Shown: positions 1-43,443 of the stretch, in pieces | Layout of the letters: every line of letters begins with the position of its first letter | Position numbering within the stretch: position 1 is the stretch's first letter | IMG/VR virus record: IMGVR_UViG_2703718823_000009 | Strand: one strand, 5' to 3' | Origin: a virus | Taxonomy: Duplodnaviria > Heunggongvirae > Uroviricota > Caudoviricetes | Length of the DNA stretch: 43,443 nucleotides | The notes under the pieces: generated by a model | The model's database searches: none | Told to the model about the DNA's origin: nothing | Seen by the model: the letters and a program-made list of their open reading frames with translations, nothing else | Made by a program: the position numbers and the translations under genes

Positions 1-11
1 CGTGGCCAATA

Positions 12-248
12 TTACTTGACCACTACAGTCCACTGAAATGCACGGACGCCACCGTGCCGTTCCAGAAAGGCTTTTAAAGATGGGTGTTCACATTTACGAA
101 CACGTATCGTCACGCTGTAAGTCGACAACTGGTTATTCAGTCCCGCCGCACGACGCTGTTCATAACCATCGCCCAGCTTCACTGTCACCACTTTCGGCTC
201 TGATACCACATTCATATCCGGGCGCACTTTCCAGTGAAACGTCTCCAT
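12..248 (-). CDS. minor tail protein M-like (lambda gpM N-terminal similarity)
   Basis: Translation METFHWKVRPDM...FGDGYEQRRAAGLN...TYSVT resembles recalled lambda gpM; sits directly downstream of the tape measure gene. Confidence 0.6.
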   Translation of the reverse strand: METFHWKVRPDMNVVSEPKVVTVKLGDGYEQRRAAGLNNQLSTYSVTIRVRKCEHPSLKAFLERHGGVRAFQWTVVVK

Positions 249-3200
249 TACCGATATGCTCCACTTAACCGACCACCATCACGGGCCTGCTGTTGCATAA
301 AGTCCGCTGCCGCTTTTTTCCCGAGGTCATAAACCGCCTTCAGGGCAGCCGGACCTATCTGCCCGTTCGTGCCATCGTTATTGATCTCGATGTTGTACTG
401 CGGGGAAAACATCGCCATACCTGAACCCCCAATATCCGCCACAACCCCCAGCTTACCGTCAGCACCACGACGCAATGGCAGAATGGCTTCAGGTCCCGCT
501 TCCCCCATCACACCCGCGCCTTTTGCAAAAGCAAAAAACGTCGGACGGTTAACCACCGTGCCACTGTAACGACTCAAATCAGCAGACTGATAAATCCCCC
601 CATTGGCATTCAGGGAAAGGCTGCTGAGATCAAATCCCAGTACACTGCCAATCCCTTTTATCGATTTCATCATGGTTGCCTGCGCCAGGATTTTCGCCAT
701 ATCTGACAGCACAGAAGAGGTGAAGGATTTGAAATTGAGTTTGCCGGTAGTGACAAAAGTTGCCAGGCCATTTCCCATGTTGCTGAAGGCTGACGAGAAC
801 ACCTGTTCTGCTGTTTCTGCCGTATTATCTGCATCCACGGTAAAATCCTGAAATGCACGCAGGACTCCGTTTTTCCAGTTACCCTGCACAACTTCAAGCT
901 GTTGCCAGTAACGGCGATTCTCATTCAGTTGTCGGTTCAGGCTCTCCGTCAGCGCCTGCTCGGCCTTTCTGTAGTCATCCGTGTTATATGTCCCTTTCTG
1001 CTCACTATCCCGCCTCAACTGCTCCAGCTGTTGCTGGTATTTCTGGCGAAGACTCAGTTGTACCTGATATCGCTGTCGCTGCTGATCACCCATACCCACC
1101 GTGGCGATATCCAGGTCATGTTGCTGACGCTGAGCGCGCTCTTCTTCAGCCAGTTGACTGGTCAGCTGAATTGTTTTTTTCTTCAGCTCGTTGAGTGCCG
1201 TCTGTTTCTGAAGCTCCTGCTGTTTTACATCCAGCAGCGTCAGTGCCTGAATCAGTTCATCTTTACGGGCCAGCACACTCTTTTCATCTGCCGTAAGTTT
1301 TTTCCCGTCCAGGTCGCTGATGCGCTGCTGCAGAGCCAGAAGCTGTTTATGCGCTTCTGTCATCCTTTCCGTGGCAATGCCTGCTGACTGTCTGGCAGCA
1401 GCAATCTGTCCTTCCACCTGTGCCTGTTGCTGACTGTACTGCAGCAATAACCGGGTGGCCTCATCATTACGGGTTTCGCGTGTTTTTTTCTTACCGGATG
1501 CCAGGGCTTTCTCGTAACGTTCATTTTCACGTTGTATCGCCGCATCCCTGACAGCCTGATCGGCGTACTGCATGGCATTAATACGCGCAATTTCACGCTG
1601 ATGTCGTGCTGCTTCCGTTTCATTCATCCGGTTCAGTGCAGCATTTTCAGCATTACGGCGTTTCTGTTGCTCCTGATAATTCCGCTCTGCCTGCTCTTTT
1701 GCATCCTGCAAATCCTTCTGGCGTTTTTTCTCCTGAAGATCGTTAAGACGCTGCTGATCGTATTCAACCTGAGAAGATGATGCCGTCCAGGGGAGTCTTT
1801 TCGCCCGCGACACTTTCTCCTGTAAAGCGGCAATCTGTTCATCCAGCGAGTCTTCACGACCAATATTCATGGCCGCATCCCAGAAACGACTCCACAAATC
1901 AGACAGATACTTCAGCGTACTGCCAAGCGCATTGAGGTTATTATCAATATCCGCAGTACGCCGACCGGTTTCCTCTGCCAGTGCAGACATGGCTATCCGT
2001 GCAGCATCACTGGACCGCCCCTGCTCCCCAAGGACGCGTATCTGCTCAAGCTGAGTGGCAGTAAGAAAATGCAGCTCATTGTCCAGAGCCTTCGCGGCAT
2101 TTACAGGATCATCCTTCAGCCGCTTAAACTGATTTATGGTATCGCTGACCGACTGGCCAACCGATCGCTCCATCTGTGCGGCAGCTCTCGCCACCATACC
2201 GATATCGTTTCCACGAAATGCACCACTCCCCACCACCTGAGCCAGCGCACCGGCTGCAGCATGTTGCGTGATACCATTCCCGGAAATAGCACGACTGAGC
2301 GTCCACAGCTGCCCGGCAGTGACTCCGGCATAATGCCCCGTCAGCGACAACTGGCGGTTAAATTCTTCCCCCTCCTTCTGACCGTCATACCAGGCTTTAC
2401 CCAGACCATAGACGGCCGCGGCAATACCGCCAATAACCCCGCCAAGCATCATGCCTTTCGGTGACATCAGTGTGTCTATCCATCCGGCACGGTTAGCCAG
2501 CGTTATCCCGGATCCCCTCAGCGCCCCTAAATTGCCGCGGGCCAGTTCACCTATCAGAACGCCTATCTCCTGGCGGGCTGATGCACTTTTCAGACCCAGC
2601 GAATGCGTGGCTTTTCCTGCCTGCTCCATTTTGCGGATATACACTTCTGCAGCACTGCTTACCCCCAGCTGGGCTGCCTTAGCACGAAGCAACTCAGAAG
2701 ATGAAAGATTCAGGCGGGTTGCCTGCTCTTTAAGCTGACGGATAAACGCCACTTTCTGTCGGGTAGCCTCTTCCTCAGCCTGTGTAAGAACACGGGTTTT
2801 CGCAGTAACCTCAGAAATCAGCGCCAGATAATCCTGCTGACCAATCCCGCCACTGTTTCTGGCCTGTCGGATCTGCTGCTGAATACGCTGTAATTCCTGC
2901 AGCCCCGCACTGGCCTGTTTCACACTGTCAATCTGACGATAAAACGCAGCAGCCGCTTTATCCTGAACCTCCGCCAGAGCCATGGCCTGCGCCTGTTCCT
3001 CGCGCATTTTCTGGCTCAGTGCCTCCATGCGCTGGCGGGTTTTCTCCACCTCGCGGGCCATGCGTTCATGAGCCTGTGCGTTCTTCTCCACCGTCTGCGC
3101 ATGGACGGATGCGGCTGTTGCAGCCGAAGAAGCTGCCTGCGTTGTCTGCCGGGCGGCCTGAGTCTGACGCTCCATAAAACGCTGCATACGGGCAGAAGAC

Positions 3201-3313
3201 CGTTCTGCATCGCTGGCTGCACCATTCAGAAGGTTTTTGATACGGGGAATTTCATTTTTAAACTCTGCCGCATCAATCCCCAAATCAATGACCAGGTTGG
3301 CTATCTGGTCCAT
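248..3313 (-). CDS. tail tape measure protein (gpH-like)
   Basis: About 1020-aa coiled-coil-rich protein between G/T and M; ATG at 3313 with GGAGG 8 nt upstream; the ORF track's earlier start has no RBS. Confidence 0.85.
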   Translation of the reverse strand: MDQIANLVIDLGIDAAEFKNEIPRIKNLLNGAASDAERSSARMQRFMERQTQAARQTTQAASSAATAASVHAQTVEKNAQAHERMAREVEKTRQRMEALSQKMREEQAQAMALAEVQDKAAAAFYRQIDSVKQASAGLQELQRIQQQIRQARNSGGIGQQDYLALISEVTAKTRVLTQAEEEATRQKVAFIRQLKEQATRLNLSSSELLRAKAAQLGVSSAAEVYIRKMEQAGKATHSLGLKSASARQEIGVLIGELARGNLGALRGSGITLANRAGWIDTLMSPKGMMLGGVIGGIAAAVYGLGKAWYDGQKEGEEFNRQLSLTGHYAGVTAGQLWTLSRAISGNGITQHAAAGALAQVVGSGAFRGNDIGMVARAAAQMERSVGQSVSDTINQFKRLKDDPVNAAKALDNELHFLTATQLEQIRVLGEQGRSSDAARIAMSALAEETGRRTADIDNNLNALGSTLKYLSDLWSRFWDAAMNIGREDSLDEQIAALQEKVSRAKRLPWTASSSQVEYDQQRLNDLQEKKRQKDLQDAKEQAERNYQEQQKRRNAENAALNRMNETEAARHQREIARINAMQYADQAVRDAAIQRENERYEKALASGKKKTRETRNDEATRLLLQYSQQQAQVEGQIAAARQSAGIATERMTEAHKQLLALQQRISDLDGKKLTADEKSVLARKDELIQALTLLDVKQQELQKQTALNELKKKTIQLTSQLAEEERAQRQQHDLDIATVGMGDQQRQRYQVQLSLRQKYQQQLEQLRRDSEQKGTYNTDDYRKAEQALTESLNRQLNENRRYWQQLEVVQGNWKNGVLRAFQDFTVDADNTAETAEQVFSSAFSNMGNGLATFVTTGKLNFKSFTSSVLSDMAKILAQATMMKSIKGIGSVLGFDLSSLSLNANGGIYQSADLSRYSGTVVNRPTFFAFAKGAGVMGEAGPEAILPLRRGADGKLGVVADIGGSGMAMFSPQYNIEINNDGTNGQIGPAALKAVYDLGKKAAADFMQQQARDGGRLSGAYR

Positions 3314-3614
3314 AACGCACACCTCCGGAAATACCTTCCCCAAGATGCATCAGTTCTTCGTCCGTTCGCTCCGGTATCCCGTTCTCTTCCGGTAAAAGGC
3401 TGAAATCAGCCACCGCAGCATCACTGCTGCCGGACACCATTCTCACGATCAATGCCTTCAGCGAGGCAAACTGCGCATCCATCCACACATCACTGAAGCT
3501 CTGCATCCGGAAATAATCGCCCCACTCACCAAGCTCAGTGGCCGACATTTCCGACAGCATCCGCCGCCAGTCTGCCCGCCGGAACTCCCGGGCAAGCCGC
3601 ATGACAAACTGCAT
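3285..3614 (-). CDS. tail assembly protein T segment (expected G-T frameshift product)
   Basis: ORF in a different frame overlapping the 3' end of the G-like gene, as in lambda G/GT; slippery site not confirmed. Confidence 0.5.
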   Translation of the reverse strand: MQFVMRLAREFRRADWRRMLSEMSATELGEWGDYFRMQSFSDVWMDAQFASLKALIVRMVSGSSDAAVADFSLLPEENGIPERTDEELMHLGEGISGGVRYGPDSQPGH

Positions 3615-3622
3615 TTCCCGCG

Positions 3623-4012
3623 TCAGGACTTTTCCGGCGTCAGCGCCTCATGCTCATCATCCACGGCATTATCAATGGCCCCCATACCGCTCAGCGACAG
3701 AACCATCTCCGCCCCCGCACCCAGGGCATCATACGACCATGTTGTAATAACGGATGCGCAAAGCGTCTCTACATCCTTAGACTGATCCGCATTCCACAGT
3801 GAGCGGGAAACCAGCCAGGCATTGATATCCATCCCCATCCGCAGAAAAGCAATCTGTCGTTCAGCCTCCGGCAGTTCTCCCTCCCCGGCATCAAACTTTG
3901 CCGTTCGCTGCTGAACAAACGTCAGATATTCAATTCTCTGCAGCCCGGACAGCTCACTGAGCACCACGGACTGTTTTTCATAATTAAACGTGTCCTGTTT
4001 CAGAAACATCAT
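3623..4012 (-). CDS. tail assembly chaperone G-like
   Basis: MMFLKQDTF...VVLSELSGLQRIEYL resembles recalled lambda gpG; GGTGGAG RBS before ATG at 4012. Confidence 0.7.
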   Translation of the reverse strand: MMFLKQDTFNYEKQSVVLSELSGLQRIEYLTFVQQRTAKFDAGEGELPEAERQIAFLRMGMDINAWLVSRSLWNADQSKDVETLCASVITTWSYDALGAGAEMVLSLSGMGAIDNAVDDEHEALTPEKS

Positions 4013-4024
4013 GTTCTCCACCTG

Positions 4025-4049
4025 CAAAAAAGCCCCGCATAACCGGGGC
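4025..4049 (-). terminator. intrinsic terminator-like hairpin between major tail gene and G
   Basis: Minus strand reads GCCCCG-GTTATG-CGGGGC followed by TTTTTT. Confidence 0.5.
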
Positions 4050-4069
4050 AAATGATGAGTATCGTCCTG

Positions 4070-4813
4070 TTAACCTGCTGCGCTGACAGTCACCGCAGTC
4101 ACAGCCACAAAATTCCCGTCAGCGGTCATGCCCACAATGCTGACACTGCCCTGCTTCACGCCTTTTACCGTGGCCACAAGTCCGTTCAGGGTAACCGTGG
4201 CAGTCTGTGGATCTGACGAATGCACACTGATCGCTTTGTCACTGGCTCCGTCAGGTTTTACTGTAAAGGTCAGCGTGGTGGTTGCTCCCACTTTTACACT
4301 GGCAGACGCCGGTGATACTGTCAGCCCGGTAACGCTCACGGTTTCAGTGCCTTCCTCTGCCAGATACGGACGCCCCACACCGCTGATTTTCACAGTGCGG
4401 GTCATCACGTCTTTTGAGGCAATGGTTTTACCCAGTGAGCTCAGCCAGCCACGGAAAACATCAACAGTGCCGTTGGGATATTTGATACGAAACGCGCAGA
4501 CTTCACCGGAGTCGAACAACTGAACCAGTTTTTTCTGCCCGCTGTCACCCGGACGCCAGGCCAGCGTCGCCGAAGTATCACCAACGGATTTCTGCCCCTG
4601 GGTTGTCGTTTTCCAGTCTGCATCTTCATCATCGAGATAAGTGTCATCTTCTGCATCAGCGGTCATTTCGCCAGGTTGCAGATCCTTCACCATCGCAAGA
4701 CGCAGCCAGTCAGTGTCCGACAAAGGGTTCGCAAACGCATCGCCGTTGCCGGTATACATCCAGAACGTCGTCCCCGCACCTTTCGTCTTTGCCAGTGGAT
4801 TTGGTGTGGTCAT
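4070..4813 (-). CDS. major tail protein V-like with C-terminal Ig-like domain
   Basis: MTTPNPLAKTKGAGTTFWMY...NGTVDVFRGW aligns by eye with recalled lambda gpV; AAGGAGG RBS before ATG at 4813. Confidence 0.85.
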   Translation of the reverse strand: MTTPNPLAKTKGAGTTFWMYTGNGDAFANPLSDTDWLRLAMVKDLQPGEMTADAEDDTYLDDEDADWKTTTQGQKSVGDTSATLAWRPGDSGQKKLVQLFDSGEVCAFRIKYPNGTVDVFRGWLSSLGKTIASKDVMTRTVKISGVGRPYLAEEGTETVSVTGLTVSPASASVKVGATTTLTFTVKPDGASDKAISVHSSDPQTATVTLNGLVATVKGVKQGSVSIVGMTADGNFVAVTAVTVSAAG

Positions 4814-4823
4814 TACCACCTCC

Positions 4824-5225
4824 TTAATTCGTGTACGTGATCTGGTACGTGATTTCCGCCATCGCCCAGGTGGCCATCTCATTATCACGTTGATAGTTAA
4901 AACCGAGTGGGATCAGGGTGTCGATGAGTCCGGAAAGTGCCGGTATATCATTCAGGGCAGGGAAAATGGTGCTCTCCATCCACATATCCAGCTCTGAATC
5001 CGGTGCCTGTGCCCGGATGAAGACGGCAATATGCAGAACAGCCTGCCAGTCATCTTCATCCGTCATTTTTCCGGTGTACTGAGCATCACTCAGCCACACC
5101 GCCACGGCAGGCAGTTCCTGCGCATCAATAAATGCCGGAAGCCCGTCAAAAAACGTGGCGCTGTCTCCACACTGTTCCCGAAGGCGTGCCAGTACGGCCT
5201 GGCGGATTTGTGTATGCCGGTTCAT
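4824..5225 (-). CDS. tail terminator protein U-like
   Basis: ...ATFFDGLPA...FPAVAV...WMES...IPALS resembles lambda gpU; ATGA coupling to upstream Z-like stop. Confidence 0.8.
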   Translation of the reverse strand: MNRHTQIRQAVLARLREQCGDSATFFDGLPAFIDAQELPAVAVWLSDAQYTGKMTDEDDWQAVLHIAVFIRAQAPDSELDMWMESTIFPALNDIPALSGLIDTLIPLGFNYQRDNEMATWAMAEITYQITYTN

Positions 5226-5800
5226 CGGGTCAGCCATAACCTCAGTTGTTGTTTCAGTGCATACCCCAGCTGTTTCGGCATTTCCGCAGCAATGATGTGG
5301 TCGCGGGCATCTTCAAATGCCTGTGTCAGCGGTCCGGACAGCGGGATTTTCACCACATCAATGGGGTAACGATTTTTGCCATCAATACGCCGCATCACAT
5401 GCCAGCGACCATTCGCCAGTTGCTGAATAAACGCATCCCGGAAAAGATATTTACCCACCTTCAGCACACTGCCACGGTACTGCAGTTTTCCACCACGCCG
5501 GGCCAGTCTGACCCGGGCTGTCCCCAGCTTAATGGCGGGCAGATTGCCCCGGTTAACGCGGATCCTGGCCGTCATTTTTCCTGACGGACTGGCTTTAAAC
5601 ACCCGGACACGCTGACGTACCAGTTTCAGGGGGATCCCTTTCACCTGGTTATCTCCCGCAACGGTATTCCCGGCAACCTGCCGGGTGGCAACCGAGACCG
5701 CTTTCTGTGCCACACGGTTTATCGCCCATGCGCTGGCCTGTGGCACCATACGGGTATCAAGGCTGTTCAGATTGCGGATGGCATTCTCAAGCCCCTTCAT
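5222..5800 (-). CDS. tail completion protein Z-like
   Basis: MKGLENAIRNLNSL...NRGNLPAIKLGTARVRL...NGRWHVMRR...NRYPIDVVKIPL matches recalled lambda gpZ; 192 aa. Confidence 0.8.
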   Translation of the reverse strand: MKGLENAIRNLNSLDTRMVPQASAWAINRVAQKAVSVATRQVAGNTVAGDNQVKGIPLKLVRQRVRVFKASPSGKMTARIRVNRGNLPAIKLGTARVRLARRGGKLQYRGSVLKVGKYLFRDAFIQQLANGRWHVMRRIDGKNRYPIDVVKIPLSGPLTQAFEDARDHIIAAEMPKQLGYALKQQLRLWLTR

Positions 5801-5811
5801 CCCACACCTCT

Positions 5812-6087
5812 TTACTCAATAAAGATCATTGGCTTACCGTTAAAACGTTCATGCCGTGTGACCGTCCATTGTTGTCCGTCATAAACAACGCGATCCCCGC
5901 GCCGTGGGCGGTATCCCGAAGAAAACACCACCAGAGAGACCGCAGGTCCGGACAGAGCATTCAGCTCTGCCAGTGTTTCGCCCGGGATCACAGCCATATC
6001 GACATCATTAATCGAGGCTGTCTTTCCCATCTTTCTGACCGTGATCGCATCCATACGCGCTGCCAGCCGGGAAAAGGGATCAGACAT
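5812..6087 (-). CDS. head-tail joining protein (FII position)
   Basis: Small ORF between head and tail modules; assignment by synteny only. Confidence 0.5.
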   Translation of the reverse strand: MSDPFSRLAARMDAITVRKMGKTASINDVDMAVIPGETLAELNALSGPAVSLVVFSSGYRPRRGDRVVYDGQQWTVTRHERFNGKPMIFIE

Positions 6088-6403
6088 TGAGTTTTACCGG
6101 CACTTCTTCTGCACTGGTTCCGGCATCTGCCCAGACAACCCCGACCAGCGGATCAGAGCCGCTGTTAGTCAGCTGAACTTTTCCGGACTTCAGATAAACC
6201 TTCTTACCCGTTTTCATGTCATCCGTTTTCAGTTTAGGCAGGATAAACACACCTTCGGTCATGCCGTCGCCTGTTTCACCCTGTGGAATATCGGTCAGCG
6301 CCACCGCAAAAACATCACCCACCTGCACCAGATCTCCGCTGCTGATGGCTGCACTGGCAACAATCGCCACCGTTTTTCCTTCTTCTACAAAATTCTTTGC
6401 CAT
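6080..6403 (-). CDS. putative head completion / adaptor protein
   Basis: ATG at 6403 with GGAG RBS; lies between capsid and FII-like genes; function by position only. Confidence 0.45.
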   Translation of the reverse strand: MAKNFVEEGKTVAIVASAAISSGDLVQVGDVFAVALTDIPQGETGDGMTEGVFILPKLKTDDMKTGKKVYLKSGKVQLTNSGSDPLVGVVWADAGTSAEEVPVKLNV

Positions 6404-6489
6404 AACTGTCTCCGTACAGCCCCGTTCAGAGGCTGATTTCAGGTACAAAAAAAGCCCTTACGGGCCATCAGAGTTGTTGTCTGCGACGT

Positions 6490-8448
6490 TTACGCCGTAC
6501 ATTTCACCAGACCGCGGTGATCAACTGGCGCGACACCGGCGTCAATACGCACTTTCGTTGTCACGCCATCCACACTGAAGCCCTCCATCTGATCAATATA
6601 TGGCGTATCCACACCGTTGAGATAAGCCACTTCAATCGTATCGGAGCCTTTGGACGCAGCCAGGTAGAAGGTGGTCTGGCTGTTATCATCAAGACGAGGC
6701 TCTGCAATAACGGTCGCAAAATCTTTCACCGGGTTAATAATACCTGCGTTAATGTCAGCCCCCTTGACACTTGAGGAGCGAATGACCTGGTTAGCAACAG
6801 ACTCCATCGCCGTCGGTACCAGTACGAACGCAGGACGAATATTCAGATGACGCTCCCCCTCTTTCTGAACGCGCATCAACTGGCGGGCTTTATCCAGCGA
6901 TGCCACGTCCATTGCAGCGCTCTCCAGTACGTTTGCATGTTTCGCTTTATCGAACAGACTTACATTATCTGTGGAGATTTTCGGGTTAGACGTCAGAATG
7001 GCATAAACCAGATCGGCAATGGTGGATTTCGCCGCACGGCCCAGCTTCATCGGGACATCGGTCAGCATATTCAGATCATCATTGATAATGGCCTGACGGG
7101 TGATACTGAACAGCTCGCCATAGGTCGCCAGTGCAATAGTGGCCTGTTTATCTCCGGTGGTGACGTATTTATATTCCGCCCCTTCACGCACCTGACGCAG
7201 AGCACTGAAGCCCCCCATACCCACACGATGGGCAATTTTAAAATCAGACAACTGACCTTTCCGCGTCCACTGTTCATAGGTTTCAGGAGCATCTTCCCAG
7301 CCCTGCAGAATGGCTTTGTTCGCAACATCCAGCAGAATATTACCGAAGTCAGACGTACTGTGTGTGAACGCCGCACCGACCATCTGCATCGGGTTATAAC
7401 TGGAAACCCCAATACCCCGTTCAGTCAGTGACATACGGGCATATTCACGCAGGGTCATCCCGTTGTAGACATTATCACGTTCGGTTTTTTCAAATCCGGC
7501 ACGCGCCATCAGCGCCTGGCGGATCCCGTCCCCCACAAAATTACCGTTACCGGCATAAATATGAGCCGGGGTATTTTTATTGGATGGCGTGGACTCGCGC
7601 CCCATCTCGTTCAACAGCTTTTCGCGGGCCTGCTCCAGCGAACATTCAGGATCGGCAAGACACTGAGCCTGCAGAGTCTGATAACGCCCGCCAAACATGG
7701 CAAACAGATCATTAATACCGTTTACACGCGCTTTTTGCTCTGCCAGTACCTGCGCACGGATACTGTTTTCATCCACCACGGGTGCTGCTGCCTGCACTGG
7801 CGTCCGGGAGGCTGCAGGTTCATCATCCTGTACGCGTGGAGCACTGTTGCGTGGCGGAGTAATCATGTTTCGAATGGATTCCGGCATCTTTTTAAATTCC
7901 TCTGTACGTTTTGACTGAATACATGCCATTGCCTTAACGGCTGGCGTTACCTGATCAGCAAATCCATGTGCCAGACATTCGGCACCGGACATCCAGGTCT
8001 CATCCGCCAGCATGGCAGCAATTTCATCGGTGGTTTTCCCGGTTTTCTGTGCATAAGCGGGTAACAGAACCGCCTCAACTTTATCGAGCAGGTCGGCATA
8101 GGTGCGCATGTCCTCCGCATCACCGCCCGTAAAGCCAAATGGTTTATGAATCATCATGAAAGTGTTTTCCGGCATAATGACCGGGTTTCCCACCATCGCA
8201 ATGACCGACGCCATTGACGCCGCCACACCGTCGACATAAACGGTAATGGACGCACCATGTGTTTTCAGCGCATTAAAAATGGCGATGCCTTCAAAGACAT
8301 CGCCACCCGGTGAATTAATATGGAGATTAATGTGGGTGATATCGCCCAGTGCATTCAGATCACTGATAAACTGCTTCGCTGTAACACCCCAGAAACCAAT
8401 CTCGTCATAAATATAAATATCCGCGTCACTCTGGTGACCAGCCTGCAT
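6490..8448 (-). CDS. fused prohead protease (ClpP/S14-like) - scaffold - major capsid protein
   Basis: N-terminal ClpP-like region (...HINSPGGDVFEGIAIFNAL..., ...MMIHKP...) followed by a long capsid-like C-terminus; likely start MQAGHQ at 8448. Confidence 0.75.
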   Translation of the reverse strand: MQAGHQSDADIYIYDEIGFWGVTAKQFISDLNALGDITHINLHINSPGGDVFEGIAIFNALKTHGASITVYVDGVAASMASVIAMVGNPVIMPENTFMMIHKPFGFTGGDAEDMRTYADLLDKVEAVLLPAYAQKTGKTTDEIAAMLADETWMSGAECLAHGFADQVTPAVKAMACIQSKRTEEFKKMPESIRNMITPPRNSAPRVQDDEPAASRTPVQAAAPVVDENSIRAQVLAEQKARVNGINDLFAMFGGRYQTLQAQCLADPECSLEQAREKLLNEMGRESTPSNKNTPAHIYAGNGNFVGDGIRQALMARAGFEKTERDNVYNGMTLREYARMSLTERGIGVSSYNPMQMVGAAFTHSTSDFGNILLDVANKAILQGWEDAPETYEQWTRKGQLSDFKIAHRVGMGGFSALRQVREGAEYKYVTTGDKQATIALATYGELFSITRQAIINDDLNMLTDVPMKLGRAAKSTIADLVYAILTSNPKISTDNVSLFDKAKHANVLESAAMDVASLDKARQLMRVQKEGERHLNIRPAFVLVPTAMESVANQVIRSSSVKGADINAGIINPVKDFATVIAEPRLDDNSQTTFYLAASKGSDTIEVAYLNGVDTPYIDQMEGFSVDGVTTKVRIDAGVAPVDHRGLVKCTA

Positions 8449-8461
8449 CCTGAACCAGGAA

Positions 8462-9970
8462 TTATTCTTCGGACTGGTCGTCGGTGTGCTGCGGCTCCTG
8501 TCGTTTCGTTGCGGCACTGCTGCCTCCTTTATCACTGGCCGGATCGGTATCAAATACCAGATCCAGCTTGCGGTTTTCATCAATTTCGGCCTTGCGCCGA
8601 CGTTTGACATCATCCGGATTACGACCACCAGCACGTACCCAGTCTGATTCTGTCGCCGCTCCACCACGAATCTGGATTTTCCAGGCCTCAGCCTCCTTAA
8701 CAGGGTCAATCCACGGCATCACTGGTCCGGAATACACCGCGGTATACAGTGAAGAACGGTCAAGATCGCGGGGTAGCCTGATAACACCGGATGCCACAGC
8801 CTGTTTCAGCCAGGCACGATACATCGGGCGGGTGACGGCACCAATAAACCAGTCCTGCAGGATCAGGTAGCCATCAGTAGACTCAACCAGTTCCTGACGC
8901 TGGGCGCTGTAAGTGCCGTTATAGTTGCGTGCCGTACTGGAAAAACTCAGACGACTGCCCGCCGCCACGGCACGCAACTGACCATTACGAAAAGTTTCAA
9001 GGTTAGGATTGGGACGATCCGACTTCACCATTCCGATTTCTTCGCCGGGTTTCAGATCGTCGTAAATAATGCCTGGCTGAATGGTAAGCTCGCGTTCATT
9101 CTCCTTGCTGTCATTACCATCCGTTTCATAGCTCTGTCCGTCGCCTTTCCGGATGTACATCCCCAGAGCAGCGGCGATCCTTGCTGCAGTCAGCTCAGAA
9201 TCTTCATACTCTTTCAGGGCGCTGAGGCGGATCAGCACACCGGACAATAAAGACGTCCCGCGCATCTGGTGCAGACGGCGAACAAATTTAAGATGCAGCA
9301 TTCGCTCTGCATCCACTTCTTTGGTTTCCATCTGCCGTCCGGATACAGGACGACTTTTATACACCAGATATTTTTCGGGACGCCCCCAGTCATCAACAAA
9401 CACGCCCTGATTCAGCCTGTTGCTCTCATCACTGGTCATGGGAATAAAGTCCGGCTCGAGCGCCTCCAGCCAGAAATGAACACCGGCAGAAGGCGTCAGG
9501 CTGTTTATGCGCCCGGAAACCATCTGGGCAAACACCTCACCATCGCGCAGCCAGGTACGCAGCATCAGACGTTCCAGCATCGGACGGGTAAACTGCCCGG
9601 TGACTTCCGGACTGACAGACCATTCACTCCATCGGGTACGTATCTCCGCTGCCAGGTCACGGGCAATGGCACCATTGCGTAATACCGGATGTGGCTCGAC
9701 AATAATCCCGTTTTTCCCCACCACCCGTTCTTCCAGCTTGTCAAATACACCAATGACCAGATCGTGGTTGTTATCAAGGTAACGGGCCTGCTCACGTAAC
9801 GACACGGCCCCGTACTGGCTTAACTGGTCGGCAGTTCGGTTCTCCCGTCGGGCTTTGTGTGTCCGCGTCGTTTTTACGGCCTCATAAGCTTGGATCACCG
9901 CTCGGGAACGCAGCCTTGCCGCTTTCCATCCTGGTGAAAAAACGCCAATCACATCATCAAGAATTGCCAT
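8462..9970 (-). CDS. portal protein (lambda gpB-like)
   Basis: About 500-aa protein between W-like and capsid genes; ATG at 9970 overlaps the W-like stop (TGATG). Confidence 0.8.
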   Translation of the reverse strand: MAILDDVIGVFSPGWKAARLRSRAVIQAYEAVKTTRTHKARRENRTADQLSQYGAVSLREQARYLDNNHDLVIGVFDKLEERVVGKNGIIVEPHPVLRNGAIARDLAAEIRTRWSEWSVSPEVTGQFTRPMLERLMLRTWLRDGEVFAQMVSGRINSLTPSAGVHFWLEALEPDFIPMTSDESNRLNQGVFVDDWGRPEKYLVYKSRPVSGRQMETKEVDAERMLHLKFVRRLHQMRGTSLLSGVLIRLSALKEYEDSELTAARIAAALGMYIRKGDGQSYETDGNDSKENERELTIQPGIIYDDLKPGEEIGMVKSDRPNPNLETFRNGQLRAVAAGSRLSFSSTARNYNGTYSAQRQELVESTDGYLILQDWFIGAVTRPMYRAWLKQAVASGVIRLPRDLDRSSLYTAVYSGPVMPWIDPVKEAEAWKIQIRGGAATESDWVRAGGRNPDDVKRRRKAEIDENRKLDLVFDTDPASDKGGSSAATKRQEPQHTDDQSEE

Positions 9971-10182
9971 CAGAACCTCGCCAGCCGGTACCCGGGATGC
10001 CCCCGTCGTCGTGTAATCAGAGCCGCAAGGCGGCGCTCCCACTCCTGCCGCCCCTGCCGGATCTCAGATAAGTTTTCCATGGTCATCTGCTGACCATTAA
10101 AAGTGACGGATTTTCCGTCCAGCACTGCCATTTCAGCTTCCGTATAACGCTGAATCATGGCTTCAATATCATTCTGATTCAT
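9970..10182 (-). CDS. head-tail joining protein W-like
   Basis: 70-aa ORF ending ...RRRGHPGYRLARF like recalled lambda gpW; GGAGG 6 nt before ATG at 10182. Confidence 0.6.
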   Translation of the reverse strand: MNQNDIEAMIQRYTEAEMAVLDGKSVTFNGQQMTMENLSEIRQGRQEWERRLAALITRRRGHPGYRLARF

Positions 10183-12281
10183 AACCATCCTCCGGAAGTC
10201 AGCCAGGGGTTAACATCGTCAGTTACTGTTTTCTTCCGTTTTTGTTTTTTAACAGGCGTGGATACCGGTTCCGGTGTGGGTGACGGTTCGGTACTGTCCG
10301 GGACACACTCCAGCCAGGTTTCCCGGCTCGCCCACTCCGGTGCATCCGGCCAGCGGATCTTTTCGTATCCATGCAGAATGACCAGAGCCTCGGCATACAC
10401 CATCAGGTCAAAAGCTTCGTTGGCACCGCGACCCGGCTTACTCCATTTCCCGTCACTGCTCCGCTCTTCATACGTCAGTTCGTCGTAAAACCAGCTCCCC
10501 AGCCAGTCAGGGAAATGCACATAGCCGGGACCTGGCGAGTCACGCCATAACGCGTTATTCACCCGGTCTTTCAGGGCATCCGTCTGAAGAAGCCAGAGCG
10601 GTACATCACCTGCGGCCTGCGCCCGTCGGCCCGTTCGTCCGGTGTTATCAGGGAATGTACGGGTGATCAGTTTTGCGCGCCGGATGCTGTCGCCCTTAAA
10701 CAGGTAAATACGTTTACCAAGGCCATCACGACGGCAACGACGCCAGAATTTATAGGCATTATCAGTGACCCCGTCTTCACCGCCGGAGTCCACCGCCATT
10801 GCCATCAGTCGCATTTGTTGAGAAGGATCGGAGGCCAGCGGCCAGCTTTTATGAAAAACATCCGTCAGCAGGACATCCCAGTCTTCCGGATAGCTGGCCG
10901 GATCAATTCGCTGGCTCTCCCCGTCGCTGTCACCGCGCAATGACTGCGTGATGTTGTAACGATCAATAATCCAGCGTTCGCCACGGCTGCCATAGCCCGT
11001 TACCTGAACCACAAAACGGCGATGACGTCCCGCCTGCACATCCACTGTCGCCACAAGGAAATTAACGCCATCCGGCACACTGCGGGAAGGAACTGGCTCT
11101 GCCCGCTGCTCAAGCAATTCACTTTTTCGTTGCTCCATGCTGGCGCGGGGAAGATAAGGTAATCCCCAGTCGGTATTGATAACCGTCTTGAGTGTCTCTT
11201 CACTTCCGGTTGTCTCGTATTCCTGTTCTGCAGTAAGCAGTTTGTAAACGAGTTGCGAGAGTGTCTGATAAGCAGCTGCCGGCCCCTCCATCCAGAATGA
11301 CGCAATACGTGAACGCCGGGGATCACCATAACGACTGCCATCTGCATTGATGGATTCACCATCCCGTAACCAGACCCCACGTCCGTTCAGCTCGCGTTTT
11401 TGTTCAGGCAAAATCCGTCCTGAACAGGAAGGACACTGAATATAAGCCGCCTCACTTGCCAGCACAGGATCGGCAATATCACGGAAACCAGCAACCACAT
11501 CGCCGCAGGGCTGAAAATACTCACCACAGTGTGGACAGGGCCAGTACCAGCGACGGCGATCGCCACGGTTATAGAGCGACAGGATCCCCGTGGTTGGTGG
11601 AGCCTCATGCGGTGAAGTCCGTCGCCATTTCACATCCTTCACATCCCTGCCGGGGGAACTCTCCACCAGCGTCATACCACTGGACATAAATGTGGTGGTA
11701 CGTTTTGAGGCAAGAGAGAAGGCATCCCCCTCACCATCAATATCTTCCGGAAAACGGTCATAATCCGTCAGCGCCACGCATTTATAATCTGATGAAGACA
11801 TGATATTGACTGACGGCCAGCCGATTTTCAGGTAGTTGCCAGCAAGGAATGTTCTGTCATAAACGTTGTTGTCATTTTTGTTCGGACTCAGGCGACTGAC
11901 CACTTCCGGGCTGACGCGAAACGTTCTGGCGAGTCGTTTTTTGGAGTGTTCGCGGGCTTTTTCCTCCGTCATCTGAATGATCAGCATATCAGCAGGATCG
12001 CAAATCACGTTGTAAATCACCCAGCCGTCAATCAGGCCGATAGTCTTGCCGGTTCGTGCCGGGCCAACAAATATCACTGCGTCGTATTCACGCGAGGCCA
12101 GGCAGTTCATAGGCTCAATAACATACGGTGCCACCAGCGGATCCCACGGGACTGAGTTCCCTGCCCCCATGGGCACCCGCATATACTGAGCAACGGCATC
12201 AGCAACCCGCATTCGTCTCGGTGCGCGAAGGATATAACCTGAATCGGTTCGTGCTGCCTTTGCGGTTTCCTGATTCAGCAT
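10179..12281 (-). CDS. terminase large subunit (gpA-like)
   Basis: 700-aa protein with lambda gpA-like organisation; AGGAGGA RBS; start overlaps TerS stop. Confidence 0.9.
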   Translation of the reverse strand: MLNQETAKAARTDSGYILRAPRRMRVADAVAQYMRVPMGAGNSVPWDPLVAPYVIEPMNCLASREYDAVIFVGPARTGKTIGLIDGWVIYNVICDPADMLIIQMTEEKAREHSKKRLARTFRVSPEVVSRLSPNKNDNNVYDRTFLAGNYLKIGWPSVNIMSSSDYKCVALTDYDRFPEDIDGEGDAFSLASKRTTTFMSSGMTLVESSPGRDVKDVKWRRTSPHEAPPTTGILSLYNRGDRRRWYWPCPHCGEYFQPCGDVVAGFRDIADPVLASEAAYIQCPSCSGRILPEQKRELNGRGVWLRDGESINADGSRYGDPRRSRIASFWMEGPAAAYQTLSQLVYKLLTAEQEYETTGSEETLKTVINTDWGLPYLPRASMEQRKSELLEQRAEPVPSRSVPDGVNFLVATVDVQAGRHRRFVVQVTGYGSRGERWIIDRYNITQSLRGDSDGESQRIDPASYPEDWDVLLTDVFHKSWPLASDPSQQMRLMAMAVDSGGEDGVTDNAYKFWRRCRRDGLGKRIYLFKGDSIRRAKLITRTFPDNTGRTGRRAQAAGDVPLWLLQTDALKDRVNNALWRDSPGPGYVHFPDWLGSWFYDELTYEERSSDGKWSKPGRGANEAFDLMVYAEALVILHGYEKIRWPDAPEWASRETWLECVPDSTEPSPTPEPVSTPVKKQKRKKTVTDDVNPWLTSGGWL

Positions 12282-12775
12282 TACTCCTCCTGCTGTAATT
12301 CCTCCTCATCATCCGCACCTGCTTCAGTCACCCGCAGGGCTATCTGATCGCGCAGATCATCAATAATGGACTGAACACGGCTCACAGCGGCAGGCTGCAG
12401 ACCGCAGTCACGTTCAAGAATATCCGGTAATGTCTCCAGCACCTGCACGACCGCTTTTGCCCAGATGGCAAACTCCCGTCTGACATCACTGGCCGGAATG
12501 AGTTGTGCCGTTTCCTGTTCGAACTTAAGACGCTCACGTTCAGACTGATACCAGGCTTTGCGCTCATGCGCGTCCATTTCGCCTTCTGCAACCGGCGGTG
12601 GTAATGCCAGAAATGCCGACACAATATCAACCACCCGATAAAGCTTGAGGTTGCTTTCATGCCCCCCTGCAACGGGTAGATTTTGCAGCCTTGCCGCAGC
12701 AGTCTGGCGATGTACACCTGACAATGCCGCCAGTTGACTGATATTCAGCGTCAGATTTTTTAACTCTCGATCCAT
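12281..12775 (-). CDS. terminase small subunit (Nu1-like, HTH N-terminus)
   Basis: 164-aa ORF immediately upstream of TerL with an acidic C-terminus; cos-like sequence about 180 nt upstream. Confidence 0.75.
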   Translation of the reverse strand: MDRELKNLTLNISQLAALSGVHRQTAAARLQNLPVAGGHESNLKLYRVVDIVSAFLALPPPVAEGEMDAHERKAWYQSERERLKFEQETAQLIPASDVRREFAIWAKAVVQVLETLPDILERDCGLQPAAVSRVQSIIDDLRDQIALRVTEAGADDEEELQQEE

Positions 12776-12949
12776 ACCCGCTCCAGAATGTTTTAAACAT
12801 GCATCTTGCGAACAACTTTAGGCAAACGGTGTTAGTGATGAACAAAAAACAATCAGAATCGACACCATAAAAATAAAACAACTGTAATATCAATCAATTA
12901 CAGTAGTGGTGATGACGAATAAAATTTCAAAAACTAGCCTTTTTCCGCG

Positions 12950-12961
12950 ACGCTCCCGCCC
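12950..12961 (-). other. cos site (cosN-like 12-mer with adjacent cosB-like sequence)
   Basis: Minus strand reads GGGCGGGAGCGTCGCGG...GAAATTTT...TTCGTCAT, close to lambda GGGCGGCGACCTCGCGG...GAAAATTTT...TTCGTCAT, about 180 nt upstream of TerS. Confidence 0.55.
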
Positions 12962-13328
12962 CGTGGCAGGGGCCCCACCGGGAGGACCCGACAGCCTGAC
13001 AGCCGTGACGAGCATCTGATACAGCGCTTTACATAATGGCATAGGAATAATTCAGAAGGACATCACAGCATGCCCACACAAATTAGTGTGAGTGTCCTGT
13101 TTCTTCCTACGCACAGGACTGACGAGCATGAGGGGAAAATATGCGAACCATAAATGCCTCATCTTCAGCAATGCAGCCGGCATCCGAACAGGACGATATT
13201 GTAAATTCACCTAATTACGAGGACATTGCAGTAGTTGAATTGCAGCTCTGTATTAGCATGACAGTGACAGAATGCGACATTGACTCTGTCACAGGTGAAA
13301 TAGTTTGAATGATTAGCAGTTATGGTGC

Positions 13329-13535
13329 TCAGTCAACCACCAGGGAATAATCCTTCGAATTCTTATCGTGCTTCACCAACGCTGCCTCAATTGCCCTGAA
13401 TGCTTCCAGAGACACCTGATGTTCTATACATGCAATTACAACATCCGGGTAACTCATAGAAATGGTGCTATTAAGCATATTTTTTACACGAATCAGATCC
13501 AACGAGAGTTCATCAGCAGATTGTTCTTTATTCAT
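13329..13535 (-). CDS. small hypothetical prophage protein (68 aa)
   Basis: ORF with ATG start; no function assigned. Confidence 0.4.
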
Positions 13536-13835
13536 TTTGTCGCTCCATGCGTTTGCTCGTCATCTAGCGGTTAAAATATTACTTCAAATCTTTCTGCATA
13601 AAAGAGGAAAAGTATGAAAGTTTGAGTACATCGACCTTACATACATCTGTCGGTTGCATATCCCTCCTGGATGCCAGCAAGGCTCAACTTTGTTACGCAA
13701 TCAACACTATTCATTAAAAACAGGCTTAATATTTGACATAAATCATCAACAAAACACAAAGAGGTCAGACCAGATTGAAACAATAAACACGATAATGCAA
13801 ACTACGCGCTATCGTATCACATGGAAGGTTTACCA

Positions 13836-14246
13836 ATGGCTCAGGCTGCCATTTTTAAAGAAATATTCGATCAAGTGCGTAAAGATTTAAACTGTGAATT
13901 ATTTTATTCTGAGCTAAAACGTCACAATGTCTCACTTTATATTTACTATTTAGCCACAGATAATATTCACATTGTGTTAGAAAACGACAACATAGTGTTA
14001 GTAAAAGGACTCAAAAAGGTTGTAAATGTTAAATTCTCCAGAAACAAACATCTTATAGAGACCTCCTATAATAAGTTGAAATCAAAAGAAATCACATTTC
14101 AACAATACAGGGAAAATCTTGCTAAAGCAGGAGTTTTCCGATGGGTTACAAATATCCAGGAACACCAAAGATATTACTATGCCTTTGATAACTCATTACT
14201 ATTTACTGAAAGCATCCAGAAAACTACACAGATCTTACCACGCTAA
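13836..14246 (+). CDS. DUF1398 family protein (YdfO/YbcV-like)
   Basis: [33 protein letters not shown]... matches recalled YbcV/YdfO prophage proteins. Confidence 0.6.
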
Positions 14247-14397
14247 ACCATAACGTCCGGCTTCTCTCACTCCTGAGCCGGACTGCATTGGTTTAATAAA
14301 AACCATCAACAATTGTGATTTAGATATTCGGAACCATTCAAATATAACAAAACCCCGTAAAAACGAGGTTTATGGATAAATTTTATTATTGAATACA

Positions 14398-14574
14398 TCA
14401 GATTAAATTAATCTTGACATCATAGCTTTCAAGACCCGTCATTTTTTCCCGTGCGGTAAACTGAATACTGGTAACTTCTTTCCCGGTCTTTTTCTTAAGT
14501 TCAATAATTTTTTTTGTTATATATTCAGAAATATCTGCTTCTGCTTTTGTTTTTAAGTCTTCAATATTCATCAT
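14398..14574 (-). CDS. gnsB: GnsA/GnsB family small protein
   Basis: 58-aa ORF MMNIEDLKTKAEADISEYITKKIIELKKKTGKEV...FTAREKMTGLESYDVKI, AGAGGA RBS; below the 60-aa ORF-track cutoff. Confidence 0.7.
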   Translation of the reverse strand: MMNIEDLKTKAEADISEYITKKIIELKKKTGKEVTSIQFTAREKMTGLESYDVKINLI

Positions 14575-14742
14575 TTCCTCTTTTAGTCTGTTATGACTTT
14601 CCAGTTACACAGTAAGTCGATTATATGGTGCAAACGTGTAAAAGATAAGATGAAACATCGCAATAATCAACATACGATAGTCTAAATTTTACACAAACAG
14701 ACAAAGAGAATTTTCCTGAATTATCAATGCAATAGCATCAAA

Positions 14743-14973
14743 TCAACTCAAGAGCCTTATTGCTGCTTCCAGAATTTCTTCTGAAGTGACATGTCGATCC
14801 GCGGCTACATAAATGACTTTATGATCTCCGGTCAGAGATGGAAACCCTGCGGCCATTACAGTAAGGTGTGTTTTTTCGCCATTTGGATATTCACGCATGA
14901 TGGTGTTAACTCCAGTCATCGCTGGCACTACCACTGCTGGTTCAGAGTTAAAAAAAACTATGATTTTTTTCAT
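14743..14973 (-). CDS. hypothetical protein (76 aa from ATG at 14973)
   Basis: ORF between gns and cspI; no clear RBS. Confidence 0.35.
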   Translation of the reverse strand: MKKIIVFFNSEPAVVVPAMTGVNTIMREYPNGEKTHLTVMAAGFPSLTGDHKVIYVAADRHVTSEEILEAAIRLLS

Positions 14974-15244
14974 GATGTTACCGTAGTATGTGAGTATCCA
15001 TCGAATAGACACCAAGCAAAAAAGCTCCCGAAGGAGCCTTCATTTTCACTTTTTTAAATCCAACGACAGACGGCTGGCATTTAAGTATTGTGAAATATTA
15101 TCAAATGTAATCATCATTGATTTACAAAAGATACATTTTGCCCCGAAAGGATTCATGTCAGAAACATCAAAAGATGATGTTCTATACTGGGAACCATGAC
15201 AACACGGGCATCTAAAGTGAATATGGTTTGTAATATTGTCTACC

Positions 15245-15457
15245 TCAAAGCGCCACTACATGAACAGCGGCAGGACCTTTAGGTCCGTTCTCAATACCAA
15301 ATTCAACTTCCTGATTCTCAGTTAATGTTTTGAAATCGTTGCTCTGAATTGCTGAGAAATGGACAAACACATCTTTGCTGCCATCTTTCGGCGTGATGAA
15401 ACCAAAACCTTTTTCAGGGTTAAACCATTTCACTAAACCAGTCATTTTGTTAGACAT
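15245..15457 (-). CDS. cspI: cold shock protein CspI-like
   Basis: [38 protein letters not shown]..., classic CspA-family sequence. Confidence 0.9.
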
Positions 15458-15818
15458 AATTATTACCTTTTGAAGAAATTAGCCCTTGGGCAGAATGGTC
15501 CGAAAAAAATATCAGAGAGAAAAACCAACAAGGAAATCTCAAGAGGTACAAATAATAAAATTATAACAATGACTGCTTCAGATAAATTTGTAACAAACCA
15601 GAACACCATTAACGCATGATTAACCACCCATAGCAAGGATTACTTTTGTAAAGAAAAACACAGCAATGAAAGAATAGCTTTATTTATTAATAAAACGTGT
15701 CATTCTGATTAAGACCTTTTATCTTACCCTTAAGATTTCAGGAATTTTGGCTCATGGAAGAGTCCTTTTTATTTAAATTTTACATTCCGCGATGTAAATG
15801 TTCCGATTTAATATTACC

Positions 15819-16842
<1,024 letters not shown>

Positions 16843-16846
<4 letters not shown>

Positions 16847-17154
16847 ATATATTTATGATGAGGACGCTCGTGCTTATTGGCAGGATTTTCAATCTTAAAG
16901 GAGTACTGATGCTGCAGATAAGACTCAACTTTTTCTGACAATTTTTCTGCTACTTCCAGGAAGACTTGCCGGACGCTCCTTCTGGCTGCTGCCTCATAAA
17001 ACTCCAGCGCAGCTCCTTCAACACGGTCCATGGCGACATCCAGGCCAAAAATTTCACCGTCAAAGCGTTCTTTGTCCTGTAAGGCTACAGTTACCGTAAC
17101 TTTATTCTCAAAATTACGGACTCCTTTCACAACCAGTTCATAGTCTTGAGTCAT
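16843..17154 (-). CDS. YdfR-like protein (DUF1327-type, unknown function)
   Basis: 103-aa soluble protein between holin and endolysin; strong AGAGGAGA RBS. Confidence 0.5.
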
Positions 17155-17158
17155 TGGA

Positions 17159-17374
17159 TTACTCTCCTCTCGCAGCCTTACGCCTGTCTTCTTTAATCTT
17201 GAAATAAAGATTTGTCAGATACGTCAGCAGGCCAAAAACCAGGCTACCCAGCACACCGATTGCAGCCCACTGTGACGGAGTTACTTTATCGAGTAACTGC
17301 AATGCCCAGAAACCAGCATTACCCGCCGATGTGCCATAGGCAACACCTGTTGTTAACTTATCCATTGATTTCAT
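17159..17374 (-). CDS. class II holin / pinholin (phage 21 S-like)
   Basis: [71 protein letters not shown]; dual-start motif; GGTGAGG RBS. Confidence 0.8.
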
Positions 17375-17593
17375 ATCCTCACCCCGATGTACACGGATGG
17401 TGCAATATGTTTGAAAAGATCGGAGTCTACGGGGTAGTTTTGACAGCACACGTTGTTCTCAACGGCGCTAAAGAAACATACACATTAAAAATGTGAGTAA
17501 TTATTTTGAAAGAAAGTCATATATAAAATAATAATACGAGAAATGTTTTCATATTTAGTGTACTGTATACGGCCATTTATACAGGAAAAGCCT

Positions 17594-17764
17594 ATGTCAG
17601 AACGTAAAGACTCAAAATCACGCCGTAATTATCTCGTTAAATGTTCCTGCCCAAACTGCACCCAAGAGTCAGAACACAGTTTTTCAAGAGTACAAAAAGG
17701 TGCCCTTTTGATCTGCCCTCATTGCAACAAAGTATTCCAGACAAATCTTAAAGCTGTAGCCTGA
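17594..17764 (+). CDS. small zinc-ribbon protein (56 aa, two CxxC pairs)
   Basis: MSERKDSKSRRNYLVKCSCPNCTQ...ICPHCNKVF; AGGA RBS; plus-strand gene inside the minus-strand late region. Confidence 0.4.
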   Translation: MSERKDSKSRRNYLVKCSCPNCTQESEHSFSRVQKGALLICPHCNKVFQTNLKAVA

Positions 17765-17820
17765 TTGATTTTATTAGTAACAAGTATTTTTATATTTTAA
17801 TAATATATTTAAAGCAGATA

Positions 17821-17847
17821 ATAAAAAACCCGCCTGAGCGGGTTTGA
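17821..17847 (-). terminator. intrinsic terminator (bidirectional hairpin)
   Basis: AAACCCGC-CTGA-GCGGGTTT hairpin with a U-tract on the minus strand. Confidence 0.55.
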
Positions 17848-18126
17848 GATTGTGGTGCTTTTTGTGGGAGTCATCCACTTACGCACTTTGTTTTGCCATG
17901 CCAGCAGTTAGCTTCTGCTGTAAAACTATTCATGCAGCAAACCTGCACTTCACCACAATGGTTAGCATACTTTTCCTGATTAAGATTTTGCCAAATATGC
18001 TGGCCATTGTTTCATGTATTGGACCTCCTTAATTTTTATTAAAGAAATCCAATATTCACTACTCTGTCCGTATCTCTACTCAGGCATCAGCCTTCTTCGT
18101 TATCGTATACAGACGAGCGATGAATT

Positions 18127-18342
18127 TTAATCAGTAATGATGACATTTACTGCTGCAGGACCTTTAGCACCACTCTCTATAGAGAAGGTAACCTTTTGAC
18201 CTTCAAATAAGGTTCGATAATTATCATTCTGAATCGCAGAAAAATGCACAAACACATCTTTACTACCATCAACAGGAGAAATAAAGCCGAAACCTTTATC
18301 AGCGTTAAACCATTTTACTAAACCAGTCATTTTATTTGACAT
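18127..18342 (-). CDS. cspB: cold shock protein CspB-like
   Basis: [51 protein letters not shown]... Confidence 0.85.
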
Positions 18343-18883
18343 TCTACATTCCTTAACTTGAGCCTTTCGGCATAAATGGTTTGCATAACAGAAACGACTT
18401 CGTACTTAATTGGAGAGACTCAAAGAAGGAATAAGTGAATAACACCTGAAATGAGAACTGCTTTAGTAAACTACTTCGTATATCGTCTGTTCTTCAAACC
18501 GACGCAGTCATTAACTCATAGTTGAACATATGAAGCAATGTTTATTTTAGACATCCAGACACCTTCAACCCTATCAACAAAGTAGTTTTCTCCAGGAACG
18601 TGTGTATGGTGCACCAGGTTATCAGTATTAAGGAGTTTTTCTGTCCCCTAAAATGACAGGAATTGTCAAAAACTTTGACTACAAAAGCAGCAAAGGTCTT
18701 ATATTCCCATCCGATGGCGTATCGATGCCCAGCTTCACGTTTCAGCTCTCAATCTTCGAGATGCAGAAGAAATTACCACAGGATTACGCGTGGAATTTTG
18801 CCGGATAAATGGTTCGCGTGGACCTTCAACTCCCAATGTTTATCCCGGGATGAGATTCAATATCTCTATTGCCCCATTTAAAG

Positions 18884-18910
18884 CACAAAAACCCGCTTAT
18901 CAGCGGGTTT
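18884..18910 (-). terminator. intrinsic terminator downstream of Q (candidate tR')
   Basis: AAACCCGC-TTATCA-GCGGGTTT hairpin followed on the minus strand by TTTTGTG; about 110 nt downstream of the Q stop. Confidence 0.5.
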
Positions 18911-19017
18911 TCTACTTTTTTCTAAACGTCGGATACACAAAGCCCATCGTTGAGAAAATCTTATCCATGTTTTTTGAAAAATGCAAACATCATGTCGCCA
19001 TCTTCAGCAAAAATCAT

Positions 19018-19770
19018 TTATCTCGTCACCTTCCTCAATTGCGCTTCCGCGTATGCTTCTTCCTGCCAGCACTTTGTTACCAGTTTATCAATGACGTCCG
19101 CATACCCCTTATACCACTGATAATCGGTCAGGTCTGGTACCAGCTTCTGGACATGACGTCGTGCCAGCGTGGTCGGTAAACGACTAAACCGGTTTCCATT
19201 ACAACGCCCACAAATCTTATATACCGGTACGCCATGAAACCGGGTTCTTTTTTCATCCAGAACAATCCCTTTACCCTTACACCCTCTGCACGCTGTGCTG
19301 ACTTCGCCCTTACCATGGCAATGCTGACATAGTTCCTTCACCCATTCTTCCTTGATTACAGATTCCCCGCGTCTGTAGTGTTTCACCACTTCGCGCAATA
19401 CATTATAAAATCCCGTACCTGAACAATGCTCACAGCGAGCCTTACTTGCCGCAGACCTGGAGTAATCAGCAAAGGCAAAACTCACGAGGTAAGGAATAAT
19501 CTGTAACCGGATTTCTTCACTCAATTTGTTCAATGTCGGGTTATCCAGTGCCATCGCGTAATTTAGCAGGCCTTCAATCGCAAACTGAGGGTCCTGAACA
19601 CCAACTTTTGCCAGAAATAAGGCCAACCCAAGTGGTGCTTTCGACTGCACCATCCCCTGCGCTGCCATTACATCCGTAATTGTTAAACAACCGGTGCCTG
19701 TCGCTGGAGAGTCATCGCTCAATTTTGGAGATTTTGGGGAGTAATATTTTGGTAAGGCTTCAAGGTTCAT
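19018..19770 (-). CDS. late antiterminator Q (QuuQ-like) with four DnaJ-type CxxCxGxG repeats
   Basis: 250 aa from ATG at 19770 (GTGGAG RBS); repeats [32 protein letters not shown]. Confidence 0.7.
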
Positions 19771-19783
19771 GCTCGTTCTCCAC

Positions 19784-20833
19784 TTACGCCAGTACGCCAA
19801 TTGCCAGCGCGCGATCGATAAAACGAAATATCAGCTCCAGTTGGGAGCCATACTTCTCTTCAAATGCCACTGTATCCCTATGCAGCTCGTTGTGATGCTT
19901 TCTGCACAAAGGCAACACAAAGAGATCATGTGCTTTTGTTCCCATTCCGCCCTGCCCGTGACCAATCAGATGATGCGGATCGTCGGCTGGCATACCGCAG
20001 CAAGCACACGGCTGTGTCTTAACCCAACGTGTGTATTTCTCCTTAACCCAGCGGCGACGTTTAGGCAGCTTCATGAAAGATTCCGGAGACTCTGGATCAA
20101 CGGTGATGCTTACCACCGTCTTTTCCTGTGGTAGTTTTTGTTGCTGGTGGGCGTAAGGCAACGGTGCAAGATTTTTTGTGCGTTGTTTCAATATGCTGGT
20201 GGCGGTCTGCTCTCCCGGTACGATGTCGCTCTCGCGGTACACCGAGCAGATTTTTTCCGCTGGTAATCCCAGCGAACGACGTAATACCGCTTCCGGTAGC
20301 GCGTCCGCCACCTGATTGCGGACCGCCCACCAGGATAATTCAGCCAGAGATAATTCACGTTCCTGCGTACCGCTTATTGCGTGACGGATGACGTCAATCA
20401 CCCATGCTGTCAGATTTTGTTGAGCAAGCAGATCCAGTGATTCCGATGTCTGGTCACGCAGTTGGTTGTCGCAGTGCCAACACAACACCATTGCGCCGGT
20501 ACCATAACGGTGAATGACTGTTTCAGAGTGATGGTAATCGCCATTAGGCCACTGGCAGGATGTAACATGACGTAATAGCCAGTCAGACAATGCGCCAACG
20601 CCGCCAGCAGCACGAATCACCCGTTCGTTACTAAAAAACGGCAGCAATGTTTTGTCTTCCGCCAGCGGCTGGCGAACGGCAGGAACGACTCCGGATGGCA
20701 GATTACGCATGCTTTTTGGTTCCGGTTCCACCAGCACTCGAGGATTATGAAATATCTGTATGGATTCACGGCCCGGCTTAAGGACCACCAGCCCAAGCTC
20801 AGGCACCAGAACAGGTCTAAGTAATACCCGCAC
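19784..20833 (-). CDS. DUF968 protein (YdfU-like, HNH-like motif)
   Basis: GTG at 20833 with GGAGG 5 nt upstream; C-terminal ...CACCG...HHLIGHGQGG...CRKHHNELH. Confidence 0.65.
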   Translation of the reverse strand: MRVLLRPVLVPELGLVVLKPGRESIQIFHNPRVLVEPEPKSMRNLPSGVVPAVRQPLAEDKTLLPFFSNERVIRAAGGVGALSDWLLRHVTSCQWPNGDYHHSETVIHRYGTGAMVLCWHCDNQLRDQTSESLDLLAQQNLTAWVIDVIRHAISGTQERELSLAELSWWAVRNQVADALPEAVLRRSLGLPAEKICSVYRESDIVPGEQTATSILKQRTKNLAPLPYAHQQQKLPQEKTVVSITVDPESPESFMKLPKRRRWVKEKYTRWVKTQPCACCGMPADDPHHLIGHGQGGMGTKAHDLFVLPLCRKHHNELHRDTVAFEEKYGSQLELIFRFIDRALAIGVLA

Positions 20834-20834
20834 G

Positions 20835-21113
20835 TTACCTCCAGATCCGTTGCTGGAAAGTGCGGGACGCACGTGGTGGGCGTTCGGAGTAAGGCAATCT
20901 GACTGAGATTATCCAGTGACGGTAGTCGAGGCTAAGGGCTTTCTTAACCTCGTATCCGCGCCTGCGGTAACACTGAATTATCCATTCAGCCTGCTCTTCA
21001 GTGCATGGAGGGTGTTGGAACCATTCAGACTTGAATGCGTGAGAATACCGCTCGTGCGTGCAGACAAGAACGGGCGAATTATCAGAATTGTAATATTTTA
21101 CGTTGCGTGCCAT
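20835..21113 (-). CDS. hypothetical prophage protein (92 aa)
   Basis: ATG with GGAG RBS; stop abuts the DUF968 start. Confidence 0.45.
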   Translation of the reverse strand: MARNVKYYNSDNSPVLVCTHERYSHAFKSEWFQHPPCTEEQAEWIIQCYRRRGYEVKKALSLDYRHWIISVRLPYSERPPRASRTFQQRIWR

Positions 21114-21179
21114 CGGTTTTCTCCGGTGGCACGGTGTTACTCAGCGGGAGTTCAGCCCCGCGCAAGATTGTAGATGAGT

Positions 21180-21431
21180 TTATTCTTCTGCAAAAGCTGA
21201 AAAGCCTGCTTTTATTCCGATCTCTTTCAGTGCCTGTAATGAAGTGACAAACTCACCTTCGCGCAAGATAAATCCGTCCGTGACCCGAGCATCCACAAAA
21301 TTAATTAACGCAGCCCCATTCTTTCGCAAACACAGAATGCGGTAATGACTAACAATGTTTCCATTTTCAACGCACACAGCATAGAGGCCATCTTCACAAA
21401 AAATTTTACGCAGTTCTTCGATGTTCATCAT
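21180..21431 (-). CDS. hypothetical prophage protein (83 aa)
   Basis: ATGATG start with GGAAGGA RBS. Confidence 0.45.
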   Translation of the reverse strand: MMNIEELRKIFCEDGLYAVCVENGNIVSHYRILCLRKNGAALINFVDARVTDGFILREGEFVTSLQALKEIGIKAGFSAFAEE

Positions 21432-21550
21432 CAGAATCCTTCCGGATAATTAGCTCTCCCCTTTAAGGGACCATCCCTCTTATCCCTGCGCGCTACTTAA
21501 GTATTTTTGATTCTATTCCGGCACCGTCCAGAACTTCAAACGCGTTGAAA

Positions 21551-21579
21551 ATAAAAACAAAAACCCGCCGAAGCGGGTT
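21551..21579 (-). terminator. intrinsic terminator downstream of hok
   Basis: AACCCGC-CGAA-GCGGGTT hairpin followed on the minus strand by TTTGTTTTTAT. Confidence 0.55.
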
Positions 21580-21647
21580 AAGTGCGGGTGCGTTGAGGAT
21601 GCCTGCCACATCAGAGGTGGCGAGGGATTTCTCCCTCGCCGGGTCTC

Positions 21648-21803
21648 TTACTCCTCAGGTTCGTAAGCTGTGAAGACAGCGACCTCCGTCTGGCCGGTTC
21701 GGATTCGTACCTCGCAGAGGTCTTTCCTCGTTACCAGTGCCGTCACTATGACGGTTAAACAGATGACGATCAGGGCGATTAACATCGCCTTTTGCTGCTT
21801 CAT
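21648..21803 (-). CDS. hokD: Hok-family type I toxin (HokD-like)
   Basis: MKQQKAMLIALIVICLTVIVTALVTRKDLCEVRIRTGQTEVAVFTAYEPEE; AAGGAGA RBS; upstream in-frame extension corresponds to the mok region; sok antisense RNA expected on the plus strand near 21800-21900 but not delineated. Confidence 0.9.
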   Translation of the reverse strand: MKQQKAMLIALIVICLTVIVTALVTRKDLCEVRIRTGQTEVAVFTAYEPEE

Positions 21804-22415
21804 AGCCTGCTTCTCCTTGCCTTTCGGCACGTAAGAGGCTAACCTACATGTGTCTAGCATGAAATTGGCCTCAGATTAATGTTAAGCGTCTTGCAGGACG
21901 CGTAATGTTAACTGGGGCTTTTCTCTATCTGCCGTTGGTGTTCATGCCCGAGGCAGATAGCCTCAAGCACCCGCAGCCATTCTACTTAACTACCGTTACC
22001 TCGCCAATATGAAATCAATCAGAAAGGTGATCCATAAGAACAATAACAAGACAATAAATTGCCATTACAGCCACAATAGCCAGCGTGCATTTGAGAACCA
22101 GCACATAAATCTCCTGCTCTTGACGTATACAGGCACTGATAAATATGTGTCTTCGTGCTCGTTACTTCAATACGTAAGCGTCAGTTGCGCGTAATCAAAT
22201 CAGACAACCGACTTTAAACCAGGGACAAACAGCAGGTAAAATAATCAAACGTTATTTTAAGCCATATCATGGCTGCAAGATTTCCTCTAATTTCAACAAG
22301 ATGAGCAGGTCATTGCTTGCACTGATGACCTGCTCATTAATCATGATTATTTGAAAATTAAGGTAGGCGTACTATATATAGAAACACTGCTACGCTCCGT
22401 TGGCATAATATAAAA

Positions 22416-23081
22416 TCATTCCTGTCCTTCCTTACCGTAGTGCAGTTGACCAATTTTGATTAGAGGGCGTCCCTGAGATTTGCGGTGTAGATTGGTATCG
22501 CGCAGTGAATACACGCAGCCACAATATTCCTGCTGATAGAATTGTTCGCGCTTGCTGATTTCAATCATGCGGGAAGAGCCGCCCTGTTTTCGCCAGTTAT
22601 AATCCCAGTACACCATGCCCGGATAATGCGCGACGGCTCGCCGTCCACAGTCGTTAACCTGCTGCATATTTTTCCAGCGTGAAATGCCCAGTGAGCTACT
22701 GATCACACTGAAACCATTTTCAGCGGCATACAGTGCAGTCCGCTCAAAACGCATGTCAAAACACATGGTACAACGGATCCCTCGTTCAGGCTCCCATTCC
22801 ATTCCTTTGGCTCGCTCAAACCAGTTGTCTGTGTCGTAATCAGCATCAATAAATGGCACGCCGTGTTGTTTAGCAAAGCGAATATTCTCATCCTTACGAA
22901 TTAAATACTCTTTCTGAGGATGAATGTTCGGGTTGTAGAAAAAGATGGTGTAGTCGATTCCCGAGGCCTGAAGCGCCTCCATCACTTCACCGGAACATGG
23001 AGCACAGCAAGAGTGCAGTAATAGTTTTTTTGCCCCGTTTGGGAGCTCCAATTTGGGGCGTTTGAAATCAGCAACAGTCAT
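22416..23081 (-). CDS. QueH-like (DUF208) epoxyqueuosine reductase homolog
   Basis: Contains [13 protein letters not shown], matching the CCAPC motif of DUF208/QueH as recalled; start uncertain (ATG at 23081 or 23102), none with a strong RBS. Confidence 0.55.
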
Positions 23082-23134
23082 AAATGTGTTTATGAGGTTC
23101 ATGAAAATAGCAAAAAGTGTAGCATCAGAACGGG

Positions 23135-23437
23135 CTATCGGAAACAGATGTCTAAATCTGGTAATGTCTGCTTTTGATGCAAAGCAGACAACCACGGCAG
23201 CGCACGAAAATCAGCGATAATGTCGGGATTAATAATCGGGTGACGTCCATCACATAGCGAATGTTCCTCTTTCCTGATATCGCTAAATATCGACCATTCG
23301 TCATTCTTATCGAACCAGAGCATGCGACTGCCACAGCACATGTCGAGAATGGTAGCCGATGTACTCACAGCATCACCTCCCGATAATTCCCCTGATAAAA
23401 CGTCAGAACACGCTGCATAACTTCGCTCTTCCGGCAC
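23135..23437 (-). CDS. ORF of uncertain status (possible gene fragment)
   Basis: 100-aa frame with no RBS at any candidate start; overlaps the 3' end of the upstream 140-aa gene. Confidence 0.2.
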
Positions 23438-23787
23438 TCGCGACAGATTATGTTTAGACGACTGTCGTAGCGGCGTATTTCTCCGTCAGGTAATGACCAG
23501 ATAAGGTCCGGATCAACCACAGCAGGTTTCTTCACCTTTGCCCTCGAGAGTTTTTTGCGGGCGTTTTGCCAGTCCTTACGCGCCTGTTCAGACGGGAATA
23601 ACCCGTAGCCGGAGTTGTATACATCGCCACTGGCTACCAGCTCTCTGGCAAGAACGCTCATCAGATATCTAGTCGCACCTGTTTTAGCTTCCAGTTGCCG
23701 TAACGTCTCACGACCGCTCTGGCGCACGAGTTCCACCACCTGCCCTTTAATTTTTTCCCGCTCTTCTTGTGTAAAAACTTTTGCCAC
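23365..23787 (-). CDS. hypothetical protein (140 aa, GTG start)
   Basis: GTG at 23787 preceded by AAGGGGGA RBS; basic C-terminus with CRECRK. Confidence 0.45.
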   Translation of the reverse strand: MAKVFTQEEREKIKGQVVELVRQSGRETLRQLEAKTGATRYLMSVLARELVASGDVYNSGYGLFPSEQARKDWQNARKKLSRAKVKKPAVVDPDLIWSLPDGEIRRYDSRLNIICRECRKSEVMQRVLTFYQGNYREVML

Positions 23788-23827
23788 AAGTCCCCCTTAA
23801 AATTACCTCATGACCTGAAATCAACAC

Positions 23828-24793
23828 TTATCCTCTGAAACCAGGCGGAATTTCTGTATCCGGTTCAGAAATATGATTAACACAACGCTGTACAGGTGAA
23901 CGTCCCAGGCGGATGACCAGTTCGTCCCATTTTTCGCGGAGCTTTGACGGGCTCATGATGTTTTTTACCCAGAATGGATCTCGCTGAACCCGACCAAACA
24001 TTTCGCAAATTTGTCTGTGGCTTCTGCCATCCAGCATCCGCATTGTGCGCACGTCATTGGCCCAGACAGTCCAGTTAGGCTCTTTTGGTCTCATGATCTC
24101 GCCATCATCACTGGCTGCCTGTTCGTAGAGGCCCACGATCCGCCCCCAGATCCACTGCGCACACGCCAAATCCTCCCTGCTACCCCACTGGCGTTTTTTC
24201 GCACTAAACACAACCGCGTCGGAGTTCCGGGTTAAAAAATCCTGTTCAGTCGTCTGCGGGTCCGGTTGCGAAGCTTCCGGACGAAAAGTGTTTTTATTCT
24301 CTGTAGTAATCTCTGTTGTATTCTCTGTAAGATCATCAGGCCATTTTGACCCGATGACATTGGATCGTTTTGAACCAATGGAGCGTTTCATTTTGACCTC
24401 TTCCATCGTGTCATTTTGACCTGATGGAGCGGCGCATTTTGAACCGATGGATTCGCTCAATTTGCCATCATCTAAAAGCTCGCTCCCGTAGTTGATCGTG
24501 TAGAAATTGGTCATATCGCGCTTTGATTTATTGAGCTTTTCACAACGCAAAAGCCCCAGCGTTTTCAGACTTGCAAACGCGCGCTTTAACGTTGACTCTG
24601 ACCAGAATGGGAACTGTTCCAGCCATTGTTCCGTTGTGTTGTAAATCCAGCGAACACCATCACATTCCATACCGGAATTGGTATCTCTCAACCAGTAATG
24701 CAACTGCTGCAACACAATGGCTTCATTTAAGCCAATCTTCATCGCAAGCTGTGTGTTTATAACCAGTGGGCGTTCAGCAAAAAGAAGGCTCAT
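23828..24793 (-). CDS. phage replication initiation / replisome organiser protein
   Basis: N-terminal region ...LLFAERPLVINTQLAMKIGLNEAIVLQQLHYWL... resembles recalled replisome-organiser N-domains; occupies the O position downstream of cro. Confidence 0.6.
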   Translation of the reverse strand: MSLLFAERPLVINTQLAMKIGLNEAIVLQQLHYWLRDTNSGMECDGVRWIYNTTEQWLEQFPFWSESTLKRAFASLKTLGLLRCEKLNKSKRDMTNFYTINYGSELLDDGKLSESIGSKCAAPSGQNDTMEEVKMKRSIGSKRSNVIGSKWPDDLTENTTEITTENKNTFRPEASQPDPQTTEQDFLTRNSDAVVFSAKKRQWGSREDLACAQWIWGRIVGLYEQAASDDGEIMRPKEPNWTVWANDVRTMRMLDGRSHRQICEMFGRVQRDPFWVKNIMSPSKLREKWDELVIRLGRSPVQRCVNHISEPDTEIPPGFRG

Positions 24794-25295
24794 AATTCCA
24801 TCCAGCTTTTTGTTGGTATTGCTGTCGATACGCAAGTTTGAAAGCAATTGCTTTTTCTATAAGTTCGTCAGTTTCACGATCCACTACGGCAGGATCAGCA
24901 AAAAGCAGTCCGGACTCCACCACATCGCCATATTCTTTGTTTAACCCGGCGATCATGTACGTGATGCTTTTTCCGTCACTAATTTCACGATACAACCTGA
25001 AATCATTAATCCGGATAGCCTCCATAATTGCAGGCACTAGCGCCGTGAACTTTTCACGCTTATCCCTGGTGTCGATAGCCTTCCAGCGTTCGAATATCTT
25101 CACTCGATTAACGCCAAGCGCTCGCTGATCAACCGCGCCACCTTCATCTGTGACACGCTGAACATCGATGTTCGGGCGCTCTTTCAAAGCCCAGAATGCT
25201 TCAGTGATTAATATCGTCGCCTGCTCCTGTGTCATTCCTGGTCGACATATCCAGGCATCCAGAGCCTCACGAGCCTGTTCAGGAGTGATTTTCAT
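24774..25295 (-). CDS. hypothetical regulator in cII position (possibly YdaT-like)
   Basis: 173-aa ORF immediately downstream of dicC-like cro; family uncertain. Confidence 0.4.
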   Translation of the reverse strand: MKITPEQAREALDAWICRPGMTQEQATILITEAFWALKERPNIDVQRVTDEGGAVDQRALGVNRVKIFERWKAIDTRDKREKFTALVPAIMEAIRINDFRLYREISDGKSITYMIAGLNKEYGDVVESGLLFADPAVVDRETDELIEKAIAFKLAYRQQYQQKAGWNYEPSFC

Positions 25296-25506
25296 TGTTC
25301 AACCGCCCCGCCCGCTTCGTCTTACGATATTCGTCATAAACCTTGGGATCATACTGAAGCTCGCCGCCAGATGCCTCCTGTAGACGCATCGCGCGACCTT
25401 CAGGAACCAGCTCTTGCCATTGAGAAACAGCAGATGGGTCAACGCCAGCAGCTTTCGCTACTTTGGCTTTCGTACCGTAAAAATTAATTACGTCTGATTT
25501 AAACAT
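25279..25506 (-). CDS. dicC: Cro-like repressor DicC
   Basis: 75 aa from ATG at 25506 (GGAGG RBS), ...VPEGRAMRLQEASGGELQYDP...; divergent from dicA. Confidence 0.75.
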   Translation of the reverse strand: MFKSDVINFYGTKAKVAKAAGVDPSAVSQWQELVPEGRAMRLQEASGGELQYDPKVYDEYRKTKRAGRLNNENHS

Positions 25507-25583
25507 CGCACCTCCAATATTGAGTTTTCTCAATGCTAATCACTCAAGGAATCTCAAGTCAAGGGTTATTAAGATATCTAAAT
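25507..25583. promoter_or_regulatory. dicA-dicC divergent promoter/operator region
   Basis: 77-bp intergenic region with palindrome ATTGAG-TTTTC-TCAAT and repeated TCAAGG half-sites. Confidence 0.5.
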
Positions 25584-25991
25584 ATGAACGAGAAAACTTT
25601 AGGTCAACGCATTAGAGAAAGACGTAAGCAGGTAGGCTTAAGTCAAAACGGTTTAAGCAAAGCTGCTGGCGTATCTGGCTCATCAATTTCATTATGGGAA
25701 AGTGACCATACAGCCCCGCGCGGGCAAAATTTGCATCGCCTCGCCGAGGTATTGCAATGTTCACCAACCTGGATACTGTTTGGCGACGAGGACAAAACAC
25801 CAGCTCCCCCTGTTTCACTCGATAGTGCCTTAGACTTATCGGAAGATGAGTTAGAGATGCTGCGTTTGTATCGCGCACTTCCTAAATCAGAGCAACAAGC
25901 ACAACTCAGCGAACTCCGCGCCCGCGTTGAGAATTTTAATCGCCTGTTCACCGAGCTATTAGAGGCTCGCAAACGCAACAAGCATCAATAA
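25584..25991 (+). CDS. dicA: prophage repressor DicA (XRE-family HTH)
   Basis: MNEKTLGQRIRERRKQVGLSQNGLSKAAGVS...NLHRLAEVLQCSPTWILFGDEDK... matches recalled K-12 DicA; 135 aa from ATG at 25584. Confidence 0.85.
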   Translation: MNEKTLGQRIRERRKQVGLSQNGLSKAAGVSGSSISLWESDHTAPRGQNLHRLAEVLQCSPTWILFGDEDKTPAPPVSLDSALDLSEDELEMLRLYRALPKSEQQAQLSELRARVENFNRLFTELLEARKRNKHQ

Positions 25992-26183
25992 TCATCCCTT
26001 CACAAAATTTTAAAGCCTTACATTTCAATGTATTGGCTTTATCTTGCGCCAATACTTGAGTTTTCTCATCAAAAAACCTTGACGAAAAACAATGAGAAAA
26101 CTAAATTACCTCCATCAAGACACCGCACGGTGTTCTCAGCAAACAGTTCCGCTACCCCGGCGTTAAGGGGAAATGAGGTCAGC

Positions 26184-26339
26184 ATGGATACTATCGATCT
26201 TGGCAACAACGAATCTCTGGTATGTGGCGTATTCCCCAACCAGGACGGTACGTTCACCGCGATGACGTATACCAAAAGCAAAACGTTTAAAACCGAAAAT
26301 GGTGCCCGTCGCTGGCTGGAAAGAAACTCAGGTGAGTGA
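26184..26339 (+). CDS. ydfA: YdfA
   Basis: MDTIDLGNNESLVCGVFPNQDGTFTAMTYTKSKTFKTENGARRWLERNSGE (51 aa); GAGG RBS. Confidence 0.8.
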   Translation: MDTIDLGNNESLVCGVFPNQDGTFTAMTYTKSKTFKTENGARRWLERNSGE

Positions 26340-26340
26340 T

Positions 26341-26529
26341 ATGGATTTCGACACAATCATGGAAAAGGCTTACGAAGAATACTTCGAAGGCCTTGCCGAA
26401 GGCGAAGAAGCTCTCAGCTTCAGTGAGTTTAAACAGGCACTCAGAATAAGAATGTGCTCTCACAATGACGCGGAGCACAAATATGAGAAGCAAAATCAGA
26501 CCGCAGAAAATTTTGTTCTGGAACCCTGA
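26341..26529 (+). CDS. ydfB: YdfB-like
   Basis: MDFDTIMEKAYEEYFEGLAEGEEALSFSEFKQAL...; ATG one base after ydfA stop. Confidence 0.6.
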   Translation: MDFDTIMEKAYEEYFEGLAEGEEALSFSEFKQALRIRMCSHNDAEHKYEKQNQTAENFVLEP

Positions 26530-26713
26530 GAAACGCTTTTCAAAATTCCCGTTACGTGCCCCATTTGCGGTTTTACATCAGAAGAACTTGACGACTCCTG
26601 TAACAATCAGGAAACAACCAAGTATGTCGAAGATGATACCGAGTGCGCACGAAGAACTATTATATCCACGAGTCCAAACTCCAGGACCAATAAATCTCAC
26701 TTTGAGAGGGTGA
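26483..26713 (+). CDS. ydfC: YdfC-like
   Basis: ORF in ydfC position between ydfB and dicF; GGAG RBS; identity by synteny and length only. Confidence 0.4.
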   Translation: MRSKIRPQKILFWNPEKRFSKFPLRAPFAVLHQKNLTTPVTIRKQPSMSKMIPSAHEELLYPRVQTPGPINLTLRG

Positions 26714-26898
26714 TTAATCCACTCCCCCAAACCAATAAAAAAGATGCCGGAGGACAAAAAACCCAATGGAACAACGGGATATCTGTCAAAAAAAGACGTT
26801 CCATTAAAGACAAACAACGCAGCGCCAACAACTGTAAGCGCTTTATACCAGTAATCAATTTTCATGTTCTTAAGCGGATTTATTGGTGGTTGCGACAT
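26578..26898 (-). CDS. hypothetical small membrane protein (about 3 TM segments), antisense to the ydfC-dicF interval
   Basis: 106-aa ORF with three hydrophobic stretches; weak RBS; overlaps ydfC-like on the opposite strand. Confidence 0.3.
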   Translation of the reverse strand: MSQPPINPLKNMKIDYWYKALTVVGAALFVFNGTSFFDRYPVVPLGFLSSGIFFIGLGEWINHPLKVRFIGPGVWTRGYNSSSCALGIIFDILGCFLIVTGVVKFF

Positions 26899-27175
26899 TG
26901 CTTAATGAATCCTTAAAACTGTGGTGATTTTAAGGATACCACCTCGCCTGACGTGGTTAAAAGCAGGCACACAACACGAAAGCGCACGGCGAAGTTCGTC
27001 TCGCTGTACGGTGTCGTTAAATTTAATTCGACCGTGCGCTTCCGGTTGTGGCAACCCGCAAAATGGCGCGGCGGTAAGTATGGCGGGGTTATTCCTTCCC
27101 CGTTGAGGACACCGAGTTGTCAGGTTGACCATACGCTTAAGTGACAACCCCGCTGCAACGCCCTCTGTTATCAAT

Positions 27176-27237
27176 TTTCTGGTGACGTTTGGCGGTATCA
27201 GTTTTACTCCGTGACTGCTCTGCCGCCGTTTTTAAAG
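27176..27237 (+). ncRNA. dicF: DicF small RNA (ftsZ-targeting sRNA)
   Basis: TTCTGGTGACGTTTGGCGGTATCAGTTTTACTCCGTGACTGCTCTGCCGCCGTTTTT matches recalled DicF almost base for base. Confidence 0.85.
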
Positions 27238-27402
27238 TGAATTTTGTGATGCGGTGAATGCGGCTAAGCGCACGCGGAACAGTTAAAACCAAAAACAGTG
27301 TTATGGGTGGATTCTCTGTATCCGACGTTAATTGTTAACTGGTTAACGTCACCTGGAGGCACCAGGCACTGCATCACAAAATTCATTGTTGAGGACGCGA
27401 TA

Positions 27403-27591
27403 ATGAAAACGTTATTACCAAACGTTAATACGTCTGAAGGTTGTTTTGAAATTGGTGTCACTATCAGTAACCCTGTATTTACTGAAGATGCCATTAACAA
27501 GAGAAAACAAGAACGGGAGCTATTAAATAAAATATGCATTGTTTCAATGCTGGCTCGTTTACGTCTGATGCCAAAAGGATGTGCACAATGA
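27403..27591 (+). CDS. dicB: cell division inhibitor DicB
   Basis: MKTLLPNVNTSEGCFEIGVTISNPVFTEDAINKRKQERELLNKICIVSMLARLRLMPKGCAQ (62 aa). Confidence 0.9.
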   Translation: MKTLLPNVNTSEGCFEIGVTISNPVFTEDAINKRKQERELLNKICIVSMLARLRLMPKGCAQ

Positions 27592-27779
27592 ATTCAGCAT
27601 TTGCGCTTGTTCTGACAGTTTTTCTTGTTTCCGGAGTGCCAGTTGATATTGCAGTCAGTGTTCACAGGACAATGCAGGAGTGTATGACTGCAGCAACCGA
27701 ACAGAAAATTCCCGGTAACTGTTACCCGGTCGATAAAGTTATTCACCAGGATAATATCGAAATCCCGGCAGGTCTTTAA
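27588..27779 (+). CDS. ydfD: YdfD (small lysis protein)
   Basis: MNSAFALVLTVFLVSGVPVDIAVSVHRTMQECMTAATEQKIPGNCYPVDKVIHQDNIEIPAGL; start overlaps dicB stop (ATGA). Confidence 0.85.
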   Translation: MNSAFALVLTVFLVSGVPVDIAVSVHRTMQECMTAATEQKIPGNCYPVDKVIHQDNIEIPAGL

Positions 27780-27872
27780 AACAGTTCCGTAATAAATATC
27801 CGGTTTCATTCTTATATGCCAGCAATGGCAGGGATTTGTTCATCCTTAAATCTGTCATGAGGTTAAAACAAA

Positions 27873-30344
27873 ATGAGTAAAGTCTTTATTTGCGCCGCTA
27901 TTCCTGACGAACTGGCAACAAGGGAAGAAGGCGCTGTGGCTGTAGCCACAGCCATTGAAGCTGGCGACGAACGCCGTGCTCGAGCAAAATTTCACTGGCA
28001 ATTCCTGGAACATTATCCGGCTGCTCAGGACTGCGCTTATAAATTTATTGTCTGCGAGGATAAACCTGGCATACCCCGCCCTGCCCTCGATTCATGGGAT
28101 GCTGAATATATGCAGGAAAACCGCTGGGATGAGGAGTCTGCTTCTTTTGTCCCGGTTGAGACTGAATCCGATCCGATGAACGTCACTTTTGACAAGCTGG
28201 CCCCTGAAGTACAGAACGCTGTCATGGTTAAGTTCGACACATGTGAAAACATCACCGTTGATATGGTTATTAGCGCACAGGAATTGTTGCAGGAAGACAT
28301 GGCAACATTCGACGGACATATCGTTGAAGCGTTGATGAAAATGCCAGAAGTTAACGCCATGTATCCGGAGCTTAAGTTGCACGCCATTGGGTGGGTTAAG
28401 CATAAATGTATTCCTGGTGCTAAATGGCCCGAAATTCAGGCAGAGATGCGCATCTGGAAAAAACGTCGCGAAGGTGAACGCAAGGAAACCGGAAAATACA
28501 CGTCTGTTGTTGATCTCGCCCGCGCCAGAGCCAATCAACAGTACACTGAAAATTCAACAGGAAAAATCAGCCCGGTCATTGCTGCCATTCATCGCGAATA
28601 CAAGCAGACATGGAAAACACTGGATGACGAACTGGCCTACGCTCTCTGGCCTGGTGATGTGGATGCCGGAAACATTGACGGCAGCATCCATCGCTGGGCA
28701 AAAAAAGAAGTTATCGACAACGACCGCGAAGACTGGAAGCGTATCTCGGCATCAATGCGCAAACAGCCTGATGCCCTTCGCTACGACCGCCAAACTATTT
28801 TTGGCCTTGTCCGTGAGCGTCCGATCGACATTCACAAAGATCCCGTAGCACTGAACAAATATATCTGCGAATACCTGACGACAAAGGGCGTGTTTGAGAA
28901 TGAAGAAACAGACCTGGGCACTGTTGATGTTCTCCAGTCATCAGAAACACAAACTGATGCAGTGGAAACTGAGGTATCTGATATCCCAAAAAATGAAACC
29001 GCGCCGGAAGCTGAACCATCTGTAGAGCGTGAGGGGCCGTTCTATTTCCTCTTCGCAGATAAGGACGGAGAAAAATACGGTCGCGCAAACAAACTTTCTG
29101 GTCTGGATAAGGCACTGGCTGCTGGCGCCACTGAAATCACAAAAGAAGAATATTTTGCCCGAAAAAATGGCACATACACGGGCTTACCGCAAAATGTAGA
29201 TACCGCTGAAGATTCAGAACAACCAGAGCCGATAAAAGTTACCGCTGACGAAGTAAACAAAATTATGCAGGCAGCCAATATCAGCCAGCCTGACGCCGAT
29301 AAGTTGCTTGCTGCATCACGTGGTGAATTTGTTGAAGGGATTAGTGACCCGAATGATCCGAAATGGGTTAAGGGGATCCAGACCCGCGATTCTGTGAACC
29401 AGAACCAGCATGAATCGGAACGGAACTACCAAAAAGCGGAACAAAACAGTCCAAATGCGTTACAAAACGAGCCAGAAACGAAACAGCCTGAACCAGTGGC
29501 GCAACAGGAAGTGGAAAAGGTCTGCACCGCCTGCGGTCAGACCGGCGGCGGCAACTGCCCTGATTGTGGCGCGGTGATGGGCGACGCAACATACCAAGAA
29601 ACATTCGATGAAGAGTATCAGGTTGAAGTTCAGGAAGATGATCCGGAGGAAATGGAAGGCGCTGAACATCCACACAAGGAGAACACTGGCGGCAATCAGC
29701 ATCACAATAGCGATAATGAAACTGGCGAGACGGCAGATCACCCAATTAAGGTGAACGGTCATCACGAAATCACATCCACCAGCAGGACGTGTGACCATCT
29801 AATGATCGACCTTGAAACCATGGGAAAAAATCCTGATGCCCCGATCATCTCAATAGGTGCAATATTTTTCGATCCGCAAACCGGAGATATGGGACCGGAA
29901 TTTAGTAAGACTATCGATCTGGAAACTGCTGGCGGAGTCATTGATCGGGACACCATTAAATGGTGGCTTAAGCAATCACGCGAAGCGCAATCTGCCATTA
30001 TGACCGATGAAATCCCGTTAGATGATGCACTGTTACAATTGCGGGAATTTATCGACGAAAACTCCGGTGAATTTTTTGTTCAGGTTTGGGGAAATGGAGC
30101 CAACTTCGACAACACGATTTTGCGCCGTTCATATGAACGGCAGGGGATCCCCTGCCCGTGGCGTTACTACAACGATCGCGATGTACGCACAATCGTTGAG
30201 CTGGGGAAAGCCATAGACTTCGATGCCAGAACGGCTATTCCATTCGAAGGTGAGCGCCATAATGCACTTGATGACGCCCGTTACCAGGCAAAATACGTTT
30301 CAGTTATCTGGCAAAAACTGATCCCGAGTCAGGCTGATTCTTAA
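27873..30344 (+). CDS. prophage exonuclease: YdfE-like N-terminal region fused to a DEDDh (DnaQ-like) 3'-5' exonuclease domain
   Basis: 823-aa uninterrupted ORF; C-terminus carries DLETMG, WGNGANFD and HNALDDARYQ motifs; ydfE position before xis-int. Confidence 0.7.
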   Translation: MSKVFICAAIPDELATREEGAVAVATAIEAGDERRARAKFHWQFLEHYPAAQDCAYKFIVCEDKPGIPRPALDSWDAEYMQENRWDEESASFVPVETESDPMNVTFDKLAPEVQNAVMVKFDTCENITVDMVISAQELLQEDMATFDGHIVEALMKMPEVNAMYPELKLHAIGWVKHKCIPGAKWPEIQAEMRIWKKRREGERKETGKYTSVVDLARARANQQYTENSTGKISPVIAAIHREYKQTWKTLDDELAYALWPGDVDAGNIDGSIHRWAKKEVIDNDREDWKRISASMRKQPDALRYDRQTIFGLVRERPIDIHKDPVALNKYICEYLTTKGVFENEETDLGTVDVLQSSETQTDAVETEVSDIPKNETAPEAEPSVEREGPFYFLFADKDGEKYGRANKLSGLDKALAAGATEITKEEYFARKNGTYTGLPQNVDTAEDSEQPEPIKVTADEVNKIMQAANISQPDADKLLAASRGEFVEGISDPNDPKWVKGIQTRDSVNQNQHESERNYQKAEQNSPNALQNEPETKQPEPVAQQEVEKVCTACGQTGGGNCPDCGAVMGDATYQETFDEEYQVEVQEDDPEEMEGAEHPHKENTGGNQHHNSDNETGETADHPIKVNGHHEITSTSRTCDHLMIDLETMGKNPDAPIISIGAIFFDPQTGDMGPEFSKTIDLETAGGVIDRDTIKWWLKQSREAQSAIMTDEIPLDDALLQLREFIDENSGEFFVQVWGNGANFDNTILRRSYERQGIPCPWRYYNDRDVRTIVELGKAIDFDARTAIPFEGERHNALDDARYQAKYVSVIWQKLIPSQADS

Positions 30345-30416
30345 TGTTCAACTGTCGCCGGTTGTGACTGGTATTCTGCAACCGGCGCTCGTCTGATGTA
30401 AGAGATAAAGAAATCG

Positions 30417-30668
30417 ATGAGCGAAGTAATCATGATTGTCTCTCCCGGCAAATGGGTATCCGAAGAGCAGTTAATTGCGCTGAAAGGAATAAAAAAAGGT
30501 ACGTTAAAAAAGGCTCGGGAAAAATCGTTTATGGAAGGAAGGGAATATAAGCATGTCGCTCATGACGGTATGCCATGGGATAACAGTCCATGCTTTTACA
30601 ACCTGGAAGAAATTGATCGCTGGATTGAGCGCCAAGCATCAGCGAGACCAAGATGTCATCTTACTTGA
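30417..30668 (+). CDS. excisionase-like protein
   Basis: 83-aa ORF immediately upstream of int; identity by position. Confidence 0.5.
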   Translation: MSEVIMIVSPGKWVSEEQLIALKGIKKGTLKKAREKSFMEGREYKHVAHDGMPWDNSPCFYNLEEIDRWIERQASARPRCHLT

Positions 30669-30702
30669 CTAAAAGCCACACTAACTAATGAGAGAAGTTG
30701 AA

Positions 30703-31983
30703 ATGAAATATCCGACAGGCGTGGAAAACCATGGAGGGAAATTACGTATCTGGTTTGTTTATAAAGGCGTAAGAGTCAGGGAAAATCTGGGGGTTCCTGA
30801 CACAGCAAAAAACAGGCGCGTTGCAGGTGAACTACGCTCCTCTGTTTGTTACGCAATAAAAACTGGTGTTTTCGACTATGCAAAACAGTTTCCCTCCTCA
30901 CGCAATCTGGAAAAATTTGGTGAGGCCCGACAAGATTTAACCATAAAAGAACTGGCTGAAAAATTTCTGGCACTGAAAGAAACTGAAGTCGCCAAAACAT
31001 CACTCAACACATACCGTGCCGTCATCAAAAATATCCTGAGCATAATCGGTGAAAAAAATCTTGCCTCATCGATTAATAAAGAAAAATTACTGGAGGTTCG
31101 TAAAGAGCTACTGACTGGATACCAGATCCCCAAAAGTAACTATATTGTTACACAACCAGGGAGATCGGCTGTAACTGTAAATAATTACATGACAAATCTT
31201 AACGCCGTGTTCCAGTTTGGTGTTGATAACGGTTACCTGGCAGATAATCCGTTTAAGGGGATCTCGCCATTAAAGGAATCAAGAACCATTCCGGATCCTC
31301 TTTCGCGGGAGGAATTTATCCGTCTTATCGATGCGTGCAGAAATCAGCAAGCAAAAAATTTATGGTGTGTTTCTGTTTATACTGGCGTTCGCCCTGGTGA
31401 GCTGTGTGCACTTGGATGGGAGGACATAGATCTGAAAAATGGAACAATGATGATCAGGAGAAATTTAGCAAAAGACCGTTTCACGGTACCAAAAACACAG
31501 GCGGGAACCAATCGGGCCATTCATCTTATTAAGCCAGCAATCGACGCTCTCCGGAGTCAGATGACATTAACGAGACTGAGCAAAGAGCATATCATTGATG
31601 TTCACCTCAGAGAGTATGGCAGAACAGAAAAACAAAAATGCACCTTTGTTTTTCAACCTGAAGTGTCAGCGAGAGTAAAAAATTATGGTGACCATTTTAC
31701 CGTTGACTCAATAAGGCAGATGTGGGACGCAGCGATAAAACGTGCCGGACTCCGCCATCGAAAATCATATCAGTCGAGACATACTTATGCCTGCTGGTCG
31801 CTGACAGCTGGTGCTAACCCGGCATTTATAGCAAACCAGATGGGCCATGCAGATGCGCAAATGGTATTTCAGGTATACGGAAAATGGATGTCTGAAAACA
31901 ATAATGCACAGGTAGCTTTGTTAAATACACAGTTAAGCGAGTTTGCCCCAACCATGCCCCATAACGAATCAATGAAAAATTAA
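30703..31983 (+). CDS. tyrosine integrase (IntQ-like, apparently intact)
   Basis: About 426-aa ORF with tyrosine-recombinase C-terminal region (...HRKSYQSRHTYACW...); last prophage gene before rspB; alternative ATG at 30688. Confidence 0.85.
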   Translation: MKYPTGVENHGGKLRIWFVYKGVRVRENLGVPDTAKNRRVAGELRSSVCYAIKTGVFDYAKQFPSSRNLEKFGEARQDLTIKELAEKFLALKETEVAKTSLNTYRAVIKNILSIIGEKNLASSINKEKLLEVRKELLTGYQIPKSNYIVTQPGRSAVTVNNYMTNLNAVFQFGVDNGYLADNPFKGISPLKESRTIPDPLSREEFIRLIDACRNQQAKNLWCVSVYTGVRPGELCALGWEDIDLKNGTMMIRRNLAKDRFTVPKTQAGTNRAIHLIKPAIDALRSQMTLTRLSKEHIIDVHLREYGRTEKQKCTFVFQPEVSARVKNYGDHFTVDSIRQMWDAAIKRAGLRHRKSYQSRHTYACWSLTAGANPAFIANQMGHADAQMVFQVYGKWMSENNNAQVALLNTQLSEFAPTMPHNESMKN

Positions 31984-32170
31984 TTTAATATTTATCAAAT
32001 AGTTAACACGCATGACTCTTGAAATCCATAAATTCAAGCGCAGTGCCCAGCCATCCCGATACTGCTGCTTTCACCAAATCCTTAGTGCTTCTTTCATGTT
32101 TTTCTATTGTCATAATGGTTATCTCTAAAAAAGAGGTAAGATGCGTACTACTTACTCGCCGTTATTGGTA

Positions 32171-33190
32171 TTATTCAGAAAAAGTGAGTAAGACTTTGCA
32201 GCAATGTTTTTGATCCTGTTCAAATAAACTAATGGCATCAGCAACATGCTGGAAATCAAACGTATGGGTAATTAATTTTTCTGGTTTAATTAACCCTTTA
32301 CTTAACCAGTCGATAACAACCGGAAATTTATTTGCATTTAAGCGTGAAGAGAAAATAGAGAGTTCTTTTCCGGTAATTCCTTGCTGAATCACTTCAGACG
32401 GTTCACTGGAGAAGCCCATCAATACAATACGTGCCGCTGGAGAAGCCAGCGTAACGGCCTCTTTCAGGATAGAAGGATGACAAGCCGCATCGATAATTAA
32501 TGTCGGCTTGATGCCTTTTTCAGCGAAAATCTCGCCAAGCGGTGTCTGGCTGTTATTAATCGCCCTGTCTGCCCCGCTCTCTTTCGCTTTTTCCAGTCGT
32601 TCATCAATGCGATCGGCAACAATCACATTTTTAACGTTATAGACGCCTTTTAATACCTGAACGATCGTCAGGCCGATTGGACCGGCACCATAAACCAGAA
32701 CGGTATCATTTTCAGTCGGTTGACCATGTCCGGTTACGTTAGCCGCAATGGTAAAAGGTTCGATCATCACCGCATATTGATCGGCCACTGCTTCAGGAAT
32801 TTTCCACGCATTTTTTGCCGGAACCACGGCATATTCACTGAAACCACCGTCAGCGTGCACACCTAATACAGCAAGTGTCGTACAAACGTTCGGTTTACCT
32901 ATAGAGCACGGATAGCAATGCCCACAGCTGACCACCGGATCGACAGCAACACGTTCACCGACTCTGGCGCTTTCCACGCCGTCACCCACCGCATCAATGA
33001 CGCCAAAGAATTCATGTCCAATGACGCGCGGATATTTCGCAAAAGGATTATGCCCACGATAAATATGGCTATCTGAACCACAAATTCCGGCAAGTTTCAC
33101 TTTTACTCGTACTTCACCCGCTGACGGGGTGGGTATTTCACGTTCGACAATCGCCAGTTGATTCGGTTTTTCAATTAATATGCTTTTCAT
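32171..33190 (-). CDS. rspB: starvation-sensing protein RspB (Zn-dependent dehydrogenase)
   Basis: 339 aa from MKSILIEKPNQ...; AAGGAG RBS; recalled E. coli RspB. Confidence 0.9.
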   Translation of the reverse strand: MKSILIEKPNQLAIVEREIPTPSAGEVRVKVKLAGICGSDSHIYRGHNPFAKYPRVIGHEFFGVIDAVGDGVESARVGERVAVDPVVSCGHCYPCSIGKPNVCTTLAVLGVHADGGFSEYAVVPAKNAWKIPEAVADQYAVMIEPFTIAANVTGHGQPTENDTVLVYGAGPIGLTIVQVLKGVYNVKNVIVADRIDERLEKAKESGADRAINNSQTPLGEIFAEKGIKPTLIIDAACHPSILKEAVTLASPAARIVLMGFSSEPSEVIQQGITGKELSIFSSRLNANKFPVVIDWLSKGLIKPEKLITHTFDFQHVADAISLFEQDQKHCCKVLLTFSE

Positions 33191-33201
33191 TATCTTACTC
33201 C

Positions 33202-34416
33202 TTACCAGTTCCACAGCGTGCCATCTTCCAGACGTGCGACTGGTAGATAAGCAGGTTCATAGGGATATTTCGCCGCCAGCTTTTCATCGAATTCGATGCC
33301 AAGACCCGGTTTGTCTCCCGGATGCATATAGCCGTTATCGAAAGTCCAGTTGTGCGGGAAGACTTCGAGCATTTGTTCGGAATAACCCATGTATTCCTGG
33401 ACACCGAAATTGGGGACCCACAGATCAAAGTGCAGCGCTGCAGCCATGCAGACTGGTGACAAATCGGAAGGACCGTGTGAGCCAGTACGTACCTGATACA
33501 GCGAAGCAAAATCGGCAATCCGGCGCATACCGGTAATTCCGCCTGCATGGGTCAGCGTGGTGCGGATATAATCGATGAGTTGCTCTTCAATCAGTTGTTT
33601 GCAGTCCCAGATGCTGTTGAAGACTTCACCCACTGCGATGGGTGTGACGGTATGTTGGCGAATGAGACGGAAGCATTCCTGGTTTTCTGCAAGCGTCGGG
33701 TCTTCCATCCAGAACATGCGATAATCTTCAATGCTTTTACCAAAGCGCGCCGCTTCAATAGGCGTTAAGCGATGGTGCATGTCATGCAGCAAATGTTCAT
33801 TAAAACCAAACTTGTTACGTACCGCGTCAAACAATTTCGGCATGAAATCGAGGTATTTCTCCGTCGACCACAACTGCTCTTCCGGCCACTGTCCTTTGGT
33901 TGCGGGTTCATAAGCCAGACCTTTACCTTTCGACATGCCGTAGGTGGTTTTCATACCAGGGATTCCGCACTGCACGCGGATGGCTTTGAATCCCAGCTCC
34001 TGATGACGGGCATAATCATCCAGAGCTTCATCAATACTGTGACCGGTGGTATGGCAATAAACCATCACCCCTTCACGAGACGCGCCGCCGAGTAACTGGT
34101 AAAGCGGCATGTTGGCAGCTTTGGCTTTAATATCCCACAGCGCCATATCAACCGCTGAAATGGCCGACATCGTAACCGGACCGCGACGCCAGTAAGCACC
34201 TTTATAGAAAAACTGCCAGATATCTTCGATACGGTGCGCATCGCGACCAATAAGCTGCGGACAAAGGTGATCCTGCAAATAAGAGGCCACGGAAAGCTCA
34301 CGTCCATTGAGGGTGGCATCCCCAAGGCCCGTAATACCGTCCTCAGTGGTGATTTTTAATGTGACGAAATTACGCCCCGGACAGGTAACAAAAACTTCAG
34401 CCTTTACGATCTTCAT
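33202..34416 (-). CDS. rspA: starvation-sensing protein RspA (enolase-superfamily dehydratase)
   Basis: 404 aa from [27 protein letters not shown]...; AAGGA RBS. Confidence 0.9.
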
Positions 34417-34621
34417 GTTCGATTCCTTGCATCGCTTGTCGTGATGCATGAAATCTACGCAACTGAGCTACTACCATACAAGTATAAAGATCGAAAAAAG
34501 CCGGAGTGATCACAAAAAAAGGCGTATATTAGCGCTGTGAATGGTTGACAAAAGATGAAATAGAATACCTTTTGTCAGCTGACACTTCCTCTTATCTTAT
34601 TGATAAAATGGATTTATGTTC

Positions 34622-34948
34622 CTACGTGCGCCCCCAGCCCGCAACAATGATCAACATGCCGCAAAGCGCAATCAACGCACCCGTCCAGTCATAAAGAGTC
34701 AGTTTCACGCCATCCACAACGCGCAGCCACATCAACGCCGTGCAGACATAAACGCCACCATAAGCCGCGTAAACACGCCCACTCGCCGCTGGATGCAACG
34801 TTAACAACCAGACAAACAGCGCCAGTGAAATCCCCGCCGGAAGCAACAGCCAGATACTGGCGTTTCGTTTTAACCACAACCAGGGCAGAAAGCATCCAAT
34901 AATTTCACACAGCGCAGTAGCAAAAAATAGTAACGTTGCTTTAATCAT
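34622..34948 (-). CDS. ynfA: UPF0060 inner membrane protein YnfA
   Basis: 108 aa from [27 protein letters not shown]... Confidence 0.85.
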
Positions 34949-35082
34949 CTTTGTCACTTATTGACATCATGTATAGTTATAGGGCGACATAATATCATCA
35001 ATATAAACACCCTCCTGGTACGTTTTGCGTTCGCAGTGGATGGTGTAGAATCTCCTTTAATCATTCATACAGGGAATGAATT

Positions 35083-35424
35083 ATGAAAATCACTCTCAGC
35101 AAACGAATCGGCCTGCTCGCTTTTCTGCTGCCTTGCGCACTGGCACTGAGCACAACTGTTCATGCCGAAACTAACAAACTGGTGATTGAGTCTGGCGACA
35201 GTGCACAAAGCCGCCAGCACGCCGCTATGGAAAAAGAGCAATGGAATGACACGCGCAATCTGCGTCAGAAAGTGAATAAACGCACTGAAAAAGAGTGGGA
35301 TAAAGCCGACGCCGCTTTTGATAACCGCGATAAATGTGAGCAAAGCGCCAACATCAATGCCTACTGGGAGCCAAATACTTTGCGCTGCCTGGACCGTCGA
35401 ACTGGCCGCGTTATTACCCCCTAA
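35083..35424 (+). CDS. ynfB: YnfB (secreted DUF1283 protein)
   Basis: [32 protein letters not shown]... (113 aa). Confidence 0.85.
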
Positions 35425-35458
35425 CCTGTTATTGATTTAAGGAATGTAAGGACACGTT

Positions 35459-36019
35459 ATGCCAAGCGCCCACAGTGTTAAGCTACGCCCGCTGGAGCGT
35501 GAAGATTTACGCTATGTACATCAACTCGACAATAACGCCAGTGTGATGCGTTACTGGTTTGAGGAACCCTACGAAGCCTTTGTTGAACTCTCTGATCTGT
35601 ATGATAAGCATATTCACGATCAGAGCGAACGACGCTTTGTGGTGGAATGTGACGGCGAAAAAGCCGGTCTGGTGGAGCTGGTGGAAATTAACCATGTACA
35701 TCGCCGGGCAGAATTTCAGATAATTATCTCCCCGGAGTATCAGGGGAAAGGTCTGGCAACCCGTGCCGCCAAATTAGCAATGGACTATGGCTTCACCGTT
35801 CTCAATCTCTATAAGCTGTATCTGATCGTCGATAAAGAGAATGAAAAAGCGATTCACATTTACCGCAAGCTTGGCTTTACGGTTGAAGGTGAATTGATGC
35901 ACGAGTTCTTTATTAATGGTCAATATCGTAATGCCATTCGCATGTGTATATTCCAGCATCAGTATCTGGCAGAGCACAAAACACCGGGTCAGACTCTCCT
36001 GAAGCCGACCGCACAATAG
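35459..36019 (+). CDS. speG: spermidine N1-acetyltransferase SpeG
   Basis: [44 protein letters not shown]... (186 aa). Confidence 0.95.
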
Positions 36020-36021
36020 CA

Positions 36022-36732
36022 TTAATAATAATCGATCGTATTTTTGATGGTGTAAACCCTTTCGACGGCGGGTTTTACTCCTTCATCAACAATGATCAGC
36101 TGACAGTCCACCGGATTGGCGTGACTGTCATATTCACAGCTCTGTTTTACATTACCAACTCGTTGATTATTCAGTAAAGTAACCGCTGTGTAATCTAATT
36201 TTTTGATCGGGTCCGTTGATGGCGTGGCGCTGACAGATAATGTTTTGTCGTTACTTTTCGTGGTTTTACCCAGTGGATAACCCTGATCATCATAGCGATA
36301 TTCCATCTGCATTTGTTTGCTGCTGGCTTTAATCACGAAGCCATTATCATCGGTTTCCCAACTCACCCCGGCAGAAGGTAATTCTGCTAGCTGGCATTTT
36401 CCCTGTAAACGTACTCTCTTCTCCAGCGTCTCGGCATCACGGTAATAATTGGCGTCCAGTACCAGAGCGACCACGGTATTATTTTCCAGATCCAGTAATT
36501 CGAGTGAATCAAAACAGCCTTCTTCCGACAAAGTCCCAGAAACACGTTTCGTCACTTCACCTTGCTCATCCATTAATGTCTGAGTGAAATCTTTTACCGG
36601 ACCACGCAGCGGATCAAAATCGAATTCATTAGAGAAACTGGCCATCTCAGGGGTAAATGAAAGTGTTACCTCTGTGCGGTCACATCCTGTGAGGAATATC
36701 GCGAGTAAGCATGGTAGTAATTTGTATTTCAC
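36022..36732 (-). CDS. ynfC: lipoprotein YnfC
   Basis: 236 aa from GTG (MKYKLLPCLLAIFLTGC..., lipobox LTGC). Confidence 0.8.
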   Translation of the reverse strand: MKYKLLPCLLAIFLTGCDRTEVTLSFTPEMASFSNEFDFDPLRGPVKDFTQTLMDEQGEVTKRVSGTLSEEGCFDSLELLDLENNTVVALVLDANYYRDAETLEKRVRLQGKCQLAELPSAGVSWETDDNGFVIKASSKQMQMEYRYDDQGYPLGKTTKSNDKTLSVSATPSTDPIKKLDYTAVTLLNNQRVGNVKQSCEYDSHANPVDCQLIIVDEGVKPAVERVYTIKNTIDYY

Positions 36733-36839
36733 AACAGTCACCAGAGAGTAGAGATGATTCTCAATCATAGTAGCAAATACAGTACTTTACACGTTAAATG
36801 CTATGCTTAAAGAAGTTATCTTCGCGTAAGGAGCTTATG

Positions 36840-37145
36840 ATGAAACTCTCAACCTGCTGTGCCGCGCTTCTGCTCGCCCTCGCCTCACCCGCGGTACTCG
36901 CCGCGCCGGGATCCTGTGAGCGCATACAGAGCGATATATCACAGCGCATTATCAATAATGGCGTACCCGAAAGCAGCTTCACGTTAAGTATTGTACCCAA
37001 TGACCAGGTTGATCAGCCTGATTCCCAGGTCGTCGGCCATTGCGCTAATGATACGCATAAAATTCTCTATACCCGCACCACCAGCGGTAACGTCTCTGCT
37101 CCCGCGCAGTCTACCCAGGATGGCGCGCCTGCCGAACCGCAGTAA
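36840..37145 (+). CDS. ynfD: YnfD (secreted DUF1161 protein)
   Basis: MKLSTCCAALLLALASPAVLAAPGSCERIQSD... (101 aa); TAAGGAG RBS. Confidence 0.8.
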   Translation: MKLSTCCAALLLALASPAVLAAPGSCERIQSDISQRIINNGVPESSFTLSIVPNDQVDQPDSQVVGHCANDTHKILYTRTTSGNVSAPAQSTQDGAPAEPQ

Positions 37146-37343
37146 TACATTATCGACTGAACGCCGGATACGACACATCCGGCGATTTGAACATACAACA
37201 TAATCCCACCTTATTACTCATACCCTTCTATTGATATGGATTAATAATTCTTAACCCAAAATGGGTAGACTCCCTCTATTGTTAGCGCGCTAAATATTCA
37301 ATATATAAACATTTATATAACGATAAAGAACAGGGAGTGAGTT

Positions 37344-38754
37344 ATGTCCAAAAATGACCGAATGGTGGGCATCAGCCGCAGAACACTCGTTAAATCAACC
37401 GCGATAGGTTCTCTGGCGCTGGCTGCAGGCGGTTTTTCTTTACCGTTCACCCTGCGCAGTGCAGCGGCAGCGGTACAACAGGCCAGCGAAAAAGTGATCT
37501 GGGGTGCCTGTTCCGTCAACTGTGGTAGCCGCTGTGCACTTCGTCTACATGTTAAAGATAATGAAGTCACCTGGGTGGAAACTGACAACACCGGCAGCGA
37601 CGAGTATGGCAATCATCAAGTACGCGCCTGTTTGCGTGGTCGATCCATCCGTCGGCGTATTAATCATCCCGATCGCTTGAATTACCCAATGAAACGCGTG
37701 GGCAAACGCGGCGAAGGCAAATTCGAACGGATTAGCTGGGATGAAGCCCTGGATACTATCGCCAGTAGCCTGAAGAAAACCGTCGAACAATATGGCAATG
37801 AGGCTGTATATATTCAGTACTCTTCGGGGATCGTTGGCGGCAATATGACCCGCTCTTCGCCATCAGCCTCGGCGGTCAAACGCCTGATGAACTGCTACGG
37901 CGGTTCACTCAATCAGTATGGCTCCTACAGCACCGCGCAAATTTCCTGTGCCATGCCCTACACCTACGGCAGTAATGATGGCAACAGCACCACGGATATT
38001 GAAAACAGCAAGCTGGTCGTGATGTTTGGTAACAACCCGGCAGAAACCCGCATGAGCGGCGGTGGCATCACTTATCTTCTTGAAAAAGCGCGCGAGAAAT
38101 CGAACGCCAAAATGATTGCTATCGATCCGCGATATACCGATACGGCTGCTGGTCGTGAAGATGAATGGCTCCCTATTCGCCCGGGCACCGATGCCGCGCT
38201 GGTTGCGGGTATTGCCTGGGTATTGATTAACGAAAATCTCGTTGATCAACCTTTTCTCGATAAATACTGCGTCGGCTATGACGAAAAAACCTTACCCGCA
38301 GATGCACCCAAAAATAGTCACTATAAAGCCTATATTCTTGGTGAAGGTGATGATAACACAGCGAAAACGCCGCAGTGGGCTTCGCAAATTACCGGTATCC
38401 CGGTAGACCGTATCATCAAACTGGCGCGTGAAATTGGCACAGCAAAACCCGCTTATATCTGCCAGGGCTGGGGGCCGCAACGCCAGGCAAACGGCGAACT
38501 GACTGCACGCGCTATTGCTATGTTACCTATTTTGACGGGCAATGTCGGCATCAGCGGCGGAAATAGTGGCGCGCGTGAATCGACCTATACCATTACCATA
38601 GAACGCCTGCCGGTGCTGGATAATCCGGTCAAAATGTCAATCTCCTGCTTCAGCTGGACAGATGCTATCGATCATGGTCCGCAAATGACGGCAATCCGCG
38701 ACGGCGTCCGCGGCAAAGATAAACTGGATGTGCCCATTAAGTTCATCTGGAACT
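37344..38754 (+). pseudogene. ynfE: ynfE (Tat-exported molybdoenzyme) truncated after about 470 codons by insertion of foreign DNA
   Basis: Twin-arginine signal MSKNDRMVGISRRTLVK and DmsA-like sequence through ...PIKFIWN; the frame then runs 15 unrelated codons into the insert to a stop at 38801; full-length YnfE is about 800 aa (recalled). Confidence 0.8.
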
Positions 38755-38810
38755 TCAAGGACTTGAAGCGGACCCTTAGTAGGTCTGAGGTCCTGCATTG
38801 AGTCAAGGAC

Positions 38811-38843
38811 TTTGTGTCAGGCTTTGTGTCAGCCTTGTGTCAT
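38811..38843. repeat. short tandem repeat TTTGTGTCAG(G/C)C x3 near the element terminus
   Basis: ACTTTGTGTCAGGC TTTGTGTCAGCC TTGTGTCATT read directly. Confidence 0.6.
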
Positions 38844-38995
38844 TAGACGGGATGTCTAGACGGCTGGTCAGGACCCCGGTGGCCTCGGTCTGGACTTGAG
38901 GCGGGGCTATGGGGGAGAAGTCTGCTGGCTTAATGTATTAGATGGTCATTCACATTTTTCTGTCAGAAACCATCGGTCCCACTGTGAGTCCAAAC

Positions 38996-39151
38996 CTAAG
39001 CCCCCAGAAGCCCACCCACAGCCTTAGACAGAGTGTCGAATACATTCACACCGAGTCGACCGGAGAGGACCATATAGAGACCCACAGAGAGGAGCACGAG
39101 TTTATAGACCAGAGTCAGGAGGGACCTTAGGTCTGCGGAAGTCATGGACAT
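38996..39151 (-). CDS. small hydrophobic protein (51 aa) with strong RBS
   Basis: GGAGG 4 nt before ATG; MSMTSADLRSLLTLVYKLVLLSVGLYMVLSGRLGVNVFDTLSKAVGGLLGA; below ORF-track cutoff. Confidence 0.3.
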   Translation of the reverse strand: MSMTSADLRSLLTLVYKLVLLSVGLYMVLSGRLGVNVFDTLSKAVGGLLGA

Positions 39152-39204
39152 AAAGCCTCCTTCGTCTATTGTACTACTGCACTAGATAACTAGTACAAAA
39201 CAAA

Positions 39205-39229
39205 GGTCCAGACCATTGGTCCAGACCAT
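39205..39229. repeat. tandem repeat GGTCCAGACCAT x2
   Basis: GGTCCAGACCATTGGTCCAGACCAT read directly. Confidence 0.6.
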
Positions 39230-39389
39230 AGTTATCATGATGATTGGAACGATTGAACGGTAGGCACTTTACGTCTCACCCACTGTTCAGCTTCAGCCAG
39301 TGACCAGCATAGCCGCTTATAGACTCTGCGTGTCATCCAGATTGTTGCTTGATATCGTCCACCCTCCACAGGCTGTATAGATGTCTTAA

Positions 39390-39629
39390 TCACAGTGACA
39401 GGCCACCACCTGAAGTCCTGCTGATATTCAGTCCAGACTTACCTCTGCTCATGGTCTTACCTCCCTCGGTCTCCTGACCTTGGGTATCGACTACAGCTTG
39501 CTGAGCGTCATCTGGAGGAGCTACAGGAGGAGCTACAGGAGGCGGGACCGAAGCCCCACCTTGAGTCCCACCACCACCTGTCAGGCCCTTGGCGATGGAC
39601 CTGAAGCCTTTACTAATGCTCTTACCCAT
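39390..39629 (-). CDS. Gly/Pro-rich small protein (79 aa), low complexity
   Basis: ORF with internal PPVAPPVAPP repeat from a 12-bp tandem DNA repeat; no clear RBS. Confidence 0.3.
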   Translation of the reverse strand: MGKSISKGFRSIAKGLTGGGGTQGGASVPPPVAPPVAPPDDAQQAVVDTQGQETEGGKTMSRGKSGLNISRTSGGGLSL

Positions 39630-39634
39630 TGGTC

Positions 39635-40621
39635 TTACGCTTCGGTCTTGGTGAACTTCAGGCGTTTGACTACAGGCAGGACGGCAGTAGCTGAGCCAGT
39701 GCCCATCTTGATGGTCGTAGCAGCTTCAGCGACAACGTACACTTTACCGAGGATTTCCAAGTCGTGGGACTGAGAGTCGCCATCACGTGAAAGGACGACC
39801 GTAATATTCTCGCCATCGTGACGGAAGCAACCGAAGCTCAGAGCCGTGAAGCGTTTAGCCAGCATGAATACACCCTTGTCTTCACCGTTGTAGTAGGCGA
39901 TGTCTGTTCCCAGCATATCGACGATAGCGTCTTCACCGGAGAAGCCTTGCTTAGCAGCCAGACGGGACAGTGCTTTCAGTTGGCTCTCATGAGCGATAAT
40001 ACCGTAGTTAGACACCTCAGAACCGAAAGAAGGCTCTGTGTTCTCATACAGAGCGTCCATGATAGCGTCTGCCTTAGCGGTCAGGCTACCAGTCAGGACA
40101 GGAAGCTCTACGGTCTTCAGCAGCTTAGAGGATTCCAGAACGTCGACCATGTGAGCGTTGATGGTACGGACCACATTCTCACAGATGTTCATAGCGTCCT
40201 GCTGAAGTGTGCCCTGAGTGAATCCGGTGGATGACTTGGCGTCCCAGAGAGTGGTCTGCTCAGAGATGAGAATAGCCTGCTCGATTGGTTCGACCACGAT
40301 TTCTTGTCCAGACGGAATGGTCACGACTTCAGGTCGCTTGCCACCACGGACAGGAACGACCACAGAGCGGTCAGCCAGAGTGTGGGCAATGATTGGGGTC
40401 GGTAAGCTGTTACGGGTCGGCAGGACTTCTACAGGGAACGGGATGTTCTCTTGAGCGTCCTTAAGTACACCGTTCAGCATAGCCTTAACCGTCTTAGCTA
40501 ACTGGAGGGCGTAGACCTGCGGGTCAGCGTTAGTCGGCAGACCTTCATTGACCTGAATGTTGTCGGTATCGGTGATGCGTACTGGCTCAATGCCAAACTG
40601 GAAAGCGTCTTTAATCGTCAT
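39635..40621 (-). CDS. hypothetical protein (328 aa), largest gene of the cassette
   Basis: ATG at 40621 with TAGGAGA RBS 9 nt upstream; no family recognised by eye. Confidence 0.55.
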   Translation of the reverse strand: MTIKDAFQFGIEPVRITDTDNIQVNEGLPTNADPQVYALQLAKTVKAMLNGVLKDAQENIPFPVEVLPTRNSLPTPIIAHTLADRSVVVPVRGGKRPEVVTIPSGQEIVVEPIEQAILISEQTTLWDAKSSTGFTQGTLQQDAMNICENVVRTINAHMVDVLESSKLLKTVELPVLTGSLTAKADAIMDALYENTEPSFGSEVSNYGIIAHESQLKALSRLAAKQGFSGEDAIVDMLGTDIAYYNGEDKGVFMLAKRFTALSFGCFRHDGENITVVLSRDGDSQSHDLEILGKVYVVAEAATTIKMGTGSATAVLPVVKRLKFTKTEA

Positions 40622-40705
40622 AATAATCAATCTCCTAAATTAGTTTAAATACTGTGAGTCCTCAAAACTGAGGAGTCCCTAACATCGGGTCAGGGACTGT
40701 GTGTC

Positions 40706-41197
40706 TTATAAGCTGTCCAGCCAGTTACCGCCTGACTCAAGGTCAGCGACAATAGCGGCACGGGAGCGACCAGCGGAATGGGTTGCACTGCGGAGGTTCT
40801 CACCATAGGTCCGGCGTTCAGCTTTGACTTGTTCGCGGCGCTGTAGCTCTTTCTGCCACTCTGCATCGGTCATGTTCTCTTCACGCATACGCTCTTTCTG
40901 AGATGCCAGCTCTTTAGCGATACGCTCAGCCTCAGCTCGTTTGTTAAGCTGGCGGCGACCATAGGCGGTCATCAGGTCATTACTGAAGAAGTTGCCAATA
41001 GCTACGCCAGCTTCAGCCAGAGCTTCCAGTAACTCCATTGCCTCGCGGCTGGTAGACGGCAGGCCTGACAGGTAGCCCGGAATGAGGGTCTTGATAGCGA
41101 GCGACAGCGGATAGGGCTGACCGTCCAGACTCACAGTGTTTTCATAAAGGTTGATGTCGGTGACTGACAGCTTCCAGTTGTTGTTGTTGAACATCAT
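40706..41197 (-). CDS. hypothetical protein (163 aa) with charged helical C-terminal half
   Basis: ATGATG start with AGAGGAG RBS; C-terminus ...AERIAKELASQKERMREENMTDAEWQKELQRREQVKAERR... Confidence 0.5.
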   Translation of the reverse strand: MMFNNNNWKLSVTDINLYENTVSLDGQPYPLSLAIKTLIPGYLSGLPSTSREAMELLEALAEAGVAIGNFFSNDLMTAYGRRQLNKRAEAERIAKELASQKERMREENMTDAEWQKELQRREQVKAERRTYGENLRSATHSAGRSRAAIVADLESGGNWLDSL

Positions 41198-41293
41198 AGG
41201 TAATTCTCCTCTTGAGAGTTGAGACTATCGGTATCGCAGACGCAGTAGCGCCTACGGGTCTCCCCGCATCGGTCATCTCAAAAGGTTTTAAAA

Positions 41294-41461
41294 TTAGGCA
41301 GACAGTTTCATAGCGACCAGTTGCGCTATCAGCTCGTCTCGGGATTGGTGCTGGCGGGTCTCATCTTCCGGGTCTAGACCAAGCTCTCTGAGGAGGACTT
41401 CAGTCCGGTAGCCACGGTAACGGAGAGTCATGCGGCCCTCAGGTGTGCGTGGGTCAATCAT
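41294..41461 (-). CDS. small translationally coupled ORF (55 aa)
   Basis: ATG 1 nt after the KilA-N gene stop, preceded by AAGGGAGG; MIDPRTPEGRMTLRYRGYRTEVLLRELGLDPEDETRQHQSRDELIAQLVAMKLSA. Confidence 0.3.
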   Translation of the reverse strand: MIDPRTPEGRMTLRYRGYRTEVLLRELGLDPEDETRQHQSRDELIAQLVAMKLSA

Positions 41462-41462
41462 C

Positions 41463-42221
41463 TTAGAGTCCTCCCTTAGCGCACAGACGAACCAGCTCGA
41501 CCTTGTTGGACTTAAGCCACTCGTAACCCTTGGTGAGGACCTTAAGCCCCTCCTGACCGTTATAGTGGTTATCCTGAAGACGGTAATAGCCGTTCTCCAG
41601 ACCCTTAGGATTGAAGCTGGTCATCCAGCCACCTGACGAGATGTCAAATACAGGCTGTCCTCGACCGTCCAGCTTGCGACTATAGAAGGGATTAGCTATA
41701 CGCCCTGACTTCAATACGGCATTAAGAGCCTTGGCTGATACCAGCTTTGTACCTAACCTGAAGTCGAGATTCTTAAGACACTCTGTCAGGGTGTGGCCCT
41801 GCTTCGGGTTATCCAGCTTTTCCAGCCAGTTACGGGCTATAGGCTTGAGACCCTTAAGTTCCTTGGAGTCCTGCGCCAGCGCCTTAGCTTCCGACACTTT
41901 GTCGTTACGTAAAGCGATGAAAGCACGGATGACCTTAAGGTAGAAATCAGGTGAGACCCACATCGCATAGGCAATAGCCGCCTCTTCAGTAGCCCATGTC
42001 CCCGGAGTCGAACCACCATGAGCAACATGCAAATTTGCATCTTGGTCAAGAAGCGTCCTGACGCTAGAACGCCACTGACCCGGCTCCTTAGCAGATGGAA
42101 GCTCAAGCTCTTTATGTAGCTCGTTCAGGTTCCACATACGGTCCTGATTACAGGCCCAGTGATAGCCGTCAACGATGACAGGAAGAACTACTTCATGCTT
42201 CATTAAGGGTTGAGTTGACAT
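41463..42221 (-). CDS. KilA-N domain protein (possible antirepressor/regulator)
   Basis: N-terminal ...GTWATEEAAIAYAMWVSPDFYLKVIRAF... matches the KilA-N signature as recalled; AAGGAG RBS 9 nt before ATG. Confidence 0.6.
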   Translation of the reverse strand: MSTQPLMKHEVVLPVIVDGYHWACNQDRMWNLNELHKELELPSAKEPGQWRSSVRTLLDQDANLHVAHGGSTPGTWATEEAAIAYAMWVSPDFYLKVIRAFIALRNDKVSEAKALAQDSKELKGLKPIARNWLEKLDNPKQGHTLTECLKNLDFRLGTKLVSAKALNAVLKSGRIANPFYSRKLDGRGQPVFDISSGGWMTSFNPKGLENGYYRLQDNHYNGQEGLKVLTKGYEWLKSNKVELVRLCAKGGL

Positions 42222-42568
42222 ATCGTTGTACTCCTTTTGTTATGCCTCCTGAAGTCACACCCTGAAAGCCTACTCAAGCCCCCAACGATAGGGAGACTCA
42301 CAGGCAACAGGAGACATACAGAAAGACTTGAGGTAATAAGGTCGTGTGAAGACCATGTTAACTTTTTCCTACTGGCTACTAGATAACTAGCGTGTCTCCA
42401 TATGTATAAAGGCGGGACCGCATGTCAGGACGAGCTGTAAGGACTTCCAGATGGTGAGCGGTGATAAACTTAAGCCAATGAGTAGTGAGTAGACGAGCTA
42501 CTAACAGATGACTGAAGAACGCTAACGAGCTGGAGGTCATACAGGAGGTCTGACAGAGGCGGAAGCAG

Positions 42569-42591
42569 GTCTCCTATAGTGATAGTTTAGG
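42569..42591 (-). promoter_or_regulatory. phage single-subunit RNAP promoter-like motif P2
   Basis: Minus strand CCTAAACTATCACTATA|GGAGAC (-17 to +6); compare SP6 ATTTAGGTGACACTATAGAAG and T7 TAATACGACTCACTATAGGGAGA. Confidence 0.5.
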
Positions 42592-42596
42592 GTCTG

Positions 42597-42619
42597 GTCC
42601 CCTATAGTGAGTGCTTATT
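42597..42619 (-). promoter_or_regulatory. phage single-subunit RNAP promoter-like motif P1
   Basis: Minus strand AATAAGCACTCACTATA|GGGGAC; positions -10 to +3 identical to T7 consensus (ACTCACTATAGGG), -11/-12 differ. Confidence 0.5.
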
Positions 42620-43082
42620 CCATCATCCCTTTATCACAGAGCACCTTCTTCATGTTCACAGAGGTAGCCTGAAGTACAGAGTTAACGTGGCGTAGGTAGC
42701 GAGGAGACGGGGAGCGACCCGTGATTGCCGTGTAGGAGATGTCAGTATTGCGGGAGAAGATATCGTTGGTGCCATATAAGGCAGCGAACAGGTAGGCCTT
42801 GGAGACCGGGAGTCCCACGCTGTTAGAGAGACCTGAAGGACGTGAGAGTCCTGTAAACACATCGTCTGCCCATGGGTAGGCCTCAGCAAGCTGCGTATAG
42901 GAGAGACACCCAGTCTCAATCAGCCACAGCCTCACAGACCGATTGTCGATGACCACAGGCGGCTTACCTGTACGGGCCTTAGGTTCATCATAGGTCGGCG
43001 CTGGTAGCTGCTCATGGTCGAGGTCTCCACCGAAGAAGGCCTCATTGTCGGACTCTGAGTAGCATTGAATTGTAATAGCCAT
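42615..43082 (-). CDS. hypothetical protein (155 aa), first gene of the minus-strand cassette
   Basis: ATG at 43082 with AGAGGAGG RBS 7 nt upstream; P3 motif 80 nt upstream. Confidence 0.5.
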   Translation of the reverse strand: MAITIQCYSESDNEAFFGGDLDHEQLPAPTYDEPKARTGKPPVVIDNRSVRLWLIETGCLSYTQLAEAYPWADDVFTGLSRPSGLSNSVGLPVSKAYLFAALYGTNDIFSRNTDISYTAITGRSPSPRYLRHVNSVLQATSVNMKKVLCDKGMME

Positions 43083-43156
43083 GGATGGGCCTCCTCTTAA
43101 GGTTGGCTACTTGCAGTGGGTAGCAGCGGTTTCGGTTAGATGGAGGACAGGCGTGT

Positions 43157-43179
43157 CTCTCCTAGGGTGATAGTTAAGG
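43157..43179 (-). promoter_or_regulatory. phage single-subunit RNAP promoter-like motif P3
   Basis: Minus strand CCTTAACTATCACCCTA|GGAGAG; shares an extended 28-bp match with P2. Confidence 0.4.
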
Positions 43180-43237
43180 GTCTGAGCCCAAACTTCCGAA
43201 GGTGAGGGATTATTGTAAGATACTGAAAGCTAATGGA

Positions 43238-43324
43238 AAGTTGGAGGGACCTGAGTTTAGGACGCAGTTTAAATAAGACACCAAGTTGGAGGACCTGAGT
43301 TTAGGGTGCAGTTTAAATAAGACC
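43238..43324. repeat. tandem direct repeat, 2 units of about 44 bp (iteron-like)
   Basis: AAGTTGGAGGGACCTGAGTTTAGGACGCAGTTTAAATAAGACACC followed by AAGTTGGAGGACCTGAGTTTAGGGTGCAGTTTAAATAAGACCAC. Confidence 0.7.
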
Positions 43325-43386
43325 ACAGACAGACTTAGAGTCGGACAGCCGAAGGCGAACCAGTGGGCCTATAGTCAGGAGGGATT

Positions 43387-43443
43387 ATGATTATTATCAC
43401 CCTCCATAACTTCAGTCGTAAGCGACTCGTCAGAACCGTATTG
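43387..43443 (+). CDS. start of a divergent plus-strand gene (partial)
   Basis: AGGAGGG RBS 3-4 nt before ATG at 43387; MIIITLHNFSRKRLVRTV... open to window end. Confidence 0.3.
   Translation, partial: MIIITLHNFSRKRLVRTVL

Follow-up and report, generated by a model that had tools for sequence, protein, structure and literature searches.

The 43,443-nucleotide stretch of DNA analysed here (the window; IMG/VR virus record IMGVR_UViG_2703718823_000009) raises the question why a prophage should carry a gene for an epoxyqueuosine reductase of the QueH type, given that E. coli already possesses QueG. The two enzymes are both predicted to convert oQ34-tRNA to Q34-tRNA and may occur in one genome, as in strain REL606, but they belong to unrelated families and differ in cofactor demand and distribution: QueG (E. 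coli yjeS) is corrinoid-dependent (PMC5175355) and was found in all 5426 complete E. coli genomes, in accordance with the initial annotation, by which E. coli normally uses QueG, whereas queH is an accessory gene present in 995 of the 5426 (18%), all of which also contain queG. As judged from the evidence presented below, it is probable that the window contains a functional QueH of foreign origin on a mobile cassette, which would serve as a B12-independent backup of QueG.

The identification of the gene as queH adds nothing new as such, being already known at the annotation level: RefSeq (WP_001595803.1, "epoxyqueuosine reductase QueH") and UniRef both apply the name QueH to precisely this protein, which occurs in about a thousand complete E. 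coli genomes. The occurrence of the gene in a prophage, initially described as unexpected, was therefore overstated as a peculiarity, and the reservation that it might turn out to be a common annotated E. coli prophage gene of other function applies as far as common and annotated are concerned, but not with respect to the function. The gene encodes an intact QueH-family enzyme with near certainty. The minus-strand ORF ending at 22416 contains the 11-residue stretch by which the protein had been recognized, and its assignment to QueH (DUF208, COG1636) is borne out by a match to Pfam PF02677 over profile positions 1-174 of 175 (E-value 2.7e-65, 220 bits, gathering score 23.5); an NCBIfam search with the proteins of the region returned no matches. 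The ATG at 23081 is the start in every homologue and in the RefSeq annotation, and the mechanically called ORF (GTG at 23195, 259 aa) represents an over-extended version of the same frame. The features of the region are compiled in Table 1.

Table 1. Features of the queH region, with coordinates referring to the window.
Feature	Coordinates	Strand	Description	Basis or annotation
queH CDS	22416..23081	-	ATG start, 221 aa, stop included	cobalamin-independent epoxyqueuosine reductase (predicted)
Mobile queH cassette	22378..23196	-	leader, gene and ~40 bp of 3' flank	pairwise blastn boundaries, alignments
Candidate extended -10 element of queH	23116..23124	-	TGCTACACT; 34 nt upstream of ATG (element at -43)	proposed from conservation
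Hairpin at cassette 5' edge	23166..23189	-	GTCTGCTTT-gcatca-AAAGCAGAC; at junction with methyltransferase remnant	fold -19.2 kcal/mol, z = -4.3
Hairpin with 13-bp stem	22303..22335	-	80 nt downstream of queH stop, followed by CUUGUUG; within the 372-bp segment 22038-22409	fold
DNA methyltransferase remnant (class I SAM-dependent)	23183..23368	-	GTG at 23368, GGAGG RBS 7 nt ahead, GTGA overlap with DUF977 stop	
DUF977 gene	23365..23787	-	complete, 140 aa, GTG start, RBS AAGGGGGA	RefSeq WP_001151183.1 at same coordinates

The cysteine pattern CCxPC / CxxC / CxC provides the metal centres of QueH, with the assignment of individual ligands following the literature. All seven family cysteines are kept in the predicted protein (C25, C26, C29, C104, C107, C187 and C189), each of these positions being occupied by Cys in 80-99% of 75 diverse cluster representatives, and about 12 further positions with at least 90% conservation among the same representatives are also retained. 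The only matches in a sequence search against the PDB were to QueH from T. maritima (7lc5 at 5e-22), with which the protein shares the full-length profile match, the fold and the same cysteine set (PDB 7LC5, 7LC7, 9D86, 9DCO, 9DEU). An AF2 model (pLDDT 81, pTM 0.82) superimposes on 7lc5 with a TM score of 0.82 and an rmsd of 2.9 A, and the top five Foldseek matches in the PDB are all T. maritima QueH entries (TM normalized to the target 0.79-0.83, rmsd 2.8-3.4 A), followed by TtuA and LarE with E-values about 1e7-fold weaker. Note that position 29 is Cys in the window protein and aligns with Asp13 of the crystallized T. maritima enzyme, the residue mutated in PDB 9dco. This difference counts against the explanation as a functional QueH, although Cys is the family norm at this position (64 of 68 representatives).

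A view on the relatedness of the gene shows that it is closest to genes located on the chromosomes of other Enterobacterales. The QueH proteins of Erwinia, Providencia, Gibbsiella, Photorhabdus and Proteus are 80-87% identical to that of the window, and the corresponding genes are found between purL and glrK in Erwinia and next to tmcA in Providencia. In contrast to these housekeeping loci, the window gene is located on a prophage, has sister copies on plasmids, and belongs to a host whose core genome already provides QueG. A protein with 100% identity is encoded in the phage record HannyBb, and further copies are present on plasmids of Klebsiella, Salmonella and E. coli, those of Klebsiella and Salmonella adjoining IS elements. 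A plasmid leading-region or anti-restriction context was also considered for the plasmid copies and rejected, as the neighbours of queH there are IS elements and pieces of fec, TonB and TolA genes. Across the prophage and plasmid alleles, dN/dS values amount to 0.03-0.06 over synonymous divergences of 0.3-1.5, and the window and ST131 alleles differ by 36 synonymous and 7 nonsynonymous changes; the gene is thus under strong purifying selection. The gene is retained in E. coli B and C strains, REL606 among them, while all BL21-family expression strains carry a clean 1361-bp deletion of it.

The gene is transferred together with its conserved leader as a cassette of about 0.8 kb, whose common stretch extends from 23196 to 22410 in other prophages and from 23144/23176 to 22378/22387 in plasmids. 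In the window, a lambdoid (Qin-like) prophage carries it in a slot with the replication genes on one side and the Q antiterminator on the other, which confirms the nin-region position assigned initially. The same accessory slot is known from other lambdoid phages as the nin region of lambda, and harbors relBE-hokD in the Qin prophage of K-12. Prophages of ST131 and O157 strains contain the same cassette after DUF977, embedded in unrelated replication modules and lacking the 372-bp segment 22038-22409, whereas the slot is devoid of queH in strain E92 and deleted in BL21; alternative cargo consists of hok/sok, an NgoMIV-type restriction-modification system or methyltransferases. Related prophages therefore show the presence/absence polymorphism at a fixed slot which, together with foreign ancestry, characterizes a moron, and the proposal of a tRNA/queuosine-related moron is the best reading of the prophage gene. 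As in other lambdoid morons, one foreign gene accompanied by its leader is placed between conserved phage modules and is variably present in related prophages, but what is carried is an enzyme of tRNA modification and not a toxin, an exclusion function or a virulence factor, and the promoter and terminator are putative.

In the window, the cassette has taken the place of the 3' region of a phage gene for a DNA methyltransferase, the remnant of which is cut off precisely at the cassette start. RefSeq lists 23183-23368 as a pseudogene ("methyltransferase, missing C-terminus"), the homology to strain E92 ends at 23202, and the open frame continues to 23135 through cassette sequence. The match to the DNA methyltransferase families PHROG 11564/954 is confined to profile positions 50-106 of 229, and the alignment to a 118-aa homologue stops after DFRAL, ahead of LDPPH. 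Of the two elements expected in an active methyltransferase, a SAM-binding motif I and a catalytic (D/N)PP(Y/F/H) motif, the remnant retains a motif-I-like ILDMCCGS and lacks the DPPH motif, and it is therefore presumed to be inactive.

The leader contains a candidate extended -10 element (TGCTACACT). Neither its sequence nor its spacing to the ATG varies among the four mobile contexts and the chromosomal locus of Erwinia, and 8 of 10 lineages have a TAnAnT hexamer 33-40 nt ahead of the start codon. The candidate promoter is proposed from comparative conservation; a generic scan for sigma-70 two-hexamer promoters and terminators yielded none on the minus strand near queH, and no Shine-Dalgarno sequence was seen before the ATG. 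An Rfam scan of positions 21000-24500, evaluated by E-value, returned only sok (hok/sok) and sub-threshold noise, and thus neither a cobalamin nor a preQ1 riboswitch nor any other RNA element in the leader. The hairpin at the 5' edge of the cassette is partly conserved (GTCTG..CAGAC) in the plasmid copies and is not followed by a U-tract, and the one downstream of the stop codon, which likewise lacks a clear U-tract and was missed by the terminator scan, is a possible weak terminator. In the lysogen, queH may be expressed from the cassette's own putative promoter; the negative scans and the missing Shine-Dalgarno sequence count against the backup explanation given below.

With regard to its function, QueH is a [4Fe-4S]/iron enzyme, which would carry out the reduction of epoxyqueuosine (oQ) to queuosine (Q) in tRNA-Asp, -Asn, -His and -Tyr, at their position 34. 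The family needs no corrinoid; its cobalamin independence has reportedly been demonstrated, and QueH is said to have been validated genetically in Acinetobacter baylyi and by complementation of an E. coli delta-queG strain. The genes tgt and queA, which belong to the remainder of the Q pathway and would provide the substrate, are core genes of E. coli. The species is unable to make a corrinoid de novo. Because QueG requires such a cofactor, the prophage gene most likely represents a backup moron. QueG is a cobalamin- and [4Fe-4S]-containing enzyme (PMC5175355, PMC4646009) and belongs to the four enzymes of E. coli that depend on cobamides (PMC11841063). A cassette composed of leader, probable own promoter and gene would have been derived from the housekeeping queH of another Enterobacterales lineage and recombined into the accessory slot of lambdoid prophages, where it would act as a lysogenic-conversion gene ensuring the complete maturation of Q-tRNA under B12 shortage or after loss of B12 uptake. 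We lean towards this backup in the lysogen as the selected role of queH. The analysis establishes that the gene belongs to the family, is intact, mobile and under purifying selection, and coexists with queG, and it fixes the gene boundaries, with the activity in E. coli, the expression in the lysogen and the benefit of B12 independence being inferred. The situation would resemble that of MetE and MetH, in which a cobalamin-independent enzyme backs up a cobalamin-dependent one for the same reaction; MetE, however, is encoded on the chromosome and its regulation follows the B12 status, whereas the queH leader contains neither a cobalamin riboswitch nor any other element known to Rfam. Deletion of queG had no effect on growth under the single condition tested in a figure of PMC11841063, which speaks against the backup explanation as far as the fitness value of completing the step from oQ to Q is concerned.

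Alternatively, QueH may serve the phage itself, its transcription from the early-right operon after induction raising Q-tRNA levels during lytic growth and tuning phage translation or manipulating a host response that depends on the oQ-to-Q step. The gene is co-oriented with and located immediately downstream of cro-ydaT-O-DUF977, with only the U-tract-less hairpin in between, so that its expression might be tied largely to induction instead of taking place in the lysogen, an arrangement which also speaks against the backup explanation. In addition, a deposited phage genome (HannyBb) carries queH, and infection of Shewanella by a phage up-regulates queG and shifts oQ to Q (bioRxiv 10.64898/2026.03.05.709803). 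However, the share of NAU among NAY codons shows no corresponding signal (0.55 in early and 0.65 in late prophage genes, compared to 0.62 in flanking host genes), plasmids, for which there is no lytic cycle, maintain the cassette under the same constraint, queH has been kept in REL606 although its Qin-type prophage is a decayed remnant, and the leader with its promoter-like element travels with the gene. A benefit for the phage therefore appears improbable.

A neutral passenger, redundant with QueG and hitch-hiking on mobile DNA without any benefit, would fit with the universal presence of queG in E. coli, the absence of queH from 82% of the genomes, and its loss from the BL21 lineage with no noted consequence. 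The latter strains indeed have no known phenotype connected with the deletion, which is to be registered against the backup explanation as well. Yet a dispensable gene should decay, as has happened to the adjoining methyltransferase remnant, whereas the dN/dS values of queH are low throughout, its catalytic-site residues are all intact, and plasmids and different prophage backbones have acquired the cassette on repeated occasions, which renders a neutral role quite improbable.

It was also proposed initially that the enzyme may act on another 7-deazaguanine substrate. Candidates other than tRNA-bound oQ would be an epoxy-7-deazaguanine in phage DNA or a salvaged free nucleoside or base. Such DNA modifications exist in phages (PMC6884629), and T. 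maritima QueH crystallizes with free GMP and queuosine (PDB 7lc7, 9deu), but this proposal found no support: the 61 annotated features of a near-identical RefSeq record, which spans the whole window, include no product named as DpdA/Tgt-like, QueA, QueC, QueD, QueE or FolE, Hutinet et al. found no oQ/Q pathway genes in DNA-modifying phages, and the 80-87% identity to housekeeping QueH proteins goes along with no divergent clade-specific features. A different substrate is therefore very improbable.

The two genes upstream of queH were re-evaluated as well. The 140-aa gene is correctly described with its GTG start and strong RBS, and RefSeq annotates a "DUF977 family protein" there; it is the last gene of the replication module, and its product matches Pfam DUF977 (4.7e-29) and phrog_142 (7e-47), a family labelled "Ren-like exclusion protein" in PHROGs. 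The 100-aa frame exists as an open frame (23135-23437), but its presumed start without RBS (GTG at 23437) was wrong, as the homologous gene starts with the GTG at 23368. That both frames form one gene split by a frameshift or a sequencing error, as suggested by their overlap and common orientation, can be practically dismissed, because DUF977 by itself accounts for its entire profile (positions 1-133 of 134), the second frame is a member of a DNA methyltransferase family unrelated to it, is preceded by a separate RBS (GGAGG) and overlaps the DUF977 stop as GTGA, the arrangement is identical in hundreds of independently sequenced genomes, and homologues with a longer methyltransferase show the same two-gene layout. 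A role in defence or anti-defence was rejected: neither QueH nor DUF977 was matched by PADLOC, whose MTase_II/oMTase models picked up the methyltransferase remnant only.

About one in five E. coli genomes thus contains a mobile, strongly conserved and B12-independent isozyme beside the universal B12-dependent QueG, a combination whose discussion was not found in the searchable literature; a full-text search retrieved no paper on prophage or E. coli QueH. Common laboratory strains may differ in the Q/oQ status of their tRNA when grown in media devoid of B12, since REL606 carries queH and the BL21 family has lost it, and these strains represent a ready test pair for the backup hypothesis. In a wider and rather unlikely generalization, temperate phages and plasmids of Enterobacteriaceae would spread QueH as an auxiliary "epitranscriptome" gene, uncoupling the regulated oQ-to-Q step from the supply of B12. 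If true, the effect would be of importance under corrinoid limitation or after loss of the BtuB receptor to phage or colicin pressure, and could alter translation-dependent traits recently tied to Q levels, such as biofilm formation, mutagenesis and phage resistance. Hutinet et al. (2019) saw no enzyme for the tRNA-specific steps of the Q pathway in the viruses that they surveyed, and QueH would then become the first such enzyme from a phage with a demonstrated phenotype.

The gene at the core of the mobile queH unit encodes an orthodox, intact and selectively maintained QueH, for which catalysis is predicted. Its assignment to the epoxyqueuosine reductase family (DUF208, Pfam PF02677) in the initial annotation is right, since the product matches the entire Pfam QueH profile (2.7e-65), its matches among PDB sequences are to Thermotoga maritima QueH only, and all cysteine sets of the family are kept. 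The top structural matches of an AlphaFold2 model (pLDDT 81, pTM 0.82) are five T. maritima QueH crystal entries (TM 0.79-0.83, rmsd about 3 A), while TtuA and LarE-type PP-loop proteins rank far below. As judged from 75 diverse family representatives, every strongly conserved position is retained, namely the cysteines C25, C26 and C29 (CCxPC), C104 and C107 (CxxC) and C187 and C189 (CxC), as well as N50, N52, E58, Y59, R62, W87, E99, R103, R111 and K137. A Cys aligns with T. maritima Asp13, which is the family norm (64/68). The open reading frame in which the hallmark motif had been noted is real, but the mechanical 259-aa frame beginning with GTG is too long, because every homologue and RefSeq start at the ATG at 23081.

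The 140-aa gene described upstream, with its GTG start and ribosome-binding site, is real as well and complete, its product covering positions 1-133 of the 134 in Pfam DUF977. The 100-aa frame does overlap this gene, but its apparent lack of a ribosome-binding site came from the choice of a wrong start: homology places the start at GTG 23368, 7 nt past GGAGG and in a GTGA overlap with the DUF977 stop. Among the hits of its product are DNA-methyltransferase families of phages (phrog_11564, 2.6e-28, and phrog_954, of whose 229 positions it covers 50-106) as well as PADLOC MTase_II. Alignment to a homologue of 118 aa in strain E92 is colinear up to ...IIADFRAL and diverges just before the LDPPH catalytic motif; RefSeq treats the gene as a pseudogene without C-terminus. 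The proposal of one frameshifted gene was rejected, because DUF977 is complete and the second frame is a DNA methyltransferase with its own start and ribosome-binding site. As the two genes are unrelated and their arrangement recurs in many independent genomes at 99-100% identity, resequencing is unnecessary.

Coordinates of features in the queH region
Feature	Position	Strand	Remarks
DUF977 gene	23365-23787	(-)	140 aa; GTG start behind AAGGGGGA
5'-edge hairpin	23166-23189	(-)	strong fold, -19 kcal/mol, z = -4.3
TGCTACACT extended -10-like element	23116-23124	(-)	in queH leader, 34 nt before ATG
queH	22416-23081	(-)	221 aa; start shared by all homologues and RefSeq
13-bp-stem hairpin	22303-22335		downstream of queH; poor U-tract behind it
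hok/sok type I toxin-antitoxin locus	21648-21972	(-)	directly downstream of queH region
sok	21798-21972	(-)	Rfam, 115 bits
hokD CDS	21648-21803	(-)	longer mok-like frame, extended to 21860, hits Pfam HOK_GEF at 3e-23

A lambdoid prophage of the Qin-like type, inserted next to rspAB/ynfA, makes up the window, whose first 38.7 kb show just 5 substitutions relative to E. coli S19-651 (NZ_CP075852.1). On the minus strand, cro is followed by genes for a YdaT-domain protein, an O-like replication initiator and DUF977, then by the methyltransferase stub, queH, hokD/sok, rem, ydfU, the gene of the Q antiterminator, and lysis and morphogenesis genes; because this order places the queH region between the replication genes and Q, its placement as the equivalent of the lambda nin region holds. 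Within 1-25000, the late (morphogenesis) half shows 96-99% identity to mEp460-like and PhiR47_1-like phage records and the immunity/replication/queH region 99.8% to phage HannyBb, which is typical lambdoid mosaicism. The gene at the cII position after cro (24774-25295, minus strand) encodes a YdaT_toxin domain (Pfam 1.2e-05), in disagreement with the name 'CII-like transcriptional activator' in the HannyBb record. Between hokD and rem (21558-21639, minus strand), the Rfam model of isrK, a prophage sRNA from Salmonella, matches below threshold (25.7 versus a gathering value of 50 bits, E 0.01); this is probably noise, although it lies at an intergenic prophage position. In an O157:H7 prophage (L009 1946-3956, Z1811; compare window 21648-22400), an NgoMIV-family restriction endonuclease and a DNA cytosine methyltransferase directly follow queH and replace hokD; together with the methyltransferase stub of the window, this pair marks the slot as a cargo hot spot.

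The limits of the cassette were set by pairwise comparisons with other prophages and plasmids. The block shared with ST131/O157 prophages extends from 23196 to 22410, and that shared with plasmids begins at 23144 or 23176 and ends at 22378 or 22387. Its 5' edge coincides with the strong hairpin and with the end of methyltransferase homology at 23202, indicating that the cassette displaced the 3' part of that gene. The queH leader of ~105 nt is conserved across all contexts; a nonamer identical to TGCTACACT lies 31 nt before the ATG of the chromosomal Erwinia queH, and in 8 of the 10 lineages compared, a TAnAnT hexamer precedes the ATG by 33-40 nt. This comparative conservation points to a candidate promoter moving along with queH; a generic promoter scan found none for the gene. 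There is no Shine-Dalgarno sequence before the ATG, and no Rfam family in the leader, specifically no cobalamin or preQ1 riboswitch. The 372-bp segment 22038-22409 between queH and hok/sok, which includes the 13-bp-stem hairpin and no convincing gene, is present in the window and absent from ST131/O157 prophages and plasmid copies.

To call a prophage-borne QueH unexpected was an overstatement, as queH is an accessory gene that occurs often and is annotated correctly. Among 5426 complete E. coli genomes it occurs in 995 and is almost always chromosomal; it is carried by REL606, E. coli C, ATCC 8739, O157:H7, O104:H4 and ST131 strains, among others. All 5426 genomes contain queG, and REL606 carries both genes. 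Both E. coli QueH alleles belong to one 90%-identity cluster of 2308 members from Escherichia, Shigella, Enterobacter and Klebsiella. The identity of the gene is already known, with NCBI and UniRef naming it QueH. PHROGs lists the family as phrog_3217, 'unknown function'. A search of a phage collection recovered a 100% identical protein in Escherichia phage HannyBb (45 kb, titled 'complete genome'), where queH is annotated merely as hypothetical and the DNA is 99.8% identical to window 21500-24000. Plasmid copies with 90-97% amino acid identity occur in Klebsiella, E. coli, Salmonella and Enterobacter, and 302 plasmid records contain a homologue (including 99 from Klebsiella and 67 from Escherichia). 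On two conjugative or mobilisable IncF plasmids (L004 and L005, from Klebsiella and Salmonella), the cassette lies among IS3, IS481 and ISNCY elements, next to TonB, TolA and fecC/fecE iron-transport gene fragments and a TIR-domain gene. Homologues of QueA, QueG and QueH were not found in the viruses analysed by Hutinet et al. (2019; PMC6884629), and full-text literature searches found no paper on prophage or E. coli QueH.

Among non-mobile sequences, the nearest relatives (80-87% amino acid identity) are QueH proteins encoded on the chromosomes of other Enterobacterales in a housekeeping gene context, with queH located between purL and glrK in Erwinia and adjoining tmcA in Providencia; further ones occur in Gibbsiella, Photorhabdus, Ewingella and Proteus. 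The mobile alleles differ overwhelmingly by synonymous substitutions, with 36 synonymous and 7 nonsynonymous ones between the window and ST131/O157 alleles (dS 0.32, dN/dS 0.04) and dN/dS values of 0.03-0.05 against plasmid alleles. Reduction of epoxyqueuosine (oQ) is reportedly cobamide-dependent in E. coli and Salmonella, going by the title of a 1988 paper by Frey and colleagues, and QueH is said to perform the reaction of QueG without cobalamin (ascribed to Zallot and colleagues, 2017, and Li and colleagues, 2021). QueG is a cobalamin/[4Fe-4S] enzyme (PMC5175355, PMC4646009) and among the four cobamide-dependent enzymes of E. coli (PMC11841063). In a lysogen, the cassette would provide a B12-independent route from oQ-tRNA to queuosine (Q)-tRNA, QueH backing up QueG as MetE backs up MetH, and such a route would be useful because E. 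coli relies on imported corrinoids. The earlier reading of the gene as a moron is reasonable. It seems unlikely that QueH instead benefits the phage by acting during lytic growth: queH is co-oriented behind the early-right operon, and the oQ-to-Q step of Shewanella is up-regulated on phage infection (2026 preprint, bioRxiv 10.64898/2026.03.05.709803), but prophage codon usage carries no NAU signal and plasmid copies are equally constrained. Somewhat less probable still is a neutral passenger conferring no benefit, which is at odds with the dN/dS values and with the decay seen, by contrast, in the adjacent methyltransferase. A role in DNA 7-deazaguanine modification is highly improbable, as every partner gene is missing from the annotated window.

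For the B12-independent route proposed for lysogens, a ready-made test pair exists in REL606 and the BL21 family. A 1361-bp deletion (window-equivalent 22130-23490; junction around 4229-4230 of L007, BL21 Star(DE3)) takes out queH, the methyltransferase stub and the 3' end of DUF977, all of which are retained in REL606, E. coli C and ATCC 8739. The genomes with this junction are BL21-family laboratory strains throughout (32/32, among them BL21, BL21(DE3), C41, C43, BLR, T7 Express, NEB Express and Rosetta). That a mobile B12-independent isozyme has spread alongside the universal QueG is an unstudied yet modest biological point; owing to the deletion, common expression hosts may differ from other B strains in their Q/oQ status without B12.

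Follow-up and report, generated by a model that had tools for sequence, protein, structure and literature searches.

The window analysed here, the whole 43,443-nt stretch of a viral record in IMG/VR (IMGVR_UViG_2703718823_000009), carries a truncated ynfE gene that runs into inserted DNA. In the list of open reading frames and their translations, the ynfE frame occupies 37344..38801 on the plus strand and encodes 485 aa, the C-terminus of which reads ...PIKFIWN followed by FKDLKRTLSRSEVLH and a stop. An earlier note on this DNA had described ynfE as normal as far as PIKFIWN, then continuing for 15 codons of the insert to a stop at 38801, and comparison with Escherichia coli K-12 bears this out. 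YnfE of K-12 has 808 aa, and 461 of its 470 N-terminal residues are identical to the window protein, while the last 15 codons of the chimeric frame derive from the insert and encode unrelated residues. When the window was aligned by BLASTN to the ynf region of K-12 MG1655, positions 30824-38754 matched at 98.95%, with the alignment ending exactly at 38754, which is nucleotide 1411 of the 2427 of ynfE in K-12 numbering. The retained 5' part of ynfE (37344..38754, plus strand) thus comprises codons 1-470 and one further base.

According to Pfam, this 5' part keeps the Tat signal, the Fe4S4 domain, and two thirds of the Molybdopterin domain (residues 111-566), which is cut at residue 470; the Molydop_binding domain (residues 687-800) is absent from the truncated product. 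Reading through into the element adds only the 15 unrelated residues and does not rebuild the disrupted domain. ynfE is therefore split by an integrating element, and the gene is not restored. Lacking the last third of the Molybdopterin domain and all of the molybdopterin-dinucleotide-binding domain, the 485-aa product should be inactive, and the catalytic subunit of the main cellular selenate reductase should consequently be lost. The inactivation proposed in the earlier note thus agrees with both the end of the K-12 alignment and the cut or missing domains. A polar effect on the downstream genes ynfFGH-dmsD is probable.

The alignment ends on the last base of a 15-bp attachment core, AGTTCATCTGGAACT, whose attL copy lies at 38740..38754 (ynfE nucleotides 1397-1411, codons 466-471). 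The core is single-copy in K-12; ynfF was considered as an alternative target and ruled out, as it has five mismatches in the core. In near-identical genomes, a second core is found about 6.6 kb further on, after the gene for a 540-aa tyrosine integrase and directly before an intact 3' half of ynfE. The two core copies lie 6611 bp apart in strain 47-1826 and 6586 bp apart in UMNK88, a genome that is 98.99% identical to window positions 30755-42367 and whose attR copy has one mismatch. The integrase belongs to the Phage_integrase family and adjoins attR, and the core stands at both ends of four full copies of the element (L001, L004, L005, and L006). The break in ynfE is a site-specific integration at the 15-bp core. 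The window holds the left 4.7 kb of the element (38755..43443), with all genes on the minus strand; its end at 43443 falls about 1.9 kb short of the right end, so that only attL lies inside it. A 33-bp tract at 38810..38842 consists of 2.9 repeats of CTTTGTGTCAG; these are probably arm-type sites of the integrase, because the same 20-mer recurs near attR in the full copies.

It had been suggested earlier that a reference alignment be used to find the exact breakpoint and any target-site duplication, and that the 3' part of ynfE be sought behind the element. The former yields the break at 38754 and the duplicated 15-bp core; as for the latter, the complete 3' part directly follows the element in UMNK88 and three other genomes. 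No genome was found that has the junction and yet either an ynfE running past 38754 or no second core and 3' half. In-silico excision restores an 808-aa frame in three of the four genomes in which both junctions were examined, and the restored frames are identical to K-12 YnfE at 803-807 of 808 residues; in the fourth (L001), a second prophage sits inside the 3' half of ynfE. The same 1-kb junction is present in 117 complete E. coli genomes (at least 80% coverage), so it is neither a product of chance nor an assembly artefact. Among 5285 genomes, a probe spanning the empty site matches without a break in 5113 and at two separate places in 159; ynfE is thus split in about 3% of complete E. coli genomes.

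The earlier note had called the insert phage-like. It does carry phage-related genes, namely those for the integrase, a KilA-N protein, a variable protein, a scaffold-like protein, an HK97-fold capsid protein, and a homologue of gp7.3, yet it is a 6.6-kb element without most phage genes and not a prophage. Among its open reading frames, Pfam, PHROG, and NCBIfam gave no match for a portal, terminase, tail, protease, polymerase, primase, or Rep protein; as would be expected of a satellite, genes for autonomous virion production or replication are lacking. No excisionase was recognised among the element genes, and a search against Rfam found nothing.

Following the minus strand from the right, the first gene in the window is a 155-aa cargo gene (42615..43082) with no Pfam, PHROG, or PADLOC match. 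It occupies a variable slot: window positions 42563-43282 are not shared with L001, and the slot holds different genes in L001, L006, L019, and L027. Next come a 252-aa KilA-N domain protein (41463..42221; PF04383 at 1.3e-9, phrog_129), a putative DNA-binding regulator with a counterpart in the distant relative L012, and a 55-aa protein (41294..41461) that was taken from the reading-frame list and scanned against Pfam and PHROG. A 163-aa protein (40706..41197) with a charged C-terminal half rich in Glu, Arg, Lys, and Ala is always encoded directly upstream of the capsid gene, a position kept in L010-L012, L018, L019, L021, and L022. It has no strong family match; DUF6971 matches are faint or weak in L019 and L021, and by analogy it is a putative DUF6971-like scaffolding protein. 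A hairpin at 40674..40698 (minus strand) separates it from the capsid gene.

The capsid gene (39635..40630) encodes 328-331 aa. The 331-aa protein found no sequence match in Pfam, PHROGs, the PDB sequences, or a tblastn search of 50,697 phage records, and has no sequence similarity to gp10 of the T7 group. A first AlphaFold model, built from 12 close homologues, reached a pLDDT of only 48; once distant homologues were added through an exhaustive HMM search, the AF2 model reached 84.8. With this model, Foldseek returned 188 PDB and 185 viral matches at E<=1e-3, and the best 50 of each set were all phage capsid proteins, encapsulins, or unnamed viral proteins; T7-like capsids are not the closest among the matches listed. 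The modelled structure thus identifies the protein as an HK97-fold capsid protein. Behind it lies the gene for a 79-aa protein (39390..39629) that is 39% identical over 84 aa to K1F gp7.3 (E 1e-11) and matches phrog_1320 at 1.8e-11 and, weakly, PF11653. In the T7 group, gp7.3 is a small virion protein required for infectivity. A relationship to gp6.7 was also considered and rejected, as direct comparison gives gp7.3. The remaining features are a 52-aa protein (39235..39393; scanned against Pfam and PHROG), a terminator-like 10-bp hairpin with a T-run (39205..39227, minus strand) that follows the capsid, gp7.3, and 52-aa genes, and a small hydrophobic protein of 51 aa without a family match (38996..39151).

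The non-coding signals of the element resemble those of one group of phages. A position weight matrix (PWM) was built from nine promoters of K1F, whose own sites score 34-40 bits, whereas the maximum in shuffled windows is 17.3. In the 43-kb window, it finds three matches of at least 12 bits, all inside the element and all on the gene strand. The strongest, CCCTAAACTATCACTATAGGAGACCT at 42567..42592 (32.3 bits, predicted +1 at about 42574), is a candidate promoter for a K1F-type single-subunit RNA polymerase; in most related copies it scores 37.2 bits and matches K1F phi10 at 24 of 24 nucleotides. A second T7-group promoter-like site, GAATAAGCACTCACTATAGGGGACCA (42595..42620, minus strand, predicted +1 at about 42602), differs in the -12..-8 specificity region, and a third, weaker K1F-like site, CCCTTAACTATCACCCTAGGAGAGAC (43155..43180, minus strand, 17.8 bits), lies upstream of the cargo gene; both belong to repeat family D2. 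All three sites are kept in L001, L004-L007, and L019 and are absent in the K-12 control. Further upstream, at 43378..43405 on the minus strand, the hairpin GGAGGG-TGATAATAATCATAAT-CCCTCC is homologous to the conserved one downstream of phiOR near the right end of T7-like phages; in T7, the analogous hairpin lies about 100 nt after phiOR. About 190 Kayfunavirus-like phage genomes contain the UMNK88 version without a mismatch over 28-29 nt, and the K1F stem, GGAGGT...ACCTCC, shows a compensatory change relative to that of the element.

The attachment site itself is embedded in a likeness of phage ends. The region 38881..38990 (minus strand; CTCCCCCATAGCCCCGCCTCAAGTCCAGACCGAGGCC) mimics the terminal repeat found in K1F-like phages, covering the sequence just before the repeat and its first ~60 nt, with a predicted end, TCTAATACATTAAG, that starts at 38942 on the minus strand. 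Its local alignment score is 39, compared with 20 +/- 2.2 for shuffled sequences (maximum 28-30; z about 8), and BLASTN matches it to the end regions of K1F-like phages at E 8e-4. The reconstructed attP region is collinear with the K1F concatemer junction on both sides, and the att core lies between its two terminal-repeat-like halves. Promoters, hairpin, and repeat mimic fit one specific helper, a fit established by sequence similarity only.

From these features, we consider it likely, on balance, that the tyrosine-integrase element of about 6.6 kb in the ynfE core is a satellite whose helpers are virulent T7-like phages related to K1F (Kayfunavirus). A different reading is that it is a cryptic remnant, left by the decay of a temperate T7-like prophage and without an independent life cycle; the gp7.3 homologue and the T7-group cis elements, in the company of only a handful of genes, would suit such an origin, as would the IS elements in some copies. 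Several copies do carry IS insertions, and some are therefore decaying. Nevertheless, all reading frames are intact in the window and in the copies of several genomes, the capsid protein is not a T7-group gp10, and an att core inside a terminal-repeat mimic is an organised arrangement rather than the product of random deletion. Only gp7.3 has a homologue in K1F, the other K1F proteins being unmatched, so a T7-like (Autographiviridae) prophage does not describe the element. Furthermore, relatives at different integration sites, with no more than 33-42% identity in the capsid protein, share the compact layout of integrase, KilA-N protein, ~160-aa protein, and capsid protein within 6.4-6.6 kb. 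Distant relatives combine the same architecture with T7-group promoters of other specificities or with a T7 gp0.4-like gene; the promoter type of L012 has no exact match in IMG/VR. We regard the remnant as quite unlikely, and a satellite as the better description.

The position of the element invites another explanation. The earlier note held insertion into a coding sequence to be unusual for phage-like elements; this is indeed minority behaviour, yet it is well known, and the ynfE case has already been catalogued. The TIGER study (Mageeney et al., NAR 2020, PMC7192596) has ynfE among 19 candidates for 'regulated gene integrity', represented by 7-8-kb islands from E. coli and Shigella flexneri (Eco892.7.ynfE and Sfl13.8.ynfE). 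These islands share with our element the target gene and the disrupted Molybdopterin domain, and almost certainly belong to one family with it; our element also shows an integrase, attL/attR direct repeats that bound it, and a target domain that is disrupted and not restored. In the main-text passages searched, ynfE is named only in the abstract, and the content, type, and phage link of the islands do not appear (PMC7192596).

Regulated gene integrity, or active lysogeny, proposed for the ynfE islands in general terms in that study (PMC7192596), would make the element a host switch that turns ynfE off and on by reversible excision. Elements with capsid proteins 94%, 70%, and 42% identical are all found at the ynfE break, so that several divergent elements have integrated independently at one fixed position and disrupted the gene without restoring it; in another species, a further divergent relative occupies the homologous motif in a related gene. 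Both halves of ynfE being intact and joined again by in-silico excision would also suit a switch, and the active-lysogeny prophages in Listeria comK and, for the Stx prophage, in mlrA likewise split a host coding sequence that precise excision can restore. Those prophages, however, are complete, with reversible excision documented in living cells, whereas the ynfE element shows no sign of phage-independent excision. Its signals point instead to activation by a lytic T7-like phage; since such a phage would kill the cell, restoring ynfE would have no physiological use. A relative with a 92% identical capsid protein adjoins a tRNA gene and a more distant one (33%) lies upstream of a dps-like gene, which indicates that the family is independent of ynfE, and a safe landing site would account just as well for the use of a conserved motif in a dispensable gene. 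We therefore judge a switch to be very improbable.

The phage-specific promoters could also belong to an anti-phage defence island, which would sense T7-like infection and express a capsid-like decoy, a gp7.3 mimic, and cargo to poison helper assembly, while the terminal-repeat mimic titrates terminase and transfer is incidental. Phage-polymerase-specific promoters would drive all genes except the integrase, the variable cargo slot is flanked by promoters of this type, and homologues of structural proteins could act as dominant negatives. This reading overlaps with a satellite, since satellites usually interfere with their helpers. PADLOC, however, matched none of its models apart from a weak KilA-N hit and assigned no element cargo gene to defence, and an integrase with an att site inside a packaging-signal mimic suits a transmissible element better than a static defence locus. 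As an alternative to a satellite, it appears unlikely.

In the satellite model, the element would be largely silent in the lysogen, as sigma-70-like promoters occur in it at chance level only. Upon infection, the helper RNA polymerase would transcribe its genes. It speaks against the model that this polymerase would not reach the integrase gene in the integrated state, because the phage-type promoters lie downstream of that gene and no more than ~60 nt separate it from attR. Promoter and AT-rich hairpin would form a T7-type origin from which the helper replisome copies the element, and the helper terminase would cut and package it at the terminal-repeat mimic. We infer these origin and packaging roles of the cis elements by analogy with T7. 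The packaged form would be a linear molecule of about 6.9 kb with direct terminal repeats of about 320 bp, extending from near TCTAATACATTAAG to after ...CTATCTGTATCAG, and a small head made of the satellite's capsid and scaffold proteins would be mounted on the helper's portal, core, and tail; alternatively, hexameric concatemers of about 39.5 kb could fill full-size heads. After injection, recombination of the ends would re-form attP, and insertion by the integrase would follow at the conserved motif in ynfE of the new host. Also counting against the model, no virome- or particle-derived copy was found, and the only IMG/VR matches to the element carry contig identifiers in the style of isolate genomes, not of virome samples. 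Contigs of about 6.4-7.3 kb with the capsid gene were examined as possible free or circular forms, but they are parts of chromosomes, with either short flanking stretches or ynf genes alongside. PQ520054, a 7.8-kb record labelled 'Enterococcus phage' that matches the end region of the element, was likewise rejected as a packaged satellite, being a mislabelled fragment that spans the ends of a K1F-like phage.

Several known systems resemble the element in part. In 1990, Chung and Hinkle reportedly found that T7 packages DNA in which a T7 origin (a promoter and an AT-rich region) is combined with a concatemer junction. Look-alikes of the origin and of the junction are present in the element; the transduction substrates are laboratory constructs, whereas the ynfE element is natural, chromosomal, and integrase-bearing, with its own capsid gene. 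P4 of E. coli and the virulent-phage-dependent PLE are integrative satellites, too, and are linked to small capsids. In both cases the helper supplies the capsid protein and the satellite a size-redirecting protein, and each satellite has a replication initiator of its own. Pfam and PHROG searches with the element proteins found none of the P4 and PLE marker genes, and no family matches the P4-like set of alpha primase, sid, psu, delta, epsilon, and alpA. The capsid-forming PICIs (cf-PICIs) likewise provide an HK97-fold capsid protein of their own instead of remodelling that of the helper. They measure about 10-15 kb, encode portal, protease, head-tail connectors, and small terminase, and take only tails from temperate helpers. 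The ynfE element, by comparison, has only the capsid protein and the putative scaffold, and Pfam, PHROG, and NCBIfam detect in it none of the repressor/AlpA, pri-rep, small terminase, portal, protease, or connector genes of PICIs and cf-PICIs.

The phage-inducible chromosomal minimalist islands (PICMI) of Vibrionaceae (PMC10803314) are similar in size (about 6 kb), in having an integrase and minimal genes, and in needing a virulent helper, a dependence that we infer for the ynfE element. Their genes include those for AlpA and a primase but none for a capsid protein, and their integration site adjoins fis; headful packaging places them in full-size heads as concatemers of about eight units (PMC10803314). 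The ynfE element, in contrast, has no alpA, primase, or replication gene, and has a capsid gene, gp7.3, and T7-type promoters and end signals; the PICMI combination of int, alpA, and primase at a fis site without a capsid gene is thus not found in it.

Although the disruption of ynfE was already known, the insert itself is undescribed in the literature searched, in which no satellites of T7-like phages in E. coli are known. We see about an even chance that the element represents an undescribed family of minimalist, capsid-encoding satellites of virulent T7-like coliphages, present in that fraction of E. coli in which ynfE is split, which would be transcribed and replicated by the helper and packaged through the attP-containing repeat mimic into small heads that combine a capsid protein of the satellite with portal and tail of the helper; this proposal is drawn from sequence features.

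Taken alone, the ynfE disruption is a catalogued curiosity, through which carriers probably lose most of their selenate-reductase activity. If the satellite interpretation is true, the element would detect and use a virulent phage by cis-acting sequences alone, namely copied promoters, an origin-like hairpin, and genome ends. Such a mode of parasitism would be new and would need no repressor-antirepressor dialogue, and the satellite, which supplies its own capsid protein, would be a very small one. E. coli and the T7-group phages would make this a highly tractable system. Because 298 of the 5426 complete E. coli genomes have K1F-type promoters, Shiga-toxin strains among them, such elements could also alter the results of phage therapy that relies on Kayfunavirus or related podophages.

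The window is E. coli chromosome, in which a lambdoid prophage at the Qin site is followed by rspB, rspA, ynfA, ynfB, speG, ynfC, ynfD and ynfE. In BLASTN, window 30824-38754 aligns with K-12 MG1655 at 98.95% identity, and the alignment ends precisely at 38754, corresponding to nt 1411 of ynfE (2427 nt). The truncated ORF (37344-38801, plus strand) encodes 485 aa and ends in ...PIKFIWN followed by FKDLKRTLSRSEVLH; the coordinates, the breakpoint and the estimate of about 485 instead of about 800 aa in an earlier note on this DNA are all correct. K-12 YnfE has 808 aa, with a Molybdopterin domain at residues 111-566 and Molydop_binding at 687-800, and all that the truncated product retains is the Fe4S4 domain and roughly two thirds of the Molybdopterin profile. 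PMC5203670 describes YnfE as the principal catalytic subunit of the selenate reductase encoded by ynfEFGH-dmsD, and YnfF as a minor contributor. The Qin-site prophage itself (window 1-32000) is largely intact, adjoins rspB and has long minus-strand ORFs; on its rspB side a 431-aa ORF (30688-31983) stands where K-12 has intQ, and about 2.2 kb of window sequence is uninterrupted where K-12 carries IS2 in ydfE.

Because the window stops at 43443, short of the insert's right end, genomes with the same junction were used. A 1-kb junction probe is present at a coverage of at least 80% in 117 of 5426 complete E. coli genomes, including UMNK88, which is 98.99% identical to window 30755-42367. In UMNK88, 47-1826, F1267 and ETEC1732, the insert measures 6.4-6.6 kb, and a 15-bp direct repeat, AGTTCATCTGGAACT (38740-38754 in the window), marks both of its ends; this answers the earlier note's question of a target-site duplication. 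This att core is single-copy in K-12 (ynfE nt 1397-1411), and its attR copy in UMNK88 has one mismatch. A 540-aa Phage_integrase-family gene adjoins attR in full copies, and directly beyond the element come the 3' part of ynfE, the presence of which the note had left to be checked, and then ynfF, ynfG, ynfH and dmsD. Removing the element in silico from three genomes restores an 808-aa ORF (803-807 of 808 residues identical to K-12). An empty-site probe of 315 bp is unbroken in 5113 of 5285 genomes and lies in two places in 159 (about 3%). Insertion, integration by a tyrosine recombinase at the 15-bp core, and loss of functional YnfE are as good as shown. The paralogue ynfF, considered as a target, is mismatched at 5 of the 15 core positions.

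In strain 47-1826 (L001, 27440-41000), a contractile-tail prophage (sheath, tape-measure and baseplate genes) breaks the ynfE 3' fragment again, about 390 bp past the satellite-like element. In CP142904.1 (L010, 1483-4163), a related element with a 42%-identical capsid protein carries an IS66 insertion, and no more than about 1.3 kb separates the integrase from ynfG, so that the ynfE 3' part and most of ynfF have seemingly been deleted. Intact elements (L004 7986-14571, L001, L005, L006, L012, L018) cluster at 6.4-6.6 kb.

All genes of the element lie on the minus strand, and their transcription order starts with the integrase, beyond the window. A variable cargo gene (155 aa, 42615-43082) comes second and a KilA-N gene (41463-42221) third, followed by a 55-aa ORF, a 163-aa gene (40706-41197), a 331-aa gene (39635-40630), a 79-aa gene (39390-39629) and, last, two ORFs of about 50 aa. 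Pfam, PHROG, PDB sequences and phage tblastn give no match for the 331-aa protein, whose close homologues are confined to Enterobacterales; distant ones were recovered by exhaustive profile search. An AlphaFold model built with these is confident (pLDDT 84.8), and Foldseek relates it to HK97-fold capsid proteins and encapsulins with probability 1.0 (188 PDB and 185 viral matches, E<=1e-3), which predicts an HK97 fold. The 79-aa protein is a homologue of gp7.3, with 39% identity to that of the T7-like coliphage K1F (E 1e-11), and also matches phrog_1320. Family scans of the element's proteins found no portal, terminase, tail, protease or replication genes.

The intergenic DNA of the element contains T7-group promoter-like sites on the gene strand. 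The nine promoters of K1F itself have the consensus C(C/T)TAAACTATCACTATAGG(G/A), and a weight matrix derived from them gives 32.3 bits to a site at 42592-42567 (minus strand); most related copies have, at the equivalent position, a site of 37.2 bits that agrees with K1F phi10 in all of 24 nt. Only three sites of at least 12 bits occur in the 43-kb window, all within the element and on the gene strand. Shuffled windows reach 17.3 bits at most, and a K-12 control region has no match. Sigma-70-like promoters in the element do not exceed chance level. Between the integrase and cargo genes lies a hairpin (43405-43378, minus strand). About 190 Kayfunavirus-like genomes carry, close to their right end, a site to which the UMNK88 copy of this hairpin is 100% identical over 28-29 nt; in K1F the loop is unchanged and the stem altered by a compensatory change, and the analogous T7 hairpin lies about 100 nt 3' of phiOR. 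In the same interval, a 44-bp unit including CCTAAACTCAGGTCC, which resembles the upstream half of a K1F-type promoter, is tandemly repeated at 43238-43323 (1.9 copies, 92% match) and is single in UMNK88.

What lies between the tandem promoters and the integrase gene (window 42563-43282; L001 24504-24872; L006 8878-9378; L019 1765-2418; L027 6755-7414) differs from copy to copy. This slot encodes 155 aa in the window and 122 aa, 166 aa or a DUF4145 protein elsewhere, and it resembles a cargo hotspot with phage-type promoters on its flanks. No PADLOC defence model matched its genes.

When attP was rebuilt from UMNK88 and its gene strand aligned to the K1F concatemer junction, two collinear matches appeared. 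One begins ahead of the terminal repeat and extends about 60 nt into it, and the other spans the repeat's end together with TATCTGTATCAG. They score 39 each (shuffles 20.4 +/- 2.4, maximum 30) and enclose the att core, the start codon of the integrase gene and the GACACAA(A/G)G repeats. BLASTN also matches the attP region to the terminal regions of K1F-like phages. PQ520054.1 (7785 bp), deposited as 'UNVERIFIED: Enterococcus phage IME_EF3, partial genome', is a fragment across K1F-like coliphage genome ends, with an RNA polymerase 93.5% identical to K1F's. A defence island, a reading that overlaps with that of a satellite, would leave unexplained an att site embedded in a packaging-signal mimic.

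As modelled from sequence, the element is probably a satellite of T7-like phages. The helper polymerase would express it, promoter and hairpin would form a T7-type origin, the terminal-repeat mimic would direct packaging, and its own capsid and scaffold proteins would assemble into a small head on the portal and tail of the helper. The model has gaps: no excisionase was found, the integrated state offers no route for helper-driven integrase expression, the capsid protein has no sequence relation to gp10, and sequence of the element derived from particles was looked for and not found. Six UMNK88 elements (6 x 6586 = 39,516 bp) differ in length by less than 0.5% from the K1F genome (39,704 bp). 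Given this numerical coincidence, full-size heads filled with hexamers are an alternative to small capsids.

Small similar elements with capsid homologues 70% and 42% identical occupy the same ynfE break, a further one, in another species, is found at the homologous motif within a related gene, and one with a 92%-identical capsid protein adjoins a tRNA gene. That the element is a ynfE switch serving the host is unlikely, because its signals answer to lethal infection and close relatives integrate at other sites. A 33%-identical capsid protein is encoded, along with an integrase, a KilA-N protein and a 155-aa protein, by a 6.5-kb element that lies upstream of a dps-like gene; this element also has a CCCCCCATAGCCC box, a similar hairpin and T7-group-like promoters of its own (TAAACCCCGACTATAGAGAG). 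The 42% relative has promoters of other specificities, one of which occurs twice in a 39.6-kb IMG/VR contig, and the 28% relative has a T7 gp0.4-like protein and a DUF6971 protein upstream of the capsid gene. Decay of a T7-like prophage is likewise unlikely, since the compact architecture is conserved over deep divergence.

The K1F-type promoter sequence occurs in 298 of 5426 E. coli genomes; among the 40 matches listed, all lie in unannotated DNA, and they include a second locus in Shiga-toxin strains, where a Rha regulator replaces KilA-N. STEC strain 6817 (L027, 5155-13664) and about 140 further genomes with two places have a like element at this second locus, near 1 Mb. It comprises a 535-aa integrase, DUF4145, a K1F-type promoter, the Rha regulator, an IS66 insertion, a 169-aa protein and a 329-aa capsid-like protein, and its neighbours are a gene with the annotation 'major capsid protein' and what remains of other integrases.

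The disruption of ynfE is already known: the TIGER study counts ynfE among its 19 'regulated gene integrity' candidates, its supplement names the islands Eco892.7.ynfE and Sfl13.8.ynfE with a disrupted Molybdopterin domain, and the passages searched do not address the nature of the ynfE island (Mageeney et al., PMC7192596). PICMI (PMC10803314) resembles the element in size and dependence on a virulent helper, but has a primase and AlpA, packages concatemers by headful and lacks a capsid gene. Marine VEIMEs, unlike the element, are also without capsid genes. The cf-PICIs have their own capsid protein, as the element does, plus many more head genes. No description of a satellite of T7-like coliphages was found in the literature searched, and the element appears to be a new variant among phage satellites.

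Follow-up and report, generated by a model that had tools for sequence, protein, structure and literature searches.

cf-PICIs such as EcCI2 are ~10–15 kb in length; they carry a full head module (portal, protease, connectors and small terminase) and borrow only tails, from temperate helpers. PICMIs and the marine VEIMEs are very small integrative satellites (~5–7 kb), and PICMIs exploit virulent phages. They do not encode a capsid protein, their DNA enters full-size helper heads as concatemers, and promoters for a phage RNA polymerase are unreported in them. When their helper infects, the satellites P4 and PLE (11–18 kb) become active and redirect the size of the capsid, using the helper coat protein with a satellite external scaffold (Sid, TcaP), and have their own replication proteins. 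Among eukaryotes, Fischer and Hackl in 2016 reportedly described the virophage mavirus integrated in Cafeteria. It has its own capsid gene and mimics the promoters of the helper virus, whose transcription machinery thereby activates it at infection.

The gut 'mini' HK97 elements (~8.9 kb) are likewise small and integrative, with capsid, scaffold and integrase but no portal, terminase or tail. They carry RepA or a helicase together with regulators, are read as tailless temperate viruses, and a link to a helper RNA polymerase is unreported for them (bioRxiv 10.1101/2025.06.18.659913). DNA containing a T7 promoter/origin and a pac region is replicated and packaged by T7 (Chung and Hinkle 1990, cited in PMC9860248). 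Such transducing plasmids were made in the laboratory; they are packaged into phage heads as ~40-kb concatemers and have neither capsid gene nor integrase.

The locus examined here lies at the end of a window of 43,443 nucleotides, the whole stretch of DNA analyzed (Table 1). The window holds the left 4.7 kb of an integrative element ~6.56 kb long, which is likely to be a satellite whose helpers are virulent T7-like phages (Kayfunavirus and relatives). In contrast to cf-PICIs it is 6.5 kb in length, has capsid and scaffold genes only, and is keyed through its promoters to virulent T7-like phages. Unlike PICMIs and VEIMEs it has a capsid gene and promoters of phage-RNA-polymerase type, and it has none of the marker genes of P4 and PLE. 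Its phage promoters and right-end stem-loop recall the T7 transducing plasmids, and its gene content the gut elements, compared by description. Mavirus has a capsid of double jelly-roll type and encodes a packaging ATPase and a polymerase itself; the likeness to it is one of analogy and not homology.

Table 1. Features of the element within the window
Feature	Position	Strand	Basis or remark
Left junction and att core CATCTGGAACT	38739..38754	.	Terminates 5' ynfE fragment
Three direct TTGTGTCA(G) repeats	38808..38845	+	Putative arm-type integrase binding sites
GGACTCACAGT motif	38981..38991	-	Resembles T7-group left genome end TCTCACAGT; second copy 40651-40661
tm51, 51-aa hydrophobic protein	38996..39151	-	ORF downstream of terminator-like hairpin
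Terminator-like hairpin, then TTTGTTTTGT	39205..39227	-	Late operon end
52-aa basic protein, pI 10.5, GTG start	39235..39393	-	ORF
T7 gp7.3 virion assembly/adsorption homologue, 79 aa	39390..39629	-	PHROG 1320, E 1.8e-11
HK97-fold major capsid protein, 328 aa	39635..40621	-	Shell fold matches encapsulins
Hairpin between scaffold-like and capsid genes	40674..40698	-	
Putative scaffolding protein, 163 aa, acidic, charged helical stretch	40706..41197	-	Position and composition
p55, 55-aa core protein	41294..41461	-	Kept in all relatives examined
KilA-N domain protein, 252 aa, conserved C-terminal domain	41463..42221	-	Pfam KilA-N, E 1.3e-9
Pyrimidine-rich non-coding leader, 346 nt	42222..42567	-	Between promoters and KilA-N gene
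Phage-type promoter A, CCCTAAACTATCACTATAGGAGACC	42568..42592	-	18/18 with phiYIO1-1 nine-promoter consensus at 42573-42590
Phage-type promoter B, AATAAGCACTCACTATAGGGGACC, T7/T3-like	42596..42619	-	Tandem, 28 bp upstream of promoter A
155-aa protein, variable cargo slot	42615..43082	-	ORF
Variant phage-type promoter, CCCTTAACTATCACCCTAGGAGAGA	43156..43180	-	3 mismatches to type-A consensus, match at 43161-43178
Two 44-bp direct repeats with CCTAAACT (promoter A upstream half)	43236..43324	-	
28-bp stem-loop GGAGGGTGATAATAATCATAATCCCTCC	43378..43405	-	Common to T7-like phages

Insertion site and boundaries

As an earlier note on this DNA had claimed, ynfE homology stops at about 38754. The ynfE frame is open up to this position, at an 11-bp att core. 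Positions 38739–38754 read AAGTTCATCTGGAACT, and the core CATCTGGAACT is present again at the opposite end of the element in E. coli UMNK88 (junctions at ~20755 and ~27318 of L001). Insertion within ynfE is polymorphic: the ynfE part of the query was matched in 5313 of 5426 complete E. coli genomes, and at least 80% of 38000–43443 in only 22 of them. The other junction and the integrase, which the note had advised seeking, are both found in complete copies. That of UMNK88, for example, closes with a 540-aa tyrosine integrase followed by the 3' part of ynfE; the integrase gene lies just past the window end. At least 22 complete E. coli genomes have this junction together with its matching counterpart and the 3' part of ynfE, and the same is seen in many metagenome contigs. 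This argues against a chimera of assembly at 38754, an explanation we discount almost entirely. No point in favor of a chimera was found.

The terminus is repeat-rich, as described earlier, with TTGTGTCAG repeated at 38808–38845. The repeats, with a 20-bp stretch TTTGTGTCAGCCTTGTGTCA, are found again beside the integrase end of the UMNK88 copy and are therefore probably binding sites of arm type for the integrase. Metagenome contigs of ~6.5 kb prove to be integrated copies flanked by short stretches of host DNA (ynfE or tRNA-Gly), and no free forms were seen among them.

Promoters and a stem-loop in common with T7-like phages

Motifs resembling T7/SP6 promoters had been noted upstream of the first and second genes, and they prove to be far above chance. 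CTAAACTATCACTATAGG is the consensus of nine promoters of Kayfunavirus phiYIO1-1. Allowing up to three mismatches it has two matches in the 43-kb window where 0.03 are expected, both within the element and on the gene strand. The UMNK88 copy of promoter A is identical at 24 of 24 positions to the promoter preceding the phiYIO1-1 capsid gene. Promoter B has the T7 core but differs at the −12 and −11 bases. The variant promoter CCCTTAACTATCACCCTAGGAGAGA lies upstream of the 155-aa gene, with a sigma70-like site just upstream of it at 43239–43212. The genes of the element all share one strand, behind promoters that match exactly those read by the helper single-subunit RNA polymerase.

Relatives of the element have tandem promoters of two specificities. 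The second type, TTATACCCTCACTATAGG, matches nine promoters of Kayfunavirus Ro103C3lw, and one copy has 23 nt in common with the Ro103C3lw phiOR promoter. In a Citrobacter-type relative (L006), a promoter annotated in Citrobacter phage CR8 is reproduced at 31 of 31 positions, and CR8 itself has 11 such sites. The distant relatives L023 and L025 show promoter-like motifs of their own, repeated or in tandem. The 66 related loci (647 kb) contain CACTATAGG 93 times on the strand of the capsid gene and not once on the opposite one, with ~2.5 expected per strand, and tandem pairs 20–40 bp apart are present in 20 of the 66. Variation in these promoters falls at −12 to −8, where T7-group promoters differ in specificity. 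They have a conserved −7 to +2 core, CACTATAGG, lineage-specific −12 to −8 bases and matches to sequenced phages, as T7-group promoters should.

The divergent gene reported to start at 43387 was not confirmed. It is a short ORF of 19 or more codons inside the 28-bp stem-loop, and its frame is not conserved in UMNK88. The stem-loop folds as a 6 + 4 bp hairpin. The UMNK88 version, which differs from that of the window by one loop base, matches ~130 phage records at 100% over 28 bp, and the window's own is 97% identical to phiYIO1-1 over 37 bp. In T7-like phages it is located between a phiOR-type promoter and gene 19.5, near the right genome end. Packaging by T7 requires the pacB site, which is bound by gp18 (PMC9860248).

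Gene content and relatives

Every ORF and size listed earlier for the minus-strand cassette was confirmed. Strong ribosome-binding sites had been ascribed to nearly all; strong Shine-Dalgarno sites are found on most. Pfam, PHROG and NCBIfam scans of all ORFs recognized only the KilA-N protein, the gp7.3-like protein and the integrase. The gp7.3 homologue also matches Pfam VirionAssem_T7 (E 0.0057) and has 40% identity with phiYIO1-1 gp33 (E 6e-15). Like cf-PICIs, the element has its own HK97-fold major capsid protein, and this protein was absent from all 50,697 phage records in which it was sought. The 163-aa protein has no family match; its composition, and a place immediately upstream of the capsid gene in all relatives, make it a putative scaffolding protein.

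Of 5426 complete E. coli genomes, 310 carry the scaffold–capsid module, which is found at several sites in the chromosome and annotated as hypothetical in every case; we found no published description of it. Near-identical modules occur in Escherichia, Shigella, Citrobacter, Leclercia, Buttiauxella and Enterobacter. The conserved set comprises the integrase, a KilA-N protein or in its place a Rha-domain protein, p55, scaffold and capsid, in a unit of 6.33–6.72 kb; architecture and unit length hold down to 25–33% capsid identity. The KilA-N protein has 32% identity over its full length with that of the distant element L023 (E 6e-37). Neither a family match nor a phage homologue was found for the 155-aa protein, and its slot holds other genes in relatives.

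The window lacks a single-subunit RNA polymerase, as had been observed. The suggestion that one might be encoded beyond 43443 fails, since complete copies (~6.3–6.7 kb between att repeats) contain no RNA polymerase, DNA polymerase, portal, terminase or tail. Their size and gene content exclude an integrated T7-supergroup phage, which had been offered as an alternative; every Autographiviridae prophage marker (RNA polymerase, T7-type DNA polymerase, portal, gp10-type capsid, terminase) is absent from them. A decayed remnant of a temperate T7-supergroup prophage would fit the T7-type promoters and the gp7.3 homologue. Yet the same compact ~6.5-kb att-bounded unit recurs in many genomes and genera, holds not even a partial gene for an RNA polymerase, DNA polymerase, portal or terminase, and has a capsid unrelated in sequence to T7-type gp10 and missing from the phage records, making such a remnant very improbable.

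The 6.5-kb unit has no ORFs or domains for the cf-PICI markers (portal, prohead protease, head–tail connectors, small terminase). ORF scans revealed no PICI/SaPI master repressor with divergent regulatory module, primase/replicase with ori, terS or cpm, and there were no matches to the P4-like alpha primase-helicase, sid, psu, delta, cnr or alpA. PICMIs have no capsid genes, and here one is present. As in satellites generally, the element is integrative with an incomplete set of virion and replication genes.

The missing portal and terminase would also fit a 'mini virus' that is autonomous and has no tail, or a compartment of encapsulin type on an integrative element, independent of any helper; small elements with capsid, scaffold and integrase provide a precedent. 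The fold fits encapsulins, yet the gene is in an integrase-bearing element behind phage promoters, and a family scan found no known encapsulin cargo family within it. Moreover the precedent elements have RepA or a helicase and regulators, whereas this one has no replication gene, its only recognizable promoters are of phage type, and it shares the gp7.3 homologue and 28-bp stem-loop with T7-like phages. We consider helper independence decidedly improbable.

Proposed life cycle and further features

Given its own capsid gene and exact T7-like phage promoters, the element is most likely an undescribed phage satellite, active only upon infection by a T7-like phage. Dependence on a T7-group helper, proposed in the earlier note, is supported by the link to helpers through the Kayfunavirus and CR8 promoters, the gp7.3 homologue and the shared 28-bp stem-loop, and by the HK97-fold capsid. 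The element would stay silent as long as the cell is free of T7-like phages. Upon infection, the phage RNA polymerase would transcribe the operon of KilA-N, p55, scaffold, capsid and gp7.3 genes, and tandem promoters of differing specificity could provide a response to more than one helper lineage. Excision would be by its own integrase. The helper replisome would replicate the element, with the phage promoters serving for priming as they do at T7 origins. Its capsid and scaffold may form a small shell upon the helper portal and core, into which the helper terminase would package satellite DNA, perhaps via the shared stem-loop. Helper tails would complete the particle, and helper lysis release it.

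We give roughly an even chance to this particular combination of induction by promoter mimicry only, replication by the helper replisome from the promoters, and packaging through a mimic of a pac stem-loop into its own small shell on a stolen T7-type portal, core and tail. If true, it would mark the first family of satellites for T7-like virulent coliphages, a 6.5-kb provirus-like parasite whose tandem promoters would broaden its helper range, and in its logic a bacterial counterpart of integrated virophages.

Several observations count against a satellite. The capsid and scaffold proteins have no sequence similarity to helper gp10 and gp9, and co-assembly with a T7-type portal is therefore an assumption. 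Portal, terminase and replication genes are missing, no phage with the promoter B consensus was found, and the stem-loop is limited to the ynfE-type subfamily. The integrase gene is upstream of every phage-type promoter, and no good sigma70 promoter was found for it. A search of IMG/VR for the predicted attP junction was negative.

Promoter mimicry would itself suit a phage-triggered defence island, in which the promoters act as a sensor, toxic or interfering products abort infection, and spread occurs by other means. KilA-family proteins are known to be toxic, for example P1 KilA, to which homology was seen. Relatives contain defence-type cargo genes (DUF4145, HEPN-like), and evidence of packaging is absent from the attP search and the metagenome contigs. 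The candidate products are the KilA-N protein, a decoy capsid protein and a membrane peptide. However, the conserved pair of scaffold and HK97 capsid, the gp7.3 tail-assembly homologue and the tight 6.3–6.7 kb unit length despite varying cargo are hard to account for without particle formation, and near-identical copies in six genera suggest efficient horizontal transfer. A defence island is thus unlikely, and since known satellites both interfere and transfer, it is partly a sub-case of the satellite reading.

Some smaller features are shared unevenly among relatives. The 3' part of the leader (ctccctatcgttggggg ... aaaaggagtacaacgat) is conserved in L023, and a scan of homologous copies gave no Rfam match. 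The GGACTCACAGT motif also adjoins att in L023 and is missing from some relatives, and the 44-bp repeat is present as a single copy in UMNK88. Pfam and PHROG scans found no family for tm51, which has 80% identity in the otherwise divergent L006. The 52-aa basic protein is 98% conserved in a Leclercia relative (L009).

An integrative unit in ynfE

The homology to ynfE had been placed as ending at about 38754 in the earlier note, and the reading frame indeed runs to that position, where an 11-bp core lies within the junction bases (see the table). The core is found again at the opposite end of the insertion in complete copies. We compared 38000-43443 with 5426 complete E. coli genomes using megablast. 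The ynfE part is present in 5313 and the whole stretch in only 22; the insertion is therefore polymorphic rather than an artefact of assembly. The junction is real, and the probability of an assembly chimera is close to nil. ynfE has already been listed as a target of an integrative element, which was left uncharacterised (Mageeney et al. 2020, PMC7192596).

The complete copy in E. coli UMNK88 extends the element to the right. The annotated order is a 5' ynfE pseudogene, ~6.56 kb of foreign DNA, a 3' ynfE fragment and ynfF. The last gene of the insert encodes a 540-aa site-specific integrase (Pfam Phage_integrase, a tyrosine recombinase), so that the integrase and the 3' ynfE junction looked for by rightward extension are both present. 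The window ends ~80 nt before this gene. The TTGTGTCAG repeats recur beside the integrase end and for that reason are best read as arm-type integrase sites. The integrase gene is positioned upstream of the phage-type promoters, and its own promoter is not evident.

The predicted attP junction GTCCTTGAAGTTCCAGATGGACTCCAC is absent from IMG/VR, where matches to the element are prophage-style calls on isolate genomes and not virome evidence. Metagenome contigs of 6.2-6.9 kb were considered as free circles and rejected; they have no terminal overlap, and their ends are host flank (ynfE or tRNA-Gly). Upstream of ynfE, UMNK88 has a Qin-type cryptic prophage that also carries relBE, hokD and dicABC and is unrelated to the element. 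Rfam gave no match in homologous copies of the element itself.

Positions of features in the window and in related sequences. L001, UMNK88; L003, phage phiYIO1-1; L004, phage Peacock; other L numbers, loci with related elements
Feature	Sequence	Position	Strand	Remark
ynfE reading frame, 5' part	window	37344 to junction 38754		ORF
Junction bases AAGTTCATCTGGAACT	window	38739-38754		enclose 11-bp core CATCTGGAACT
TTGTGTCAG repeats	window	38808-38845
52-aa basic protein	window	39235-39393
Conserved leader end	window	42222-42330
Conserved leader end	L023	6330-6458
Perfect copy of phiYIO1-1 consensus	window	42573-42590	gene strand
Cargo slot, 155-aa protein	window	42615-43082
3-mismatch copy of phiYIO1-1 consensus	window	43161-43178
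Stem-loop GGAGGGTGATAATAATCATAATCCCTCC	window	43378-43405	gene strand	28 bp
Stem-loop	L003	40046-40081
Stem-loop	L004	450-480
tRNA-Gly(CCC)-type site	L013	2901-2974
tRNA-Gly(CCC)-type site	L016	3013-3086
tRNA-Gly(CCC)-type site	L010	2969-3042
Cargo slot, DUF4145 protein	L010	4777-5433		Pfam 2.6e-12
Cargo slot, HEPN-like 139-aa protein	L011	3576-3995		weak match
Cargo slot, 122-aa protein	L008	~5294-5660		p155-like by eye
IS66	L006	5009-7321
IS3	L008	3085-4330		inside integrase gene
IS3	L011	4800-6008		cargo region
422-aa capsid protein	L025	4347-5615		C-terminal Big_2 Ig-like domain
Qin-type prophage	L001	3566-3737, 9180-9232		sok and DicF RNAs (Rfam)

Promoters and a stem-loop in common with T7-like phages

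The sole phage DNA match of the region is 37 bp in phiYIO1-1, a K1F-like phage of T7 type that encodes an RNA polymerase of its own as well as an endosialidase tailspike. The nine promoters of this phage have the consensus CTAAACTATCACTATAGG. A perfect copy and a copy with three mismatches are the only matches in the 43-kb window, where 0.03 would be expected, and the T7/SP6-like motifs seen earlier are thus borne out. The UMNK88 copy is identical at 24 of 24 positions to the promoter immediately preceding the phiYIO1-1 capsid gene. The motif AATAAGCACTCACTATAGGGG (promoter B) lies 28 bp upstream of the perfect copy and has the T7 core, differing at −12 and −11; its cognate phage was not found. 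Sigma70-like sites are no commoner in the element than in shuffled sequence. As previously reported, no RNA polymerase gene is in the window, and the complete unit is without polymerase, replicase, portal, terminase or tail.

Many relatives have tandem promoters ~27 bp apart that pair the phiYIO1-1 type with TTATACCCTCACTATAGG. The latter type matches the nine promoters of Kayfunavirus Ro103C3lw, and one copy has 23 nt in common with the Ro103C3lw promoter downstream of the terminase gene. The genus Kayfunavirus has two promoter specificities, AACTATCACTATAGG in phiYIO1-1 and Peacock and AACCCTCACTATAGG in Ro103C3lw, and the elements hold both in tandem. L006 (41% capsid identity), which also sits in a ynfE gene, has a sequence that agrees at 31 of 31 positions with an annotated promoter of the Citrobacter phage CR8; this phage has 11 such sites. 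The more distant L023 (33%) and L025 (25%) each have promoter-like motifs of their own, repeated or in tandem. A count across 66 loci (647 kb) gave 93 occurrences of CACTATAGG on the strand of the capsid gene and 0 on the opposite strand, compared with ~2.5 expected per strand. Motif pairs 20-40 bp apart are present in 20 of these loci. The motifs vary at positions −12 to −8, where polymerase specificity is determined in T7, T3 and SP6 promoters.

The last ~110 nt of the leader are conserved between the window and L023 despite the 33% capsid identity. They contain a CTCCC-N7-GGGGG hairpin and, before the KilA-N ATG, AAAAGGAGTACAACGAT, and may form a regulatory or processing RNA structure. The leader has a single ATCTGTT, the class II T7 RNA polymerase pause signal, at 42509. 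We dropped that reading because the motif is not conserved in relatives and is absent from that place in the proposed helper phages.

The stem-loop at the right of the window folds into a hairpin of 6 + 4 bp. The UMNK88 version, with one loop base different, is 100% identical in ~130 T7-like phages that infect Escherichia, Salmonella, Klebsiella, Citrobacter and other hosts. Its location there is between gene 19.5 and the promoter that comes after the terminase gene; at the corresponding place Ro103C3lw has another sequence, which also forms a hairpin. Among the elements it is found only in the ynfE-type subfamily. Packaging in T7 and T3 requires a cleavage site together with a pacB site to which the small terminase binds, according to a passage of PMC9860248 that cites Chung and Hinkle 1990 and Fujisawa and Morita 1997. 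The stem-loop may be a mimic of pacB. The divergent gene placed at 43387 by the earlier note does not survive. What lies there is a small plus-strand ORF overlapping the stem-loop, without conservation of frame between the window and UMNK88, and not a gene. phiYIO1-1 has the loop in inverted orientation relative to Peacock and the ~130 other phages, with an HNH endonuclease gene inserted directly beside it. A possible mimic of a phage genome end, GGACTCACAGT, is not in all relatives.

The capsid protein and a proposed satellite of T7-like phages

The genes of the element are all on the minus strand, most with strong ribosome-binding sites, and the 252-aa protein has the KilA-N domain that had been claimed for it. 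Comparison of eight window proteins with Pfam, PHROGs, PADLOC and NCBIfam gave no match except KilA-N and a gp7.3-like protein. The latter, 79 aa long and rich in Gly and Pro, has a match to PHROG 1320 (E 1.8e-11) and a weak one to Pfam VirionAssem_T7. Its identity to phiYIO1-1 gp33, a 'virion assembly protein' homologous to T7 gp7.3, is 40% (E 6e-15). For the 155-aa protein (p155), tblastn against phages gave no match.

The 328-aa protein matches no sequence family, nor was a match found by tblastn in 50,697 phage records or by profile search among PDB sequences. Of 1.8 billion representative proteins searched with a profile, only 64 were relatives. A shallow alignment of 14 sequences gave an unusable AlphaFold2 model (pLDDT 41). 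On adding distant relatives from the profile search, an alignment of 39 of the 64 gave a confident model (pLDDT 83, pTM 0.77) of an HK97-fold capsid protein. Its closest structural neighbors are encapsulin-type shells. An autonomous tailless mini-virus or encapsulin-like element, comparable with the ~9-kb gut elements (bioRxiv 10.1101/2025.06.18.659913), is an improbable reading. The 163-aa acidic protein, which has a highly charged helical stretch, is by position and composition a putative scaffolding protein; its gene immediately precedes that of the capsid protein in every relative. Neither protein has sequence similarity to its counterpart in the helpers, and a BLAST comparison of the entire element with three helper genomes returned the promoters and stem-loop only, with no terminal-repeat similarity. 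That the element, with its gp7.3 homologue, is a decayed T7-like prophage is very improbable.

Judged from its sequence, the element is an integrative unit that pairs a capsid gene of its own with signals copied from phages of the T7 type. It is probably silent until such a phage supplies RNA polymerase. The helper polymerase would switch it on, and tandem promoters of unlike specificity would allow a response to several helper lineages. T7 origins reportedly comprise promoters plus a priming region, the primary origin having two tandem promoters. Replication of the element by the helper replisome might likewise be primed at its promoters, and this would account for the missing replication gene. 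The capsid and scaffold proteins would assemble into a shell on the portal and core of the helper, with the gp7.3 homologue acting in tail attachment or adsorption, and helper terminase, tails and lysis would provide the remaining steps.

Copies free of insertion sequences are 6327, 6447, 6495, ~6560 and 6715 bp in length. This constant 6.3-6.7 kb suggests a packaging constraint. One copy could occupy a small shell, which we estimate by volume scaling at ~T=3; T=4 satellites hold 11-15 kb. Alternatively, about six copies could fill a 39-kb head, given that 6 x 6.56 kb = 39.4 kb and Ro103C3lw is 39,389 bp.

We rate the element as a probable phage satellite, apparently undescribed in the literature searched. 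It falls outside the PICI/SaPI group, the P4-like elements, the Autographiviridae prophages and the PICMI, although the last are equally small. It also differs from cf-PICI in having the capsid gene only, yet these would be the closest in working, and the element resembles a cf-PICI cut down to capsid and scaffold. Its proposed mode of induction is like that of integrated virophages. Literature outside most subscription journals gave no account of the element or of a satellite of T7-like phages, only the ynfE target listing (Mageeney et al. 2020); as most subscription journals were not covered, a prior description may exist.

Few virulent phages are as well studied or as widely used as T7 and its relatives, which serve in therapy cocktails, as K1-capsule phages and in biotechnology. 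An element induced by them could alter the outcome of therapy, by interference with the phage or by gene transfer. If the satellite reading is true, reading the helper's own RNA polymerase would be a new induction logic among bacterial satellites, and capsid and scaffold on a foreign portal would be a minimal natural system for studies of capsid size control. The proposed steps are directly testable with available strains and phages.

Cargo and distribution of the family

We gathered relatives from Shigella, Leclercia, Buttiauxella, Citrobacter and Enterobacter, plus 60 metagenome contigs. The conserved core is the integrase, a KilA-N or Rha protein, a 55-aa protein (p55), the scaffold-like protein and the capsid protein. 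The genes that follow it (the gp7.3 homologue, the 52-aa basic protein and the 51-aa hydrophobic protein, tm51) are variable, as is the slot bounded by the integrase and the first promoter pair. This slot holds p155, a putative 122-aa relative (L008), a HEPN-like gene (L011 and L009) or a DUF4145 gene (L010, L013 and L016). Defense-type genes are among these, and the slot looks like a defense or cargo hotspot, as in other satellites. A non-transmissible defense island triggered by a phage polymerase is an unlikely alternative, though the least unlikely that we considered. The 52-aa protein has the pattern G-R-Y-x-A-x-I ... L-x-x-S-L-A-E-A-E-x-W, which recalls AP2-type DNA-binding domains, with no support from Pfam; on that likeness it might act in excision or regulation.

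Integrases of a second type are directed to tRNA-Gly(CCC). This lineage (30% identical) puts the capsid module at the 3' end of the tRNA gene, with an att repeat of 17-20 bp, TCCCTTCGCCCGCTCCA. The scaffold-capsid module is present in 310 of the 5426 complete E. coli genomes (~6%), EHEC lineages included. In these it is always chromosomal, in no more than two copies per genome, and annotated only as hypothetical. Insertion sequences interrupt several copies, with IS66 in L006, strain W444 and mussel ST536 and IS3 in L008 and L011, and part of the population is therefore probably immobilized. In the distant member L025 (59% GC, metagenome), the KilA-N gene is downstream of the capsid gene, so that gene order varies across the family.

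Follow-up and report, generated by a model that had tools for sequence, protein, structure and literature searches.

The window analysed here is a stretch of 43,443 nt. Within it, a repeat-rich segment at 38755-39389 forms the left end (attL) of a 6,586-bp (6.6-kb) integrative element inserted in the Escherichia coli gene ynfE. The absence of a long ORF noted for this segment in the first-pass annotation was confirmed, but the truncated ynfE frame extends to 38801 and a 52-aa ORF overlaps the right edge. Features of this end of the element are as follows.

38744..38754, plus strand: att core, attL copy; the 11-bp CATCTGGAACT, final ynfE bases preceding the element
38755..38815, no strand: att arm adjoining the core; contains palindrome TTCAAGGACTTGAA and the first GGACTTGAAGCGG
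38811..38843, plus strand: three TTGTGTCA(G/T) units (TRF: period 11, 2.9 copies), probably integrase arm-type sites
38816..38942, minus strand: terminal-repeat-like stretch, with homology to the initial ~115 nt of the phage terminal repeat and a predicted start TCTAATAC at 38942
38943..38985, minus strand: equivalent of the final unique bases that precede the terminal repeat in phages (right-end cut region), within the alignment to the BHUENT8 junction
38996..39151, minus strand: 51-aa hydrophobic ORF behind GAAGGAGG, positional analogue of T7-like gene 19.5
39181..39194, no strand: palindrome ACTAGTTATCTAGT, between the terminator and the small ORF
39195..39229, minus strand: intrinsic terminator from a terminator scan, a hairpin with a 10-bp stem built from two GGTCCAGACCAT units (39205-39216 and 39218-39229) and followed by UUUGUUUUGU
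39235..39393, minus strand: 52-aa ORF, an insertion confined to some variants, with no homologue found

The boundaries of the element were established from the complete copy in UMNK88 (L001). The CATCTGGAACT 11-mer stands at both junctions (21445 and 28031, 6,586 bp apart), and joining the flanks through a single copy of it yields an intact ynfE at 100% identity. In 5,115 E. coli genomes the empty site is contiguous (100% identity); about 118-168 carry the element. An identical core at both junctions and an empty site elsewhere characterize a site-specific integrative element. Position 38755 is the first base past the att core and therefore the true element boundary. A 540-aa tyrosine integrase is encoded at the far end of the element, beyond the window (Pfam Phage_integrase, E = 1.7e-14; PHROG 1, E = 4.7e-43). 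No excisionase or helper-sensing regulator was recognised in the element, and exact searches of IMG/VR and JGI metagenome contigs for the attP junction returned no match. Logan assembly contigs of approximately element size were considered as free circles and rejected; they are integrated copies cut at repeats. The accessible text on TIGER (PMC7192596) places ynfE among genes with integrity controlled by an integrative element. The target gene is identical to ours; the text searched from that source records the insertion alone, with no link to T7-like phages. The element accounts for ~120-170 disruptions of ynfE in E. coli that are now labelled 'hypothetical protein'.

Every short repeat listed in the first-pass annotation was recovered. 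These comprise GGACTTGAAGCGG at 38759-38771, GGACTTGAGGCGG at 38892-38904, TTTGTGTCAG at 38811-38820 and 38823-38832 with an imperfect third copy (CTTGTGTCAT) at 38834-38843, the two GGTCCAGACCAT units, and the 13-mer ACTAGATAACTAG at 39181 and 42378. Counts alone modestly exceed chance. TTGTGTCAG has two exact copies against 0.33 expected, with at least two reached in 5 of 100 shuffles, and ACTAGATAACTAG has three matches at two or fewer mismatches against 0.39 expected, equalled by one of 100 shuffles. Another exact 13-mer repeat (family D16) arises by chance in the element. Such window-only counts, and the chance 13-mer, are what an explanation of the repeats as functionless accidents of a non-coding spacer can draw on. 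That explanation is almost certainly wrong, being already contradicted by comparative data: the repeats are conserved across relatives and recur at the other end, part of the segment has homology to phage ends, and the terminator is conserved in structure. It is the comparison across relatives that makes the repeats real.

Comparison of the two ends, as the first-pass annotation had proposed, revealed related sequence at both. A 20-mer, TTTGTGTCAGCCTTGTGTCA, containing two TTGTGTCA units has an exact copy at the far end, inside what is annotated as the 5' coding region of int (L001 21524 and 27854), and the GGACTTGAGG motif recurs there as well. TTGTGTCA units occur at both ends of all relatives with ynfE-type integration and are absent from the ends of tRNA-Gly-type relatives. 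Because the TTGTGTCAG repeats are matched at the opposite end only where the integrase is of the ynfE type, they are probably arm sites of the element's long tyrosine integrase. The core-proximal arm (38755..38815) is almost invariant in six ynfE-type copies, except for one 21-nt insertion, and in the reconstructed attP an inverted GGACTTGAAG lies across the core on the opposite side. GGACTTGAGGCGG at 38892, previously grouped with these repeats, is not an att repeat and belongs to the terminal-repeat-like stretch.

The rest of the element within the window carries the following genes and signals.

39390..39629, minus strand: 79-aa homologue of T7 gp7.3, a virion assembly / adsorption protein (PHROG 1320, E = 1.8e-11)
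39635..40630, minus strand: 331-aa major capsid protein with a predicted HK97 fold (AlphaFold2 model and Foldseek)
40706..41197, minus strand: 163-aa protein conserved with the capsid gene; no Pfam or PHROG family match
41294..41461, minus strand: 55-aa core protein, in all relatives; no Pfam or PHROG family match
41463..42221, minus strand: KilA-N domain protein in a variable slot (Pfam PF04383, E = 1.3e-9)
42378..42390, no strand: second copy of the ACTAGATAACTAG 13-mer, in the leader of the KilA-N gene
42568..42616, minus strand: two tandem promoters for a phage RNA polymerase, AAGCACTCACTATAGGGGACC and TAAACTATCACTATAGGAGACC
42615..43082, minus strand: 155-aa protein (from the ORF list)
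43156..43177, minus strand: degenerate phage-type promoter TTAACTATCACCCTAGGAGAGA; relatives have TTATCACTATAGGG at this position
43378..43405, minus strand: 28-nt hairpin common to the right end of T7-like phages; one mismatch in the window copy, in the loop

The only functions recognised in the element are those of the integrase, the KilA-N domain protein, the capsid protein, and the gp7.3 homologue. No replication, terminase, portal, or tail genes were identified among its ORFs by Pfam or PHROG. The gp7.3 homologue is 40% identical to the protein of phage Peacock (E = 6e-14) and matches Pfam VirionAssem_T7 at E = 0.0057, under the curated cut-off; the remaining element proteins have no similarity to the Peacock proteome. 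For the 331-aa protein, AlphaFold2 gave a model with a pLDDT of 85 from a 38-sequence alignment and 41 from a shallow alignment. Foldseek returned 222 PDB and 202 viral-model matches at E ≤ 1e-3, and among the matches listed are phage capsid and head proteins, encapsulin shells, and one 'prohead protease' entry. The modelled fold identifies the protein as an HK97-fold capsid protein. No T7 likeness is detectable in its sequence. Neither profile searching against PDB sequences nor comparing profiles with the Peacock capsid protein gave a match. The 163-aa protein was present in 13 of 13 relatives tested, with 87-96% identity in 12 and 62% in L026, and is possibly a scaffold. Across five genera, complete copies of the element are uniform at 6.1-6.9 kb, or 7.6 kb in L016, with core genes intact and accessory genes swapped; the KilA-N slot, for example, is filled by other genes in relatives.

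Between these genes and the att arm lie the terminator, the palindrome, and two small ORFs. The paired GGTCCAGACCAT units were previously likened to repeats near T7 genome ends. Instead, on the coding strand, they pair as the arms of a terminator hairpin, which folds at -15.5 kcal/mol (z = -4.1). A hairpin and U-tract occur at this position in all relatives, the stems differing, and identify it as an intrinsic terminator. The slot of the adjacent palindrome is occupied by ACTAGTNATCTAGT in L001, L003, L004, L016, L019, L021, L023, and L024, which include distant relatives, and this sequence is absent from phage Peacock. Sigma-70 promoter candidates around the palindrome were unconvincing and no better than those in shuffled sequence, and an Rfam scan of 38600-43443 gave nothing meaningful. 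The 52-aa ORF had looked AP2-like by eye; this was dropped when comparison with a relative's AP2 protein and with phages gave no match.

The 51-aa ORF was found as first described, on the minus strand behind GAAGGAGG. Its frame is retained in 29 variants through in-frame indels, and this slot holds a hydrophobic ORF of 26 aa in other relatives. One membrane span is predicted (best 19-residue hydropathy window, 2.14). The ORF is a conserved, predicted single-pass membrane peptide in the slot of phage gene 19.5. Agreement with T7 gp19.5 is limited to position, size, and hydrophobicity; the Peacock gp19.5-like protein gave no BLASTP alignment, Pfam and PHROG gave no family match, and tblastn against the phage collection gave a chance-level match only (E = 9). 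Of the original suggestion of a membrane or lysis peptide, the membrane half stands, and the lysis half found no link, no family match, and no endolysin or spanin nearby.

On the minus strand, 38985 to 38816 shares homology with the concatemer junction of T7-like (Kayfunavirus-type) phages. Both parts of a T7-group junction are represented, namely the right unique end (its last bases) and the first ~115 nt of the terminal repeat. A blastn search of 2.3 Gb of phage records matched the terminal-repeat-like stretch at 73.8% identity over ~100 nt (E = 4e-4); the matched records are ~40-kb phages of enterobacterial hosts, in which a K1F-type junction is also present. Local alignment scores were 106 for the BHUENT8 junction (25.3±3.2 when shuffled) and 59 for the Peacock junction (24.9±3.2 when shuffled). 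The window-type pre-repeat (GACCGATGGTTTCTGACAGAAAAATGTGAATGACC) had no match in the phage collection, where the repeat-like part alone matches, at 74%. In sister elements L007, L008, and L010, 31 of 32 positions match CGATGAGTTTTGGACCAAAAGTTTGAGACC, a sequence whose end coincides with the repeat boundary in K1F, Peacock, and 220 phage records.

This junction mimic lies 3' of the capsid gene in eight of eight relatives tested, from four genera (z = 9.6-26 versus shuffles). Those eight use either of two integrases (30% identical) and differing att sites. The mimic is kept whichever integrase and att site are used and is therefore a module separate from att. Since the repeat-like stretch overlaps an integrase arm, its conservation could partly reflect integration. 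A putative right boundary of the repeat is found across the att core, where CTATCTGTATCAG is identical to the 13 nt at Peacock 178-190, the repeat boundary of that phage (z about 5.5 with flanks). Among complete ynfE-type copies it was located in four, always 136 nt from that end; L013 is an exception. No counterpart after the core, or split junction, was seen in tRNA-Gly-type relatives. Because this boundary, with its candidate polymerase pause motif, is across the att core in ynfE-type elements, a complete junction may exist only after excision. The original proposal of an element end or a packaging/att region with a T7 flavour is borne out by the duplicated core, the empty sites, and the T7-like junction homology.

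Further resemblance to phages was found in the promoters and the right-end hairpin. All three promoter-like matches in the 43-kb window fall in the element and on its coding strand, and the promoters and junction mimic share one strand, with polarity as in the phage. In UMNK88, the copy of the second tandem promoter is identical at 24 of 24 positions to the Kayfunavirus late promoter directly 5' of the Peacock major capsid gene. The UMNK88 hairpin is likewise identical (28/28) to Peacock 38757-38784, between the right-end promoter and the gp19.5-like gene, and 131 phage records match it. In phages the hairpin adjoins the junction; here it is 4.4 kb from the mimic when integrated, and would be ~1.9 kb from it across attP if excised. 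A 37-nt match at the hairpin was the sole result of a high-identity search of the element against the phage collection; the other phage homologies required a sensitive mode and direct alignment.

The att function of this end is certain, and the repeat-like stretch overlaps the arm repeats. It could be argued from this that the segment is an att arm only, that it resembles T7-like ends because it descends from an integrating T7-like phage, and that the element is a decayed prophage remnant no longer packaged. Temperate T7-like phages are known (PMC10134795), and the IMG/VR and JGI metagenome contigs yielded no element in excised form. We consider such decay unlikely, given the uniform size and intact core genes across five genera with exchange of accessory genes, the retention of the mimic beside two unrelated att sites, and a capsid protein without detectable T7 likeness in sequence. 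Some copies also have near-perfect matches to phage junctions, promoters, and hairpin, which are therefore recent.

A T7-like junction mimic beside an att site marks the element as a probable, apparently undescribed satellite of T7-like phages. Most virion, replication, and lysis genes are absent from it, and a helper-identical promoter, a hairpin, and the junction mimic are present, as in a satellite. We give a probability of about 65% to the reading that it is a capsid-encoding integrative satellite of virulent T7-like (Kayfunavirus-type) phages, with an attL that would combine integration with DNA maturation and packaging. The insertion, homologies, promoters, and capsid fold are read from sequence, and from them we infer excision on infection, replication, cutting, and packaging. 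The integration part would consist of the core CATCTGGAACT, the core-proximal palindrome, and the TTGTGTCAG repeats on both arms. The maturation and packaging part, on the minus strand, would run from the terminator hairpin through the small membrane-peptide gene to the mimic of the helper's concatemer junction.

On infection, the helper RNA polymerase would fire the phage-type promoters of the element. Through those promoters the T7 replisome would copy the excised circle into concatemers; this replisome is proposed because the element is without replication genes of its own. Transcription would pass the terminator into the junction mimic, where the helper terminase would cut and then fill capsids made of the element's own HK97 protein. 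These capsids would be fitted with the portal, core, and tail of the helper.

Phage-polymerase promoters would also make expression infection-specific in an anti-phage island, in which they switch on toxic or interfering cargo and the mimic serves as a terminase decoy with no role in mobilisation. The KilA-N protein, in its variable slot and with a weak PADLOC candidate match, and the small membrane peptide could be such cargo, and host protection is frequent among known satellites (PMC10803314). Defence alone poorly explains a capsid gene, a gp7.3 homologue, an integrase, and an att site, and interference and mobilisation are compatible in known satellites. We therefore hold a purely defensive island to be very unlikely.

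Extended to all relatives, the satellite interpretation is one towards which we lean slightly. The 6-7-kb islands in ynfE or tRNA-Gly of E. coli, Shigella, Citrobacter, Leclercia, Enterobacter, and Buttiauxella would form an undescribed satellite family, switched on and replicated via helper-polymerase promoters, which in some members would be tandem and of two specificities, matured at the junction mimic, and packaged in small satellite-encoded HK97 capsids. No satellites of T7-like phages were found described in the literature searched. T7-like phages are the textbook case of a strictly lytic life style, and therapy and biotechnology make wide use of them. If the interpretation is true, these islands would be the smallest capsid-encoding mobile elements known in tailed-phage systems and a route for strictly virulent podophages to move chromosomal islands among enterobacteria. 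Compact, at about seven genes, they would also suit work on T7 DNA maturation signals, on the control of capsid size, and on specificity between satellite and helper, the last approachable through swappable pre-repeat cassettes and dual promoters.

The gene set of cfPICIs includes portal, connectors, and terminase; they measure ~10-15 kb, and their helpers are temperate phages. Our element differs in its size of 6.6 kb, in being without portal, connectors, or terminase by Pfam or PHROG, and in having T7-type promoters and a junction mimic. It does not classify as a PICI or cfPICI, as a primase/helicase replication module, a small terminase, and a full head-morphogenesis module are absent by Pfam/PHROG. 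The likeness is that of integrative satellites with their own HK97 capsid protein that do not remodel that of the helper. According to the accessible text of bioRxiv 10.1101/2022.09.08.507074, cfPICIs encode everything for making and filling their own capsids and borrow tails only.

PICMIs, satellites of virulent Vibrio phages, resemble the element in their very small size, minimal gene set, and virulent helpers. The available portion of PMC10803314 describes them as located beside fis, with three core excision/replication proteins and without capsid-remodelling genes, and as packaged as concatemers in helper capsids. By that description the element is not a PICMI: it lies in ynfE or tRNA-Gly, has no recognised replication gene, and carries a capsid gene. 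Of similar size are the 'twilight viruses' (~7 kb; bioRxiv 10.1101/2025.06.18.659913), integrative contigs which likewise have an HK97 capsid gene and an integrase without portal, terminase, or tail. Their contigs differ in having the replication genes RepA and helicase and no named helper, and neither 'Escherichia' nor 'T7-like' appears in the text of that preprint.

At the T7 junction, a pause of the polymerase-lysozyme complex initiates maturation, and the pause-type motif is ATCTGT (PMC3276506). A candidate ATCTGT of this type stands at the element's putative repeat boundary, but across the att core, which in ynfE-type copies appears to interrupt the repeat-like stretch; in this variant that stretch has only about 74% identity to known phages. 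[quoted passage not shown] The element shares with these T7-transducible plasmids, or T7 'phagemids', the phage-polymerase promoters and a junction-like pre-repeat/terminal-repeat sequence in equal polarity. Unlike them it is natural and chromosomally integrated, with its own integrase, capsid protein, and gp7.3 homologue. If our interpretation is true, the element, with its helper-polymerase promoters and junction copy, would be a natural equivalent of the T7 phagemid built in the laboratory.

The window is E. coli chromosome in which the ynfE reading frame is disrupted at 38754/38755. Among 5,426 complete E. coli genomes, 118 carry the same junction (coverage of at least 80%), and diverged forms of the element end were found in 168 genomes. 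The copy in UMNK88 (L001) is 99.5% identical to the window over the element end, and its 6,586-bp insert is flanked by the direct repeat CATCTGGAACT (L001 21445 and 28031). Rejoining the flanks via a single copy of this core gave 100% identity to intact ynfE, which is contiguous in 5,115 genomes. The element is a precise site-specific insertion. All of its genes are on the minus strand, and a 540-aa tyrosine integrase is encoded at its far end, outside the window. In PMC7192596, ynfE is among the genes listed as interrupted by an integrative element. One element copy is interrupted by IS100 (L009 11750-13551). A Qin-like lambdoid prophage region beside rspAB-ynfABCD, placed by synteny with the UMNK88 annotation, lies in the left three quarters of the window (1 to ~32000) and is unrelated to the element end.

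The first-pass annotation described short repeats and a 51-aa ORF at this end, and all were confirmed in place; the third unit of the TTTGTGTCAG repeats is an imperfect copy, CTTGTGTCAT. Within the window alone, TTGTGTCAG has two copies versus 0.33 expected (equaled in 5 of 100 shuffles), and the count of the 13-mer at 39181 and 42378 was matched in 1 of 100 shuffles. A further exact 13-mer repeat arises by chance within the same element. Repeat counts in the window are thus only modestly above chance, and the case therefore depends on comparison with other sequences. The earlier reading of an element end or packaging/att region is supported by the precise ynfE insertion and by homology to a T7-like junction. 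In minus-strand order, from the gp7.3-like gene to ynfE, the features are as follows.

52-aa ORF, minus strand, in some variants only
Two GGTCCAGACCAT units, read on the minus strand as GGUCUGGACC-AAU-GGUCUGGACC, then UUUGUUUUGU
Palindrome ACTAGTTATCTAGT, between the terminator and the 51-aa ORF
51-aa ORF, following the palindrome on the minus strand
38985-38816, minus strand, junction mimic, aligning to the T7-like last unique bases and the first ~115 nt of the terminal repeat
TTGTGTCAG units, GGACTTGAAG palindrome, and core, at the ynfE-proximal end

The junction mimic, which resembles a phage concatemer junction, had alignment scores of 106 to BHUENT8 and 59 to Peacock, both T7-like phages, compared to 25±3.2 for shuffles. 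With blastn, the window itself gave a match at E = 4e-4 in a search of 2.3 Gb of phage DNA. One repeat from the first-pass annotation, GGACTTGAGGCGG, falls within the mimic and is equivalent to CTTCAAGTCCAGACC in the phage repeat, and the left end of the phage, TCTCACAG, is predicted to correspond to TCTAATAC, which starts at 38942. Three sister elements (L007, L008, and L010) contain CGATGAGTTTTGGACCAAAAGTTAGAGACC, a 31/32 match to the repeat-abutting bases in K1F, Peacock, and 220 phage records. The cognate phage of the window-type pre-repeat was absent from the phage collection searched (2.3 Gb).

Relatives occur in Shigella, Leclercia, Buttiauxella, Citrobacter, and Enterobacter. Their integrases are of two types sharing just 30% identity, and the second type inserts at the 3' terminus of a tRNA-Gly gene (core TCCCTTCGCCCGCTCCA). 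The junction mimic was found downstream of the capsid gene in 8 of 8 relatives tested, from four genera (z = 9.6-26), and its retention across integrase types indicates a separate module. Every ynfE-type copy has TTGTGTCAG units at each of its ends, and tRNA-Gly-type copies have them at neither. The units are therefore associated with the integrase and are best read as putative arm-type sites. Because they lie inside the stretch aligning with the phage repeat, repeat sequence may have been co-opted to form them. Shigella flexneri SFBU1023 has two family members, one ynfE-type and one tRNA-Gly-type (L013 and L019).

The GGTCCAGACCAT pair is an intrinsic terminator, because it forms a 10-bp hairpin, including two G-U pairs, followed by a U-tract (-15.5 kcal/mol, z = -4.1). 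A hairpin and U-tract are kept at this position in every relative, with differing stem sequences. The palindrome is missing in some close variants, and ACTAGTNATCTAGT was found in its exact slot at eight loci, some of them in Citrobacter and in elements of the tRNA-Gly type; the palindrome is therefore not due to chance. The 51-aa ORF has one predicted membrane span, a variable C-terminal tail, and 39 close homologues, with the frame kept via in-frame indels in the 28 aligned. No homologues were found beyond the element family, and an unrelated 26-aa hydrophobic ORF fills this slot in other variants. When window 38943-39151 was compared to L007-L010, the pre-repeat and small hydrophobic ORF co-varied as a two-state cassette (window/L011 type versus K1F-like type) between a conserved att arm and terminator, a pattern resembling the swapping of a helper-specific module.

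Promoters, a hairpin, and gene content support a putative T7-like helper.

42568-42589, minus strand, phage-polymerase promoter TAAACTATCACTATAGGAGACC
42568-42616, minus strand, pair formed with a second promoter, GCACTCACTATAGGGGA, 7 nt upstream of the first
43156-43177, minus strand, degenerate phage-polymerase promoter
43378-43405, 28-nt hairpin common to 131 phage records

These three promoters are the sole phage-promoter matches in the 43-kb window. The UMNK88 promoter CTAAACTATCACTATAGGGAGACC has 24/24 identity to the promoter directly upstream of the Peacock capsid gene. Tandem promoters in relatives have two specificities (ACCCTCACTATAGGG beside AACTATCACTATAGGG), and pairs with differing specificity regions, GCACTCACTATAGG or ACCCTCACTATAGG beside AACTATCACTATAGG, were identified at window 42568-42616 and in three related loci (L014, L015, and L021), where they precede the capsid gene by ~1.9-2.6 kb. 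This dual specificity suggests that the elements could be responsive to at least two groups of T7-like helpers. The hairpin, located in phages between the right-end promoter and a gp19.5-like gene, matches Peacock at 28/28 positions in UMNK88 and has one loop mismatch in the window. A tandem duplication of a 44-bp unit (43238-43323, 1.9 copies, 92% match) separates the hairpin from the first promoter-like site; in UMNK88 the unit is single. A 79-aa ORF is a gp7.3 homologue. Its product matches phage gp7.3 at both termini and varies centrally among variants, and the gene contains 2.4 copies of the 12-nt unit GGAGGAGCTACA (39514-39542), encoding repeated VAPP. A 331-aa protein has a modeled HK97 capsid fold, with no sequence similarity detected to the Peacock capsid protein. 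Using Pfam and PHROG, no genes for replication, terminase, portal, tail, or lysis functions were recognized in the element.

T7 origins are phage promoters with an AT-rich stretch directly after them. T7 replicates plasmids that contain its origin, pac site, and terminal repeat, and also packages and transduces them (PMC13236587, citing Chung & Hinkle 1990). Maturation begins when the polymerase-lysozyme complex pauses at the junction (PMC3276506). The element would carry natural equivalents of the plasmid's T7 parts in a single polarity. At the other end of ynfE-type copies, the right-boundary motif of the repeat, CTATCTGTATCAG, which is identical to Peacock 178-190, is found 136 nt past the att core. 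This position is constant in the four complete ynfE-type copies where the motif was locatable, but does not hold in L013. Because CTATCTGTATCAG lies across the core from the mimic, a complete junction may perhaps arise solely after circular excision or concatemer formation. The split-junction match is weak (z ~5.5) and was not seen in tRNA-Gly-type elements. The attP junction was not found in the public contigs searched, and element-sized contigs considered as the excised form were integrated copies. The element's own capsid protein and ~6.6-kb genome suggest small capsids, estimated at roughly T=3 by scaling from P2 and P4; alternatively, hexamers (39.5 kb) would be packaged into helper-sized heads.

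No satellite of T7-like phages was found in the literature searched. The element lacks the defining features of P4, and those of PICI/cfPICI and PICMI as given in bioRxiv 10.1101/2022.09.08.507074 and PMC10803314, respectively. It may be likened to a natural T7 phagemid and to a capsid-forming satellite, and it most likely represents a new family of phage satellites.

Follow-up and report, generated by a model that had tools for sequence, protein, structure and literature searches.

The window analysed here is a 43,443-nucleotide stretch of Caudoviricetes DNA (IMG/VR record IMGVR_UViG_2703718823_000009) that carries on its minus strand a string of six genes: a KilA-N gene, a 55-aa ORF, two genes for proteins of 163 and 328 aa, a homologue of T7 gene 7.3 and a 52-aa ORF. 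The string starts downstream of two tandem promoter-like sites and stops at a terminator-like hairpin. The two central genes, at 41197..40706 (163 aa, 18.4 kDa) and 40621..39635 (328 aa, 35.4 kDa), do lie where the earlier note had placed them, while their strand, minus, was absent from it. For the larger gene the automated ORF call starts further upstream, at the TTG of position 40630 (331 aa), but the better predicted start is the ATG at 40621, because a TAGGAGA box sits ~10 nt upstream of it and homologues begin at the same place. The 163-aa gene is preceded by the box AGAGGAG. Both are good ribosome-binding sites, yet they are not the strongest in the element, as had been claimed, since the boxes of three other ORFs of 155 aa (AAGAGGAGG), 51 aa (GAAGGAGG) and 55 aa (AAGGGAGGA) equal or surpass them. 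The two genes are more than chance ORFs: both have homologues, they are adjacent in every related locus examined, and the 328-aa protein is modelled with confidence. They are separated by a structured spacer of 84 nt (40622..40705, minus strand; dG -22.7 kcal/mol, z -2.5) with two hairpins, the first of which (40698..40674) is terminator-like and followed by CCTCAGTTTT.

Only 5 nt past the stop codon of the 328-aa gene begins a 79-aa ORF (39390..39629, minus strand) that matches PHROG_1320 (1.8e-11). In BLASTP it aligned over its full length with gp7.3 of Kayfunavirus ZG49 (38 % identity, E 7e-16) and also with T7 gp7.3 (E 4e-6); it has the C-terminal SRTSGGG motif of the gp7.3 family, and scored 17.6 bits against Pfam VirionAssem_T7, below the 25-bit threshold. 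T7 gp7.3 is a virion protein required for adsorption and infectivity. The last ORF of the operon (39235..39393, minus strand; 52 aa, basic) matched no family, and RNA folding predicts behind it a hairpin with a T-run (GGTCTGGACCAATGGTCTGGACC TTTGTTTTGT; 39205..39227, minus strand) that probably ends the operon. At the other end, the first gene downstream of the tandem promoter-like sites encodes a 252-aa KilA-N domain protein (41463..42221, minus strand; Pfam KilA-N 1.3e-9, PHROG_129 1.5e-17), likely a DNA-binding regulator. Between it and the pair lies the called ORF of 55 aa (41294..41461, minus strand), whose slot is taken in related islands by small ORFs of 56-63 aa. Further upstream, the 155-aa ORF (42615..43082, minus strand) matched no family, and what stands in its slot differs from one related island to the next, with a 122-aa gene in locus L035, a 202-aa gene in L041 and L056, and a 217-aa DUF4145 gene in L055.

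The earlier note had considered the second protein of the pair capsid-sized and possibly a capsid protein, and had named the lack of an HK97-like fold as a possible refutation; when predicted structures were compared (AF2, Foldseek), an HK97 fold was found. The AF2 model of the 328-aa protein, built on a deep alignment with distant homologues from an exhaustive HMMER search, reached a pLDDT of 85.4 and a pTM of 0.79; a model from a shallow alignment (12 sequences, at least 70 % identity) had a pLDDT of 48 and was discarded. With the deep model, Foldseek returned 228 PDB and 209 BFVD matches at E <= 1e-3, and those listed were all of capsid, head or encapsulin type wherever they were named. The model has the canonical HK97 elements, namely the N-arm, the E-loop hairpin, a P-domain with a long spine helix and long beta strands, and the A-domain; at the level of predicted structure, a complete HK97 capsid fold is thus shown. 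Neither a delta domain nor a protease is present, and only ~33 low-confidence residues stand ahead of the first modelled helix.

At the sequence level the lineage is divergent. The 328-aa protein had no match in Pfam, PHROGs or NCBIfam, phmmer and profile searches of PDB sequences gave nothing meaningful for either protein of the pair, and tblastn of 50,697 phage records and genomes yielded no match for the pair. The family comprises 66 representative homologues, down to 21 % identity. Among 37 of its members, no capsid domain matched Pfam or PHROGs and only the Ig-like domain of a single member did; one distant homologue has a C-terminal Big_2 Ig domain, a type of domain common on virion surface proteins. 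Comparison of the family profiles with T7 gp10A, the ZG49 capsid protein and the ZG49 scaffold (hhalign) gave probabilities of 0.2 % or less, which bears out the earlier impression that neither protein matches T7 gp9 or gp10. The protein could also, like an encapsulin, form a portal-less nanocompartment around protein cargo instead of DNA. We give this reading very little credence: no cargo enzyme or recognisable cargo gene adjoins, the neighbours being the gp7.3 homologue, the KilA-N gene and an integrase gene, the expression signals are phage-polymerase promoters (see below), and all homologues reside in integrase islands, none in metabolic operons.

The 163-aa protein (40706..41197, minus strand) consists of an N-terminal DUF6971-like domain (residues ~1-80) and a charged segment (residues 81-140), with a K/R/D/E content of 10-20 % and 40-55 %, respectively. 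The charged C-terminus that had been described is therefore real as regards residues 81-140, but does not extend to the extreme C-terminus; the segment is probably helical. The protein had no match in Pfam, PHROGs, NCBIfam or PADLOC, and against Pfam DUF6971 itself (PF22318; gathering threshold 27 bits) none at E <= 0.1. Weak precomputed DUF6971 matches exist for some of its close homologues. When its family profile was aligned with a bona fide DUF6971 protein (the 138-aa protein of locus L036; Pfam 6.3e-41), hhalign returned a probability of 96.7 % (E 3.3e-10, residues 17-130), and this profile comparison places the 163-aa protein among the distant relatives of DUF6971. Pentatricopeptide-repeat matches in the PDB were traced to a repetitive designed protein and rejected. 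The family is large, with more than 120 homologue clusters, and the small proteins encoded upstream of the capsid-like gene align as homologues across islands. In all ten independent contexts examined (L006, L008, L009, L035, L036, L038, L040, L041, L055, L056), a homologue of the 163-aa gene was found directly upstream of the capsid-like gene. We infer from the upstream position, the charged, probably helical segment and the strict co-occurrence with the capsid-like gene that the 163-aa protein putatively serves the 328-aa protein as a scaffold or as a partner in assembly. In keeping with a scaffold, its gene lies immediately upstream in the same predicted transcript, and the capsid-like protein brings no delta domain of its own.

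The operon is part of an island inserted into E. coli ynfE. Nucleotides 1-1411 of K-12 ynfE align up to position 38754 of the window, where an att core (CATCTGGAACT; 38744..38754, plus strand) marks the junction; the island starts at 38755 and continues past the window end. It is complete in strain UMNK88, where 6,571 bp lie between two ynfE halves that overlap by 15 nt (the att duplication). The UMNK88 island encodes a tyrosine integrase, the 155-aa, KilA-N, 55-aa, 163-aa and 328-aa proteins, the gp7.3 homologue and two small ORFs, and in Pfam and PHROGs searches no portal, protease, terminase, connector or tail gene was found in it. The island occupies ynfE in ~20 of 5,426 E. coli genomes, UMNK88 and ECONIH5 among them, and relatives of 80-98 % identity are found in Shigella, Leclercia, Buttiauxella, Citrobacter and Enterobacter; one Shigella genome holds two copies at two sites. 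More distant homologues (21-42 % identity) all fall within similar 5-7-kb integrase islands, many of which have phage-type promoters of their own. The same compact architecture of 5-7 kb, its ORFs intact, is seen at protein identities from 98 % to as low as 21 %, across many genera and several integration sites.

This recurrence argues for a selected design and not for decay, and it bears on whether the island is the decayed remnant of an integrated T7-like prophage (a temperate member of the Autographiviridae) that kept its scaffold, capsid and gp7.3 genes. Such an origin would account for the combination of T7-type promoters, a gp7.3 homologue and an integrase in one island. Yet the order of genes here is scaffold-like, capsid, 7.3, with no portal gene, whereas that of T7 is 7.3, 8, 9, 10, and the sequences of the capsid-like and scaffold-like proteins bear no relation to those of the T7 group. 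We consider a remnant highly improbable.

Several sequence signals connect the island with T7-like phages. Using a Kayfunavirus promoter consensus derived from ZG49 and K1F, we located three phage-RNA-polymerase promoter-like sites in the window, where 0.19 would be expected; each of them lies on the island's coding strand. Two are arranged in tandem (42570..42610, minus strand), with cores TCACTATAGGGGA (42610..42598) and TCACTATAGGAGA (42582..42570), and the second, together with its upstream bases (CTAAACTATCACTATAGGAGACC), has a perfect 23-nt match in the promoter that precedes the capsid gene of ZG49. The third (CCTTAACTATCACCCTAGGAGA; 43158..43170, minus strand) lies upstream of the 155-aa ORF. 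Across nine related loci there were 23 promoter matches, all of them on the coding strand and upstream of the capsid gene, and 0 on the other strand. As a side observation, a statistically weak one, an ATCTGTT pause-like motif occurs at 42503-42509, with a chance expectation of ~0.3 in the 4.7 kb searched.

Besides, a 28-bp hairpin (GGAGGGTGATAATAATCATAATCCCTCC; 43378..43405, minus strand; dG -14.8 kcal/mol, z -3.7) has a copy in UMNK88 that is identical at 28/28 positions to a Kayfunavirus element (local blastn E 7e-8), which in those phages lies close to the right end of the genome, flanked by a phiOR-like promoter and gene 19.5. The hairpin is present in five island copies and in ~12 phage contigs of 39-40.5 kb; the K1F variant contains a compensatory stem change. 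The motif CCCCATAGCCCCGCCTCAAGTCCAGACC (38887..38914, minus strand) matches K1F and ZG49 at 24/28 positions and is similar to nt 27-54 of the direct terminal repeat of K1F, a similarity that is statistically weak when taken alone (E 0.32). Variants occupy the same place in loci L044 and L045, the latter matching K1F at 25/28 positions, and the motif may mimic the end of the helper's genome. The lambdoid prophage that fills the window from 1 to ~32,000 was considered as a helper and rejected, because the promoters of the island, its gp7.3 homologue and its hairpin agree in indicating the Autographiviridae.

In an alternative reading, the pair is purely a module of interference or defence. Made under phage promoters, it might only poison head assembly of the infecting phage or sequester its portal, scaffold or terminase, with the island itself staying unpackaged. 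Expression linked to a phage polymerase would suit this reading, as would a weak match of the KilA-N protein to the PADLOC candidate family PDC-S22 (5.9e-7) and the fact that blocking of helpers is common among satellites and islands. Besides, no free, island-sized (encapsidated) form was found in IMG/VR, where contigs bearing the island are all long (18-73 kb). Circular or concatemeric island contigs were likewise not found, including among the Logan contigs of 6.4-7.8 kb, and these island-sized contigs turned out to be integrated copies, bounded by short stretches of chromosome or by att repeats. On the other hand, the pair itself had no PADLOC match, and a pure poison would need neither a gp7.3 homologue nor a genome-end hairpin nor a terminal-repeat-like motif. 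Near-identical islands in six genera, and at two sites in one genome, furthermore argue for efficient horizontal transfer. On balance, we think it unlikely that the pair serves interference only.

Rather, we lean somewhat towards the pair being the capsid module of a ~6.6-kb integrative satellite that parasitises T7-like phages of the virulent K1F/Kayfunavirus type. That the island itself makes its own capsid, as the earlier note had surmised, is plausible. Because portal, protease, terminase and connectors are absent from the island, all of them would be borrowed from the T7-like helper. Upon helper infection, the helper's own RNA polymerase would transcribe the operon, and the 163-aa protein may then help the 328-aa protein to assemble, either as a scaffold inside the shell or as a chaperone. 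The 328-aa protein would form a satellite-specific, smaller shell (T=3 or 4 expected) on a portal and core that come from the helper. With its promoter/origin-like and terminal-repeat-like sequences, the island might be amplified and packaged by the replication proteins and terminase of the helper, and helper tail parts together with the island's gp7.3 copy could complete an infectious particle. The diversion of helper parts would lower helper yield and might thereby protect the host population. Since the island lacks a portal gene, a DNA-filled shell would require a foreign portal to work with an unrelated capsid protein and scaffold; to our knowledge, such co-assembly is unprecedented where these proteins have no detectable sequence similarity to those of the helper. 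In a broader version, to which we assign a little less than an even chance, the islands would form a widespread, undescribed family of 5-7-kb satellites of virulent Autographiviridae that combine a DUF6971-type scaffold with a divergent HK97 capsid, build a small shell of their own on a portal and tail stolen from the helper, and are switched on directly by the helper polymerase, with tandem promoters of differing specificity opening them to several helper lineages.

In the literature searched, we found no published description of the island or of a natural satellite of the T7 group. If our interpretation holds, no known capsid-encoding satellite would be smaller than the island, and in the literature searched it would be the first satellite described for the T7 group in E. 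coli; two genes would suffice to specify a capsid in a 6.6-kb element, and the helper polymerase would serve as the induction signal. The idea of capsid-forming satellites would be widened to strictly lytic phages, and a minimal, genetically tractable system would be at hand for studying the nucleation of an HK97 shell on a foreign portal and the control of capsid size. Few phages are as well understood as T7 and K1F, and both are mainstays of biotechnology and phage therapy. In E. coli, Shigella, Citrobacter and Enterobacter, satellites of this kind could account for part of the natural resistance to therapeutic phages of the T7-like type, or for some of the transduction by them. Besides, a likely role would emerge for Pfam DUF6971 and for a capsid lineage so far annotated as 'hypothetical protein'.

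Among known systems, the cf-PICIs (e.g. EcCI2; Alqurainy et al. 2023) reportedly span 10-15 kb, exploit temperate helpers from which they take only tails, and encode a portal, a protease or scaffold, connectors and a small terminase. Like the island, they possess an HK97-fold major capsid protein of their own (EcCI2, capsid structure 9gyi). The island, however, measures 6.6 kb, its structural genes are limited to those for the capsid-like protein, its partner and the gp7.3 homologue, and its cis signals suggest virulent T7-like phages as helpers; as genes for portal, protease, terminase and connectors are absent, it is not of the cf-PICI type. Another known system is Ccm of SaPIbov5 (7rwz), reportedly a capsid-protein paralogue that redirects capsid size and is related to the capsid protein of its helper. 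By analogy, the 328-aa protein might, aided by the 163-aa protein, co-assemble with helper gp10 and force small capsids made mostly of helper protein. One-lattice co-assembly is most plausible between related capsid proteins, but no similarity of the 328-aa protein to gp10 of ZG49 or T7 was detectable, a comparison that assumes that the helper type has been correctly identified. Moreover, Ccm acts with the helper capsid protein, whereas the island protein has a dedicated, co-evolving partner, which suggests self-contained assembly. We thus doubt that the protein is a Ccm-like factor. Genes 9 (scaffold) and 10 (major capsid) of T7 stand in the same order as the pair, whose small, probably helical protein is likewise followed by a capsid protein of the same fold class, yet T7 gp9 has 294-307 aa as opposed to the 163 aa of the island partner, and the pair has no sequence similarity to gp9 or gp10.

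Helper-dependent satellites with encapsidation genes of their own are also described in Streptomyces (MiniFlayer and Mulch; PMC10690885); they belong to another host phylum and another helper type. The PICMIs (phage-inducible chromosomal minimalist islands) of Vibrionaceae (PMC10803314) are likewise minimalist integrative satellites of ~5-7 kb that depend on virulent phages for nearly everything. They are reported to lack capsid-remodelling genes and have their DNA packaged as a concatemer, whereas the island has a capsid-like gene and matches to promoters of single-subunit phage RNA polymerases. Finally, T7 replicates, packages and transduces plasmids that bear only a T7 origin, a pac site and a terminal repeat, as stated in PMC13236587 (citing Chung & Hinkle 1990), and the promoter, hairpin and repeat-like signals of the island parallel these three elements.

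Both open reading frames that the earlier note had claimed were recovered on the minus strand, the 163-aa gene at 41197..40706 and the 328-aa gene at 40621..39635, separated by an 84-nt spacer that is structured (RNA fold). The 328-aa gene starts at the ATG at 40621, which has a TAGGAGA box ∼10 nt upstream and also fits the N-termini of the homologues. While the two genes were initially credited with the strongest ribosome binding sites of the element, we find good Shine-Dalgarno boxes on both, yet three other ORFs of the element are at least as strong in this respect. A terminator-like hairpin lies at the end of the operon (39227..39205, minus strand).

Pfam, PHROGs, NCBIfam and PADLOC offer no family for the 328-aa protein, PDB sequences include no relative, and tblastn against 50,697 phage genomes matched nothing. 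A word-indexed protein search returned only relatives of at least 70% identity, all from Enterobacterales, and AlphaFold run on this shallow alignment reached a pLDDT of 48. When 1.84 billion representatives were searched exhaustively with a profile, 66 proteins were matched, among them ∼30 full-length homologues (21–42% identity), and with distant homologues in the alignment the model attained a pLDDT of 85.4 and a pTM of 0.79. Its topology is that of the HK97 capsid fold, with an N-arm helix (residues 34–54), hairpin strands (77–102), a long strand (107–126), a spine helix (136–163), an alpha/beta A-domain (169–255) and P-domain strands (260–325). Foldseek yielded 228 matches in the PDB and 209 in BFVD at E ≤ 1e-3; the best 50 of the former are all capsid or encapsulin shell proteins, and the best 50 of the latter, where named, all capsid or head proteins. 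The capsid-fold part of the original guess, which hinged on an HK97 fold being present, is thus supported. Sequence identity to the fold matches listed is ≤14% throughout, so the protein is predicted to belong to a divergent HK97-fold capsid lineage that lacks a close structural neighbour. A distant homologue ends in a Big_2 Ig-like domain, of a kind that often decorates virion surface proteins. That the 328-aa protein is an encapsulin is unlikely, given both its neighbouring genes and its expression signals.

The 163-aa protein has no significant Pfam match of its own, and its homologues form >120 clusters in Enterobacterales. Directly upstream of the distant capsid homologues lie genes for small proteins that can be aligned with it and have the same architecture. 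Of these, one scores strongly as DUF6971 (6.3e-41), and the 163-aa family profile matches it over residues 17–130 (probability 96.7%, E 3.3e-10); the 163-aa protein therefore appears, by profile comparison, to be a distant member of this uncharacterised family. We infer that it scaffolds the capsid-like protein. This reading draws on the order of the two genes, which is the scaffold-then-capsid order of T7 genes 9 and 10, on the capsid-like protein having neither a delta domain nor a protease, on the strict co-occurrence of the 163-aa family with the capsid-like gene, and on a charged segment in the smaller protein. The latter had been described as a charged C-terminus: the segment is real, yet lies centrally to C-terminally rather than at the very end, with 40–55% K/R/D/E in residues 81–140 and a first half low in charge. 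The 163-aa protein is not similar to gp9 of either T7 or ZG49 (ZG49 and K1F being T7-like Kayfunavirus phages), nor did we find a sequence relation of the 328-aa protein to gp10, in agreement with the earlier note, which matched neither protein to T7 gp9 or gp10.

The window is E. coli chromosome, and the pair resides in a small island interrupting ynfE, since this gene begins at 37344 of the window, its K-12 match stops at 38754, and the remainder resumes 6,571 bp further on in E. coli UMNK88, after a 15-nt overlap with the core CATCTGGAACT. The window ends within the island, short of the integrase. In UMNK88, the island encodes, in order of transcription, a 540-aa tyrosine integrase, a 155-aa ORF, a 252-aa KilA-N protein, a 55-aa ORF, the 163-aa and 328-aa genes, and ORFs of 79, 52 and 51 aa, the last hydrophobic. 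It occupies the ynfE site in only ∼20 of 5,426 complete E. coli genomes, the others having ynfE intact. In the RefSeq records H1, H2, H6, H14, H15, H16, H19 and H22, IS66 or IS3 insertions break several copies, and an ORF under the island match is labelled ‘peptidase M16 family protein’ in some genomes, which may be a misannotation, and ‘DUF6971 family protein’ in one. Adjoining the att site, TTGTGTCA occurs three times (38812–38842). A 44-bp unit (TCTTATTTAAACTGC...CTAAACTCAGGTCC), present as two tandem copies in the window (43247–43322, minus strand) and singly in UMNK88, is placed between the hairpin and the third promoter described below, a position that makes an origin or protein-binding role possible. 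A separate lambdoid prophage (1 to ∼32,000), ∼7 kb from the island and unrelated to it, encodes a tape measure protein (248–3343), a protease/capsid fusion (6490–8709), portal (8462–10042), large (10179–12281) and small (12281–12775) terminase, exonuclease (27873–30344) and integrase (30688–31983).

Four features of the island appear to link it to T7-group phages, specifically to the K1F genus. Three phage-polymerase promoter cores lie on the coding (minus) strand (42610..42598, 42582..42570 and a third at 43170..43158), against 0.19 expected by chance. Scanning ZG49 and K1F gave the Kayfunavirus consensus CCTAAACTATCACTATAGGA; ahead of its capsid gene, ZG49 has a promoter that shares a 23-nt stretch (CTAAACTATCACTATAGGAGACC) without mismatch with the island site at 42582. 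In a non-coding stretch some 70 nt past the tandem promoters, ATCTGTT (42503–42509, minus strand) has the sequence of the T7 RNA polymerase class II pause/termination core; a 7-mer of this kind should arise ∼0.3 times by chance over the 4.7 kb scanned. Starting 5 nt past the capsid-like stop codon, the 79-aa ORF (39390–39629, minus strand) is homologous along its entire length to gp7.3, which in T7 is a virion protein involved in adsorption and needed for infectivity (PHROG_1320, 1.8e-11; ZG49 gp7.3, 38% identity, E 7e-16; T7 gp7.3 matches more weakly). The UMNK88 copy is unannotated in RefSeq. Between the integrase and 155-aa genes sits a stably folding (z −3.7) 28-bp hairpin (43378–43405, minus strand; also at 24839–24866 in locus L001), which in UMNK88 equals the ZG49 element at 28/28 positions and in the window is one base off. 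About a dozen phage contigs of 39–40.5 kb carry it. In Kayfunavirus genomes the element is conserved, non-coding and situated close to the right end. K1F has it with a compensatory stem change, ∼120 nt beyond its rightmost promoter and ahead of gene 19.5. A role in packaging or processing, or as an RNA element, is conceivable. Near the att end, a motif at 38887–38914 (minus strand) resembles nt 27–54 of the K1F direct terminal repeat and recurs in at least two related islands, one matching K1F at 25/28. It may mimic the helper genome end, although it is weak on its own. Assigning the helper to the K1F genus rests on the promoter, gp7.3 and hairpin similarities.

All homologue contexts examined are small integrase islands that lack portal, terminase and tail genes and place a small DUF6971-like gene just ahead of the capsid-like one. 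Sizes in aa are: L006/L007, in ynfE of another enterobacterium, integrase 444, 161, 63, 165, capsid-like 354; L036, integrase 484, 154, 236, 101, 63, DUF6971 138, capsid-like 398; L038/L039, Bro-N 205, 279, 185, capsid-like 347, integrase; L040, integrase 429, 254, 155, capsid-like 332; and L041/L043, integrase 456, 202, KilA-N 252, 63, 163, capsid-like 328 (71% identical to that of the window). L008 combines an integrase, nucleases, a T7 gp0.4-like domain, an Ant-like regulator, a 135-aa protein and a 527-aa capsid-like protein with an Ig-like domain. L035, L055 and L056 share the L041/L043 plan, except that the gene following the integrase varies. In the window this slot is taken by the 155-aa ORF (42615–43082, minus strand), and in L035, L041, L055 and L056 by a gene of 122 aa, one of 202 aa or one for a DUF4145 protein of 217 aa; it seems to accommodate accessory or cargo genes, perhaps ones for defence. 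That the island is a prophage remnant is unlikely: its gene order differs, its capsid lineage is unrelated and its compact architecture recurs. Relatives at 80–98% identity in Shigella flexneri, Leclercia, Buttiauxella, Citrobacter and Enterobacter argue for horizontal movement. S. flexneri SFBU1023 (CP182556.1) has two islands at different sites (L044, L050), whose capsid-like proteins are 98% and 92% identical to the window's.

Phage-type promoters precede the capsid gene on the coding strand of many related islands (including L008, L035, L041 and L044–L056); nine loci have 23 such sites on that strand and none on the opposite one. Specificity regions vary among islands, L008 having four copies of TTAATTCCTACCACTATAGGGAGA, and several islands carry tandem CCCTCAC-type and ACTATCAC-type pairs, which suggests adaptation to different, or several, helper polymerases. 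Tandem promoters of unlike specificity may broaden the helper range.

The analysis thus shows a conserved gene pair, with an HK97 fold in its larger protein, inside an integrative island that has phage-type promoters, a gp7.3 homologue and a hairpin shared with phages. We propose a satellite cycle, of which every functional step that goes further than fold, homology and motifs is inferred. A T7-like helper's RNA polymerase would transcribe the operon; with the 163-aa protein as chaperone, the 328-aa protein would assemble into a shell specific to the satellite, built on the portal and core of the helper; amplification and packaging of the island would fall to the helper's replication proteins and terminase; and helper tail proteins, with the island's gp7.3 copy, would complete the particle, helper yield dropping as a side effect. 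It is possible that the 328-aa protein instead co-assembles with helper gp10 in a Ccm-like manner, against which stand its lack of sequence relation to gp10 and the presence of a dedicated partner. A pure interference or decoy module against the helper is less likely than the satellite cycle and leaves the gp7.3 copy, the genome-end-like signals and the wide horizontal spread unexplained. Plasmids with only a T7 origin, pac site and terminal repeat are known to be replicated, packaged and transduced by T7 (PMC13236587, citing Chung & Hinkle 1990). By analogy, a small island carrying such signals could plausibly be mobilised by a T7-like phage. The 6.6-kb island is, by rough arithmetic, about one-sixth of the helper genome. 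T7 packs 40 kb into a T=7 capsid, and if capacity scales with T^1.5, there would be room for ∼9–12 kb in a T=3 shell and for ∼2 kb in a T=1 shell, so that an island monomer would fit a T=3 or T=4 but not a T=1 shell. Under-filling should be tolerable, since T7-type packaging cuts at defined sites. Among IMG/VR contigs and island-sized Logan contigs, excised, circular or encapsidated forms were not found.

The literature searched, with subscription journals partly covered, contained no published description of the island or the pair. The island is not a cf-PICI, as it lacks the portal, protease, connectors and small terminase of these elements, nor a PICMI, from which its capsid gene sets it apart. 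Rather, it looks like a minimal capsid-encoding phage satellite with a two-gene head module, tied to virulent T7-like helpers.

Follow-up and report, generated by a model that had tools for sequence, protein, structure and literature searches.

Few phages have been studied as closely or used as widely as T7 and its relatives, which serve in molecular biology, in expression systems and, as with K1F and K11, in phage therapy. Plasmids carrying a T7 origin together with a concatemer junction were reportedly replicated and packaged by T7 in the work of Chung and Hinkle in 1990. No natural satellite of T7-like phages was returned by our full-text literature search, which covered few subscription journals, so that an earlier description is possible.

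Satellites of other phages are better described. The helpers of cf-PICIs are temperate siphovirus-type phages, and the core of PICMIs is int-alpA-fis-primase. Besides a capsid protein, cf-PICIs encode a portal, a protease, a head-tail adaptor, an HNH endonuclease, terminases and a Stl-like regulator (PMC13230959). PICMIs have no capsid-remodelling genes and a different way of packaging DNA (PMC10803314). PLE of Vibrio cholerae, a satellite of the virulent phage ICP1, at the same time shields its host population. It is about three times larger than the island considered here, carries a replication initiator of its own and, encoding no capsid protein, remodels the capsids of its helper. Its small DNA-binding protein CapR, kin to the Bro-N/KilA-N-associated domain, represses the helper capsid operon (PMC8096241) and gives, by analogy, a precedent for a DNA-binding protein with which a satellite acts on the DNA of its helper.

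The gene at the centre of this work, kilA (41463–42221, minus strand), is a 252-aa open reading frame with an ATG start in a stretch of DNA of 43,443 nucleotides, called the window below. With a probability of about 60%, we read its product as an infection-induced DNA-binding core protein of a new family of satellites of T7-like phages.

An island inside ynfE and its relatives in other genera

The window is a piece of the E. coli chromosome, in which a lambdoid prophage (positions 1 to about 31983) is followed by the host genes rspB to ynfD and then by ynfE. The latter gene is broken off at about 38754, and from there to the end of the window runs the left two-thirds of a 6.6-kb island, which in UMNK88 ends with a 540-aa tyrosine integrase, followed by the second half of ynfE. 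The 11-bp att core, CATCTGGAACT, is present as a direct repeat at both island ends in UMNK88; in the window it lies at 38744–38754 and forms the left island boundary inside ynfE, which is annotated as two fragments with the island between them. The island genes are co-oriented in the order int, promoter, 155-aa ORF, tandem promoters, leader, kilA and 55-aa ORF, then the genes of the 163-aa, 328-aa and 79-aa proteins, two small ORFs, about 250 nt of non-coding DNA and att. There are also contigs of 6.6 kb that consist of the island alone and terminate at the att core; they are compatible with excision but, as evidence of it, ambiguous, because multi-copy islands or assembly effects give the same picture.

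The 55-aa ORF (41294–41461, minus strand) starts one base past the kilA stop in a TAA-G-ATG junction, with a GGGAGGA Shine-Dalgarno sequence 6 nt upstream of its ATG, which bears out the earlier suggestion that it is translationally coupled to kilA. It shares 52% identity over 31 aa with a 79-aa ORF at the same position in Klebsiella (E = 6e-7, in a small database). The next gene encodes a 163-aa core protein (40706–41197, minus strand), a distant DUF6971 relative that is homologous to a 136-aa DUF6971 protein of Klebsiella (Pfam E = 1.4e-35 for the latter) and to a 138-aa protein of Pseudomonas; judging from its position, it may play a scaffold-like role.

The 328-aa protein (39635–40621, minus strand) is predicted to be capsid-like with an HK97 fold. 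A Foldseek search of its AF2 model against the PDB gave 171 matches at E ≤ 1e-3, and the best 50 of these are all encapsulins or phage major capsid proteins; this signal comes from the predicted fold, in a model of low confidence (pLDDT 54, pTM 0.55). At the sequence level, we found nothing in Pfam, PHROGs, NCBIfam, PADLOC or by phmmer against the PDB, no tblastn match in 50,697 phage records, and no hhalign match to T7-type capsid proteins; the family comprises only 70 representative clusters and has no sequence relatives outside them. The 79-aa protein (39390–39629, minus strand) is a homologue of T7 gp7.3, a virion 'host range and adsorption' protein (phrog_1320, E = 1.8e-11 over the full length; PDB 9jyz, 'Protein 7.3', E = 0.0037). 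The two small ORFs that follow are a 52-aa basic ORF (39235–39393, minus strand), whose GTG start overlaps the stop codon of the gp7.3-like gene, and a 51-aa hydrophobic ORF (38996–39151, minus strand) with a strong Shine-Dalgarno sequence, which is preceded by a hairpin with a T-run (39205–39227) and is also called as a gene on contig L019. The 55-, 52- and 51-aa ORFs received no family assignment. Neither portal, terminase, tail nor polymerase genes were found in the island, and Pfam, PHROGs, NCBIfam and PADLOC returned no repressor-like or helix-turn-helix gene in it. The island therefore has what defines a satellite in general, namely an integrase and att sites together with the absence of most virion, replication and packaging genes.

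Islands of 6.4–6.6 kb with the same gene order are present in Klebsiella, Edwardsiella and Pseudomonas, inserted at the 3' end of a tRNA gene in Klebsiella and at the 3' end of nadB in Pseudomonas. About five genes are common to the islands of these three genera and E. coli, and kilA is one of them. Among 5426 complete E. coli genomes, kilA was found at a coverage of at least 80% in 22, and some copies of the kilA island are interrupted by insertion sequences or frameshifted. The anti-T7 gene PD-T7-4/RAZR is carried as cargo in sibling islands. PD-T7-4 'often overlaps an integrase gene' (PMC9519451), and the sibling islands show exactly this arrangement. A scan of IMG/VR for kilA returned prophage calls from isolate genomes only and no virome record of the island, so IMG/VR contains no sign of its packaging.

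KilA and its replacement by a Rha-family gene

The kilA start codon is preceded by AAGGAG at a distance of 9 nt. Residues 26–104 match the Pfam KilA-N domain (PF04383) with E = 1.3e-9 and 38.3 bits against a curated cut-off of 23.8 bits, and the sequence GTWATEEAAIAYAMWVSPDFYLKVIRAF corresponds to residues 74–101. The same domain was matched by all 34 aligned KilA homologues, so the KilA-N signature that the original prediction placed in the N-terminus is upheld by a profile search on the whole protein. Other matches were to PHROG 129 'transcriptional regulator' (E = 1.5e-17), to PHROG 63 'anti-repressor Ant' (E = 1.5e-6) and, weakly, to the PADLOC defence candidate PDC-S22 (E = 6e-7). A search of about 5.8 billion proteins gave full-length homologues with both halves covered in E. 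coli, Enterobacter, Pectobacterium, Kluyvera, Klebsiella, Yersinia, Serratia, Edwardsiella and many Pseudomonas; across genera the identity of KilA is 35–50%.

The C-terminal ~150 aa, described at first as unrecognised, can now be assigned by sequence to a divergent KilAC/ANT domain. KilA itself gives no Pfam ANT/KilAC (PF03374) match at E ≤ 0.05, and five of its 34 full-length homologues do, two of them above the curated cut-off; in the best one, P0053, the match covers residues 119–213 (E = 1.4e-6, 29.1 bits against a cut-off of 25.3 bits). The KilA family profile aligns with residues 21–253 of the 266 residues of phage P1 KilA with an hhalign probability of 98.5% and E = 3.6e-15, that is, over both domains, and tblastn gives 35% identity to P1 KilA over residues 11–123, the N-terminal domain. 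The AlphaFold model (mean pLDDT 80) has two folded domains joined by a long helix (residues 91–123), with KilA-N at about residues 14–104 and the KilAC/ANT-like domain, which is winged-helix-like, at about residues 130–250. No solved structure of a KilA relative was found by sequence profile. Fold searches with the model gave weak matches only, to the APSES domains of Mbp1/PCG2 and to winged helices of the MerR/GlnR/excisionase type; they agree in theme.

On the basis of the homologue ANT matches, the alignment with P1 KilA and the two-domain model, KilA is, as far as comparison of sequences can tell, a complete KilA-N plus KilAC protein of the P1 KilA type with a putatively APSES-like N-terminal domain, and in the model both modules look like DNA binders. 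The original prediction had stated that a C-terminal domain from a well-characterised family would speak against it; a family has indeed been named, which agrees with the letter of this statement but not with its substance, KilAC being poorly characterised biochemically. The protein is ordinary in itself, a new member of the P1 KilA family, and it is its setting that stands out. P1 KilA has the same two-domain architecture along its full length, and each of the two kilA genes opens an operon, which in P1 belongs to lytic development only and here is predicted to be driven by phage RNA polymerase. The differences are that P1 kilA has a sigma-70 promoter under the C1 repressor, whereas the island gene has phage-RNAP promoters, and that P1 kilA precedes repL/oriL, whereas no rep gene follows kilA in the island.

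About 55 further E. coli genomes contain the 55-aa ORF at 93–95% identity together with a gene of the Rha family in place of kilA; the product of the latter matches Phage_pRha and, weakly, ANT, which corresponds to a Rha plus KilAC-like protein. In CT29, where the island occupies the same ynfE site with an integrase 91% and a morphogenesis module 90% identical, the exchanged segment extends from a point within a few bases of the start codon up to the stop codon. This clean swap suggests that kilA and the Rha gene are alternative alleles of one function with different N-terminal DNA-binding domains. Since Rha-type islands keep the integrase, att and morphogenesis genes, the target of KilA would most likely be located in the co-swapped control region (promoter, leader or origin-like stretch) or in helper DNA, and a target at the shared att or packaging sequences would be unlikely.

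Phage-type promoters, leader and helper-like sequences

Upstream of kilA, three sites on the minus strand form one repeat family. The K1F-type promoter CAGACCCTAAACTATCACTATAGGAGA (42570–42596) lies about 350 nt upstream of kilA and has no mismatches to the 19-nt core; directly upstream of it stands a second, T7-like tandem variant, AATAAGCACTCACTATAGGGGAC (42597–42619, repeat family D1), which shows likeness to the T7 promoter core and overlaps the stop codon of the 155-aa gene; and a further K1F-type variant, CAGACCCTTAACTATCACCCTAGGAGA, is found upstream at 43158–43184. With up to three mismatches allowed, the 43-kb window has two copies of the 19-nt core, whereas shuffles give an expectation of 0.00; both copies are inside the island and oriented toward kilA, and the same core is present in 11 copies in the K1F-like Escherichia phage phiYIO1-1, all on the plus (coding) strand. 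The island sites have the properties by which promoters of the T7 group are recognized: a site of about 23 bp, a CACTATAGG-type core, and a phage consensus repeated on one strand. By sequence, they are genuine matches to the promoter of K1F-like coliphages, in line with the phage-RNAP promoters postulated originally; the suspected link to a helper phage likewise counts as supported. The second tandem variant, AGCACTCACTATAGGG, was found in no phage, its sole IMG/VR match being unrelated. On the minus strand between the promoters and the kilA start, we found no sigma-70-like site and no terminator-like site or hairpin.

The promoters of the other islands resemble those of other phages. Klebsiella island promoters are identical at 25–28 of 28 positions to the annotated K11 promoters phi9, phi10 and phi13, and Pseudomonas island promoters contain the gh-1 core TTAAAAACCCTCAC, with one copy identical at 32 of 34 positions, upstream flank included, to phi17, the rightmost promoter of gh-1. 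In 11 of 17 further loci scanned, promoter-like repeats come in a pair, about 700 and about 200 nt before kilA; in Pectobacterium and one Pseudomonas the repeats belong to other T7/T3-like types, and in sibling E. coli islands promoters of two specificities stand in tandem. That promoter types follow the T7-like phages of each host is the strongest argument, at the level of sequence comparison, that the promoters may be functional and kilA expression tied to infection.

Between the promoters and kilA lies a leader of about 110 nt (42227–42337, minus strand) that can form a long imperfect hairpin and ends just 5' of the kilA Shine-Dalgarno sequence. Its nucleotide identity is about 82–85% between E. 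coli KilA-type, E. coli Rha-type and Klebsiella islands, although the downstream genes differ; the hairpin has 33 predicted pairs, three of them with compensatory changes, and a z-score of −1.9 for the single sequence. A 15-nt inverted repeat, GGTCTTCACACGACC (42340–42354, minus strand), within the transcribed leader was the only motif recovered in a search for KilA-specific motifs in the E. coli and Klebsiella upstream regions. It does not differ between the KilA-type islands of E. coli and Klebsiella, and both Rha-type islands have GGTCATCGCAGACC instead, which makes GGTCTTCACACGACC a candidate operator that co-varies with the regulator type, a lead drawn from two islands against two.

The 155-aa ORF (42615–43082, minus strand) occupies a variable slot between the two promoter sites; it has no family match in Pfam, PHROGs, NCBIfam or PADLOC, and neither the Pseudomonas nor the Klebsiella island has coding sequence at the corresponding place. 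Upstream of the first promoter are two 33-nt direct repeats, 94% identical and spaced by 44 nt (43247–43323). An Rfam search over 38700–43443 gave no match. We also considered an origin of the T7 type (promoter plus AT-rich stretch) upstream of E. coli kilA; the GC content there is 43–50%, which is not distinctive, and since the leader is not AT-rich, such an origin is unsupported in E. coli. The idea survives for the Pseudomonas island alone, where an AT-rich stretch lies between its two promoters.

Near the att core, a stretch at 38827–38918 (minus strand) that contains TCTCCCCCATAG is homologous to the left genome end and concatemer-junction region of T7-like phages; the T7 left end is TCTCACAGTGTACGGACCTAAAGTTCCCCCATAGG. 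Its blastn E value against 2.3 Gb of phage sequence is 1e-3, the named matches are all T7-like phages of 38–40 kb, and none of 200 shuffles reached the observed score. Its counterparts are located at positions 306–393 of Pkp-1 and between gp19.5 and the early genes of BUCT788. The Pseudomonas island has a match of 22 of 24 positions to the gh-1 terminal repeat, and the motif CCCCCATAGGCCC is also found near its distal end. Of the six islands scanned, five have a concatemer-junction-like motif of the CCCTATCTGT type in the sense strand of int, and none has it in the antisense orientation. A second sense-strand copy, with one mismatch, is present in CT29; the island that lacks the motif is that of Edwardsiella. 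In Klebsiella the motif is identical at 19 of 19 positions to the annotated K11 concatemer junction, and in Pseudomonas it has TATCTGTAAGT in common with gh-1; the E. coli site lies beyond the end of the window. The homology of the end-like stretch and the junction-like motif to helper sequences is statistically supported, and a role in packaging or processing is putative. Excision to a circle, or concatemer formation, would bring the end-like stretch, att and the junction-like motif next to one another.

Interpretation and comparison with known satellites

Because the island combines a capsid-like protein, a gp7.3 homologue, a tyrosine integrase and mimics of genome ends and concatemer junctions, we read it as a small satellite. 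In this model, kilA would remain silent until a T7-like phage infects the cell and supplies its single-subunit RNA polymerase; KilA would be made solely after infection, since no host-type promoter was found and phage-specific promoters lie about 200–350 nt upstream. KilA would then bind DNA sequence-specifically, starting the island programme or restraining the helper, and helper functions would replicate the island and package it into shells of its own capsid-like protein, so that the satellite would use the transcription, replication, packaging and tail machinery of the helper. Promoter use, excision, replication, packaging and DNA binding by KilA are thus all steps that we infer from sequence. 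A fuller version of the model, to which we give slightly less than an even chance, is that KilA and its Rha alternative are infection-triggered DNA-binding switches of undescribed, capsid-encoding satellites of T7-like phages, about 6.5 kb long, in Enterobacteria and Pseudomonas. Such satellites would detect the helper by way of its RNAP promoters, sometimes with two tandem specificities, assemble the terminal-repeat mimic across attP only after excision, and ferry anti-T7 genes such as PD-T7-4/RAZR.

Another explanation is a defence (abortive-infection) island, in which the promoters would be an infection sensor, the capsid-like and gp7.3-like proteins decoys that poison assembly, and KilA a toxic effector. 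P1 KilA is annotated 'product can kill host', sibling islands contain PD-T7-4/RAZR, KilA weakly matches PDC-S22, and the island lacks portal and terminase genes and any virome record in IMG/VR, all of which would fit. However, the integrase, the defined att sites, the constant size of 6.4–6.6 kb across genera and the genome-end and concatemer-junction mimics would all be superfluous for a pure defence island, which makes this explanation unlikely. Still less probable is that KilA is an excisionase (recombination directionality factor) made upon infection to turn a constitutively available integrase to excision: a Rha gene replaces kilA while the integrase and att site stay shared, and this swap argues against an excisionase as well as against a protein that binds a packaging site.

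The original prediction had pointed out that KilA-N proteins are often regulators of the antirepressor type, and KilA could in principle be a classical antirepressor that binds and inactivates the repressor of a resident prophage or of the helper, as the match to PHROG 63, the naming of the KilAC domain after antirepressors and the lambdoid prophage 7 kb away in the window might suggest. Yet no repressor-like gene was detected in the island, T7-like helpers are not known to have one, and kilA is conserved at unrelated chromosomal sites and in Pseudomonas whatever the neighbouring prophages; transcription appears to depend on phage polymerase and not on the lifting of a repressor. The antirepressor role is therefore very improbable. 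We give least credence to a decayed T7-like or other prophage remnant with kilA as a leftover that has no current role. The rarity of kilA in complete E. coli genomes (22 of 5426) and its interrupted or frameshifted copies are what such a remnant would show, but islands of the same order and size, their ORFs intact, are present in at least four genera, KilA retains 35–50% identity across genera, and the promoters have been updated to the phages of each host.

If the satellite reading is correct, the island would count as a minimal satellite, kilA being one of no more than a handful of core genes, and would sense its helper through promoter mimicry, its promoters tracking the phages of each host. 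It would also provide a natural context for the anti-T7 gene PD-T7-4/RAZR, and the outcome of therapy with T7-like phages could be affected in strains that carry it. For KilA-N/KilAC proteins, obscure since P1 KilA, it would offer a small, tractable genetic system with a clear on-switch.

By gene content, the island falls outside the definitions of cf-PICIs and PICMIs. It resembles cf-PICIs in being an integrated island with its own HK97-fold capsid protein, here a predicted one, and in presumably borrowing the tail of the helper. It differs from them in that profile searches found no portal, protease, connectors, TerS/TerL/HNH or AlpA/Stl-type regulator, and in that its helpers would be virulent T7-like podophages and its induction would proceed through the helper RNA polymerase. 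PICMIs are likewise small, encode an integrase and have virulent (marine) helpers (PMC10803314). The island, in contrast, has no alpA, fis or primase matches and possesses a capsid-like gene. PLE is set apart from it by the size and gene content given at the outset. Finally, the island carries natural counterparts of the cis elements of the T7 transducing plasmids; unlike these plasmids, which were built in the laboratory, it occurs naturally as an integrative element and has capsid-like and virion genes of its own.

A conserved leader and repeats at the kilA region

A leader of about 110 nt (window 42227–42337, minus strand) lies directly 5' of the kilA/rha start codon and is also present in locus L021, in the E. 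coli CRE10 island (L022) and in the Klebsiella island (L010). Its nucleotide identity between E. coli and Klebsiella is approximately 82–85%, a level of conservation far above that of the downstream genes. The leader folds into a long hairpin with three compensatory pairs, and it may serve as an RNase III-type processing site or as a translational control element.

It should be noted that the inverted repeat of the leader, GGTCTTCACACGACC, has two copies with two mismatches in the K1F-like Escherichia phage phiYIO1-1 (positions 12150 and 4792, minus strand), versus about 0.08 expected in this post hoc comparison. The palindrome ATGCAAATTTGCAT within kilA (window 42019–42048) is common to the kilA genes of E. 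coli and Pseudomonas (L003, near 8170), where it codes for the conserved DANLH motif. The Edwardsiella island (L012 6483–7400) carries an AT-rich unit of 117 bp in eight tandem copies between int and kilA. A 27-nt repeat, TGGGCGTAGCTATACGCTACTGGTCAC, is present there in four copies, of which two form a tandem pair approximately 340 nt upstream of kilA.

Standalone island contigs, the att end and the lambdoid prophage

Contigs of island length frequently stand alone in assemblies: L019 (Logan, 6661 bp), in which both ends are the att core, L020 (NCBI draft, 6601 bp), L032 (6428 bp) and L028 (5970 bp); in many homologue clusters, the longest contig measures 5.9–6.8 kb. Such contigs could derive from excised or multi-copy forms of the island, or they could be an assembly artefact. 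Adjoining the att core are three tandem units of TGACACAARGYC (window 38808–38843, minus strand), which may be integrase arm-type sites.

Elsewhere in the window, positions 1–31983 are occupied by a lambdoid prophage of the Qin/DicB type, encoding a fused ClpP-protease/capsid protein (6490–8709), a homologue of the epoxyqueuosine reductase QueH (22416–23195) and an 823-aa protein with a 3'-5' exoribonuclease domain at its C-terminus (27873–30344). Its 12775–15819 region contains only two ORFs of at least 90 aa (141 and 90 aa).

The region between int and the first promoter

In the sibling islands of Klebsiella (L010 6358–6996) and E. coli CRE10 (L022 6824–7483), the integrase gene is overlapped by PD-T7-4/RAZR, a gene for defence against T7 that was identified by PADLOC (E = 6e-95). 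Between int and the first promoter of the window island, we found no gene of a known family, only a short ORF opening at 43388, which is convergent with int and opposite in orientation to the island operon.

The strong Shine–Dalgarno sequence and ATG of this ORF, which runs past the window end, lie within a 37-nt stretch (window 43370–43406, plus strand) with 97% identity to positions 40046–40081 of phiYIO1-1, located between the rightmost promoter of that phage and its gp19.5-like gene.
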